DNA of 15,682 bases from IMG/VR virus record IMGVR_UViG_2526164665_000024; one strand, written 5' to 3'. A program made the translations under genes and the position numbers. The notes beneath the pieces are model-generated. The model worked only from the letters and a program-made list of their open reading frames with translations. It searched no databases and had not been told where the DNA came from. Source of the stretch: a virus (lineage: Duplodnaviria > Heunggongvirae > Uroviricota > Caudoviricetes). This document shows, one piece after another, positions 1 through 15,682 of this stretch. The first letter of the stretch is position 1. Each line of letters starts with the position of its first letter.

Positions 1-274
1 TGTCCCCCAGTTCGGCCATCATGGCTTTTGTCTGCTCGCGTAAATCACGCAGGTTACGGGCAATCAGCTCATTACGGGAGGCTTCCCGGCTGATGGCCGC
101 CGGTGAAAGCTGCTGCTCTTCCGGCAGGCCCGCCTCACGGATCAGACGGTTGATTTCCTCGCGTATCTGGACCTGCGTCAGACGTTTTTCACGCAGCATT
201 TCCAGCAGTGGCTTACGGATGCTGTCGGGGAGCAAATCCACCTTGCGCACGCGGCCACGCGTCGGCTTGTCCAT
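1..274 (-). CDS. Mu gp27-like DNA-binding protein (putative small terminase subunit); N-terminal 91 codons only, gene runs off window start
   Basis: Minus-strand ATG at 274-272 preceded by AAGGGGG RBS; frame open down to position 2; translation MDKPTRGRVRKVDLLPDSIRKPLLEMLREKRLTQVQIREEINRLIREAGLPEEQQ...; resembles Mu-like gp27 proteins from memory; sits downstream of the lysis cassette as in Mu. Plus-strand ORF 21..365 is its antisense shadow. Confidence 0.5.
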   Translation of the reverse strand, partial: MDKPTRGRVRKVDLLPDSIRKPLLEMLREKRLTQVQIREEINRLIREAGLPEEQQLSPAAISREASRNELIARNLRDLREQTKAMMAELGD

Positions 275-276
275 CG

Positions 277-567
277 TTACCCCCTTGCGCGTGGTTTCTT
301 CACACCCGGAACGCTGGCGCGGCCTTCCGCCACATCCTGCCCCCGGCCGGTCAGTTCCGCGATGAAATAACCGTTAATCAGAACGCGTTTGCGCACCAGT
401 CCCTGCTCGGCAAGCCAGGCAATGTGGGTGTGAACGGTGTCGCGGGACACGCGGTGGCCGTAATCATCCAGACAGTCCTGGAGCACGGATTCACCCAGTT
501 CACCGTTGTAATCTGCCAGCGACCGCAGAATGACCAGACGCTGATCTTCAGTAATGAAATCACTCAT
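277..567 (-). CDS. hypothetical phage protein (occupies Mu gp26-like position)
   Basis: 96-aa ORF; stop at 277-279 lies 2 nt from next start; no motif I can recognise. Confidence 0.45.
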   Translation of the reverse strand: MSDFITEDQRLVILRSLADYNGELGESVLQDCLDDYGHRVSRDTVHTHIAWLAEQGLVRKRVLINGYFIAELTGRGQDVAEGRASVPGVKKPRARG

Positions 568-871
568 TGCGTTTTTTCCTTACAGCCTGCTCCAGCAGCA
601 GTTCGTTCTGATAGGAGACAGAGCGGAGCGTGGCGTTCGTGGTTTTCAGTTCACCCCGCAGGGTCACGATTTCCACATTCAGACGGTTGACCTCGGCTTC
701 TGTCGGCAGTGACGACAGGCGGGTTTCCACCTTCTCAACGCGGTCGGAGAGTTTTTCAAAGGCCTCGCGGGGGACAAACGTTTTGCGCATCAGCGCCATG
801 AATATCCCGCCAGCGGTTGCCGTCGCCGAAAGGATCGGCACAACATAATCTTTAACGATGCTGACCCACAT
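560..871 (-). CDS. small membrane protein: N-terminal TM helix plus coiled-coil C-terminus (lysis-associated, possibly releasin-like)
   Basis: ATG 871-869 with GGAGG RBS 6 nt upstream; hydrophobic stretch VVPILSATATAGGIFMALM followed by charged heptad-like region; located in lysis cluster. Confidence 0.45.
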   Translation of the reverse strand: MWVSIVKDYVVPILSATATAGGIFMALMRKTFVPREAFEKLSDRVEKVETRLSSLPTEAEVNRLNVEIVTLRGELKTTNATLRSVSYQNELLLEQAVRKKRNE

Positions 872-1079
872 GACGGGCCTCCATGATGTTCTGGCAGTTC
901 ACACAACGGATGGCATCCGGCACAGCAACAAGACGCGCGGCGGGGATCTCTCCGCCACAGTCCGCGCAAATACGTCTACCCGGAGCATCCATTGCCCGGC
1001 GCTTACGTGTCAGCCGGTTACAAAGGGCGCGTTCTGATCCCCGCTCCATCACAGCCTGAGCACGATCTGAATCATCCAT
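852..1079 (-). CDS. TraR/DksA-family C4-type zinc-finger protein
   Basis: CxxC-x17-CxxC (CADCGGEIPAARLVAVPDAIRCVNC); ATG 1079-1077 with AAGGAAAAAGG RBS; the ORF-track extension to 1145 overlaps the spanin gene and lacks an RBS, so the shorter start is preferred. Confidence 0.65.
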   Translation of the reverse strand: MDDSDRAQAVMERGSERALCNRLTRKRRAMDAPGRRICADCGGEIPAARLVAVPDAIRCVNCQNIMEARHVGQHR

Positions 1080-1089
1080 ACCTTTTTCC

Positions 1090-1461
1090 TTACTTCGTCT
1101 TTCCTGCCGGAACAGCAGGCGTTCCGGCCATATCAGTAAATTCATGTTGTCGCCGCGCCTCCAGACGACGAATACTGGCCTTGTCCACGTTGCAGTTCTT
1201 GATCACCGCCAGCAGTTGCAGGTTGTAAGTGACCGATGCCCCAAACGTGAACGGCTCCGGCGCAGGAGGGACCAGGCAGTCAGCCAGCCATTCAGCGGGG
1301 ATCGGCACCGGCTTCACAGGCACGTATTTCACAGACGGCCCGGCGCACCCGATCAGCCACATCATCAGGAACAGGGGCAGAGGCCGCAGGCACTGCTGCC
1401 AGCGACCGGCGGACAACGCTCTGCTGCTCCTCGCTGTGCTGAATGTTCTGTTGCTTTTCAT
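1090..1461 (-). CDS. Rz1-like o-spanin lipoprotein candidate (start uncertain; could be as late as ATG 1365)
   Basis: Lipobox-like LIGC followed by Pro-rich segment CAGPSVKYVPVKPVPIPAEWLADCLVPPAPEPF; in alternate frame overlapping the 3' end of the Rz-like gene; N-terminal 97 aa of ORF 1090..1656 look like out-of-frame read-through. Confidence 0.35.
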   Translation of the reverse strand: MKSNRTFSTARSSRALSAGRWQQCLRPLPLFLMMWLIGCAGPSVKYVPVKPVPIPAEWLADCLVPPAPEPFTFGASVTYNLQLLAVIKNCNVDKASIRRLEARRQHEFTDMAGTPAVPAGKTK

Positions 1462-1792
1462 TCGTGGCCGCCTCACTGATTTGTGAAATGAGTTGCAGGG
1501 TGTGCTGCTGATTTGCCAGCACCTGACGCGCCTCATCCCGCTCACGTACAAGTACCTGATTATTGTCCTCAAGGCGCTGCGTCTTCTGGTGCATTCCCCA
1601 TATCGCAGCAACCAGTACAGCGATAATCCCCAGCGCCGCCATGCACGCCCCGGCAATCAGGGCCGGTAAGGCGTTATTCACCGCAGCCACAGGACACCCC
1701 GTAACAGCAGTACCGCACACAGCAGCGCTATCATGAGCGGTCGCCAGAAGCGGTTCAGACTTTCGGCAAGTCGTAGCGACATAACCATTCAT
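1292..1792 (-). CDS. Rz-like i-spanin candidate
   Basis: Hydrophobic N-terminal segment (ALPALIAGACMAALGIIAVLVAAIW) followed by Q/E-rich coiled coil; immediately downstream of endolysin. Start ambiguous: TTG 1813, ATG 1792 or ATG 1642. Confidence 0.4.
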   Translation of the reverse strand: MNGYVATTCRKSEPLLATAHDSAAVCGTAVTGCPVAAVNNALPALIAGACMAALGIIAVLVAAIWGMHQKTQRLEDNNQVLVRERDEARQVLANQQHTLQLISQISEAATNEKQQNIQHSEEQQSVVRRSLAAVPAASAPVPDDVADRVRRAVCEIRACEAGADPR

Positions 1793-2255
1793 CCGCCGAA
1801 CGGCGGGCCTCAAGGCCGGGAAGTTTCACCCCCTTTGAATAAATCCAGCGGATATACTGCTTACAGGACGCGGGCATCTGCCCGGCATTGATCAGGCGCA
1901 GAAGCGTGGAGTTGCGGAAGTTCGTTTCACCAGCCCAGAAGATCCCACGAAGCCAGCGCCACGTCTGACCACGGGTAAGCGGCACCTGAACACGCCGATC
2001 AATGGCCGCAAAGGCCCATTTCATGTCCTTTTCCAGCAGTTTCAGACATTCTTCATCCGTCAGGGTCATACCCGGTTTCACATCCGGGCCGGTATGGCCG
2101 TAACAGATGGTGGGTGTACCGGTGGGATCGATATACGTGGAGTTTTCTTTCCCTTCCCAGTAACCGGTGTAATGCGTGGCAATCGTGAACGTCCCGGCAC
2201 CGGCCAGAACAAGGGCAATCAGCTTTTTACGCAGTGGTGCGGGGAGTTTTGGCAT
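1755..2255 (-). CDS. lys: SAR endolysin, T4-lysozyme-like (GH24 family)
   Basis: N-terminal signal-anchor-release-like segment (KKLIALVLAGAGTFTIA) plus lysozyme catalytic signature EGKENSTYIDPTGTPTICYGHTG; ATG 2255-2253. Confidence 0.8.
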   Translation of the reverse strand: MPKLPAPLRKKLIALVLAGAGTFTIATHYTGYWEGKENSTYIDPTGTPTICYGHTGPDVKPGMTLTDEECLKLLEKDMKWAFAAIDRRVQVPLTRGQTWRWLRGIFWAGETNFRNSTLLRLINAGQMPASCKQYIRWIYSKGVKLPGLEARRSADEWLCRYDLPKV

Positions 2256-2256
2256 T

Positions 2257-2294
2257 GTTACGCTGTCTCATGATGTTCTCTGAGTCAGCGTAAC
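2257..2294 (-). promoter_or_regulatory. perfect 9-bp inverted repeat (GTTACGCTG / CAGCGTAAC, 20-nt spacer) ending 1 nt upstream of the lys start codon
   Basis: Read directly from sequence: arms at 2257-2265 and 2286-2294; lies between the corrected stop of the Mor/C-family gene (2327) and lys ATG (2255). Confidence 0.35.
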
Positions 2295-2326
2295 GGTGAA
2301 GGAAAGGCGGCAGGCTTTGCGGAATA

Positions 2327-2736
2327 TCAGAAAAGTGGCGGTTGCGTTCTTGCCAGATGCAGACGGCGCTGTTCACGTATGACGGTATAAATCTGGGTTT
2401 CTGACATCCGGTAATGTCGGCGAAGGGATTCAATTTTCTCGCCCCGGTCCCAGCGCGAAAATATCTCATTGTTTCGCAGCTCGGCAAAGAGAGATTCCCC
2501 GACCGGCAGGTAATAACCCCGTCCGCCCATATAGGCGGCCTGAGCCGCAGCCACCTTGCGTGCCAGTTTACCGGCCAGTACCGGCTCAATCCCCTGACGC
2601 TGAAGTTCTGCGCCGGTGACTTCAACCAGTTCTGACAGGGTCCGTGGCCAGTTCTTTTGAGAACATCATCAGGGATGTCATCAAGGCGGTCGATAAGGGC
2701 GTGCAGTTGCTCACTGTCACCACCAAACATGCTCAT
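2327..2736 (-). CDS. Mor/C-family transcriptional activator; frame broken by an apparent 1-nt deletion in the T4 run at 2655-2658
   Basis: N-terminal part in frame of ORF 2227..2736 (MSMFGGDSEQLHALIDRLDDIPDDVL); C-terminal part in frame of ORF 2327..2554 (LSELVEVTGAELQRQGIEPV...LFAELRNNEIFSRWDRGEKIESLRRHYRMSETQIYTVIREQRR), matching the Mor/C HTH pattern recalled from Mu Mor. Adding one A restores a ~136-aa protein. ORF-track tail 2227-2326 is read-through. Confidence 0.6.
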
Positions 2737-2820
2737 CTGAGTTTCTGCCGTATCAGCCTCCGGTTCTCGCGTTCCCGGTAAGTTTAAAATAAAAATCCCG
2801 CGTTGTGGCGGGATTTGGGG

Positions 2821-3353
2821 TTAACGGGGAAGTGATTTTTCATACTGCCTGCAAACGGCGTCATACCCCATCAGCGTGCGTTCGGGCATTCCCATCGCGG
2901 CCAGCATTTTGCGGCGGTGCCATCGCTTGAGACGCTCCAGCACATCTGAGGCCAGGGCGGGGTGTTGCTCCAGCCACTGCCAGTTTGCCACACCTTCGCC
3001 ACCGTTCTGCGCGGCCGTCTGCGATTTCACCCAGCGGTTAAGGGCGGTTTCCGCACCATCAGAGATAAAGCCCTGCCGGTGCATCACCCTCCAGATGGCA
3101 CGAATTTTGGCGGTCACCGTACCCGGTTTTAAGGCCTGGTTAACCGGCTTCTGGCGCACTTTAAAACCGCGTTTTTTGAAACATCCAGCACGCGGGATAA
3201 CTCATCCGGTGACATATCCCGGCAGCTGGTTTTGCCGGTGGCTGCCAGCAGCGCGGATGTATAAGTCTCATCATCCAGGGCAAGCTCGCGCTTTGCCACA
3301 TGAATGGCGGATATCAGTTTTCCTCTCATACCGTATTTACCTTTTACGGACAT
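2821..3353 (-). CDS. GemA-like protein (Mu gp16 family); frame broken by apparent 1-nt deletion in the T-run at 3172-3177
   Basis: KLISAIHVAKRELALDDETYTSALLAATGKTSCRDMSPDELSRVLD is the characteristic GemA-family N-terminal motif (memory); continuation FKKRGFKVRQKPV... is in the frame of ORF 2821..3159. Start ATG 3353 chosen for its AAAAGG RBS. Confidence 0.5.
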
Positions 3354-3370
3354 GGAAAGCCTTTTCTGCC

Positions 3371-3622
3371 TCATCCCACCGGGCATGGTGTGTTGGTGGA
3401 ATAAATCATTATGTGCCAGCCATCTCTGGTTGTTATTCGGCAGAAAAATTCACCGCTATATAACACAATGGCCTGCTGAATGAGCGCATCAGCCGCCCGT
3501 TCAACCGGATGTCTTTTATCAAAAAAGCAGATGATTTTTCGACATAACCACCGGGTAATAACAAATGCGCCGAAAAAGGATGTGATATATAAGCACCAGA
3601 ACAACAGAGAACTATTGTCCAT
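3371..3622 (-). CDS. small membrane protein, unknown function (AT-rich island gene 2)
   Basis: ATG 3622-3620 with AAGGAG RBS 7 nt upstream; N-terminal hydrophobic helix LLFWCLYITSFFGAFVITRWL; local GC clearly lower than flanking phage genes. Confidence 0.45.
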   Translation of the reverse strand: MDNSSLLFWCLYITSFFGAFVITRWLCRKIICFFDKRHPVERAADALIQQAIVLYSGEFFCRITTRDGWHIMIYSTNTPCPVG

Positions 3623-3809
3623 TATCTTTCTCCTTATTCACTCTTCTGCGGCATTCGGCACAGTCATCAGGGCTTTCAAATGTATCCGGCTCGCGATTAT
3701 GAGCCAGATATAACCACCGTCCACATATACTGATATTTTCGCCTGTTTTAAAAAAATGATGCTTCCTGGCCATTAGTGGCCGCGCCCATCCAGCGGGTAG
3801 ACTATTCAT
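3612..3809 (-). CDS. small Cys/His-containing protein, unknown function (AT-rich island gene 1)
   Basis: ATG 3809-3807 with GGAGGA RBS 7 nt upstream; C-x7-H ... C-x2-C spacing (ICGRWLYLAH...DDCAEC) could be a zinc ribbon; 11-nt overlap with the next gene, whose RBS it contains. Confidence 0.4.
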   Translation of the reverse strand: MNSLPAGWARPLMARKHHFFKTGENISICGRWLYLAHNREPDTFESPDDCAECRRRVNKEKDNGQ

Positions 3810-4134
3810 TTGCTTTATCCTCCATACTGGAGAGAATCATATGTATTAATGTCGGGCGTGGAGATATACGCATTTCATTAAGCGTCTGAAGGGCAGCAAC
3901 AGCTGCCTGTTTATCGGTGCCTTTGGCAACTTCAGCAAGAGAATGCACAATCCATAACGGGCTTAACGCTACGGCTGAATGCAGAATCATGTCATCCATA
4001 ATAATTTCTGGCATATCCCGTTTGTCACATTCTTTATCCATAAAAGAAACAATTTTTTCTGCATCTTCCGGTTTCATGCCTCCGGCGATGAGAATTTTAC
4101 GATATTCATAAGACGATCTTAATTCAATACTCAT
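3802..4134 (-). CDS. hypothetical protein (AT-rich island)
   Basis: 110-aa ORF; likely starts at second ATG (4134-4132) given AGGTG position; no recognised motif. Confidence 0.45.
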   Translation of the reverse strand: MSIELRSSYEYRKILIAGGMKPEDAEKIVSFMDKECDKRDMPEIIMDDMILHSAVALSPLWIVHSLAEVAKGTDKQAAVAALQTLNEMRISPRPTLIHMILSSMEDKANE

Positions 4135-4149
4135 CATTCACCTGCCTGT

Positions 4150-4518
4150 TTAATCAGTTTCCAGTGCTTTGCTACGGGCAACAGCCTCACACTCAAAAAA
4201 TACCGACTCCGGCACACGCTCCTTTAATTCACGAACAAGAAAATCATTAACGAGTTCATGACGTCTTATATTTCTTTCCTTTTCCTCCTGGCGCAATACA
4301 GCAAGGCGGTATTCAACAGTCCGGCGTTGTTTCTGAAAGACAGCCAGTGCTTTTCTGGCAGAGTTACGCCATGTATCATCGCCACAGGGTTCGTATTCAA
4401 GCTGAAATTTAATCTCTTCAATGGTTTCTTTTATTTTTGCCAGCAAGCTAAGACAGTCGCTGATTGTCTTCAGTTTTTCATTATCAATATAACTTCTCAC
4501 GCATTCACCTCCCGTCAT
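4150..4518 (-). CDS. hypothetical charged/helical protein (AT-rich island)
   Basis: ATG 4518-4516 overlaps the corrected stop of the upstream gene (ATGA coupling); ORF-track GTG start at 4542 is an alternative; K/E/R-rich helical-looking C-terminal half. Confidence 0.45.
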   Translation of the reverse strand: MTGGECVRSYIDNEKLKTISDCLSLLAKIKETIEEIKFQLEYEPCGDDTWRNSARKALAVFQKQRRTVEYRLAVLRQEEKERNIRRHELVNDFLVRELKERVPESVFFECEAVARSKALETD

Positions 4519-4825
4519 TCCGGTAAAGCTGAAATATGGCACCAGTGCGTCACCTGTCCGTCCTCATCTTCAAGGCAGGCTCCGGTTTCTTCATCAATAA
4601 AAAGCCTTCATACCCCATATGGCCGATGCGCAGTTCCTGTTGGTCACCATACTGAACAATCAGCACGACAGCCTCCATATCAGGCGGGAAAGCATCATTC
4701 AGTGAATGCCAGGGATAACCGCGCAAATCCCCGAAATAAACACCGGTCAGCGTTCCGCCACAGACCGGCATTCCGACGGCACACACAAGGGGTTCATCTG
4801 ATTCAACAAATAATGTCGTTATCAT
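4515..4825 (-). CDS. hypothetical protein; frame broken by apparent 1-nt deletion in A-run 4599-4603 (plus strand)
   Basis: ORF 4550..4825 ends with an implausible tail; shifting one frame gives an acidic C-terminus ...GFFIDEETGACLEDEDGQVTHWCHISALPE and an ATGA overlap with the next gene. Start ATG 4825 overlaps upstream stop. Confidence 0.4.
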
Positions 4826-5372
4826 GGCATTAATTCCCGTAATACAACATCTTCGGCAGTCCGACGACGGTGATAAATAAAACTCACCGTGCCCTCGGAT
4901 AATTCAAATTTCTCGCCGATTTCCCTAAAGGTAAGACGCCGTGGTGATTCAGCATCCCGTAATTCACGAATAAGACGAACATCATCGTCAGGTATGCGGG
5001 TGAAGGGCAGCAACTCTCCGTATTTTTCATGCTTACGCCAATATATCGCGCCCGATTGTGGACAGAATCCCGGTCTCGCCCCAGATATTCTCCTATTTGC
5101 TTACCGGTCATTGTTCTGGCATTTTTTCGGATAAATTTATCTTCATCAGGTTTAAATCTGAGGCGTTTGCATTTGAGCAACTCCGGGTAAGTACCGCGTA
5201 ATAAAACAATCCGGTTATGTACACCCCAGAAACTTCTTTTTATCCTGACAGCAATATCCTTAACCGGGGTGGATGGATAAAGCGCAATCAGCAGCGCATC
5301 TTCTTCAGGTGTCCATGCGCGAACATGAGCGGGTGCACGGCCTTTTCTCCCCATGGGTTGTAATATCATCAT
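4822..5372 (-). CDS. HTH DNA-binding protein with Mor/C-like C-terminal domain; frame broken at T-run 5023-5027 (plus strand)
   Basis: N-terminal part (ORF 4884..5372 frame) has two W/F-x-x-E/D-E-D repeats with HTH-like segments (WTPEEDALLIAL..., FKPDEDKFIRKNARTMTGKQIGEYLGRDRDSVHNRARYIGV); C-terminal part (ORF 4822..5013 frame) LIRELRDAESPRRLTFREIGEKFELSEGTVSFIYHRRR resembles Mor/C HTH. An A6 run would fuse them; otherwise two genes. Strong AGGGGGTGA RBS before ATG 5372. Confidence 0.45.
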
Positions 5373-5375
5373 GCA

Positions 5376-5891
5376 TCACCCCCTGACTCGCTTTTCAGCA
5401 GCATAAAACTCATCAGACAGAATTTCGGTCATTTTCTGTTTTGCGGGTTTTACGCCGCACTGAAGGTAAATCACATCGTCAACGCAGAACCACTCCACAG
5501 GGCCAAACAGGATTGCCGAGAAATCAATGCCCAGCCAGAACAACAGTGCATCGGTTCTGGCATACGTGACGGGCGAATATTCACGCCACAGACTGTTAAG
5601 TTCGTCAGAGGCAACGCGCAGGGCTTTGGGAATACGTGATGTGCGCGGTGTGCAGCTCCAGCCATTCGACGCAGTTGGTTTTCGCCATAAATCACGATGA
5701 AAAGGATATTTGTCCTCCGTAAAACGCAGTCCCTTAAAACAAAAACCACTGATACTGAATTCAAATACCGACCGGCACGCAACATTCAGCACGGCCTCAA
5801 GGCGTTTCGCCTCATCTTTTACCGTCTGGCAGTCCTGCTGGTATTTTTGCCACGCAGCCAGCGCGGAAGGGTTTGATGTTTTAAAGAACAT
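5376..5891 (-). CDS. hypothetical early-region protein (171 aa)
   Basis: ATG 5891 overlaps upstream stop (TAATG) with GGAGGTG RBS; no recognised motif. Confidence 0.5.
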   Translation of the reverse strand: MFFKTSNPSALAAWQKYQQDCQTVKDEAKRLEAVLNVACRSVFEFSISGFCFKGLRFTEDKYPFHRDLWRKPTASNGWSCTPRTSRIPKALRVASDELNSLWREYSPVTYARTDALLFWLGIDFSAILFGPVEWFCVDDVIYLQCGVKPAKQKMTEILSDEFYAAEKRVRG

Positions 5892-6424
5892 TACGCCACC
5901 TCCGCTGATATCCCGGCAGGCGCGGCCGTCCGGTCAACAATCAGGTAACGCAGAACGCGCGAGGTGATATTCCAGCCGCTTAAACCGCAGATAATGACGC
6001 CCAGGCGGATGTCGATATACGACATCACAAACTGGGGCACGCCTTCTTTCATGGCCTGCTCATCAACTTCAGCCACCACATAAACGGTTTCACAGGTCAG
6101 CACGCCCTGAGCAAATTCCCACGCCATCGACGGAATATCATGCCCTTCAATCCACGGCAGGGATTTTCTGAAGCTGCACCACTGAACATCATCAGCCGCA
6201 GACTCCTGGCTGCATTTGCGACGAACCGGCTGCACCGGGCGGGGACGCGGAATATCATAAAAACCGTTACATTCCGTCAGCACGCCTGCATCAACCGCAT
6301 CACGCAGAAAATAAACCATGGAGGATGGCGGCATATTCATTTTTTCAGCCAGAATACCGCAGGTCAGACGTCCGTAAATACGCAGCCAGTTTTTAACCCC
6401 TTCAAGCACTTTTGCATCAATCAT
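5891..6424 (-). CDS. hypothetical early-region protein (177 aa), possible N-terminal winged-helix
   Basis: ATG 6424 with GGAGGAA RBS; N-terminal segment GRLTCGILAEKMNMPPSSMVYFLRDAVDAGVLTE looks wHTH-like (weak inference). Confidence 0.5.
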   Translation of the reverse strand: MIDAKVLEGVKNWLRIYGRLTCGILAEKMNMPPSSMVYFLRDAVDAGVLTECNGFYDIPRPRPVQPVRRKCSQESAADDVQWCSFRKSLPWIEGHDIPSMAWEFAQGVLTCETVYVVAEVDEQAMKEGVPQFVMSYIDIRLGVIICGLSGWNITSRVLRYLIVDRTAAPAGISAEVA

Positions 6425-6427
6425 GAA

Positions 6428-6970
6428 TTATTCCTCCGTCAGCGCCACATATTCAGAATGTTTAATCTCCTGGCATTCTTCAGGAATACCCCCTTTTATT
6501 TCCCTGCCATAAGTTCCTACTTTAAACACCACGCACAGGGCATCACGGGAGAGTGACGGGGTCCACCAGGAGTCCGTGTTAAACATGGAGGGGATTCTCA
6601 TTACCCCCAGCTTTTCACAGAGCCAGACAAGGAAATCAGGACGCTTTCTTAACTCGCGTTCAGCGGCTTCAACCATTGCGGCAATCGCCGGACCTTCAGG
6701 GCATGACTCATCAGGTCTGGCAATAAAGCACGGTCCGCCCCCGATAAAAGCCACATCATCGCGCTTACGCCAGCCCGCAGGCAGAGAACCAGAAAAATAA
6801 AACTCACTGATTACGTCCATGGCGAACGGCTTTAAGCGCAATCCGGCAGCGCCTGTATTTTTCAGTAATGCCCGAAGAATACTGTTGCGTAGCGGTAAAA
6901 CATCCCGCTGATATTCGGTTAAATATTTATTTGTGTACACTATGTCTAATTTGAAATAAAAATATGCCAT
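6428..6970 (-). CDS. hypothetical early-region protein (180 aa)
   Basis: ATG 6970 with AAGGAA RBS; first gene after the gam-downstream intergenic gap; no recognised motif. Confidence 0.5.
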   Translation of the reverse strand: MAYFYFKLDIVYTNKYLTEYQRDVLPLRNSILRALLKNTGAAGLRLKPFAMDVISEFYFSGSLPAGWRKRDDVAFIGGGPCFIARPDESCPEGPAIAAMVEAAERELRKRPDFLVWLCEKLGVMRIPSMFNTDSWWTPSLSRDALCVVFKVGTYGREIKGGIPEECQEIKHSEYVALTEE

Positions 6971-7067
6971 GTTTCCGATTCCTTATTTTCAGCTTTCAGG
7001 CGCAGGCAGTCCCCTGACGCGAGCGCCATAATTAAAACGATGTGATATTTAAAGATTTAATGTGGTG

Positions 7068-7597
7068 TTATTTATTCAGTCCGGCGTCCTGTTCAAAAGG
7101 CTCGACATAAAAACTTTCAGCGCCTTTATTCACCTTTATACCGGCAATGCCTTTCACCGCATCCGGCTCCGCCAGGACGGCTTCCTTGTTCACTTCCTCT
7201 TTCGTGCGGATGAATCGCTCAAGCCCCATAAGGCGCAGCATTTCAATCACGCCTTCCACATCACGGCTGACGCTGCATGATGGATTTCCCAGCCGCCATG
7301 ACACCGTGCCGGTGGTCAGATTGGCAGTTTTTGTTTTGCCGCCGTTCGTCAGCTCATCTCGGTTGGTTTTGCACCAGTCCTGAATCCCCTTAAAAAGCAC
7401 TTTGATTTCTTTTTAAGGTTTTCAATTTGCGGCGTATAACGGGCGGTGATTTCTGCCACTTCATCATTCATCGCCGTTTCCAGCCGCAGCGCCTCTCGCT
7501 GAATATCGCCCAGGGTGCGGATATCGCGGCTGACCTCTTCGCGGGTCTGCGGTGCAGCCTCGGCTGCGGCCTTTAATTTTGTAACGCGTTTTGCCAT
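7068..7597 (-). CDS. gam: Gam, host-nuclease inhibitor (Ku-like DNA end-binding protein); frame broken by apparent 1-nt deletion in T5 run at 7410-7414
   Basis: N-terminal ORF 7349..7597 and C-terminal ORF 7068..7400 together align with Mu Gam as I recall it (ASRLETEMNDAIAEIT ... GWCEANRDELTNGGKVKTANL ... LERLGLQRFIRTKQEINKEA ... PFEQEAG). Restoring one A in CTTAAAAAG gives continuous ...IENLKKEIKVLFKGIQDWCKTNRDELTNGG. Confidence 0.85.
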
Positions 7598-7608
7598 TTT
7601 GTTTTTCC

Positions 7609-7902
7609 TTATTGCAGTGTGCCTGATGCTTTATGCACGCGGTGGCGTTTAATGATGGCATCCGCCCCAAAAGCCTGTACAGATGCCTGAAATTCCGCTG
7701 AGAGAAACTGAATAATTTCAGGACTGTGATACTGGAGAATACTTACATAAACGTCACAGAGTGACGTCGGCCTGTTATTCGTATCACGTTCTGTTTTTAC
7801 ATCCACACCAATCTTTTCATGCACTTCAACACAGTCATTGCCTGCCGGTTTTTCGTCATGCGAAACATGCTTAAATTCAAAAATAACGCGTACTTTGCTC
7901 AT
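7609..7902 (-). CDS. hypothetical small protein, tandem paralog 2 (MSKVRVIFEFKH...)
   Basis: ATG 7902-7900 with AGGGGT RBS; N-terminus and internal pattern parallel the adjacent gene 7907..8179. Confidence 0.5.
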   Translation of the reverse strand: MSKVRVIFEFKHVSHDEKPAGNDCVEVHEKIGVDVKTERDTNNRPTSLCDVYVSILQYHSPEIIQFLSAEFQASVQAFGADAIIKRHRVHKASGTLQ

Positions 7903-7906
7903 GGAA

Positions 7907-8179
7907 TTACCCCTGCTGATTAAATTCATTACCTTTAATAACCCCGGAACGCATGCTCATATCTTTCATGAGCGCACTGGCTTTCATTGCCACAAGTTCA
8001 GCAAAGTCTCTGCTTTCCGCGAGCATAACCACCCCAAAAATCATGGCAGGTCCATCACCTTTCTGCTTTATCCCGGTTGAACGTATGTCCAGACTTATCC
8101 CCATGCGCACTGTTCCATCCGCGTTTTTATGGATAACGTGCTCCTTGTATTCGAAAATAATGCGTACGACTTTACTCAT
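7907..8179 (-). CDS. hypothetical small protein, tandem paralog 1 (MSKVVRIIFEYKEH...)
   Basis: ATG 8179-8177 overlaps upstream stop (ATGA); GAGGA RBS; paralogous to 7609..7902. Confidence 0.5.
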   Translation of the reverse strand: MSKVVRIIFEYKEHVIHKNADGTVRMGISLDIRSTGIKQKGDGPAMIFGVVMLAESRDFAELVAMKASALMKDMSMRSGVIKGNEFNQQG

Positions 8180-8457
8180 CCTCTGGTCCTCGTTCTGTTT
8201 GGATAACTGACCCGGCGTCTGACCTCACGGCAGAACCGAATCATGGCATTAAAGGCTTCTTCCTCCGTCACCGCTTCCGGTATCCCCGGAACCAGTAACT
8301 GCTCCTGTTCATCACGTCCATGACGCGCCATAACCTCAATCACATGCCGTACCGTGGCAGGCTTTCCGGCAACTATCGGCAATGCACCTTCCGGCAGGAC
8401 GTAACCAAACTCAATAAGACCACTCGACCACGCCCATGCAATGAGAATTTTTTTCAC
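8176..8457 (-). CDS. hypothetical early-region protein (93 aa)
   Basis: GTG start 8457-8455 preceded by GGGAGGTG RBS; no recognised motif. Confidence 0.5.
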   Translation of the reverse strand: MKKILIAWAWSSGLIEFGYVLPEGALPIVAGKPATVRHVIEVMARHGRDEQEQLLVPGIPEAVTEEEAFNAMIRFCREVRRRVSYPNRTRTRG

Positions 8458-8458
8458 C

Positions 8459-8713
8459 TCACACCTCCCAGTAAACCGTGCAGCCGCTGATGCGGGTGGC
8501 CTTCACACGGCGGCGCAGGCCGTTGGTCTGTATGGTGATTTCAATTTCACCGGTTCCCTGCACGTTGCCTACCGGCGGCGTGGTTTTCAGTGCAAAACGT
8601 TGCGGATAGCGCTTACTGCGTTCCAGTACCGCACCGGCAAGTTCGGTCAGACGGCGCGCGCTGTTCAGGGAGTCGAATAAATTCATTTTGTTACCGCAGG
8701 ATTGCATATTCAT
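8459..8713 (-). CDS. hypothetical early-region protein (~84 aa)
   Basis: ATG 8713 (MNMQSCGNK...) with GAGGTG RBS; the ORF-track start at 8725 lacks an RBS. Confidence 0.45.
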   Translation of the reverse strand: MNMQSCGNKMNLFDSLNSARRLTELAGAVLERSKRYPQRFALKTTPPVGNVQGTGEIEITIQTNGLRRRVKATRISGCTVYWEV

Positions 8714-8725
8714 ATAACACCTCAT

Positions 8726-8947
8726 TTAGCTGACTTGTTTCGCACCAACAGAACGGCATATTCCGCTGTAAACTTCTGTCGCACCTTCGCGATCAAGTCC
8801 GGCAGATATCACCATTCGTGTGCGGTCATTAAATTCAAAAAGTAAATCGCCACATTCTTTATTTTCGGCCAGTGAAATCACCTTCACGTTATCGAAATTA
8901 ACCAGGTAAAAGCGTCCGTAAATATCAGGAATATAAAATACCGCCAT
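8726..8947 (-). CDS. small protein in the Kil position immediately after B (putative host cell-division inhibitor, by position only)
   Basis: ~74 aa, starts within a few nt of the B stop (GTG 8953 overlapping, or ATG 8947 with AGGTG RBS); Mu kil has the same size and position. Sequence identity not verifiable from memory. Confidence 0.35.
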   Translation of the reverse strand: MAVFYIPDIYGRFYLVNFDNVKVISLAENKECGDLLFEFNDRTRMVISAGLDREGATEVYSGICRSVGAKQVS

Positions 8948-8949
8948 AA

Positions 8950-9882
8950 TCACACCTGTGAGAGTAATTCAGGGTTGGTATAAACCTCTTTAAAGGCCGC
9001 ATTAATATGTTTTTCTGTCAGCGCCGCACCTTCACCGCTGGCGGTGAGCCACGCCTGGTTAAGCGTATGTGTCAGAACGCGTAACGCTCCCGGCTTTTCA
9101 GCGATAGCCTGCATGACGGCCAGCTCGGCCTCACCACTGATCCCCCACGCCCTGGCAATGGCCAGCACATCCGCCTTTTTGGCCTTGCGAAGTTGTTTTG
9201 TACGGGCAAGACGGCTGAACAGGCGCGATAAATCATCAAAGGCGCGGCGTCCACCTTTAAACAATCCGCGCGGGTTACCAATAAGCACCATCCCGATCCC
9301 CGTGGCGTCCTGAATTGCCCGGAGTTGCTCCAGACCGTCAATACCAAGATGATCCGCCTCATCCACAATCACCAGTCCACGCGTTCCCATCAGGCGACGG
9401 CGGATGGCGCGGGATAATGCCCCTTTGTTCGCGCGGGTGTAATCAATCCCCAGCGCATCGGCCAGCTCCAGCAGACACTCCGTGACGCTGGAGTGCGCGG
9501 GTGACAGGGTGATCATCCAGGTGTTTGGTTGCTCCTGGCAGTAATTACGGGCAGTGGCCGTTTTACCCACACCCGGTACGCCCACAATAACGTTAATACA
9601 GCCCATCAGACGAACCGCCTGAAACAGTGTGCGCAGCTCCTGGACTGTCTGCGTTTCCACAAACTGCGGCGGTTCCGGCAGTGCGCTTTGTTTATTCCAG
9701 TTCTCATACCAGGAACGCAGGGAAGCAGCCACAGCAGCGTTATCGCCTTTATATTTTCCCTTACGGAAAGCCGATAATGTGCCGTCGGAAATTCCCGCCT
9801 CTCTGGCGATGGCATACTGTGTCAGTACGCCGCCATCAATAAGTTCATCAATGGTCTTGATTACATCGTTAATATCAGTCAT
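8950..9882 (-). CDS. B: MuB-like AAA+ ATPase, transposition target-DNA activator
   Basis: 310 aa (Mu B is ~312); Walker A GVPGVGKT; N-terminal HTH-like region; directly downstream of transposase A; GAGAGG RBS before ATG 9882. Confidence 0.9.
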   Translation of the reverse strand: MTDINDVIKTIDELIDGGVLTQYAIAREAGISDGTLSAFRKGKYKGDNAAVAASLRSWYENWNKQSALPEPPQFVETQTVQELRTLFQAVRLMGCINVIVGVPGVGKTATARNYCQEQPNTWMITLSPAHSSVTECLLELADALGIDYTRANKGALSRAIRRRLMGTRGLVIVDEADHLGIDGLEQLRAIQDATGIGMVLIGNPRGLFKGGRRAFDDLSRLFSRLARTKQLRKAKKADVLAIARAWGISGEAELAVMQAIAEKPGALRVLTHTLNQAWLTASGEGAALTEKHINAAFKEVYTNPELLSQV

Positions 9883-9916
9883 ATTATTAACCTCTCATTT
9901 GATACCTTGTTTAATC

Positions 9917-9954
9917 AAATAACCTGAGTCGCCGCTCGGGTTATTTTTTTATTT
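9917..9954 (+). terminator. stem-loop (AAATAACCTGAG / CTCGGGTTATTT, one mismatch) followed by a T-rich run on the plus strand; terminator-like structure in the A-B spacer
   Basis: Read directly: arms 9917-9928 and 9935-9946, then TTTTTTTATTT. On the minus (sense) strand it is preceded by an A-run rather than followed by a U-run, so if it terminates anything it would be antisense transcription. Confidence 0.3.
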
Positions 9955-10082
9955 CAGGCCAGCGGGTCATTTTCTTTTAATTTCGCTTCCAGCAACTGCA
10001 ATCCCCGCTGGAAATTACGCTCGTATTCTTCATCAGGTTCATCGTCAGCGACCGGTTGCTGAACGGTCACCGTATTACCCAC
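9954..10082 (-). CDS. small ORF in the A-B spacer (42 codons from GTG), or out-of-frame C-terminal extension of transposase A
   Basis: Frame of ORF 9954..10160 gives a protein-like acidic tail NTVTVQQPVADDEPDEEYERNFQRGLQLLEAKLKENDPLA; its upstream part overlapping A looks like out-of-frame junk. Frame relation to A is not a single-base deletion. Confidence 0.25.
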   Translation of the reverse strand: MGNTVTVQQPVADDEPDEEYERNFQRGLQLLEAKLKENDPLA

Positions 10083-12045
10083 TAGGGCGGTATATGTTTT
10101 CCAGCCAGGGCTCCTGCGGCTTGTGCTCCAGCACGTTGACAACCTCATCCTCGGCATCACGGATTTTTTCCTCTGCGCGTTTACGCATGCCTTTAAGGCG
10201 TTGCTGCTGTTTGTAGTATTCCGCGCTAACCGGGAAGGCTTCGCGTTTATTACCGTCCCATACCGCCTCGCAAATCACGCTGCCATCCAGGCGACGTACG
10301 GTAATTCGTTCGGCATCATGAATGTCATAGCTGATAAGCACCTTACGGCCATGCTCGTCACGCAGCTCGGGCGCGTAGTAAATATTATTCAGCCAGCGTA
10401 TTTCACAGCGTCTTACAGGGCGTTCCACCATCGGCCGGAACATATCCCGCAGCTCAACATCGGACAGCCATTCAATTTCCGTGTCCTCTTCCGCCAGGCG
10501 TTTTTTTCTGAACTCCGCCGGGCTGTAATGCTTGCCGTTCGGCTTCACCGGTAATTCATCGTGCGGCCGGTTGTTGTACCACTCAACACCATCACGAATG
10601 GCATCAATCAGTTCAGCCCAGGACGGTAAATCACGCATCGCTGACTGTTGCCGGGCGTTCAGCCGTTTGCCCTGTTGCAGGGCGGTAAATGCCGAGCGTA
10701 AATCGCGGTTGGTTTTGCGTAACGTCTCGCGATCTGCACCTTTCCCGAAATAGGTGCGGTATTTACGGGCTATGCGCATCGGTAATGTGCGGTTAAGCCG
10801 TTCGATAATGCCCCGTCCCTGCGGGTTACCGGCAATCCCGGTCGGGTGATTAATCCCCAGTCGCGGCAGTATCCCCACAACCTCCTTATCCAGGATGTCG
10901 GCGGTTTCCCCGGAGCCGTTATCCGAGTAATACAGAAACGGTTTGCCGTGATGGCGAATGCCGTGCTGTATGGCACCGGCTACGGCGAAAACATTTTCAG
11001 CCAGGTCAAGGCTCCAGCCCACCACAAAGCGCGTGCCACCGTCGATAACAAAGGTCACTTCCGGTGCAAATGGCCGACCGTGAACCGGGTGTGCGCATTT
11101 CAGCTTCATGCCGTGACCGTCACCAATCCAGACATAATTCACCGGCATTTTTGACCAGTCGCGGCGCGTGAATCCCTCAAGCTGGCGGTATTCACTGCCG
11201 GTCACCCGGCCTTTTTGTTTCACCACTTCCGGCAGTTTCTTCATTGCGCGGCGAATGGTGTCATAAGACGGCATGATATCGAGCATATAAGGCTCATCAG
11301 CGTGCCGGTGCTGCCATTCAGCGACAAAATCCTCGTAAGCCTCGGTCATTGGTCGGCCGTTTGACTGGCGATACTGCGCCAGAAATTCGGGCAGCCAGTT
11401 AATATCTTCGGCTTTTATTTCCTGGCGCTTACCCGGTGCCAGTAAAAGCAGGCGTTCAGCGGCGTTCTGCGCCTTGTTAAAGGCCGCAATCCAGCGTTTC
11501 AGCGTGATTTCACTTAACGCGCGGCTGTTTCCCTTTTTGGCGTTCGCCGTCTCAACCATTGCCACAATGCGCTCGTCCAGCTGCGAACGTGCCAGGTTGT
11601 CAACGATAAACCGGATAGCCTTCGCACAGCTGAAACCAGGTTGTTGCGCGACTTTCAGAACTTCGCTGACGATCGCGATTCGTGCATCAGCCACCTGGCG
11701 CTGGTTTTCAGTCAGGGCATTAAGGCGTTCGACCATCAGTTGTGGTGATCCGCGATATGCCTCCACCGCATCAACCACGGCAGGCGAGCGTCTGGCCTTT
11801 GTCACCACCGGAGCCGGTGATTCATCGACTTTTTGCGTCATCAGTTGCAGGGCGTAGCGTTCACGTAATGCCTGCTGCGTCACTTCAGGTAAACAGTCGA
11901 TGCTGTATTCAGTTGCTTTAGAGCCTGAGCGACGACGGGAACAACAGCTTTTCCCTTGTACGTAACGTTGTAATGCCTGGCGAATACCTTTTGTTGTAGC
12001 AGGCATTCCGGGCGCGCCAATCAGTTCTTTTGCAATGACATACAT
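10075..12045 (-). CDS. A: MuA-like DDE transposase
   Basis: 656 aa (Mu A is 663); N-terminal enhancer/end-binding domain resembling Mu A (GSKATEYSIDCLPE vs Mu GGKAIEYN..SLP); DDE-region motifs WIGDGHGM and YYSDNGSGE; gene order ner-A-B. Confidence 0.92.
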   Translation of the reverse strand: MYVIAKELIGAPGMPATTKGIRQALQRYVQGKSCCSRRRSGSKATEYSIDCLPEVTQQALRERYALQLMTQKVDESPAPVVTKARRSPAVVDAVEAYRGSPQLMVERLNALTENQRQVADARIAIVSEVLKVAQQPGFSCAKAIRFIVDNLARSQLDERIVAMVETANAKKGNSRALSEITLKRWIAAFNKAQNAAERLLLLAPGKRQEIKAEDINWLPEFLAQYRQSNGRPMTEAYEDFVAEWQHRHADEPYMLDIMPSYDTIRRAMKKLPEVVKQKGRVTGSEYRQLEGFTRRDWSKMPVNYVWIGDGHGMKLKCAHPVHGRPFAPEVTFVIDGGTRFVVGWSLDLAENVFAVAGAIQHGIRHHGKPFLYYSDNGSGETADILDKEVVGILPRLGINHPTGIAGNPQGRGIIERLNRTLPMRIARKYRTYFGKGADRETLRKTNRDLRSAFTALQQGKRLNARQQSAMRDLPSWAELIDAIRDGVEWYNNRPHDELPVKPNGKHYSPAEFRKKRLAEEDTEIEWLSDVELRDMFRPMVERPVRRCEIRWLNNIYYAPELRDEHGRKVLISYDIHDAERITVRRLDGSVICEAVWDGNKREAFPVSAEYYKQQQRLKGMRKRAEEKIRDAEDEVVNVLEHKPQEPWLENIYRPSG

Positions 12046-12046
12046 A

Positions 12047-12295
12047 TCATGACGCCTTTCTCATATAGCTCTTAACCTGGTATCGACTGGGCCAGATTTC
12101 TTCAGGCGATACCCCAAGAGCATCAGCAATTATTTGCTGATACGGTCGGCAAGGAGTACGTAATACGCTTTTCAGCGAATCCCTGCTGTAACCAGCCTTT
12201 AAAGATAAAGAGCGCAGTGATAAGCCAGCCATGTGTAAGCGCGCCTTGATGATTTCAGGCGGCCAATCGTGATCTGAAACTTCTCTTCTACTCAT
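12047..12295 (-). CDS. ner: Ner-like DNA-binding early regulator
   Basis: 82 aa; DWPPEIIKARLHMAGLSLRSLSLKAGY...QQIIADALGVSPEEIWPSRYQ aligns closely with Mu Ner as recalled (DWHRADVIAGLKKRKLSLSALSRQFGY...EQIIANALETKPEVIWPSRYQ); GAGGAAG RBS; directly upstream of A. Confidence 0.85.
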   Translation of the reverse strand: MSRREVSDHDWPPEIIKARLHMAGLSLRSLSLKAGYSRDSLKSVLRTPCRPYQQIIADALGVSPEEIWPSRYQVKSYMRKAS

Positions 12296-12485
12296 ACTTC
12301 CTCTATTCTAAAAAGTTACCCGCGCGGATATTCGTGCGGATATCTGCACGGGTAAATAATGCATCACTAAAAATACCAAATCAAGGTATTTTTGGTATTT
12401 TGGCTAATTTTTGCTTTTGTCCTTATTTTTCAATTGGATAAATAGAAAGAAACCTTTCCTTAGAAAAGCACCAAGAGGTATCTTT
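12296..12485. promoter_or_regulatory. divergent promoter/operator region between ner and the repressor gene
   Basis: 190-bp AT-rich intergenic region between divergent genes; 7-bp inverted repeat TTACCCG/CGGGTAA (12316-12322, 12349-12355) enclosing direct repeats GCGGATAT (12324-12331, 12336-12343); 11-bp perfect palindrome arms AAAATACCAAA/TTTGGTATTTT (12370-12380, 12391-12401) with tandem GGTATTTT repeats; AAGAGG RBS at 12472-12477. Confidence 0.55.
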
Positions 12486-13016
12486 ATGTCGCAGGGAAAA
12501 GAACCTGTTATTGAACGTATTGGAATGCTTACAAAGCGCTACCCTTCAAGAAGTGCAGCTGCCAGAGCGTGGGGAATCAATATCAACACATTAAACAGCT
12601 ATTTCAAGGGAGGACAAACACAACCAGCCCCCAGAGAAAGTATCCTTATACGAATTTCTGAAAGTGAAGGAGTTAGTCTTGAGTGGCTTAAAGAGGGCAA
12701 GGGTGAATCACCAAACGATGTTGGTATTTGTGGTAATTTTGGTTGTTCTGGTGATAAGGGAGATCAACTTACACAGATGCTTTCATTCCTTACGAAAGAC
12801 GAACGAGAACAGTTAACCAATCTCCTTGCTCGCAAAGGTGTAGAGACGGTTCTGACACTGCTGGATAAAGAAAACCAGGATTTATTACAACTAGAAGGCA
12901 GGAAGCGCCTGGCTGCGTTGATGATTGTAGATATGCCAGACGATTGCGTCAGAGAGATTTTGGAAAAAACCGAGACAAGTAGGCAATCAAATCCGGTAGA
13001 ATCTAAAGCGGGTTAG
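12486..13016 (+). CDS. prophage repressor, HTH DNA-binding (Mu c-like by position)
   Basis: ATG 12486 with AAGAGG RBS (the ORF-track start at 12411 has none); HTH-like SRSAAARAWGININTLNSYFKG; transcribed divergently from ner-A-B, the position of Mu c. Confidence 0.65.
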   Translation: MSQGKEPVIERIGMLTKRYPSRSAAARAWGININTLNSYFKGGQTQPAPRESILIRISESEGVSLEWLKEGKGESPNDVGICGNFGCSGDKGDQLTQMLSFLTKDEREQLTNLLARKGVETVLTLLDKENQDLLQLEGRKRLAALMIVDMPDDCVREILEKTETSRQSNPVESKAG

Positions 13017-13178
13017 TTTGGCGAGGCTGGCCCGTATGTTAGTTGCCATATAGATTTAATGAAGTTTTAAACGCTTTAAAAAGTTGAGATCGCAGTATCA
13101 AAAGTTTTGCCGATTTTAGAATAAACGATTAATTATTGCACAATCGGTATCAAATAGACTTTAAGCGCTCATCCAGAC

Positions 13179-13260
13179 ATCACCTGTTTTATTTCAGTAT
13201 CTTACAGGTGATTTCACCTCCTTTCACTAAAACCCTCGTTGGTATCAAATGATTCACCTG
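13179..13260. repeat. cluster of TCACCTG / CAGGTGA motif copies incl. two palindromic arrangements; candidate protein-binding sites (possible transposase end-binding sites)
   Basis: ATCACCTG 13179-13186 and its inverse CAGGTGAT 13205-13212; AGGTGA-tt-TCACCT 13206-13219; GATTCACCTG 13251-13260; direct copies ~34-40 bp apart, 165-245 bp beyond the repressor stop. Confidence 0.4.
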
Positions 13261-14446
13261 GTTACATACTGCCGGAACAACCAGCAAACGGGCATTGTGT
13301 TCTGAAATCCAGGCTATTGATTCAACGTCAGCGACAGATCTGCGCTGTAAAAGAACTTGTAAAACAACGTAATAGAATTATCCGGAATGGTGGCGACTAT
13401 GCACTAGAACACCACAATTTCGCTCTCTCGGTAAGGCACTGTCACAGCATTCAACAGAATGTGACTTGCCAGATTTATTAGCGCCACCAGATGTTTAACC
13501 GGGTAACCACGACCCAGTCGGGGATATATTCCATCTTCTCGCTGACATCATCAAGAATAAAAAGGTTTATCACACTCAGAGCAACGTTCTTCAGCAGGCG
13601 GGATAATTCTTCAACATTTAGAAGATGTGTTATTAAAGGCATACAAACTGGACGTATTGTATTTTCTTTTGGTGGTTGACCTAAGGTAGCAGTTTATCCT
13701 GATGCGCTGAGATTTCTGTAATATCTACGTCAACATTCTCCTCGAATAGAAAATGCAGCCCCGGCAAGTGATTCACATTTTTTAACAAAACGTTGTTAGC
13801 GTGCCATTTTCAGAAGCTCTCCAAGAAAGCGAATTCTTTTCTCAAATTCTGCATTCTCAGACACAGCTTTCTACTCCATGGTAATGGCCCAAATACGAAG
13901 TTGCTCAGGATCATTAGTGGTGCTGAGAAGTTAAATAACCATGCGGAGTACCACTCGTCATCACGTATTTATATATCATGAAGCTATTGTTGTGTTTTGT
14001 ACATCAGTAGATATATTCTGATATACTCCTTTTGCTAGACATAACCTTTCACCTGCTTGCAAAGCTTCTGTGTTCTGACATTGCCAAATTGTTGCAATTC
14101 TGTATCCAGCCTTCTTTCAGTCATAGCTTCGGGCCGCGATAAGACTCACTGATCTGACCCTGATTCCTCTTGCAGACTTTATAGACCAATTAAAATGCAG
14201 TTTCTGCAGGTCAACGTCTGACCATCATTGTCATCACTCTGGCCATTAGAGTAACCTTCTGCATTCATCCTTTTGTAAAAAGTTTATGTCAGTATCAGCA
14301 ATTAACCGGACCTGATACTGATATGAGTCTTACCGCATATACGGTCAATTTCAGCAATTAATTACATTATCCACGCCAAAGTGTTTGTCATCGCAATGAT
14401 GGTACCTTCTTTCAGACACCATTTTTTCAACTCCGTTTTCCACGGA

Positions 14447-14471
14447 CCGCACTCTTATGTCAAGAGTGCGG
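14447..14471. repeat. perfect 10-bp-stem hairpin (CCGCACTCTT-atgtc-AAGAGTGCGG) directly abutting the IS3 terminus
   Basis: Read directly; last base of the stem is 14471 and the IS3 terminal TGATCC starts at 14472. No adjacent T/U tract on either strand. Confidence 0.6.
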
Positions 14472-14501
14472 TGATCCTACCCACGTAATATGGACACAGG
14501 C

Positions 14502-15324
14502 CTAAGCGAGGTTCTGGTTTTCAAATTGTTCCGGACTGAGGCCGCCACACCAACTGTGCCGCCGCCACCGATTGTAATCACATTCGATATAATTAAACAC
14601 CGTTGCCCGCATTATTTCCCGGCTGATAAAGTGTTCTCCATGGATACATTCCACTTTCAGCGAATGAAAGAAGCTTTCCACGCAGATTATGCCGCTTCAG
14701 TTGCGCCTGATAATCTGCTGAACAGTACTGGCCTCCACGGTCCGTGTGAACGATAACGTTCCGGGGCCTCTTACGCCGCCATAGCGCCATCTGCAGGGCA
14801 TCGCAGGCCAGTTGCGCCGTCATGCGTGGCGACATTGACCAGCCAATAACGGCACGTGACTACAGGTCAATGACCACTGCCAGATACAGCCAGCCTTCAT
14901 CTGTACGTAAGTACGTGATGTCTCCTGCCCACTTCTGGTTCGGGCCACTGGCGTAAAAATCCTGCTCCAACAGATTTTCTGACACAGGCAGGCCGTGTGC
15001 GCGGTAGCTGACCGGGCTGAACTTCCGGGAGGCCTTTGCCCTCAGTCCCTGACGGCGCAGGCTTGCCGCCACGGTTTTTACGTTAAAGGGGTAACCCTGA
15101 GCACGCAGTTCATCCGTCAGGCGTGGGGCACCGTAACGCTGTTTTGACCGGGTAAAAGCCGCGAGGACAACGCTGTCGCAGTGTTGGCGGAACTGCTGAC
15201 GCGTGCTTATCCTTGTCCGCCGCTGACACCACGTATACCAGCCGCTGCGGGCCACCCGGAGCACGCGGCACATTGCTTTGATGCTGAACTCAGCCTGATG
15301 TTTTTCAATAAAGACATACTTCAT
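14502..15324 (-). pseudogene. insF: IS3 orfB transposase (DDE), inactivated by an in-frame TAG and a 44-bp deletion
   Basis: Matches IS3 Orf[22 protein letters not shown]... up to ...LAVVIDL, then TAG (14860-14862) where I recall Trp (TGG); later ...KRHNLRG runs directly into [16 protein letters not shown]... in another frame, i.e. ~15 codons (SMSAKGCCYDNAC) missing between two CTGCGTGG repeats (junction ~14678-14685). Confidence 0.85.
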
Positions 15325-15619
15325 TTCAGGCGCTTCGCGAAGTATGTCGCGGCCTTTTGGAGGATAGCCAGCTCTTCATCCCGTTCTGCCAGCTGGCGTT
15401 TGAGACGTGCAATCTCGGTAGACATCTCCAGTTCACGTTCAGAAGACGTCTGCTGATTTTGCTGTTTACTGCGCCAGTTGTAGAGCTGTGATTCATACAG
15501 GCTGAGTTCACGGGCTGCGGCAGTAACACCGATGCGTTCAGCAAGCTTCAGGGCTTCACTGCGAAATTCAGGCGAATGCTGTTTACGGGGTTTTTACTGG
15601 TTGATACTGTTTTTGTCAT
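15321..15619 (-). pseudogene. insE: IS3 orfA (HTH transposase subunit), frameshifted by 1-nt deletion in homopolymer at 15591-15595
   Basis: Translation MTKTVSTSK then shift; canonical IS3 OrfA as recalled is MTKTVSTSKKPRKQHSPEFRSEALKLAERIGV...; window has AAAAACCCC where A6 is expected; downstream frame gives ...[37 protein letters not shown] with TGA overlapping orfB ATG. Confidence 0.85.
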
Positions 15620-15682
15620 GTGAGTCACCTCTGACTGAGAGTTTACTCACTTAGCCGCGTGTCCACTATTGCTGGGTAAGAT

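Follow-up and report, generated by a model that had tools for sequence, protein, structure and literature searches.

The interrupted genes of the Mu-like prophage described here very probably reflect sequencing or assembly artefacts in a draft genome and not a decaying prophage. We favor this reading, which is drawn from sequence comparison, because the indels are specific to this assembly, indels are in excess over substitutions, the repaired genes are otherwise undamaged, the gam lesion recurs, and the chromosomal flank carries a single lesion. Most likely the prophage itself is intact, since the repaired Mor, GemA, Gam, MuA, and HTH proteins and the small ORFs match common alleles with 0 to 1 amino acid difference.

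Contig and Element

The window, i.e., the whole stretch of 15,682 bp that was analyzed, is the entire contig AIGP01000076.1 from the draft assembly GCA_000249995.2 of E. coli DEC10A (O26:H11). Most of it is a Mu-like prophage, represented by the early and lysis region, and the remaining 2.4 kb is chromosomal DNA with an IS3 at its end (Table 1). Besides the repressor, ner-like, and MuB genes, the prophage portion contains MuA, kil, gam, GemA, Mor, lysozyme, and Rz/Rz1, with Pfam matches to Mu-transpos_C/HTH_Tnp_Mu_1, Phage_Mu_Gam, Mor, and GemA. The presence of MuA, the MuB ATPase, Gam, Mor, and GemA in Mu order together with a TG end identifies the element as a Mu-like transposable prophage. 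The phage end at 13266 is the TG terminal dinucleotide on the minus strand, and the match to the O26 chromosome begins at 13267.

The prophage DNA is 97–99.8% identical to Mu-like prophages of 127 finished E. coli genomes, none of which, nor any other finished genome, has a prophage at this insertion site, a cobU-proximal pseudogene region. The contig carries only the left 13.3 kb of the prophage and includes neither its right end nor the 5-bp target duplication.

Table 1. Features of the window and single-base differences from the relatives (position 1 is the first base of the contig).
Feature	Position	Strand	State in window (relatives)	Remark
Mu-like prophage, left (early and lysis) part	1..13266	-		Identity to relatives, their annotation, Pfam
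Lysozyme gene	1755-2255	-	CCC at 1944-1946 (CC); single C at 1962 (CC)	
Mor gene	2327-2751	-	T4 at 2655..2658 (T5)	-1 frameshift, ORF runs on to 2227
gp16/GemA gene	2821-3329	-	A3 at 3179..3181 (A4)	
98-aa hypothetical gene	3326-3622	-	T4 at 3342-3345 (T5); A3 at 3403-3405 (A2)	
103-aa hypothetical gene (hyp103)	4515-4825	-	A5 at 4599..4603 (A6)	Product shortened to 91 aa
183-aa HTH DNA-binding gene	4822-5372	-	T5 at 5023..5027 (T6)	
gam	7068-7597	-	T5 at 7410..7414 (T6)	Gam split into 82 aa and about 110 aa
Apparent T-to-A at edge of T8 run	8447..8454	Not assigned		
MuB	8950-9882			MuB_C match
MuA	9954-12045	-	Extra T at 10083	Outside homopolymer
ner-like gene	12047-12295			
Repressor gene	12486-13016	+		
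Chromosomal flank, IS4 remnant and degenerate IS3	13267..15682	Not assigned		
IS3 orfA	About 15321-15619	-	T5 at 15591..15595 (O26 genomes and intact IS3 copies T6)	Codon 10

Single-Base Lesions and Their Repair

The reference state of each prophage lesion is that of the relatives examined in a six-relative alignment. All six interruptions named in the preliminary description (Mor, GemA, hyp103, the HTH gene, gam, and IS3 orfA) were present, each as a loss of one base compared with every relative. One of them had been misplaced: the T6 run at 3172–3177 is the same in the relatives, and the GemA lesion lies in the A run beside it. The description had also missed five private 1-bp indels (3342–3345, 3403–3405, 10083, 1944–1946, and 1962), and its view that all events run in the same direction and are confined to A/T homopolymers did not survive their inclusion. 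Private events in the prophage comprise seven deletions and three insertions, IS3 adds one more deletion, and the MuA insertion and the lysozyme C runs lie outside A/T homopolymers. The gene at 5023, previously called Mor-like, encodes an HTH protein with HTH hits only, all sub-threshold.

Pfam supports the expected family for the restored Mor, GemA, Gam, and MuA proteins. Repair in silico gave a Mor of 141 aa (PF08765 at 2.8e-32) and a GemA of 169 aa (PF06252 at 5e-30), and every broken gene regained full length with 0 amino acid differences from the relatives, Mor having one. In the 98-aa gene, a stop between the deleted T and the inserted A yields an 83-aa product. Across positions 4570–5055, the gaps at the 4599 site and at 5022 are the sole differences from the best finished genomes. 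The extra T in MuA replaces the last 42 residues, leaving an ORF of 656 aa instead of 696. The gained and lost C of the lysozyme gene compensate each other, so that 166 aa are kept with six residues scrambled, and this exact protein occurs in DEC10A only. The T-to-A change at 8447..8454 is equivalent to A1T8 becoming A2T7, possibly a pair of run-length miscalls. Differences at 569–571 were considered as a further indel pair and dropped, since the window's DUF2730 protein occurs unchanged on 51 contigs and is a natural allele. A patch at positions 2037, 2042, and 2046 also looks natural, with two synonymous changes and one E-to-K replacement, indicating some real private variation in the lineage.

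Over 2416 bp, the chromosomal flank shows one difference from the O26:H11 genome 11368, namely T6→T5 at 15591–15595, and apart from that base it is identical to O26:H11 genomes. This orfA lesion is 90 nt from the end of the contig, which itself stops 2 nt before the IS3 terminus; the T5 state was seen in 15 of 4331 IS3 records in finished genomes. The interruption of orfA was thus correctly reported, while the idea of an otherwise intact element was not: orfB has a deletion of ~35 bp that is common to all O26 genomes, where the gene is annotated as a pseudogene.

Indel Excess and Homopolymer Bias

In the alignment of the window with its six relatives, private indels and substitutions stand at 10:9 for the window versus 8:242 for the relatives (Fisher P = 7e-9), the individual ratios listed being 0:0, 0:0, 0:42, 2:46, and 6:154. 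The ratio is therefore about 1:1 in the window, compared with about 1:30 in the natural divergence of the same prophage, and given the natural ratio the probability of 10 or more indels is 1e-12. The density of lesions is about 0.8 indels per kb.

A/T runs of at least four bases make up 5.4% of the bases yet hold six of the seven prophage deletions (P = 1.6e-7). When the IS3 deletion is included, seven of eight fall in A/T runs that are 4–6 long in the relatives; the exceptions overall are the extra T at 10083 and the C runs at 1944 and 1962. Five of the 59 A/T runs of at least five bases are shortened by exactly one.

Occurrence in Other Genomes and Assemblies

Among 5,426 finished genomes, none shares the lesion states of Mor, gp16, hyp98, hyp103, or the HTH gene, and the extra T of MuA is absent from 115 records in finished genomes. 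For gam, an exact match to the window occurred in 0 of 214 such records. The T5 state itself was found in one finished genome, AR-0430, where the gene is annotated as frameshifted; the other 245 of 246 copies are not T5.

The DEC10A assembly contains a further Mu-like prophage, diverged from the first, that displayed at least nine private 1-bp indels in about 4.4 kb, including the same gam A6→A5 change plus A7→A6 in MuA. The same T6, T7, and T8 runs are contracted in DEC6C (in MuA and gam), in 9.0111, and in several Logan read-run assemblies; several of the assemblies with contractions bear low SRA accession numbers. The Logan matches (ERR10498463, SRR054685, and others) were rejected as confirmation for DEC10A: they come from other strains with 15–86 mismatches and thus document that the same runs are hit repeatedly. 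Frameshifts affecting cas genes have been reported without explanation for the sibling assemblies DEC9A, DEC9E, and DEC10D, and sibling assemblies already had to be excluded from one study because of frameshifts (PMC5592225).

Unique chromosomal DNA of the same assembly presents a different picture. No indel was detected in 5.2 kb of unique chromosomal DNA (P = 0.004 under a uniform rate), which led us to reject an even spread of errors through the assembly, and 3952 bp of the che region were error-free. Either errors concentrate in repeats, or real lesions are tolerated in dispensable DNA only. Shortened A/T runs of at least five bases numbered 0 of 15 in unique chromosome versus 6 of 64, too few runs for the comparison to have power, so that repeat-specific errors are something we infer.

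Discussion

The proposed origin of the lesions begins with a homopolymer-sensitive platform that would have under-called run lengths, which the consensus then left uncorrected. The DEC10A consensus would hold about eleven single-base length miscalls, comprising three one-base insertions and eight contractions, of which seven affect A/T runs with a true length of 4–6. Poor support in repeated DNA is a likely reason, as DEC10A carries many IS3 copies besides at least two Mu-like prophages, and one of the lesions sits at a contig end. Gene callers would then have split or truncated the affected genes. The DECA drafts were presumably 454-based.

Several observations count against the artefact reading. 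The 5.2 kb of unique chromosome is free of indels, and natural slippage likewise prefers homopolymers. The MuA insertion and the lysozyme C-run pair are not classic A/T-homopolymer errors and misfit the A/T-run pattern, and gam T5 (AR-0430, a finished genome) and IS3 T5 (15 records) exist in accepted assemblies. It is conceivable, if unlikely, that most lesions are miscalls and one or a few are genuine, with the MuA insertion, the lysozyme pair, and the gam tract as candidates; the natural-looking patch at 2037–2046 shows that the lineage does have real private variation. However, the candidate states are private to DEC10A or rare among 115–246 copies in finished genomes, the proteins downstream of the lesions have no further change, and lesions of the same kind appear in the second prophage copy and in sibling drafts.

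The gam tract deserves separate mention. We consider it improbable that this A6/T6 tract is a genuine slippage hot spot at which natural populations acquire T5 (gam-off) again and again, with lysogens perhaps tolerating or even favoring it. Such a hot spot would explain gam T5 in at least eight independent assemblies, including the finished genome, and gam T5 is often the sole lesion of an otherwise intact prophage (loci L017–L019).

A degenerating prophage, in which all frameshifts are real slippage under relaxed selection and possibly defective mismatch repair, appears very unlikely. Natural slippage also favors homopolymers and is the commonest natural frameshift mechanism, and the lesions are limited to prophage and IS DNA, the unique chromosome being clean. 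Yet the near-equality of indels and substitutions departs from natural divergence, and seven genes are broken without amino acid changes elsewhere except the one in repaired Mor. Larger deletions and IS insertions are absent, order and length being collinear with intact relatives. An identical gam tract is struck in two diverged prophages of one genome, and draft or read-run assemblies of unrelated strains show the same runs struck. If 0.8 indels per kb held throughout the genome, the rate would be lethal, and the neutral flank, where no transitions occur, should have gathered many of them in a mutator lineage. Error was preferred to decay in the preliminary description as well, and every indirect test favors that preference.

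A role of the A/T tracts in programmed slippage, whether ribosomal or transcriptional, or in phase-variable switching is extremely improbable: the gam tract is T6 or T5 depending on the assembly, but the genes are all single-frame in more than 100 finished genomes with no conserved recoding, tract lengths are invariant in six relatives and T5 is lacking from nearly all gam copies, tracts of 4–6 nt are below known contingency and transcriptional-slippage tracts, and the only known programmed site in the region, the natural IS3 orfA/orfB junction (annotated in one relative locus), differs from the 15591 site.

Taken as miscalls, the lesions are in all likelihood an ordinary data-quality artefact and not a real biological feature, a judgment based on comparative evidence. 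Their biological significance is small, and the practical point is data hygiene. As had been anticipated, gene calls are mislabelled: EHW54603.1, EHW54611.1, EHW54598.1, EHW54597.1, and EHW54594.1 stand in NCBI as separate truncated proteins, and public databases already carry an 82-aa 'Gam-like' protein, a 656-aa 'integrase core domain protein', the scrambled lysozyme, and others. Truncated or aberrant entries can seed spurious protein clusters, and miscalls can lead to an apparently inducible Mu-like prophage being taken for a defective one and to inflated numbers of pseudogenes when DECA draft genomes are compared.

Comparison with Known Systems

Homopolymer miscalls of 454 pyrosequencing, Ion Torrent, and early PacBio or Nanopore resemble the window in several respects. 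They change run length by one base, mostly as A/T contractions, are private to an assembly, turn up repeatedly at identical long runs across independent datasets, and split ORFs whose repaired products equal known proteins. The window differs in having none in 5.2 kb of unique chromosome and some events outside A/T runs, and a whole 454 assembly (the platform presumed here) would be expected to show a lower lesion density than the window.

Cryptic or decaying prophages likewise have several phage genes frameshifted. Their lesions are accompanied by substitutions, deletions, and rearrangements and shared by related strains, a combination that the window does not show; its lesions are private, and decay would call for an indel-to-substitution ratio about 30 times lower.

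The prophage itself is closest to the Mu-like prophages of Shiga-toxin-producing E. coli, which have the same gene order (c, ner, A, B, kil, gam, gemA, mor, lysis genes) and differ in insertion site. Presumably the underlying element belongs to the Sakai Sp18-like group, whose members are annotated as Mu-like only. The 'inserted Bacteriophage Mu-like phage' regions in LC727881 and LC727895 represent the same underlying element as the prophage of the window.

Mu-Like Prophage and Chromosomal Flank

By exact sequence, the window is the whole of contig AIGP01000076.1 (15,682 bp) from GCA_000249995.2, a draft assembly of E. coli DEC10A. Its Mu-like prophage shares 97–99.8% identity with Mu-like prophages in 127 finished E. 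coli genomes, and most window ORFs lie on the minus strand. According to the annotation of its relatives, the gene order comprises the repressor, ner-like, MuA, MuB, several small ORFs (one of them Kil), Gam, hypothetical genes, the HTH DNA-binding protein, gp16/GemA, Mor, lysozyme, Rz/Rz1, TraR, and DUF2730; the intact versions gave Pfam matches to Mor, GemA, Gam, MuA, and phage lysozyme. One contig end lies within the prophage and the other breaks off 2 nt ahead of the IS3 terminus, before the terminal CA, both breaks being typical of repeats.

The prophage ends at 13266/13267, with TG... on the minus strand, and is neighbored by a cobU-proximal pseudogene and the IS4-remnant region. A Mu-like prophage at this junction is absent from all 5,426 finished E. 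coli genomes, whose flank matches all begin at 13267; the insertion is therefore strain-specific, as near-random Mu-type transposition would predict. In the FORC_028 prophage, a 61-aa ORF replaces the 116-aa and 103-aa ORFs at window ~4134–4800, a difference that appears to show mosaic module exchange among Mu-like prophages. The IS3 copy had been considered otherwise intact; it is not, and it is old, fixed, and dead because its orfB deletion is common to all O26:H11 genomes, in which orfB is annotated as a pseudogene and orfA is intact.

Single-Base Indels in the Window

Alignment with the closest relative, CP034806 (99.8%), disclosed 13 substitutions and 10 single-base indels, and in a seven-way alignment every relative agreed against the window at all 10 indels. 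In the prophage, single bases are lost at seven sites and gained at three; an eighth deletion lies in IS3. The reading frame is lost in seven prophage genes and shifted over an internal patch of one other, and IS3 orfA is affected as well.

Features of the window and states of the affected tracts
Feature	Position	State in the window	Relatives or effect
Mu-like prophage	1–13266
Lysozyme	1944–1946 and 1962	+C/-C compensating pair	six residues scrambled
Mor	2655–2658	T4	T5
GemA	3179–3181	A3	A4; adjacent T6 (3172–3177) unaltered
98-aa gene	3342–3345	-T	breaks gene
98-aa gene	3403–3405	+A	breaks gene
103-aa hypothetical gene	4599–4603	A5	A6
183-aa HTH gene	5023–5027	T5	T6
gam	7410–7414	T5	T6
MuA	10083	+T, outside homopolymer	last 42 residues replaced; 656 vs 696 aa
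Chromosomal flank	13267–15682	IS4 remnant and degenerate IS3	matches O26:H11 genomes, e.g., strain 11368
IS3 copy	14472–15682	~35-bp orfB deletion	relative to intact IS3
IS3 orfA	15591–15595	T5	T6

The preliminary description had reported six one-base deletions at A/T runs. These lesions are real in the sequence, and those in Mor, the 103-aa hypothetical gene, the 183-aa HTH gene, gam, and IS3 orfA are located exactly as claimed, whereas that in GemA falls in the A run beside the T run to which it had been assigned. The list was incomplete, lacking both lesions of the 98-aa gene, the MuA insertion, and the lysozyme pair, and the depiction of same-direction events confined to homopolymers does not hold in view of the +A, the non-homopolymer +T, and the +C/-C pair. 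After in silico repair, each affected protein was full length and identical in sequence to its counterparts in the relatives, apart from a single amino-acid difference in Mor.

Three private transitions in the lysozyme gene (2037, 2042, and 2046; two synonymous and one E-to-K), positioned 75–100 nt from the +C/-C pair, look more like a natural recombination patch than error. At 569–571, by a T run in the DUF2730/VpaChn25_0724 overlap, the window seems to differ from the closest relative by three bases; this was rejected as an error and taken as a natural allele because the exact 103-aa DUF2730 protein of the window occurs on 51 contigs.

Indel Excess and Absence from Finished Genomes

Private indels and substitutions stood at 10:9 in the window, compared with 0:0, 0:0, 0:42, 2:46, and 6:154 in the relatives. 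At the natural indel ratio of 0.033, ~0.3 indels would be expected (P for 10 or more = 1e-12; Fisher test, 7e-9).

In the 5,426 finished genomes of E. coli, every record lacked the window's state at 2654, 3178, 3341, or 3403 (best 99.3%, 803 vs 801 bases) and likewise at 4598 or 5022, and many records equal the window apart from gaps at the latter two positions. The 10083 insertion appeared in 0/115 finished-genome records, and none of 214 was identical to the window in the gam region; the only finished genome with gam T5 is AR-0430, where the gene is annotated as frameshifted. Over the 2416 bp of flank, the sole difference from O26 genomes is the IS3 T6→T5 contraction, 90 nt from the contig end, a state present in 15/4331 records from finished E. 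coli genomes. Intergenic tract lengths, unlike coding ones, can vary in accepted assemblies, since the T7 between MuA and MuB (9944–9950) is one base shorter in finished CEC12044 and in AR-0430, DEC6C, and SRR063741.

Recurrence in a Second Prophage and in Other Assemblies

Another contig of the same assembly, AIGP01000031.1, contains a second Mu-like prophage that is ~95% identical to that of the window and reaches the contig end. It is inserted in the chemotaxis receptor gene tar, whose ORF is cut to 280 aa (locus L008, 3124–3966 and 3948–11513); the O26 chromosome match stops at 3952. In this prophage MuA is broken into pieces of 543 and 188 aa and gam into pieces of 82 and 78 aa, and ~4.4 kb hold at least 9 private 1-bp indels, including the same gam A6 tract contraction and MuA A7→A6. 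An independent origin of the same gam lesion in two diverged prophages is very unlikely as biology and is expected of a systematic miscall.

Among drafts, DEC6C and 9.0111 (twice) share the 82-aa Gam fragment, as do several Logan read-run assemblies, several of these having low SRA accession numbers. DEC6C additionally has a contracted T6 in MuA, while SRR063741 has a contracted MuA T7 (the same run as in AIGP01000031.1) and a contracted T8. The gam A6/T6 contraction recurs in at least 8 independent assemblies (loci L016–L021 and L022), namely DEC10A twice, DEC6C, 9.0111 twice, four or more Logan runs, and AR-0430, often as the sole lesion of the prophage. A natural hot spot for slippage at this tract, rather than a systematic miscall site, is an improbable reading prompted by prophages that are intact but for a recurrent T5 (L017–L019); of the 246 gam copies from finished genomes, however, 245 lack the T5 state.

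Sequencing Error Versus Decay

The window frameshifts are very probably a sequencing or assembly artefact and not a biological feature; a mixed picture, in which one or two lesions are real, is improbable. A fully real degenerating prophage, which we consider highly improbable, would match the lack of indels in unique chromosomal DNA of the same assembly (the 3952-bp che region of AIGP01000031.1 and 1.2 kb of window flank), where 5.5 would be expected at the prophage/IS rate of ~1 per kb (P = 0.004). The same asymmetry would follow from real decay of dispensable DNA, and the per-run comparison (0/15 vs 6/64 A/T runs of 5 or more shortened) has no power. The other evidence points strongly against decay and supports the error interpretation proposed initially: the indel-to-substitution excess, repaired proteins with 0–1 other amino-acid changes, the finished-genome absence, the recurrence in the second prophage and other datasets, the single flank difference near the contig end, and the frameshifts in sibling assemblies. 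The short tracts, together with single-frame genes conserved in more than 100 finished relatives, rule out programmed frameshifting and phase variation.

The lack of indels in unique DNA may instead stem from a poorer consensus in repeated DNA, here the two Mu-like copies, the multicopy IS3, and the contig ends. The DECA drafts, including DEC10A, are presumably 454-based; neither the MuA insertion nor the C-run pair has the usual form of an A/T-homopolymer error. The finding matters solely because truncated proteins from miscalls sit in public databases, where such entries would mislead annotation and pseudogene counts. Comparable frameshifts, in cas3 and cse1 of the sibling assemblies DEC9A, DEC9E, and DEC10D, were suspected by Delannoy et al. 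to be sequencing or assembly errors (PMC5592225).

Follow-up and report, generated by a model that had tools for sequence, protein, structure and literature searches.

Small AT-rich genes in a probable plasticity region upstream of GemA in an Sp18-type Mu-like prophage of Escherichia coli

Gene content and composition of the early-operon end

The window, the whole stretch of 15,682 nucleotides that was analysed, is an Sp18-type Mu-like E. coli prophage that matches the one in O157:H7 strain Z852 at 99.83% identity across 13.3 kb. The prophage genes lie on the minus strand. In the RefSeq annotation of the intact copy they run from ner, A and B through Gam to a DNA-binding protein, five hypothetical genes, gp16/GemA, Mor and lysozyme. 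RefSeq annotation combined with Pfam and PHROG matches gives the minus-strand order dbp183, p103, p116, p110, p65, p98, GemA, a terminator, a Mor/C-type gene and lysozyme (Table 1). An earlier sequence-only reading had placed a block of four small genes (3371–4518) between Mor and GemA; because of the minus-strand gene order, these genes (p116, p110, p65 and p98) instead lie upstream of GemA. The slot that holds them is found between the transposition genes and Gam on one side and GemA and Mor on the other, in the same orientation as both.

Table 1. Positions in the window of the slot genes and their flanking features (L001 is an intact locus)
Feature	Position	Strand	Basis or remark
Intrinsic terminator directly after GemA	2793..2816	-	Nine-pair stem, then T-run
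GemA (gp16 family), conserved downstream slot boundary	2821..3329	-	PF06252 on both halves; intact 169 aa in L001
p98, 98-aa protein, N-terminal transmembrane segment, PHROG 17269	3326..3622	-	Intact in L001, Sakai ECs_4959
p65, 65-aa His-Cys3 protein, PHROG 2358	3612..3809	-	PHROG match 4.7e-34; alignments A5, A7
p110, 110-aa acidic helical protein, PHROG 1988	3802..4134	-	PHROG match 2.1e-44
p116, 116-aa helical protein, PHROG 6158	4150..4500	-	GTG start, PGAP start in intact L001
p103, acidic 103-aa ORFan, PHROG 6925	4515..4825	-	Exchangeable slot gene; frameshifted at 4598
dbp183, D5-like / SANT-Myb + HTH DNA-binding protein	4822..5372	-	Upstream slot boundary; frameshifted at 5022

Comparison with the intact copy revealed 13 one-base indels, 12 in the prophage and 1 in the host flank. 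These homopolymer indels, probably sequencing errors, disrupt many genes in the window, and the annotation of the genes broken in this way was corrected. GemA is split into two ORFs, with an indel at 3178 lying within the gene, and a further indel at 3341, just upstream of its start, wrongly lengthens the listed GemA ORF to 3386. The p98 gene is broken by an extra A at 3403 and by the missing base at 3341, leaving an 83-aa ORF (3371–3622). Of the four lengths originally given, 65 and 110 aa were right, while 83 and 122 aa become 98 and 116 aa in intact relatives. For p116 the GTG at 4500 has a GGAGG 7 nt upstream and is where all homologues begin (alignment A2); given this spacing and these homologue starts, a start at 4518 (122 aa) is less likely.

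The ribosome-binding sites had been described as GGAGG-type, which is correct for p116 and p65 but not for p98 (AAGGAG) or p110 (AGGTGA). Similarly, starts and stops overlap at only some of the junctions. In intact copies the overlap is 8 nt at p110/p65, 11 nt at p65/p98 and 4 nt at p98/GemA, the p98 stop overlapping the GemA start in the sequence ATGA, but gaps separate p116 from p110 (~15 nt, or 12 nt if counted to another possible ATG further upstream) and p103 from p116 (14 nt). Consensus scans found 5 promoter-like sites in the block, where 6.2 were expected, and no convincing internal terminator. The sole strong terminator follows GemA (-13.5 kcal/mol, z -4.3; 0 of 200 shuffles fold as well) and is likely to be the end of the early transcript carrying the four genes.

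The genes on either side are related to those of Mu: p177 resembles gp11 (67%), p171 resembles gp12 (54%), and GemA is 43% identical to that of SfMu. The assignment of dbp183 is based on PHROG 323, weak Pfam HTH matches and the RefSeq annotation, and the gene occurs as two allele groups that are ~72% identical. A C-terminal motif of p103 had suggested a DUF551-like protein, for which Pfam gave no support.

The block was reported to be lower in GC than the flanking phage genes, and the computed difference is real. The GC content of 3371–4518 is 0.429, compared with a prophage mean of 0.512 (s.d. 0.042; 1148-bp windows). Only ~2% of prophage segments of this length are as low in GC, all within the c/ner regulatory region, and the remainder of the semi-essential early region has a mean of 0.494 and a minimum of 0.462. 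The drop falls mainly at third codon positions, where the four genes have GC3 values of 0.34–0.44, compared with 0.64 for GemA, 0.58 for A and B and 0.57 for Gam. The boundary is sharp at the GemA side (overall GC 0.43 for the block, 0.56 for GemA) and gradual at the other, where GC3 is 0.47 for p103 and 0.40 for dbp183. The slot genes of Mu and SfMu are likewise AT-rich.

The four small proteins and their relatives

All four ORFs are genuine genes and evolve under purifying selection. Their pN/pS values, calculated from many alleles, are 0.09 for p98, 0.14 for p65 and 0.15 for both p110 and p116, and equal those of the core neighbours. The proteins are small and without Pfam domains, and one of them is broken in the window, as might be expected of chance frames in AT-rich non-coding DNA; this explanation is already refuted by the conservation pattern and has a negligible probability. 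Alongside the pN/pS values, the slot proteins match PHROG families with E-values of 1e-26 to 1e-57, homologues in other genera keep their motifs at 30–70% identity, p116 gives a confident AF2 model, and an Rfam scan of the window produced no match.

The view that none of the four belongs to a known family still stands, since scans with Pfam, NCBIfam and PADLOC assigned none and PHROG searches led only to families without an assigned function. A literature search on the Sakai locus tags found no mention of the genes, and gene-level information is absent from the Sp18 papers. The families are small, with 17 clusters each for p116 and p65, 9 for p110 and 7 for p98 in exhaustive and word-indexed protein searches, which returned no multidomain relatives from which annotation could be borrowed.

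The descriptions given to the individual proteins hold, namely two charged helical proteins (p110 and p116), a small protein with Cys and His residues (p65) and a single-pass membrane protein (p98). The p110 family, with 9 representative clusters among 1.84 billion proteins, is found in Mu-like phages only, always 0–2 genes upstream of GemA; among 34 additional contigs of more distant Mu-like phages, 31 carry it in this slot. It includes gp14 of SfMu (34% identity by tblastn), a gene that Mu lacks. In PADLOC, p110 reached only E=0.035, against PDC-S72.

The p116 protein, which matches PHROG 6158 at 1.8e-57, is modelled by AF2 with a pLDDT of 86 as three helices (residues 13–36, 42–95 and 98–115). 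Searching this model with Foldseek against the PDB and BFVD gave no match below E=1e-3, only generic helical hairpins. Profile searches against PDB sequences yielded nothing but a similarity of p116 to Abraxas (E 7e-4), which is of coiled-coil type and is regarded as compositional. Homologues with 35–45% identity lie just upstream of xis in the HK97-like phages Fraca and SaltyDalty (Hendrixvirinae).

In p65, His18, Cys29, Cys50 and Cys53 are kept without exception in homologues as distant as 37% identity and have a knuckle-like spacing, suggesting a putative zinc site. Pfam gave no zinc-ribbon match; the AF2 model has a pLDDT of only 64, and its best Foldseek matches (E>3) include several small zinc-finger modules. 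The family is spread widely. In other Mu-like phages p65 is positioned directly before GemA (locus L027), and homologues with 59–71% identity occur in a lambdoid nin region, among small nin-type genes that follow the replication genes (locus L030). Another lies beside methyltransferases in a Klebsiella phage, and others are gp85 of Pbunavirus 14-1 and the products of 283 Pseudomonas phage records. The 14-1 protein is 45% identical over residues 5–56, with the His and three Cys kept, and its gene sits in a run of small hypothetical genes, although in a virulent Pseudomonas phage rather than a Mu-like prophage. A constant neighbour of p65 outside Mu-like phages was considered and rejected, as its two common neighbours there are explained by lambdoid prophages that are almost identical.

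The p98 protein has a single hydrophobic segment at residues 5–23 (Kyte–Doolittle 19-residue mean 1.82). The family is confined to 7 protein clusters and 18 viral loci, all of E. coli lineage, with two alleles that are 51% identical. An 85-aa membrane protein encoded upstream of p65 in some contigs was rejected as a relative of p98 (hhalign 0.9%).

Variation of the slot between prophages

A comparison of synteny shows a block that is variable at a fixed position: collinear close relatives differ in gene content between dbp183 and GemA, with breakpoints at or near gene boundaries. Five architectures were found among the RefSeq loci. Sakai Sp18 carries TM61, p110, p65 and p98, and lacks p103, the 61-aa membrane protein standing in for p103 and p116 together; its homology breaks at gene boundaries near window positions ~4150 and ~4818. 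The M3 slot holds p103 and p98, again with breaks at gene boundaries (~3626 and ~4510). JE86 has p103, p116, p110' and a reverse DUF2513 gene, and its break starts inside GemA (~3306) and ends inside p110 (~3891). In strain 600029 p103 is accompanied by a Mu-gp14-like gene and a reverse-oriented one of 79 aa; here the break also starts inside GemA (~3306) and reaches the p103/p116 gap (~4512). At least nine coverage classes of the block were seen among the sampled E. coli genomes with matches.

The block had been read as a single, independently acquired four-gene cassette. In a survey of presence and absence that covered ~230 genomes of E. coli and numerous viral contigs, the four genes were present or absent independently of one another, and their distributions in other phages differ. 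It is therefore improbable that they form one jointly acquired functional cassette, be it an operon against host defences, a system for defence or abortive infection, or a toxin–antitoxin-like module. The genes are contiguous and co-oriented, have low GC3 in common and overlap at three junctions; all four occur together in 116 of 223 matching genomes, and the other two-gene block of strain 600029 replaces almost exactly ~3306–4512, all of which one cassette would explain. Yet the co-inheritance of components expected of one cassette or operon-level system, including a toxin–antitoxin pair, is not seen. Partial sets exist, with p110, p65 and p98 lacking p116 (the Sakai type, which is frequent), p116 and p110 lacking p65 and p98, and p98 or p116 alone. 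Outside this lineage the genes are never together, p65 occurring alone in nin regions and in Pbunavirus, p116 alone beside xis, and p110 alone in relatives of Mu and SfMu. PADLOC, Pfam and NCBIfam also gave no matches that would identify such a system. An abortive-infection or defence reading in particular is not supported: besides the lack of PADLOC hits, the genes are co-oriented and tightly packed in a repressor-controlled early operon, with promoter and terminator signals of their own no higher than chance.

The survey equally shows that the genes are not core to all relatives. A core early function in transposition, replication or the early-to-late switch, with the low GC arising from amino-acid or regulatory constraints, is considered very improbable. 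The presence of p110 in the same slot in many enterobacterial Mu-like lineages and purifying selection as strong as for core genes are in its favour; furthermore, the prophage has a single Mor/C-family activator, located after the early terminator, so that some early gene could supply a missing regulatory step. However, Mu lacks all four genes, the otherwise collinear M3 and 600029 prophages lack most or all of them, and the GC deficit lies at third codon positions.

It is likely that 3326–4500 and the adjoining p103 form a region of genomic plasticity at the early-operon end of an Sp18-type Mu-like prophage, in which unrelated small ORFan genes are swapped independently. Each slot gene would be a separate module, and recombination would exchange the modules at gene boundaries. 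Other Mu-like phages would draw on the same gene pool, which in the case of p65 and p116 would also extend to early accessory regions in lambdoid and virulent phages. The result is a bounded hotspot of ~3326–4825 between the DNA-binding protein and GemA, at which at least ten alternative small genes are exchanged. It is carried by enterobacterial Mu-like prophages, which are common in Shiga-toxin-producing E. coli.

Likeness to known regions and possible roles

The slot corresponds to the semi-essential region of Mu (B/kil/gam to gemA/mor), sharing its position, a collinear early operon and homologous flanking genes. At this position Mu itself has gp13, gp14 and gp15 and SfMu additionally a p110 homologue, and the variation extends across relatives of both. 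The Mu genes and the slot genes are alike in being short, for the most part uncharacterised, and richer in AT than GemA, and gp13 is, like p65, a small Cys-rich protein. None of the four is homologous to gp13, gp14 or gp15: p65, p98 and p116 gave no tblastn match to Mu or SfMu, and hhalign probabilities were 3.3% for p65 with Mu gp13 and 0.1% for p116 with Mu gp14. Unlike Mu, in which gp15 is reverse-oriented, the slot in the window has no reverse gene, and the window differs further in its terminator after GemA and in having only one Mor/C-type activator.

Among Pseudomonas Mu-like phages, accessory ORFs of 34–100 codons, some of them anti-CRISPRs, occur at fixed plasticity regions (RGPs) (PMC4378225). 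Like the slot, the RGPs of D3112, DMS3 and PaMx73 contain short ORFs of deviating composition that vary between collinear genomes, and their loci are fixed and lie chiefly in the early arm (PMC4378225). They differ in host and show no sequence similarity to the slot genes, and the anti-CRISPR RGP coincides with RGP G whereas the slot lies in the early operon. The lambdoid nin and pL-distal (ea/xis-proximal) regions are also comparable, being a delayed-early, non-essential mosaic gene pool that includes p65 and p116 homologues, but they belong to another backbone, with antitermination-controlled operons instead of the Mu Pe transcript. The slot is an ordinary example of an already known swap-in/swap-out kind of region.

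A likeness to morons in the sense of Juhala and Hendrix is seen in the extra genes of some close relatives and in a composition unlike that of the neighbours. A classical moron is transcribed autonomously, between a promoter and a terminator of its own, and its expression comes from the prophage. The block has the distinct composition of a moron, but in consensus scans its promoter and terminator signals do not exceed chance, and its genes overlap within an operon. That at least one gene, p98 in particular, has a moron-like, prophage-expressed function in lysogenic conversion or superinfection exclusion that benefits the host is unlikely. It would agree with the AT-rich composition typical of morons and with the predicted membrane anchor of p98, for which the Sakai alternative is a 61-aa double-hydrophobic protein. 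The reverse genes of other slot variants (DUF2513, Mu gp15 and the 79-aa ORF) could be expressed in the lysogen, and low-level transcription of semi-essential genes from Pe and Pe* has been reported in Mu lysogens (PMC3820752), for which reason a role of the slot genes in the lysogen is possible. Against this, the four genes are oriented with the repressed early operon and overlap each other and GemA, promoter-like matches are at chance with no flanking terminators, and p98 forms only 7 clusters and bears no likeness to known exclusion proteins.

The likeliest reading of the four products is that they are individual early host-takeover or counter-defence factors. Judging from the gene arrangement, they would be expressed early, by read-through from a Pe-type promoter on prophage induction or phage infection, and the run from p110 through p65 and p98 to GemA may be translationally coupled. 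Each product would act alone by binding a component of the host or of its defences in the early lytic phase: p65 as a zinc-stabilised mini-protein, p98 anchored in the inner membrane with its domain on the cytoplasmic side, and p110 and p116 as helical, probably oligomeric proteins. Their frequent co-occurrence and the proposed coupling make a functional link between p110, p65 and p98 possible. The Mu early transcript spans the semi-essential region, whose ORFs are largely uncharacterised and whose deletion restores host viability after infection (PMC3820752, PMC3325207). Like other semi-essential early genes of Mu, the four would not be needed on permissive hosts. Their dispensability in lytic growth has indirect support in their absence from some prophages of the lineage.

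A role of the slot genes in anti-defence or host interaction is plausible. Searches of Pfam, NCBIfam and PDB sequences with the four proteins returned no characterised anti-defence protein (Acr, Ocr/Ard, Gad, Tad), and p116, p65 and p98 had no PADLOC match. Only tentatively can it be proposed that at least one of the four represents a new family of phage early effectors with a specific host or defence target, and that the slot is an anti-defence or host-takeover hotspot. The best candidate for such a family is p65. Its presence in enterobacterial Mu-like and lambdoid temperate phages as well as in virulent Pseudomonas Pbunavirus phages would imply a target conserved across gamma-proteobacteria. 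On the other side, few of 38 early Pbunavirus ORFans inhibited growth in one screen, the account of which does not say whether the homologue of p65 was among them (PMC8085984).

The practical value of these observations is modest. Comparable hotspots in other phages have been a repeated source of counter-defence and host-manipulation genes, and for this reason the slot provides a short list for functional screens, with p65 as the most attractive entry since its family is common to temperate and virulent phages of different hosts. If the tentative proposal is true, enterobacterial Mu-like phages would have in this slot a counterpart to the anti-CRISPR locus of Pseudomonas Mu-like phages.

Prophage type, host flank and one-base indels

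Compared with a Mu-like prophage of E. coli O157:H7 strain Z852, the prophage part of the window shows 10 substitutions and 12 one-base gaps (99.83% identity). It is of the Sp18 type, as in O157 Sakai, where this prophage has been predicted to be intact (PMC2669165). Apart from the repressor, which is on the plus strand, the genes lie on the minus strand. From RefSeq annotation of the intact copy, supplemented by Pfam and PHROG scans, the order is repressor, Ner-like gene, transposase A, ATPase B, five small genes, Gam, three Mu gp11/gp12-like genes, dbp183 (a D5-like/SANT-Myb DNA-binding protein), five hypothetical genes, GemA (gp16 family), a Mor/C-family activator and lysozyme. The AT-rich block thus lies upstream of GemA and not, as the sequence-only reading had it, between Mor and GemA. 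The host flank (2.4 kb) adjoins cobU and holds a degenerate, frameshifted IS3 as well as remnants of IS4 and of cobalamin genes. It is identical to strain E2865, with zero substitutions, except for one T missing from a T6 run, and is likewise identical to O26-type strains; the prophage end (...TTACA, ~13266) abuts chromosomal DNA. This prophage was found at the same insertion site in no complete RefSeq E. coli genome.

Thirteen one-base indels separate the window from its closest relatives, one of them in the host flank. Most fall in homopolymer runs, and nine of the 12 prophage gaps are changes in run length. Taken at face value the gaps would inactivate A (at its C-terminus), Gam, dbp183, p103 (the ORFan next to the block), p98, GemA and Mor/C, and would shift a few lysozyme codons. 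Because the indel:substitution ratio is near or above one and the indels are mainly in homopolymers, they are better explained by errors of sequencing or assembly than by decay of the prophage, and the intact gene models are therefore taken as the real ones.

Features of the window and of relative loci (L numbers)
Feature	Coordinates	Strand	Remarks
Prophage	1-13266		
Host flank	13267-15682		
One-base indels	569-571, 1944, 1961, 2654, 3178, 3341, 3403, 4598, 5022, 7409, 10083, 15590		thirteen
p116	4500 to 4150	minus	GTG start; model from intact relatives
p110	4134-3802	minus	model from intact relatives
p65	3809-3612	minus	model from intact relatives
p98	3622-3326	minus	model from intact relatives
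dbp183	4822-5372		PHROG 323
191-aa ORF	4258-4833	plus	antisense to p116 and p103; lacks family-search support; treated as spurious
Terminator	2816-2793	minus	directly after GemA; nine-pair stem, -13.5 kcal/mol, z -4.3, U-run
Mor/C activator	2327-2751		141 aa
Sakai ECs_5772	L004 2854-3039		61-aa double-hydrophobic protein
DUF2513 gene	L006 2075-2485	reverse	also in many true Mu relatives
79-aa ORF	L007 2084-2323	reverse	
113-aa ORF	L005 1126-1467	reverse	between GemA and Mor
PHROG 323 member, Klebsiella phage	L089 6610-7188		near p65 homologues
Mu gp12/p171 homologue, SfMu	L002 7442-7943		unannotated, in two frames, 52-53% identity; either frameshifted or overlooked in the record

Four small genes and their products

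The four ORFs of the block (p116, p110, p65 and p98, named by length in residues) are real genes. Each matches a function-unknown PHROG family (E 1e-26 to 1e-57), and pN/pS for alleles in RefSeq and IMG/VR loci is 0.15, 0.15, 0.14 and 0.09, respectively, in line with 0.18 for GemA and 0.14 for the gp11-like gene. An Rfam scan of the window gave no match. The 65 and 110 aa originally proposed hold for two of the genes. The 83-aa ORF is p98 disrupted by an additional A at 3403 and a base lost at 3341, and the 122-aa ORF is p116 with an unlikely start: GGAGG lies 7 nt upstream of GTG 4500, a start shared by all homologues. Good Shine-Dalgarno sequences precede all four genes, as had been noted; the overlaps are real at p110/p65, p65/p98 and p98/GemA, but short gaps separate p116 from p110 and p103 from p116 (14 nt).

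The low GC relative to flanking phage genes is confirmed. GC is 0.429 over 3371-4518 against a prophage mean of 0.512 (sd 0.042; 1148-bp windows), with lower values in the c/ner control region only; elsewhere in the semi-essential early region the minimum is 0.462. It is at third codon positions that the block differs: the four genes have GC3 of 0.34-0.44, compared with 0.57-0.64 for A, B, Gam, GemA and lysozyme. The change is sharp at the GemA edge and gradual at the other, where dbp183 is low too. The corresponding slot genes of Mu and SfMu are likewise AT-rich (0.44-0.49, GemA 0.54-0.55).

The products agree with their first description as a Cys/His protein, a membrane protein and two charged helical proteins. 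In p65, His18, Cys29, Cys50 and Cys53 are invariant down to 37% identity and Gly7 and Trp8 almost so, which suggests a small zinc-stabilized module. Its AF2 model, of low confidence (pLDDT 64), shows short strands and then a helix starting at CxxC; it gave no significant Foldseek match. The p116 model is confident (pLDDT 86), consisting of three helices with a 54-residue central helix; Foldseek against PDB and BFVD returned nothing below E 1e-3, and a profile match to the Abraxas coiled coil was rejected as compositional. A single hydrophobic segment in p98 (residues 5-23) followed by basic residues fits a predicted N-out, C-in membrane anchor, and p110 is acidic (pI 5.2) and probably helical. 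None of the four could be placed in a known family, as anticipated, with no match in Pfam, NCBIfam, PADLOC or PDB sequence searches; databases already list the proteins as hypothetical and their families as unnamed PHROGs. A remote relationship of p65 and p116 to Mu gp13/gp14 was ruled out.

A variable slot between dbp183 and GemA

Direct reading of RefSeq loci gave five architectures for the stretch from dbp183 to GemA. The window and Z852 carry p103, p116, p110, p65 and p98; Sakai Sp18 a 61-aa membrane protein, p110, p65 and p98; strain M3 p103 and p98; JE86-ST02 p103, p116, p110 with a different C-terminus and a reverse-oriented DUF2513 gene; and strain 600029 p103, a Mu-gp14-like gene and a reverse 79-aa gene. 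This comparison among relatives, proposed beforehand as a check, bears out a variable accessory slot at a fixed position. The accompanying idea of a single, independently acquired four-gene unit is contradicted by the separate assortment: sampling from the ranking of all matching genomes gave at least nine coverage classes of the block. In some of these only p116 or only p98 is present, and in another the four genes include a second p98 allele (51% identical). On these genome comparisons the four genes assort independently and are not one cassette, with all four together in 116 genomes. Homology to the Sakai and M3 prophages breaks off at gene boundaries; for JE86 and 600029 the break starts within GemA, and for JE86 it ends within p110. 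The block limits first proposed match one real replacement, in strain 600029.

The four alternative occupants of the slot in other strains (in the table, ECs_5772, the DUF2513 gene and the 79-aa and 113-aa ORFs) have GC of 0.37-0.42, and the reverse-oriented ones are better candidates for lysogen expression. For dbp183, two allele groups are only ~72% identical within the lineage, and Mu gp9 bears the same D5-like annotation; dbp183 could be an early regulator that is mobile in its own right.

Matches to the block occur in 223 of 5426 complete E. coli genomes, chromosomal in nearly all, and the sole match in the phage collection is a Mu-like insert inside an Stx2c phage record. p98 is restricted to this E. 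coli lineage. A search of 1.84 billion proteins gave p110 no more than nine representative clusters, and it has homologues in 56 viral contigs. The 34 more distant p110 contigs examined are Mu-like wherever a flanking marker is recognizable, and in 31 p110 was confirmed in the slot, at most two genes before GemA. Its companions are Mu gp13, gp14/gp15, a reverse DUF2513 gene or GemA abutting directly; SfMu gp14 is a family member, and Mu itself lacks p110. p65 is far more widely distributed. Its homologues lie directly before GemA in distant Mu-likes and also (59-71% identity) in ~40 non-Mu viral contigs, for example among nin-type genes downstream of the replicative helicase in a lambdoid contig and beside DNA methyltransferases in a Klebsiella phage. 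At 45% identity the family extends to 283 Pseudomonas phage records, such as Pbunavirus 14-1 gp85, in a run of small hypothetical genes; outside Mu-like phages p65 has no constant neighbour. Relatives of p116 are found in Salmonella and Serratia prophages and, in the HK97-like phages Fraca and SaltyDalty, directly upstream of xis. The reservoir of small early genes that supplies the slot is therefore common to temperate phages and, for p65, to virulent ones.

Expression and proposed role

In strand and spacing the four genes conform to the early operon. Across the region, promoter-like matches are at chance level (5, with 6.2 expected), and the only strong terminator directly follows GemA. The sole Mor/C-family activator sits after this terminator and is 39% identical to the SfMu C homologue and 28% to the SfMu Mor homologue. 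In Mu, Mor lies inside the early operon and C is separate.

In Mu, the long Pe transcript extends over A and B and over a semi-essential region with mostly uncharacterized ORFs; removal of this region restores host viability after infection (PMC3820752, PMC3325207). By this arrangement the four genes would be expressed early, upon induction or infection, as the tail of the Pe transcript, with p110, p65, p98 and GemA translationally coupled, and each product may bind a host or host-defence component on its own. An abortive-infection or lysogen-protecting role is not favoured by the gene arrangement, although low Pe activity reported in Mu lysogens (PMC3820752) leaves room for a role in the lysogen. 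Placement within the early operon and the lack of a PADLOC match make the suggested defence module unlikely.

Composition and protein descriptions thus stand from the original observation, whereas position, two gene sizes and the single unit do not; of its interpretation the variable accessory slot survives, the single cassette falls and the defence module is improbable. In enterobacteria the block is the equivalent of the regions of genomic plasticity described for Pseudomonas Mu-like phages, where ORFs of 34-100 codons, some of them anti-CRISPRs, occupy fixed loci (PMC4378225). It is similar to the lambdoid nin and ea accessory regions and differs from classical morons in having no promoter and terminator of its own. 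Of its genes, p65 alone merits experimental work.

Follow-up and report, generated by a model that had tools for sequence, protein, structure and literature searches.

Evidence for ancient tandem paralogues and exchangeable allele cassettes in the kil-gam interval of Mu-like Escherichia coli prophages

Introduction

Why does a Mu-like Escherichia coli prophage carry, side by side in its early operon, two small genes whose products begin almost alike and then diverge? The two genes, here called P90 and P97, were described in an earlier note on this DNA as a tandem pair of divergent paralogues, with the suggestion that a duplicated and fast-diverging early gene could be engaged in an arms race with host factors. 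The stretch of DNA analysed (15,682 nt, IMG/VR record IMGVR_UViG_2526164665_000024; referred to below as the window) is a Mu-like E. coli prophage of a type known from O157:H7 and other Shiga-toxin-producing strains. Here we report on the relationship between the two genes, their variation and selection among prophages, their distribution, and the role that their products may play.

The locus and its early operon

The 2-kb stretch from position 7000 to 9000 was found in 232 of 5,426 complete E. coli genomes (~4%), many O157:H7 strains among them, and was 98.7 to 99.9% identical to the best-matching chromosomes among the matches listed. P90 and P97 were recovered as adjacent open reading frames on the minus strand, between kil/w93 and gam, where the earlier note had placed them (Table 1). 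P90 corresponds to the RefSeq coding sequence WP_000049430.1, which lies within a 100% identical locus. The longest open reading frame of P97 reaches position 7929; RefSeq and all homologues begin at the MSKV codon at 7902. Both proteins match a PHROGs family over its full length: P90 matches phrog_4107 (E 2.1e-61; residues 1-90 against profile positions 1-90 of 90) and P97 matches phrog_2230 (E 1.7e-39; residues 3-97 against profile positions 1-88 of 89). The neighbouring w93 gene provides context for the pair and is not a paralogue of it.

Table 1. Features of the early region of the prophage (window coordinates)
Feature	Position	Strand	Description
Transposase A	10075-12045	minus	
B	8950-9882	minus	
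w75	8726-8947	minus	73-75 aa
kil homologue	8459-8713	minus	phrog_2679 (E 7.8e-46); upstream border of the accessory interval
w93	8176-8457	minus	93 aa; early gene; phrog_1518 (PHROGs label 'host nuclease inhibitor')
P90	7907-8179	minus	90 aa; phrog_4107; upstream gene of the paralogous pair
P90 5' segment	8144-8179	minus	First 36 nt, encoding the N terminus MSKVVRIIFEYK; conserved with the P97 5' end at the nucleotide level
P90/P97 junction	7903-7918	minus	Codons CAG CAG GGG, TAA stop, TTCC, then the P97 ATG
P97	7609-7902	minus	97 aa; phrog_2230; downstream gene of the paralogous pair
P97 5' segment	7870-7902	minus	First 33 nt, encoding the N terminus MSKVRVIFEFK; an allele-cassette boundary lies here
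gam (Mu Gam-like)	7068-7597	minus	Downstream border; PF07352 matches both halves

The gam gene of the window is frameshifted by a 1-base deletion that reduces a T6 run to T5 at about position 7410, and it is intact (531 bp) in NZ_CP034806. In related loci, the kil homologues carry the PF26843 Kil_protein annotation.

The genes of this region are tightly packed. The stop codon of w93 and the start codon of P90 overlap in an ATGA, P90 and P97 are separated by 4 nt, and 11 nt lie between the P97 stop and the gam start. A signal scan of the coding (minus) strand from 6900 to 9000 revealed no promoter-like or terminator-like site. Given this spacing and the lack of such sites on the coding strand, P90 and P97 appear to be part of a polycistronic early operon, and they are probably co-transcribed and translationally coupled with their neighbours. 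A Shine-Dalgarno-like AGGGG motif positioned for P97 can be read within the coding end of P90, whose C-terminal residues, NQQG, are nearly invariant. This motif may serve the translation of P97.

The possibility that P90 and P97 are non-coding or decaying open reading frames was considered and ruled out, as both are intact in more than 220 genomes, have dN/dS values below 1 and have a confident predicted fold.

Homology of P90 and P97

In a pairwise BLASTP comparison of P90 and P97, residues 1 to 17 alone were aligned (E 0.001), while a joint MAFFT alignment placed the two proteins colinearly at ~20% identity. At the DNA level, the first 12 codons (36 nt) are ~88% identical and the remainder is near-random. 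Furthermore, dS across alleles is only 0.09 (P90) and 0.07 (P97) in this 5' segment compared to ~0.8 in the rest of P97, and allele boundaries fall there. All of this is what would be observed if the two genes were unrelated except for a ~36-nt 5' segment, shared through recombination or gene conversion or retained as an RNA element or a signal for translation initiation. Similarity beyond the shared N terminus was the criterion set in the earlier note, and it was therefore examined by profile comparisons.

The initial alignments of the P90 and P97 families, built from a large protein database, contained E. coli sequences only, and their comparison with hhalign gave a probability of 83% (E 9e-6) over 45 columns. 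When the joint profile was then used for an exhaustive search with HMMER, relatives of 93 to 98 aa were found, and a follow-up search added ~80 more, nearly all of them annotated as hypothetical proteins of Salmonella enterica, together with proteins from Serratia and further E. coli variants. The Salmonella and Serratia relatives are plainly orthologues of the P97 type (hhalign E 4.7e-18 against that family), and they also align with the P90 family across 76 columns (E 4.2e-6). By eye they are intermediate between the two, with GISVRVRSQGL where P90 has GISLDIRSTGI and YALILKHNAPNIIRFL where P97 has YVSILQYHSPEIIQFL. With the families enlarged in this way, the P90-P97 comparison rose to a probability of 90% (E 1.7e-6) over 71 columns.

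The N-terminal segment does not account for this similarity. When residues 1-12 up to residues 1-25 were removed, the hhalign alignment of P90 and P97 remained colinear with a score of 22 to 23 (~22 without residues 1-25), compared to a mean of 11.0 (standard deviation 2.5, maximum 19.3) in 200 column shuffles. Likewise, an HMM of the P97 family containing no P90 sequences retrieved P90 as the best non-self match among 121 open reading frames of the window (E 2.2e-4, 14.5 bits; the runner-up scored 1.4 bits), and the reverse search with the P90-family HMM retrieved P97 with an E value of 0.024. Iterative jackhmmer searches started from any member of either family converged on both and included none of ~2,700 decoy open reading frames.

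The N-terminal strand itself points in the same direction. The V-x-V-I-F-x-F-E pattern is kept by the Salmonella and Serratia orthologues with partly different codons, and the motif therefore seems to be constrained at the protein level. In addition, no RNA family was matched in an Rfam scan of the window. Taken with the truncated-profile scores, the 76-column alignment of the Salmonella-type profile to P90 and the merging of the two families by jackhmmer, these observations make it very improbable that a shared 5' segment joins two otherwise unrelated genes. At the level of sequence profiles, P90 and P97 are confirmed as true, highly diverged and very old tandem paralogues, united over ~70 to 76 residues, and the relationship put forward in the earlier note holds well beyond the N terminus.

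PHROGs lists phrog_2230 and phrog_4107 as two separate families; on the basis of these comparisons we join them here into one superfamily. The Salmonella and Serratia relatives and the E. coli P97 variants also match phrog_2230, and a divergent P90-type protein (P0063) matches phrog_4107 (E 9.7e-30).

Allele cassettes and recombination

Allele variation was compared gene by gene across eleven loci. The products of B, kil, gam and gp11 were 91 to 100% identical across these loci, whereas P97 fell into two allele classes that are only ~58% identical to each other and P90 ranged from 54 to 100% identity. A mismatch map of the window against the prophage of strain 102651 (L057) over positions 7000 to 9000, from gam to the start of B, showed 30-nt bins with at least two mismatches only inside P97, and the divergent block ended just before the 5' end of the gene. 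In strains other than this one, differences were limited to P90 or to w75, which varies likewise. P90 and P97 are thus far more variable than their neighbours, and the two genes are variable or present/absent between conserved flanks, as is characteristic of accessory genes.

One P90 allele co-occurs with both P97 classes, and therefore the two genes reassort independently and need not co-evolve. Rearrangements between the two copies also occur, as indicated by a database protein (P0036) that is a precise deletion fusion of P90 residues 1-49 to P97 residues 80-97 at a shared Phe-Gly. O157:H7 strains carry both P97 classes, and allele class does not obviously follow serotype. Each gene exists as a set of discrete allelic cassettes that recombine independently into a near-identical prophage backbone, with the conserved first ~36 nt serving as one cassette boundary. 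It is plausible that this segment, which coincides with the boundary of the divergent block, acts as a recombination site between alleles and between P90 and P97.

Selection on P90 and P97

The median pairwise dN/dS was 0.31 for P90 and 0.35 for P97, compared to 0.04 for B, 0.06 for gam and 0.09 for kil; these pairwise Nei-Gojobori (NG86) values come from a small sample of ~10 loci, in which recombination is present, dS between allele classes approaches saturation and the tail codons of one locus (L053) are unreliable. By region, dN/dS lay between 0.09 and 1.01; constraint was strongest in the N-terminal strand and the helices, and the C-terminal tails were near neutral (0.8 to 1.0). In these pairwise comparisons, dN/dS above 1 was not found for either gene, gene-wide or clearly in any region. 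P90 and P97 are kept intact under relaxed purifying selection. Synonymous divergence between the P97 allele classes is 0.7 to 1.2, while that of the flanks is about 0.15. As the large divergence is matched by a large dS, the alleles represent old lineages moved by recombination and not a recent duplicate diverging rapidly. Of the earlier description of a duplicated, fast-diverging gene, the duplication is thus supported by profile homology, but the rapid divergence is not.

These values bear on the main alternative for the role of the pair, in which P90 and P97 would bind and neutralise nucleases or other defence proteins of the host, and an arms race with these targets would explain why they are variable and duplicated. 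The position of the genes is in keeping with such a role, as they occupy a variable early-operon interval adjoining gam, an antagonist of RecBCD and of DNA ends, and w93, with its 'host nuclease inhibitor' PHROG. They are also cassette-like, hypervariable and variable in copy number, and phage accessory regions are enriched in counter-defence genes. However, the dN/dS check proposed in the earlier note did not reveal positive selection at the level of the genes or their regions.

Distribution and copy number

In every non-E. coli context examined, a single P97-type gene directly precedes gam or the DUF3164 gene found in its place. Two Salmonella loci (L048 and L049) have the order B, 74-aa gene, 137-aa gene, Kil, w93 homologue, P97 type, DUF3164; two others (L051 and L052) are similar, but have an 80-aa gene where the first two have one of 74 aa, and carry Gam. 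The Salmonella w93 homologue immediately precedes the lone P97-type gene, and their junction shows the ATGA overlap that joins w93 to P90 in the window. The Serratia locus (L050) has the order Kil, P97 type, Gam, and two further loci (L079 and L080) have Kil, P97 type and then DUF3164 or Gam. In E. coli CI5 (L046), P97 is present alone, with neither P90 nor w93.

P90 is missing from all of these loci (L046, L048-L052, L079 and L080) and is known from E. coli prophages and one other assembly. Copy number is therefore not invariant, P90 being absent from the examined Salmonella and Serratia prophages as well as from E. coli CI5. The tandem pair was found in the prophage type of the window and in L053. 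The P90-type protein of L053 shares just 54% identity, and no more than a remnant of w93 is left at that locus. A tblastn search of 50,697 phage records with P90 and P97 returned only two Stx-phage records with an inserted Mu-like element, and none from Mu itself. Furthermore, HMM and jackhmmer searches found no homologue among the open reading frames of 42 distant Gam-encoding Mu-like loci from other species.

As a single P97-type gene occupies the other contexts, the P97 type is the conserved occupant of the slot and P90 an extra, more derived copy. P90 keeps the upstream junction with w93, while P97 keeps the junction with gam. This arrangement of junctions is the expected outcome of a tandem duplication, and unequal recombination between two alleles would give the same result.

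The close association with gam could also indicate a role inside the phage, with P90 and P97 acting as cofactors of transposition, replication or Gam function and varying because they are weakly constrained. Indeed, the P97-type gene is almost always immediately upstream of gam, at a spacing of 8 to 11 nt, and dN/dS values of ~0.3 with near-neutral tails fit weak constraint. However, the P97-type gene is retained where a DUF3164 protein replaces Gam, and no recognisable form exists in Mu or in the 42 more distant Gam-encoding loci. The alleles also reassort freely against a constant backbone of B, A and gam, and therefore P90 and P97 do not co-vary with a phage partner. Because the P97 type persists when gam is replaced and its alleles move against a constant backbone, there is only a slim chance that the pair has a phage-internal role.

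Predicted structure and family searches

An AlphaFold model of P97, built from a joint alignment of 87 sequences, had a pLDDT of 84.4 and a pTM of 0.68; as the alignment included P90 sequences, the model is not an independent test of a shared fold. With a shallow alignment of P97 sequences only, the pLDDT was 50.5 and the model was unusable. In the model from the joint alignment, residues 4-21 and 24-39 pair as a long beta-hairpin, residues 41-47 form a variable loop, residues 48-58 and 60-77 each form a helix, and the tail is disordered. Column entropy was lowest in strand 1 and helix 1 and highest in the loop, strand 2 and the tail. Structure prediction thus shows the family as a small alpha/beta fold without enzyme-like features.

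A Foldseek search of the P97 model against PDB and BFVD gave nothing below an E value of 0.07, and P90 and P97 had no match in Pfam, NCBIfam, PADLOC or the PDB sequences. Both proteins are annotated as hypothetical everywhere, both PHROG families are of unknown function, and a literature search by the RefSeq protein accessions of P90 and P97 matched no papers. Among known anti-defence and defence families, neither a curated profile nor a solved structure was matched. This lack of similarity in Pfam, PHROG annotation, PADLOC and PDB also speaks against an anti-defence role.

Comparison with Mu gp7 (Gnarl2)

In Mu, the kil-gam interval holds different genes, gp6 to gp9. One of them, gp7 (also E6 or Mup07), is Gnarl2, which was identified by screening accessory genes of phages (Silas et al., bioRxiv 10.1101/2023.04.06.535777; Nat Commun 2025, PMC12373910). 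Expression of Gnarl2 shifts O-antigen bands and makes wild E. coli 10^5- to 10^6-fold more sensitive to T5; its phenotype includes conditional lethality, and its host target is unknown (bioRxiv 10.1101/2023.04.06.535777; PMC12373910). Like P90 and P97, Gnarl2 is small (87 aa, compared to 90 and 97 aa) and non-enzymatic, and its gene lies between kil and gam in a Mu-type early operon. In contrast to the window, with two copies directly upstream of gam, Mu has a single copy of gp7, with gp8 and gp9 between it and gam.

Comparisons of the two families gave mixed results. The gp7 protein (phrog_10252) resembles P90 and P97 by eye, while its single-sequence hhalign score was at shuffle level. In hhalign, a 15-sequence gp7 family matched the P90 family with an E value of 0.02 and the P97 family with one of 0.32. 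For three gp7-family proteins, phrog_2230 was the second-best family, aligned over the full length and colinearly (library-wide E 9e-3, 4.2e-4 and 3.8e-3), and after convergence of the P90/P97 jackhmmer search, gp7-family members were the only sub-threshold matches. A search with the P97-family HMM did not find gp7, and the P90 and P97 queries did not match phrog_10252. Homology of the P90/P97 family to Gnarl2 is thus suggestive and not established, and on balance we lean towards it. Among candidate relatives, Gnarl2 alone has been characterised, and its effect is on the envelope barrier rather than on intracellular defence, which further weakens the anti-defence reading; we regard that reading, while the main alternative, as unlikely.

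Proposed role and significance

Overall, we consider it probable that P90 and P97 are ancient tandem paralogues forming exchangeable cassettes in the kil-gam slot of the early operon and binding strain-variable host proteins, with a Gnarl2-like role the likeliest. The family fills the accessory slot from kil to gam in the transposase-B-kil-gam operon of enterobacterial Mu-like prophages, and its products would be made early, from the transcript of that operon. Soon after induction or infection, they may act as small non-enzymatic binders of host proteins that differ between strains. A Gnarl2-like interference with the biosynthesis of O-antigen or the cell envelope could then exclude related phages or prevent re-adsorption, and different alleles and a second paralogue would widen the range of host variants handled. 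By analogy with Gnarl2, such an effect on O-antigen or envelope biosynthesis is our best single guess for the role of the pair, and a tentative one. It is doubtful, if conceivable, that phrog_2230, phrog_4107 and gp7/Gnarl2 form one superfamily of O-antigen-pathway modulators in the kil-gam slot, with alleles and the tandem copy matched to the diversity of host O-antigen proteins. If they do, a prophage would retune the surface and phage susceptibility of its host by swapping a 300-bp cassette.

P90 and P97 are uncharacterised genes of a phage accessory region and not a new kind of system. Like other genes of such regions, they are hypervariable cassettes that lie between conserved anchors (kil or w93, and gam) and reassort independently. 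They differ in that prophages, rather than genomes of cultured phages, served to define them here, and in that selection on them is relaxed-purifying and not demonstrably diversifying. This study newly joins phrog_2230 with phrog_4107, describes how the cassettes behave, traces the history of copy number and draws a weak connection to Gnarl2.

The pair illustrates how tandem duplication and cassette exchange can diversify a single early accessory function of a Mu-like prophage while the rest of the backbone remains 98 to 100% identical, and Salmonella has a large allelic series as well. Should the weak link to Gnarl2 prove false, P90 and P97 are an ordinary uncharacterised accessory gene family. 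If it is true, their natural alleles would offer a ready collection with which to search for the host target of Gnarl-type proteins, and they would help to account for how prophages alter the O-antigen and phage susceptibility of pathogenic E. coli and Salmonella.

Allelic cassettes and modules between B and gam

The small gene w75 is an allelic cassette, like the P90 and P97 genes. Its alleles are either 97 to 100% or ~74% identical within a conserved surrounding backbone, and they reassort independently of those of P90 and P97. Within this interval, w93 forms a module of its own, whose presence or absence varies independently. It is kept in Salmonella Mu-like prophages, where it lies immediately upstream of the one P97-type gene (L048:3732-4004), while the E. 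coli CI5 prophage lacks it and the tandem-pair locus L053 holds only a 3' remnant.

Features of the B-gam interval in the window and in compared Salmonella loci
Feature	Coordinates	Strand	Remarks
Conserved 5' segments	8144-8179 (P90); 7870-7902 (P97)	-	~88% DNA identity between genes
w75	8726-8947	-	Small gene right after B; phrog_3375, function unknown
w93	8176-8457	-	phrog_1518, PHROGs label "host nuclease inhibitor"; no Pfam
P90/P97 junction	7903-7918	-	P90 end NQQG, codons CAG CAG GGG TAA
gam	7068-7597	-	Two ORFs in window: 7349-7597 and 7068-7400
DUF3164 gene in gam slot	L048:4303-4941; L079:2803-3441
136-137-aa gene before kil	L048:3095-3508; L051:3098-3508		Salmonella prophages

Conserved ends and rearranged copies of P90 and P97

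Across the first ~36 nt, P90 and P97 share ~88% DNA identity, and the alleles of each gene show very low dS in this segment. The V-I-F codons GTT ATT TTT are retained even by the Salmonella and Serratia orthologues. Such a 5' segment could be a recombination hotspot or could reflect constraint on the translation-initiation region. At the other end of P90, the C-terminal NQQG is nearly invariant. These C-terminal codons contain an AGGGG Shine-Dalgarno-like motif, placed 7 nt ahead of the P97 start, so this conservation may in part be a translational constraint serving P97.

The 67-aa protein P0036, from an E. coli assembly, is an exact fusion of P90 residues 1 to 49 with P97 residues 80 to 97, joined at a Phe-Gly common to both paralogues; it represents a deletion between them. 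Several other database proteins are frameshifted or truncated versions of P90 and P97 (P0040, P0041, P0050, P0053, P0061, and P0071).

The gam slot and gene order

The gam reading frame in the window is broken by a 1-base deletion at ~7410, where a T6 run is reduced to T5. In NZ_CP034806, which is 99.9% identical elsewhere, gam is uninterrupted (531 bp). Either gam is a pseudogene here, or the split comes from a sequencing error in the homopolymer. Certain Mu-like prophages of Salmonella have a 212-aa DUF3164 protein in this slot in place of Gam; there, too, a P97-type gene lies directly upstream (L048, L079).

The Salmonella pre-kil gene resembles Mu gp8 by eye, with a W.R.WRD motif in common. 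The likeness suggests that the accessory genes of the B-gam interval may have been shuffled in order among Mu-like phages.

Follow-up and report, generated by a model that had tools for sequence, protein, structure and literature searches.

The non-coding segment at positions 13017-14471 of the window, the 15,682-nt stretch of viral DNA analyzed here and the reference for all numbering, is almost certainly a composite of the end of an Sp18-type prophage (13017-13266) and decayed Escherichia coli chromosome (13267-14471). What is observed directly is where the junction lies, which sequences the two parts belong to and how a motif is repeated at the phage end. The prophage inserted by transposition within a 144-bp vestige of a cobalamin-biosynthesis gene upstream of cobU. 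Beyond the junction follow the remaining bases of this vestige, an IS4-type fragment of 63 codons, about 1 kb of stop-riddled orphan DNA and, finally, an old, internally deleted IS3. Both parts are of known kinds, and the phage end has the same sequence as the one annotated in the O157:H7 strain Sakai, which makes the segment ordinary and, in its components, already known. The prophage boundary is hereby fixed to base 13266, which has little import beyond annotation.

Borders, Composition and Coding Capacity of the Segment

Both borders of the segment are exact. On the left, the final base of the repressor stop codon is 13016; on the right, base 1 of the IS3 end (TGATCCTACCC, aligned to the K-12 element IS3B) is 14472. 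The segment is AT-rich, with a GC content of 40.6% (36.4% in 13017-13266 and 41.5% in 13267-14471), compared to 51.3% for the prophage coding region and 53.8% for IS3. No minus-strand ORF of at least 60 aa occurs in it, the longest one being 13478-13642 with 54 aa. The plus strand carries exactly three ORFs, at 13239-13481 (80 aa, with a TTG start), 13491-13679 (62 aa) and 13793-13981 (62 aa). The 80-aa ORF spans the phage-host junction at 13266/13267 and therefore cannot be an evolved gene. The longest six-frame stop-free stretch of the segment measures 89 codons, against a mean of 88.8 (sd 19.3) in shuffled sequences (n = 500), whereas every 1455-bp interval of the prophage part has one of at least 108 codons and usually of 180-480. 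The ORF content of 13017-14471 is no greater than in shuffled sequence, and in a promoter/terminator scan the counts of promoter-like and terminator-like sites likewise equal the shuffle expectation. The ORF scan, the shuffle test and the GC values bear out the sequence-only reading in its description of an ORF-poor, AT-rich spacer. Its labels for the flanking features, 'repressor' and 'IS3', are also correct, given the match of the former to PHROG 3037 and the alignment of the latter to IS3B.

Position of the Phage Terminus

The left, repressor-side end of the prophage is located at base 13266, 250 bp beyond the repressor stop, in agreement with the earlier expectation that it would be found a few hundred base pairs past that stop. 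The prophage sequence ends ...CACCTGGTTACA, the last bases being GGTTACA, with the terminal CA at 13265-13266 on the plus strand and the junction between 13266 and 13267. Its non-coding left end (attL) thus occupies 13017-13266 and, on the minus strand, reads inward from the tip as TGTAACCAGGTG or, in a longer reading, as TGTAACCAGGTGAATCATTTGATACC....

Searches from both sides of the junction place the break at the same position. When complete E. coli genomes were searched with 12300-15682, the 100% matches all started at 13267 and none covered the whole query. Conversely, the 99.8% matches in a search of phage records all halted at 13266; they come from the Stx-phage records LC727881 and LC727895, in which the matching stretch is annotated as 'region of the inserted Bacteriophage Mu-like phage'. 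Alignment to an uninfected relative, the check that had been named for finding the exact junction, gives it to the base: the empty site of O26:H11 strain 11368 reads ...AATTAATGC|TACTGCCGG, has a C where the window has an A at 13266, and is identical to the window from 13267 onwards.

Sixteen other copies of the phage were compared, comprising 10 loci with an identical repressor from public assemblies and six from annotated records, in contexts that include sorM, xylE/psiE, garP/garL, a T6SS gene and other prophages. All 16 end ...CACCTGGTTACA and continue in unrelated DNA from the very next base. In independent copies, one and the same terminus thus abuts different, unrelated host sequences, as is characteristic of a Mu-type end. 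Over the last 260 bp, 13 of these copies are identical to the window, two have one base changed and one differs by a 1-bp indel. Of the 5426 complete E. coli genomes, 231 also match the phage end; in these, the alignments halt at 13266 plus a few chance bases and the insertions are spread over many genes, including puuB, ypdA, hyaE, mhpD, bcsA, dcuC, sorM and garP, as well as other prophages. The terminus is therefore base 13266.

The insertion site of the window copy lies 253 bp upstream of cobU within a cobalamin-gene remnant. An insertion at this site is absent from the 5426 complete E. coli genomes, and the 28-mer across the left junction is absent from the GTDB species representatives, the JGI metagenome contigs and IMG/VR. 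Similarly, the GTDB representatives do not contain the right-junction pattern, for which 0-2 extra bases were allowed.

An Sp18-Type, Mu-Like Phage

The prophage is a member of the Sp18 family, a group of Mu-like transposable phages of which O157:H7 Sakai carries a known representative. In Sakai, where the phage is inserted in sorM, the identical end sequence bears the annotation 'prophage Sp18, Mu-like phage'. Window positions 10200-13267 are 98.9% identical to this locus and the last 260 bp are fully identical. Both copies have the same terminal sequence; they also share the gene order, with the end followed by the repressor, a Ner-like gene, the transposase and a MuB-like ATPase. Sp18 has been described as intact and efficiently packaged and, as with Mu, a circular form was not detected (PMC2669165). 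In the O157 and O165 lineages, close relatives were reported whose insertion sites vary, and others within Stx phages (PMC7430833; PMC10132054). Overall, Sp18-type phages are present at variable sites in STEC of the serogroups O157, O26, O103, O145 and O165, and Stx phages can harbor them as well (LC727881, LC727895).

The repressor gene (12486-13016, plus strand), the counterpart of Mu c, encodes 176 aa and reads towards the phage end. Its product matches PHROG 3037 'transcriptional repressor' (E = 1e-62), is annotated as 'regulatory protein' ECs_4943 in Sakai Sp18 and is identical to a protein present in thousands of assemblies. The similarity of the Sp18-type repressor to Mu c is marginal only, consisting of a weak match to the C-terminal part of the latter (29% over 80 aa, E = 0.035). 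The neighboring genes encode a Ner-like HTH_35 protein, a transposase (10075-12045; Mu-transpos_C and HTH_Tnp_Mu_1) and a MuB-like ATPase (Phage-MuB_C and AAA_22), and a PHROG 769 match is also found among the adjacent phage genes. This succession of repressor, Ner-like protein, DDE transposase and MuB-like ATPase is the Mu-type gene order, and the domains of the transposase and of the B protein are those of the Mu family. At the DNA level, no similarity to Mu was detected in the phage-record search.

As a separate observation, the transposase gene of the window copy has one extra base near 10083, by which the protein is 656 aa long instead of 696. With this frameshifted gene, the window copy may no longer move.

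Chromosomal DNA beyond the Junction

The DNA from 13267 to 14471 is E. coli chromosome and not phage. It is 100% identical to O26:H11 strain 11368 and colinear with K-12, from which it differs by four substitutions, located in 13404-14471. It is located next to cobU and is present in 4036 of the 5426 complete E. coli genomes, nearly all at an identity of at least 99%. The suggestion that the remainder of the spacer might be degraded host or island DNA has thereby held, as these 1205 bp align end to end with E. coli pseudogene sequence.

The prophage sits in a 144-bp cobalamin-biosynthesis remnant, 253 bp upstream of the start of cobU. In O26, PGAP annotates this remnant as a pseudogene, 'cobalamin biosynthesis protein, missing N-terminus', at locus positions 5899-6042, with the insertion point at 6000/6001. 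The inner 42 bp of the remnant, which the prophage splits, are found at 13267-13308 on the minus strand. Situated between the insertion point and cobU, the reported cobUST promoter remains with the latter. Since a dead gene remnant was hit and this promoter was left with cobU, no host function should be lost.

An internal fragment of an IS4-family transposase with a stop codon follows at 13317-13505 (minus strand), annotated by PGAP in O26, SMS-3-5 and T16R. It corresponds to K-12 yeeH (13317-13403) plus the start of yoeG and is about 72% identical to residues ~166-228, i.e., about 63 residues, of a 428-aa IS4 transposase. In a six-frame search of 13267-14471, the sole NCBIfam match was transpos_IS4_1 (E = 2e-4) for 13329-13514, and Pfam returned no match. 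An intact IS4 transposase ORF, with Nterm_IS4 and DDE domains, is not present; at about 63 codons and interrupted by a stop, the sequence is a fragment and not a gene. Searching a large protein database with 13267-14471 yielded IS4 transposases for the fragment; all other matches were to spurious or chimeric ORFs within E. coli.

Coordinate mapping from NC_000913.3, in which yeeH, yoeG and yoeH are annotated as pseudogenes, places the equivalents of these three at 13317-13403, 13410-13942 and 14311-14469, respectively, all on the minus strand. Beyond its IS4-like piece, the yoeG equivalent has no homologue in Pfam, NCBIfam or the large protein database. More generally, the stretch of about 1 kb at 13515-14471 has homology only to E. 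coli's own spurious ORFs and is an orphan in this sense. Its stop-codon density and the K-12 annotation suggest that it is decayed gene DNA. Repeats in the host part, whether tandem or dispersed, amounted to short, chance-level matches only.

K-12 differs from the window in carrying IS5H at the CTAG that corresponds to 13404-13407 (plus strand), a site that is empty here. In the alignment of the window with the K-12 locus, 13267-13407 equals 4019-4159 and 13404-14472 equals 5355-6423, with an overlap of 4 bp. The string yeeH, yoeG and yoeH is situated between cobU and yoeA in K-12, at the annotated edge of 'cryptic prophage CP4-44'. NC_000913.3 begins CP4-44 at 2066020, the equivalent of window position 13269, and takes in all three genes. 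From this annotation it could be argued that the host part is the decayed left arm of CP4-44 instead of an IS4 remnant and orphan DNA at the scar of lost cobalamin (cbi) genes. However, nothing phage-like was detected in the host part, of which the sole match is the IS4-type transposase fragment. Moreover, O26-type genomes keep the stretch and differ beyond it, where they have IS3 followed by phosphotriesterase-like and gamma-glutamyltransferase pseudogenes, while SMS-3-5 has a TonB-dependent receptor pseudogene there. An origin from CP4-44 is the less probable option, albeit one that deserves some weight, and we favor the IS4 remnant with orphan DNA at a cobalamin-gene scar.

Promoters, Transcripts and Possible Function of the Host Part

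For both yoeG and yoeH of K-12, upstream promoters have been mapped in vitro (PMC3946193). In addition, K-12 yoeH gives rise to a sense transcript and to an antisense RNA of about 150-200 nt; the latter is degraded by RNase III, and Rho ends it at an aptamer that binds RNA polymerase (PMC6847712). The yoeG promoter sequence TGTACA-17-CATGAT is retained in the window as in K-12, at 13975-14003 on the minus strand (motif from PMC3946193; putative here). These mapped promoters, the transcription of the yoeH remnant in K-12 (PMC6847712) and the identity of at least 99% across most E. coli genomes could be read as signs that functional small RNAs or a small protein originate from the host part. Examples would be the yoeH sense/antisense pair and the 54-aa ORF at 13478-13642, which PGAP sometimes calls a hypothetical protein.

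Several results speak against such a function. A covariance-model scan of 12000-14700 with Rfam 15, on both strands and at E up to 1, found no match, nor did a tRNA/tmRNA scan with ARAGORN. Promoter-like and terminator-like sites are no commoner than in shuffles, and the 54-aa ORF has E. coli-internal or chimeric counterparts only. An identity of 99% is nothing unusual among E. coli chromosomes. The promoter of yoeH lies past the IS3 border in the K-12 sequence and is not found in the window, and the authors who reported the yoeH RNAs regard them as pervasive antisense transcription (PMC6847712). A role of the host part as a source of functional small RNAs or of a small protein is, in our view, very improbable. 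Equally hard to credit is that the ORF-free 13515-14471, kept at an identity of at least 99% in about three quarters of the genomes, is a functional non-coding locus, for instance the yoeH RNA pair with its aptamer. The proposal that the spacer may encode small RNAs or peptides thus finds no support in the Rfam and protein searches, transcripts of K-12 yoeH being reported nonetheless.

The IS3 Border

The IS3 element occupies 14472-15682 on the minus strand, is internally deleted by about 34 bp and is frameshifted; the window halts 2 bp before its other end. It aligns with positions 1-214 and 249-1256 of K-12 IS3B at an identity of 99.5-99.6%, and this identity includes the terminal inverted repeat, from 14472 onwards. 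Directly adjacent, the chromosomal side ends in the palindrome CCACGGACCGCACTCTT-ATGTC-AAGAGTGCGG (14440-14471), recognized by comparison with K-12 (locus 6388-6430). Its stem is a perfect 17 bp in K-12, whereas the 3' arm in the window is cut by IS3 after 10 bp. In K-12 and SMS-3-5, homology runs on into the TonB-dependent receptor pseudogene yoeA, while the window and O26 have the deleted IS3 at 14472. In O26, IS3 is flanked by CGG and CCT without a 3-bp duplication and is followed by a 5'-truncated phosphotriesterase-like pseudogene; the border is therefore one of deletion or rearrangement and not of simple insertion.

That the whole 1.45 kb would be phage DNA, with the true left end at or beyond an IS3 that truncates the prophage or lies within it, could appeal to nothing but the uniform AT-richness of the segment and is refuted by the break in the genome search, the O26 empty site, the divergence of the 16 other copies right after the equivalent of 13266, and the presence of 13267-14471 beside cobU in thousands of genomes (4036), when only 231 have any left-end match.

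Anatomy of the Phage End and Proposed Transposase-Binding Sites

Within the 250-bp phage end, a short motif is repeated. The octamer TTTGATAC is found four times in the 15.7-kb window, where 0.47 matches are expected, and three of the four fall within 155 bp at the end, on the minus strand. These three cores have the same orientation and start 18, 113 and 165 nt from the tip. We propose them as L1 (13242-13249), L2 (13147-13154, where the octamer is followed by CGAT) and L3 (13095-13102), all on the minus strand, with the contained heptamer TTGATAC at nt 19-25, 114-120 and 166-172 from the terminus, respectively. In LC727881, in Sakai and in four further genomes, the right end of the Sp18-type phage begins TATAGCGCGGCGATTTTTTTGATACC... 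and has TTGATAC at nt 19, 41 and 76. The first heptamer thus starts at nt 19 at both phage ends, in the same register, and there are three copies per end. As in Mu-type phages, repeat copies are found at both ends, with one beside each tip.

By analogy, the TTTGATAC/TTGATAC cores are most likely transposase-binding sites, the counterparts of L1, L2 and L3 of Mu. The available left ends are almost identical, so that sequence conservation offers no independent support for these sites. The layout of the two ends is alike, with one site by the tip and two more that follow after about 100 bp: in Mu, L1, L2 and L3 have conserved CGAAA cores starting at nt 22, 127 and 167, compared to 19, 114 and 166 in the Sp18 end. 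The core motif itself differs, being ...CGAAA in Mu and TTTGATAC here. The stop of the Mu c gene is 338 bp from the end and that of the Sp18-type repressor 250 bp, both genes read towards the end, and both left tips read TG inward. If the analogy with Mu holds, transposase bound at the left sites and at the three matching right-end sites would pair both ends, would nick after the terminal base and would then join the ends to target DNA. In the Sp18 family, the cuts in the target are 4 bp apart.

At the inner border of the phage end, a terminator-like match with a 12-pair stem forms a hairpin over the repressor stop codon (13008-13035, plus strand). This hairpin is a weak candidate that may end the repressor transcript, as the fold of 13000-13090 has -21.7 kcal/mol at a z of -1.4, which is not distinctive.

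Target-Site Duplication and Right End

Mu duplicates 5 bp of its target and has TG...CA ends. The Sp18 family differs in both respects, with a duplication of 4 bp and a right end in TA instead of CA. In Sakai, the flanks read ...GTTCTTTA|phage|TTTAATACC..., and the composite with a single TTTA is 100% identical, over 124 nt, to intact sorM in many O157 genomes. Four further whole prophages have the duplications AGTA, CGTA, ATCA and ATAA, and the depositors of LC727881 annotate GATG. A 4-bp duplication is thus found in five out of five cases checked and in one annotated by depositors. A 5-bp duplication, obtained by a one-base shift of either terminus, was considered and rejected: the flanks then mismatch in three of four loci and misfit those of Sakai. 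Because one-base shifts make the flanks disagree, the Sp18 family is assigned 4-bp duplications and TG...TA ends. Its right end reads TATAGCG inward, and hence finishes in TA, in six copies; consequently, the TG...CA that Mu has at both ends is found at the left end only (TG/CA). The duplications of transposable phages given in a review are only of 5 bp (Mu) and 6 bp (B3) (PMC8705779). The 4-bp stagger and the right-end TA of the Sp18 type are a smaller novelty than a functional host locus would be, but a better-supported one. Together with the proposed end-binding sites, the 4-bp duplications could serve the study of transposable phages and STEC typing.

For the window copy, one flank lies inside the window and the right end lies outside. 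Since the Sp18 family duplicates 4 bp and not the 5 bp of Mu, its expected duplication is TACT, of which the copy at the left end is 13267-13270 (plus strand; O26 empty site ...AATGC TACT GCCGG). The second copy of TACT presumably precedes the right end, beyond the window. The right junction is predicted to read ...GAATTAATGCTACT|TATAGCGCGGCG..., also given as ...GAATTAATGCTACT|TATAGCGCGG.... The right flank should accordingly be found as ...GATAATGAATTAATGCTACT followed by TATAGCGCGGCGATTTTTTTGATACC, about 38-39 kb upstream of 13266.

Target duplications and termini

Prophages of the Sp18 family are flanked by 4-bp target duplications, namely TTTA, GATG, AGTA, CGTA, ATCA and ATAA. This set covers the ends of Sp18 in strain Sakai (L007/L008), those of the LC727881 phage (L002/L003) and further copies of the Sp18-type phage (L019-L022), with 13267-13270 as the expected counterpart in the window. 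One of these duplications was verified by an empty-site comparison. The phage termini are TG...TA, whereas Mu has TG...CA ends and duplicates 5 bp. For transposable phages, one review mentions only duplications of 5 and 6 bp (PMC8705779).

Repeats in the left end and the control region

Several (A)GGTGA/TCACCT copies occur in the prophage left end (13176-13221 and 13253-13261) and are absent from the right end. They include a 12-nt inverted repeat (13176-13187 and 13204-13215), located in the spacer between the proposed transposase-binding cores L1 and L2. In Mu, the L1-L2 spacer is the site of DNA bending by HU. The repressor and the Ner-like gene are separated by a divergent control region (12296-12485) with repeated GGTATTTT/AAAATACC elements, which are likely operator sites and are similar to half of the end-site core GGTATCAAA. 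The Mu operator region also serves as a transposition enhancer. The repeated elements of the prophage control region occur in AAAATACCAAATCAAGGTATTTTTGGTATTTTGG, a terminator-like match in the terminator scan.

Transposase gene

The transposase gene (10075-12045, minus strand) differs from its 696-aa reference copy in L009, a further copy of the Sp18-type phage, by a single inserted A near 10083 (CCCTAGTGGG in the window versus CCCTGTGGG in L009), located outside any homopolymer run. The resulting frameshift yields a 656-aa protein in which the final ~42 residues are missing. As the C-terminal tail of MuA contacts MuB and ClpX, loss of the corresponding tail may render this prophage unable to transpose. 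Alternatively, the extra A is a sequencing error rather than a genuine frameshift.

Host stretch and IS3 border

Within the E. coli chromosomal stretch, 13404-13687 is 100% identical to MG065683.1 ('Campylobacter phage B14', 2504 bp). The match begins exactly at the position of IS5H in K-12, which suggests that this record contains E. coli K-12 DNA. The annotated left border of 'cryptic prophage CP4-44' (NC_000913.3 2066020; window 13269) lies 2-3 bp from the insertion point of the Mu-like phage, a near-coincidence that is probably due to chance. In some assemblies, the 54-aa ORF (13478-13642, minus strand) is fused to an N-terminal piece (P0002, 141 aa) that, by eye, looks like a tyrosine-recombinase fragment; this fusion hints at one more rearrangement of the remnant region in other strains.

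IS3 (14472-15682) marks an old deletion or rearrangement, since it interrupts a palindrome (14440-14471) of which the 17-bp stem is perfect in K-12, no 3-bp duplication flanks it in the O26 locus (L001 8417-8430) and ~34 bp are missing inside the element. At 15591, a T-run is one T shorter in the window than in O26 11368.

Follow-up and report, generated by a model that had tools for sequence, protein, structure and literature searches.

The left ends (attL) of the transposable phages Mu, D108 and SfMu have a common layout. Each has a terminal 5'-TG...CA-3' with a 5-bp target duplication, and a terminal transposase site (L1) is followed by a spacer of approximately 85-90 bp and then by two more sites, with three closely placed sites at the other end of the phage. 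An array of repeats with a phase of approximately 10 bp occupies the spacer between bp 30 and 75, the repressor gene reads toward the end, and the small terminase belongs to the gp27 family. In the Mu transpososome, the L1-L2 spacer is bound by HU. Work by Groenen and van de Putte in 1985 and by Harel and colleagues in 1990 is said to have placed the packaging site (pac) of Mu between L1 and L2, at around bp 32-58, which we take to be the stretch holding the GGGAT repeats of Mu. Mu DNA is packaged by headfuls from attL onward, together with 50-150 bp of host sequence at the left (PMC2837660; PMC5977238).

The DNA analysed here (the window, 15,682 nucleotides) contains the leftmost 13.3 kb of a Mu-like prophage whose genes lie on the minus strand. 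This element is already known: it is a member of the Sp18 family found in pathogenic E. coli, whose members are intact, packaged and variably located in the genomes of Shiga-toxin-producing strains (STEC) (PMC2669165; PMC10132054). Sp18 DNA is efficiently packaged (PMC2669165). Elements of the Sp18 type also sit inside Stx phages. In the literature searched we found no account of the end sites or of the pac site of Sp18. The window phage matches the layout described above, but a comparison with the left ends of Mu, D108 and SfMu revealed no homology beyond the terminal TGTA.

The region that a preliminary description of this DNA had called a putative left end is indeed one, and positions 13179-13266 make up the final 88 bp at the left end (attL) of a Mu-like prophage of the Sp18 family. 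Three independent comparisons placed all similarity breakpoints at 13266/13267, where …GGTTACA is followed by TACTG. The match to two Stx-phage records with an inserted 'Mu-like phage' runs to 13266, and the match to the E. coli chromosome begins at 13267. Of 5426 complete E. coli genomes, 231 contain the final 317 bp before 13266, which occupy many loci, and in those 231 genomes the match invariably stops at 13266; one of these loci is prophage Sp18 in sorM of E. coli O157:H7 Sakai, which is 100% identical to the window over the 317 bp. The right end and the target duplication were read from LC727881, the window's own right junction falling beyond the window. In LC727881 the whole phage is 39,970 bp long, has TG...CA ends and is flanked by a 5-bp GATGA duplication, so that a prophage/host junction, a terminal CA and a 5-bp duplication are all found as at a Mu-type att site, the last of them in LC727881. 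The annotation of this record gives a duplication of 4 bp; its sequence supports 5 bp with TG..CA ends.

Everything from 13267 onward is E. coli chromosome. Positions 13267-13324 are 100% identical to E. coli chromosomes in which the site, downstream of cobU, is uninterrupted, and the flank is a degraded IS/cobalamin region adjoined by the remnant of an IS4-family transposase. It is here that a decamer resembling Mu L1 had been noticed, in an orientation opposite to that of a simple Mu-like left end. The word CTATTGATTCA is present, and TATTGATTCA equals bp 3-12 of Mu; however, the word lies 48-58 bp outside the prophage, and the decamer was matched by chance in 3.5% of shuffles. The decamer is present in strains where the site is empty and is rejected as an L1 site of the phage. 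Its orientation appeared wrong because it is host DNA, unrelated to the phage. The second Mu-like word, TGATTCACCTG, is likewise a coincidence, being inverted relative to the terminus.

The features of the window are collected in Table 1. The transposase is 57-80% identical to those of Mu-like phages of Yersinia and Klebsiella. A tblastn comparison of Mu A with the window transposase gave no match; the near-identical copy in LC727881 has a weak C-terminal match to Mu A, and the N-terminal DNA-binding part has no detectable similarity to Mu A. The region of the repressor-like gene is 40-50% identical to the repressor-position regions of Yersinia phages vB_YpM_5 (YpM_5) and Tongde.

Table 1. Coordinates of features in the window. 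Distances in bp are counted inward from the left terminus of the prophage.
Feature	Position	Strand	Details
Small terminase, N-terminal 91 aa (Mu gp27 family)	2..274	-	PF11985, PHROG 426; clipped by window edge
MuB-like gene	8950-9882	-	
MuA-family transposase, 656 aa	10075..12045	-	Pfam HTH_Tnp_Mu_1 and Mu-transpos_C
Ner-like gene	12047-12295	-	
Repressor-like gene, reading toward the left end	12411..13016	+	ORF
L3, putative transposase site	13095..13102	-	core TTTGATAC, bp 165-172; invariant island CAGTATCAAA
L2, putative transposase site	13147..13154	-	core TTTGATAC, bp 113-120; invariant island GGTATCAAA, flanks diverged
Left-end-only repeat array, proposed pac recognition array	13179..13228	-	L1-L2 spacer, bp 39-88
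Array units			AGTGAA 13223-13228; GGTGAA 13213-13218; CCTGTA 13203-13208; ACTGAA 13193-13198; GGTGAT 13179-13184
9-bp palindrome			ATCACCTGT 13179-13187 / ACAGGTGAT 13204-13212
L1, putative terminal transposase-binding site	13239..13264	-	core TTTGATAC 13242-13249, bp 18-25
Left terminus of Mu-like prophage	13265..13266	-	terminal ...CA; inward 5'-TGTAACC...
Host chromosome flank	13267..13324	.	outside phage; includes CTATTGATTCA at 13314-13324

The preliminary description had also drawn attention to three direct copies and one inverted copy of TCACCTG in the left end, and had likened them to a transposase end-binding array. Two direct copies (13180-13186 and 13254-13260, plus strand) and the inverted one (13205-13211, minus strand) are exact; the third direct copy, TCACCTc at 13214-13220, agrees at six of the seven positions. 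Both of the palindromes described are there, namely ATCACCTG...CAGGTGAT, for which the true arm length is 9 bp, and AGGTGA-tt-TCACCT at 13206-13219. TCACCTG occurs six times in the window against 1.4 expected, and none of 200 shuffles reached six copies. Counting any 7-mer found at least three times within 90 bp, the window had three clusters; the shuffles averaged 0.83, and one or more appeared in 55% of them. The clustering taken alone is hence modest evidence. The real support for the block comes from its conservation, because the 88 bp are nearly invariant across lineages with unrelated neighbouring DNA, and the repeats very probably constitute a protein-recognition array.

That the protein recognising TCACCTG is the transposase, with the copies as analogues of L1-L3, is a reading to which we give almost no credence. 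The copies do lie within 88 bp of the true terminus, and the presence of several in both orientations resembles a binding array. However, the complete 39,970-bp phage has nine copies, of which three fall in the leftmost 87 bp and none in the 2.7 kb next to the right terminus; the inverted counterpart looked for there is absent and the nearest copy lies 2.7 kb inside. The motif is also absent from the left ends of relatives with transposases 56-80% identical to that of the window. Furthermore, the terminus-proximal copy (13254-13260) is broken in two lineages, by G9>A and G12>A. Either change is enough to destroy it, so this copy is not maintained as a motif; it is probably a fortuitous occurrence in the L1/cleavage-proximal stretch, outside the array.

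In contrast to TCACCTG, the motif TTTGATAC(C) is found at both phage ends, with three copies per end in inverted orientation. Six of the eight TTTGATAC copies in the 39,970-bp phage fall within 172 bp of the two termini, at bp 18-25, 113-120 and 165-172 from the left terminus and at bp 20-27, 42-49 and 77-84 from the right. The left end thus has one terminal site, a long gap and two further sites, and the right end three close sites with a step of 22 bp from R1 to R2. Measured from its own terminus, the R1 core lies 2 bp further in than the L1 core. Because this two-ended, inverted, three-plus-three pattern is that of Mu L1-L3/R1-R3, we infer that TTTGATAC(C), rather than TCACCTG, is likely to be the transposase end-binding repeat. 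The sites are not those of Mu: the left end has no match to the MuA site consensus, which ends in CGAAA(A/G), or to the L1 of Mu, D108 or SfMu, with nothing shared beyond TGTA.

The distribution of TTTGATAC in other elements is consistent with this assignment. In six E. coli lineages with diverged sub-terminal DNA the GTATCAAA cores stand out as invariant islands. Relatives with transposases 57-80% identical lack TCACCTG and most of them share the TTTGATAC sites; over the full range of 56-80% identity, most keep three TTTGATAC cores with L1 equally far from the terminus. Among these are Yersinia phages vB_YpM_5 and Tongde and Klebsiella phage Kp4866-3 (transposases 57-80% identical), together with loci in Raoultella, Klebsiella, Pluralibacter, Edwardsiella, Limnobaculum and IMG/VR. 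One sub-group, with transposases 73-77% identical, has TTCAAGATAA at the same three places instead.

We then consider the conservation of the block itself. From ATCACCTG to the terminus, the 88 bp hardly vary where the neighbouring DNA is unrelated, and eight unrelated inner flanks all start directly after CAGGTGAT. The seven distinct versions of the block vary at 12 sites (bp 2, 9, 12, 26, 27, 30, 31, 33, 34, 63, 66 and 69), none of which is in bp 36-62 or 70-88, the stretches that hold the units and both palindrome arms; all three changes within the array fall in the palindrome loop. The avoidance of the array by the variable sites has P ~5e-5, with a region chosen post hoc. In a first conservation count an exact match to the core decided which copies were included, a circular choice for bp 39-62; the identical set of loci was recovered when they were chosen by transposase identity and TTGATA sites, but the P value is to be read loosely. 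It is conceivable that the 88-bp block is a recently spread mosaic module in which the repeats are functionless chance occurrences, and the weakness of the look-elsewhere clustering statistic, the membership of all carriers of the block in one phage species and the abundance of perfect 8-bp inverted repeats in the window (38 hits) would agree with this. We consider it very unlikely, given that the eight independent inner junctions fall at exactly one base, that the variable sites avoid the array, and that the unit positions coincide with the arrays of more than 20 other phages.

Read inward, bp 1-88 of the left end are TGTAACCAGG TGAATCATTT GATACCAACG AGGGTTTTAG TGAAAGGAGG TGAAATCACC TGTAAGATAC TGAAATAAAA CAGGTGAT. 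Hexamers stand approximately 10 bp apart, AGTGAA at bp 39, GGTGAA at bp 49, CCTGTA at bp 59 and ACTGAA at bp 69, with GGTGAT at bp 83. On the phage's own strand the unit is GGTGA, of which TCACC(TG) is the reverse complement, and an inverted copy of the unit makes the 9-bp palindrome inside the array. The phasing is off by 3 bp at the fifth unit, GGTGAT, and the third and fourth units are weak. As a Shine-Dalgarno-like word, GGTGA(A/T) is also common across the genome. Flanked by the cores of L1 (bp 18-25) and L2 (bp 113-120), the array has no counterpart at the right end.

Phased CGGGA(A/T) repeats occupy the matching positions in Mu, D108, SfMu and more than 20 relatives. The carriers of CGGGA(A/T)/TGGAT units with a phase of approximately 10 bp comprise Mu, D108, SfMu, YpM_5, Tongde, Kp4866-3, more than 20 prophage loci and a Vibrio phage. 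In Mu, D108 and SfMu the units are GGGAGG / TGGAT / GGGAT / GGGAT, in the relatives CGGGAA / AGGAAT / CGGGAA / CGGGAT, and in locus L079 and a Salmonella prophage CGTGAT / CGTGA(T/G) / xAGAAT / TGTGAT. The Vibrio Mu-like phage has different putative end sites and five phased GGGAT-type units in the corresponding location. Units start at about bp 39/49/59/69 in the window, at about 29-30/39/49/59 or 39/49/59/69 in the relatives and at about 32/42/52/62 in Mu. Since arrays at matching positions are found in Mu, in the relatives and in the Vibrio phage, the spacer array is a widespread left-end feature of Mu-like phages, of which the Sp18 family has its own version, GTGAA-type where that of Mu is GGGAT-type. 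The array is thus confined to the left end, in the L1-L2 spacer, and corresponds in position to the arrays of Mu and the relatives, as would be expected of a pac site.

The palindrome within the array could in principle form a hairpin, acting as a terminator or insulator for the outgoing repressor transcript or for incoming host transcription. The plus-strand RNA folds to -14.8 kcal/mol (z = -3.0), the repressor gene points toward the left end, and the palindrome arms are invariant with three variable positions in the loop. We nevertheless regard this as highly improbable. The hairpin has no U-tract and its 16-nt loop fails the terminator scan (13179-13220, no hit), whereas a better terminator-like hairpin lies at 13008-13035, directly after the stop codon of the repressor-like gene. 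Rfam gave no matches at E <= 1 in 12900-13500, no compensatory changes in the palindrome pairing are seen among the versions, and the spacers of GGGAT- and GTGAT-type relatives have neither TCACCTG nor the palindrome. No consensus terminator or promoter was found in the 88-bp block. A link to a repressor/Ner operator or to a transposition enhancer was also considered and rejected: the operator region (12320-12400) uses GCGGATAT and AAAATACC instead, and the 88-bp block is common to phages with different repressor genes.

The repeats fall into three classes, GGGAT, GTGAT and GTGAA. YpM_5, Tongde and Kp4866-3 resemble the window phage in the layout of L1, L2 and L3 but differ from it in having a Mu-type GGGAT array in the L1-L2 spacer. 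The small terminases of YpM_5 and Tongde are 99.5-100% identical to that of Mu; in YpM_5 a transposase 80% identical to the window's is thus accompanied by a small terminase 99.5% identical to Mu's and by a Mu-type spacer. The small terminase of Kp4866-3 is 46% identical to Mu's, yet keeps LSRTGLNRYA. The three phages act as natural module swaps in which the spacer array is uncoupled from the transposase sites. The GGGAT class is found alongside Mu A, whose sites are CGAAA-type, and alongside transposases of both the TTTGATAC-site and the TTCAAGATAA-site kind; because it spans all three kinds of element, the array class is independent of the transposase.

The array class does follow the small terminase. 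In all 24 loci where both are visible, the repeat class matches a variable 12-residue segment at aa 55-66 of the small terminase, which in the window is QLSPAAISREAS. LSR[ST]GLNR[YL]A goes with GGGAT (18 loci), LSPAAISREA with GTGAA (five loci, the window and LC727881 agreeing) and LSRGAVWRLA with GTGAT (a Salmonella relative). The small terminases of the GGGAT-type phages all share KLSR[ST]GLNR[YL]A at this position, though they are 43-71% identical overall. The small terminase of the Salmonella relative is 72% identical to the Sp18 type and has KLSRGAVWRLAS in place of QLSPAAISREAS in the small-terminase alignment, so that an intermediate terminase accompanies an intermediate repeat. Its left end, with the GTGAT array, was recovered from four independent insertion sites and tied to the IMG/VR terminase contig through a 10.5-kb overlap at 100% identity. 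Isolated phages include no small-terminase relative between 57% and 100% identity, and the intermediate comes from the IMG/VR contig and Salmonella assemblies. The covariation consists of three classes with two or three independent switches, and the phages with GTGAA-type ends are all members of a single species (transposase >=92% identical). Hence the specificity tracks the small terminase independently of the type of transposase site, in a small number of independent events.

These data bear on the possibility that the phased repeats are architectural, joining L1 to L2-L3 in the transpososome through intrinsic curvature or bending of the HU/IHF type. The 10-bp phasing of A-rich units (GTGAAA, CTGAAA) resembles bent DNA, and the array sits exactly between L1 and L2, the spacer bound by HU in Mu. 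However, a bend need not track a segment of the small terminase, as the repeat class does, nor would a bending array be expected to stay constant across unrelated transposases (Mu compared with YpM_5), and the G-rich units of the Mu type are not classic bending sequences. An architectural role in place of packaging is therefore unlikely in our judgement, although bending and packaging roles could coexist.

Collectively the data suggest that 13179-13228 is probably a left-end packaging (pac) recognition array read by the small terminase. We favour this reading because Mu packages from attL, because the pac site of Mu is reported from the stretch that holds its GGGAT repeats, and because Sp18 DNA is packaged. 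The left end would then contain two overlapping systems, the TTTGATAC(C) transposase sites and the left-end-only array. In the model that we propose, the small terminase, a homologue of Mu gp27, would bind the phased repeats on one face of the helix, and the terminase would then cut the flanking host DNA and fill the head from left to right, as in Mu.

More tentatively, and with somewhat less confidence than in the packaging role itself, we propose that small terminases of the Mu gp27 family read pac via the variable segment (aa 55-66 here), which would recognise the 10-bp-phased hexamers by L1 in at least three matched specificities. The proposed pairs are LSR[ST]GLNRYA/CGGGAT, LSRGAVWRLA/CGTGAT and LSPAAISREA/GGTGAA. 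A single-sequence AlphaFold model of the small terminase (pLDDT 82) has three helices, with aa 55-66 at the start of helix 3. A Foldseek search of the PDB with this model gave nothing with E < 1, and a sequence search found no solved small-terminase homologue.

The present analysis adds a corrected boundary, likely transposase sites and a proposed, testable series of terminase-pac specificities to what is known of the Sp18 family. The boundary is fixed exactly at 13266, and the attractive resemblance of a stretch of host DNA to 'Mu L1' is shown to be spurious. Likely cis-acting sites are now available for a family of Mu-like phages that is common in Shiga-toxin-producing E. coli and inserts into Stx phages as well as host genes. 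If the packaging reading is true, there would be three natural pairs of terminase and pac specificity, through which the poorly characterised pac recognition of Mu-type phages would become testable. There would also be implications for which elements resident in one cell can be packaged and transduced jointly, and the pairs could serve as a guide for mini-Mu style tools whose ends and packaging signals are orthogonal. If the segment code is also true, it would amount to a simple code of protein-DNA recognition, amenable to testing and re-engineering, and the Sp18 family would represent a switch in packaging specificity, insulated from cross-packaging by co-resident Mu-like phages.

In Mu, D108 and SfMu (L010, L117 and L118) a perfect palindrome, GGCTTGCAAGCC, lies at bp 78-89, immediately inward of the GGGAT array, and the inner arm of the Sp18-type palindrome falls at bp 80-88. 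The two may represent a second spacer element common to both types. The spacer unit GGTGA(A/T) occurs 46 times on the minus strand of the whole window against 17 expected, chiefly on the coding strand, which is consistent with Shine-Dalgarno-like words upstream of genes. A lone unit is therefore unspecific, and specificity resides only in the phased cluster.

The intergenic region separating the repressor and ner genes (window 12320-12400) carries repeats of its own. They have no relation to the TCACCTG motif of the preliminary description and probably serve as operators or as an enhancer. In the small terminase (N-terminal part encoded at window 2-274, minus strand) and its homologues, residues 55-66 form a hypervariable patch, with the versions LSRSGLNRYA, LSRGAVWRLA and LSPAAISREA, within an otherwise conserved N-terminal domain. 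The patch is predicted to begin helix 3 of a modeled three-helix domain.

Repeats and end-site cores in the window and in the complete phage from LC727881 (L004)
Feature	Location	Strand	Context
GCGGATAT, two copies	window 12323-12330 and 12336-12343		repressor/ner intergenic region
AAAATACC/GGTATTTT, direct and inverted copies	window 12369-12400		repressor/ner intergenic region
L1 core	window 13242-13249		left end
R1 core	L004 phage bp 20-27		right end
Extra TTTGATAC(C) copy	window 9898-9905	+	gap separating transposase and MuB-like genes
Extra TTTGATAC(C) copy	L004 19095-19103		near physical centre of 39,970-bp phage

The terminal dinucleotide was variable within the transposase family. The prophage terminus in the window (13265-13266) reads 5′-TG (…CA), several Sp18-type lineages (L040, L048, L049, L052, L053 and L005) have a TATAACC… terminus, and a Salmonella relative (L111-L114 at 10816) has 5′-TATGAAG…, as four independent insertion sites confirm. 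For Mu-type transposition, ending in TA is unusual. The annotation of LC727881 gives a 4-bp duplication (GATG; L001 2768-2771, L003 297-300) with phage ends TATAG…TTACA; however, its sequence fits TG…CA ends with a 5-bp duplication (GATGA).

Host DNA beyond the terminus also matched two phage records. ‘Campylobacter phage B14’ (MG065683, a 2.5-kb GenBank record) is 100% identical to window 13404-13687, which is E. coli chromosomal IS-remnant DNA, and hence probably represents contamination or mislabelling. The other record, Escherichia phage phi467, matches host DNA close to where the record ends (window 14467-14685).

Counted from their respective termini, the L1 core occupies bp 18-25 at the left end and the R1 core bp 20-27 at the right, a 2-bp offset that is unexpected if both terminal sites position cleavage alike. 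Two additional TTTGATAC(C) copies are distant from the phage ends. The strong gyrase site of Mu is near the physical centre of that phage, and the central copy resembles it in position. In relatives whose transposases are 73-77% identical (L021, L022, L069-L074 and L079), TTCAAGATAA replaces TTTGATAC at all three left-end positions, which looks like a switch of end-site specificity inside one transposase family.
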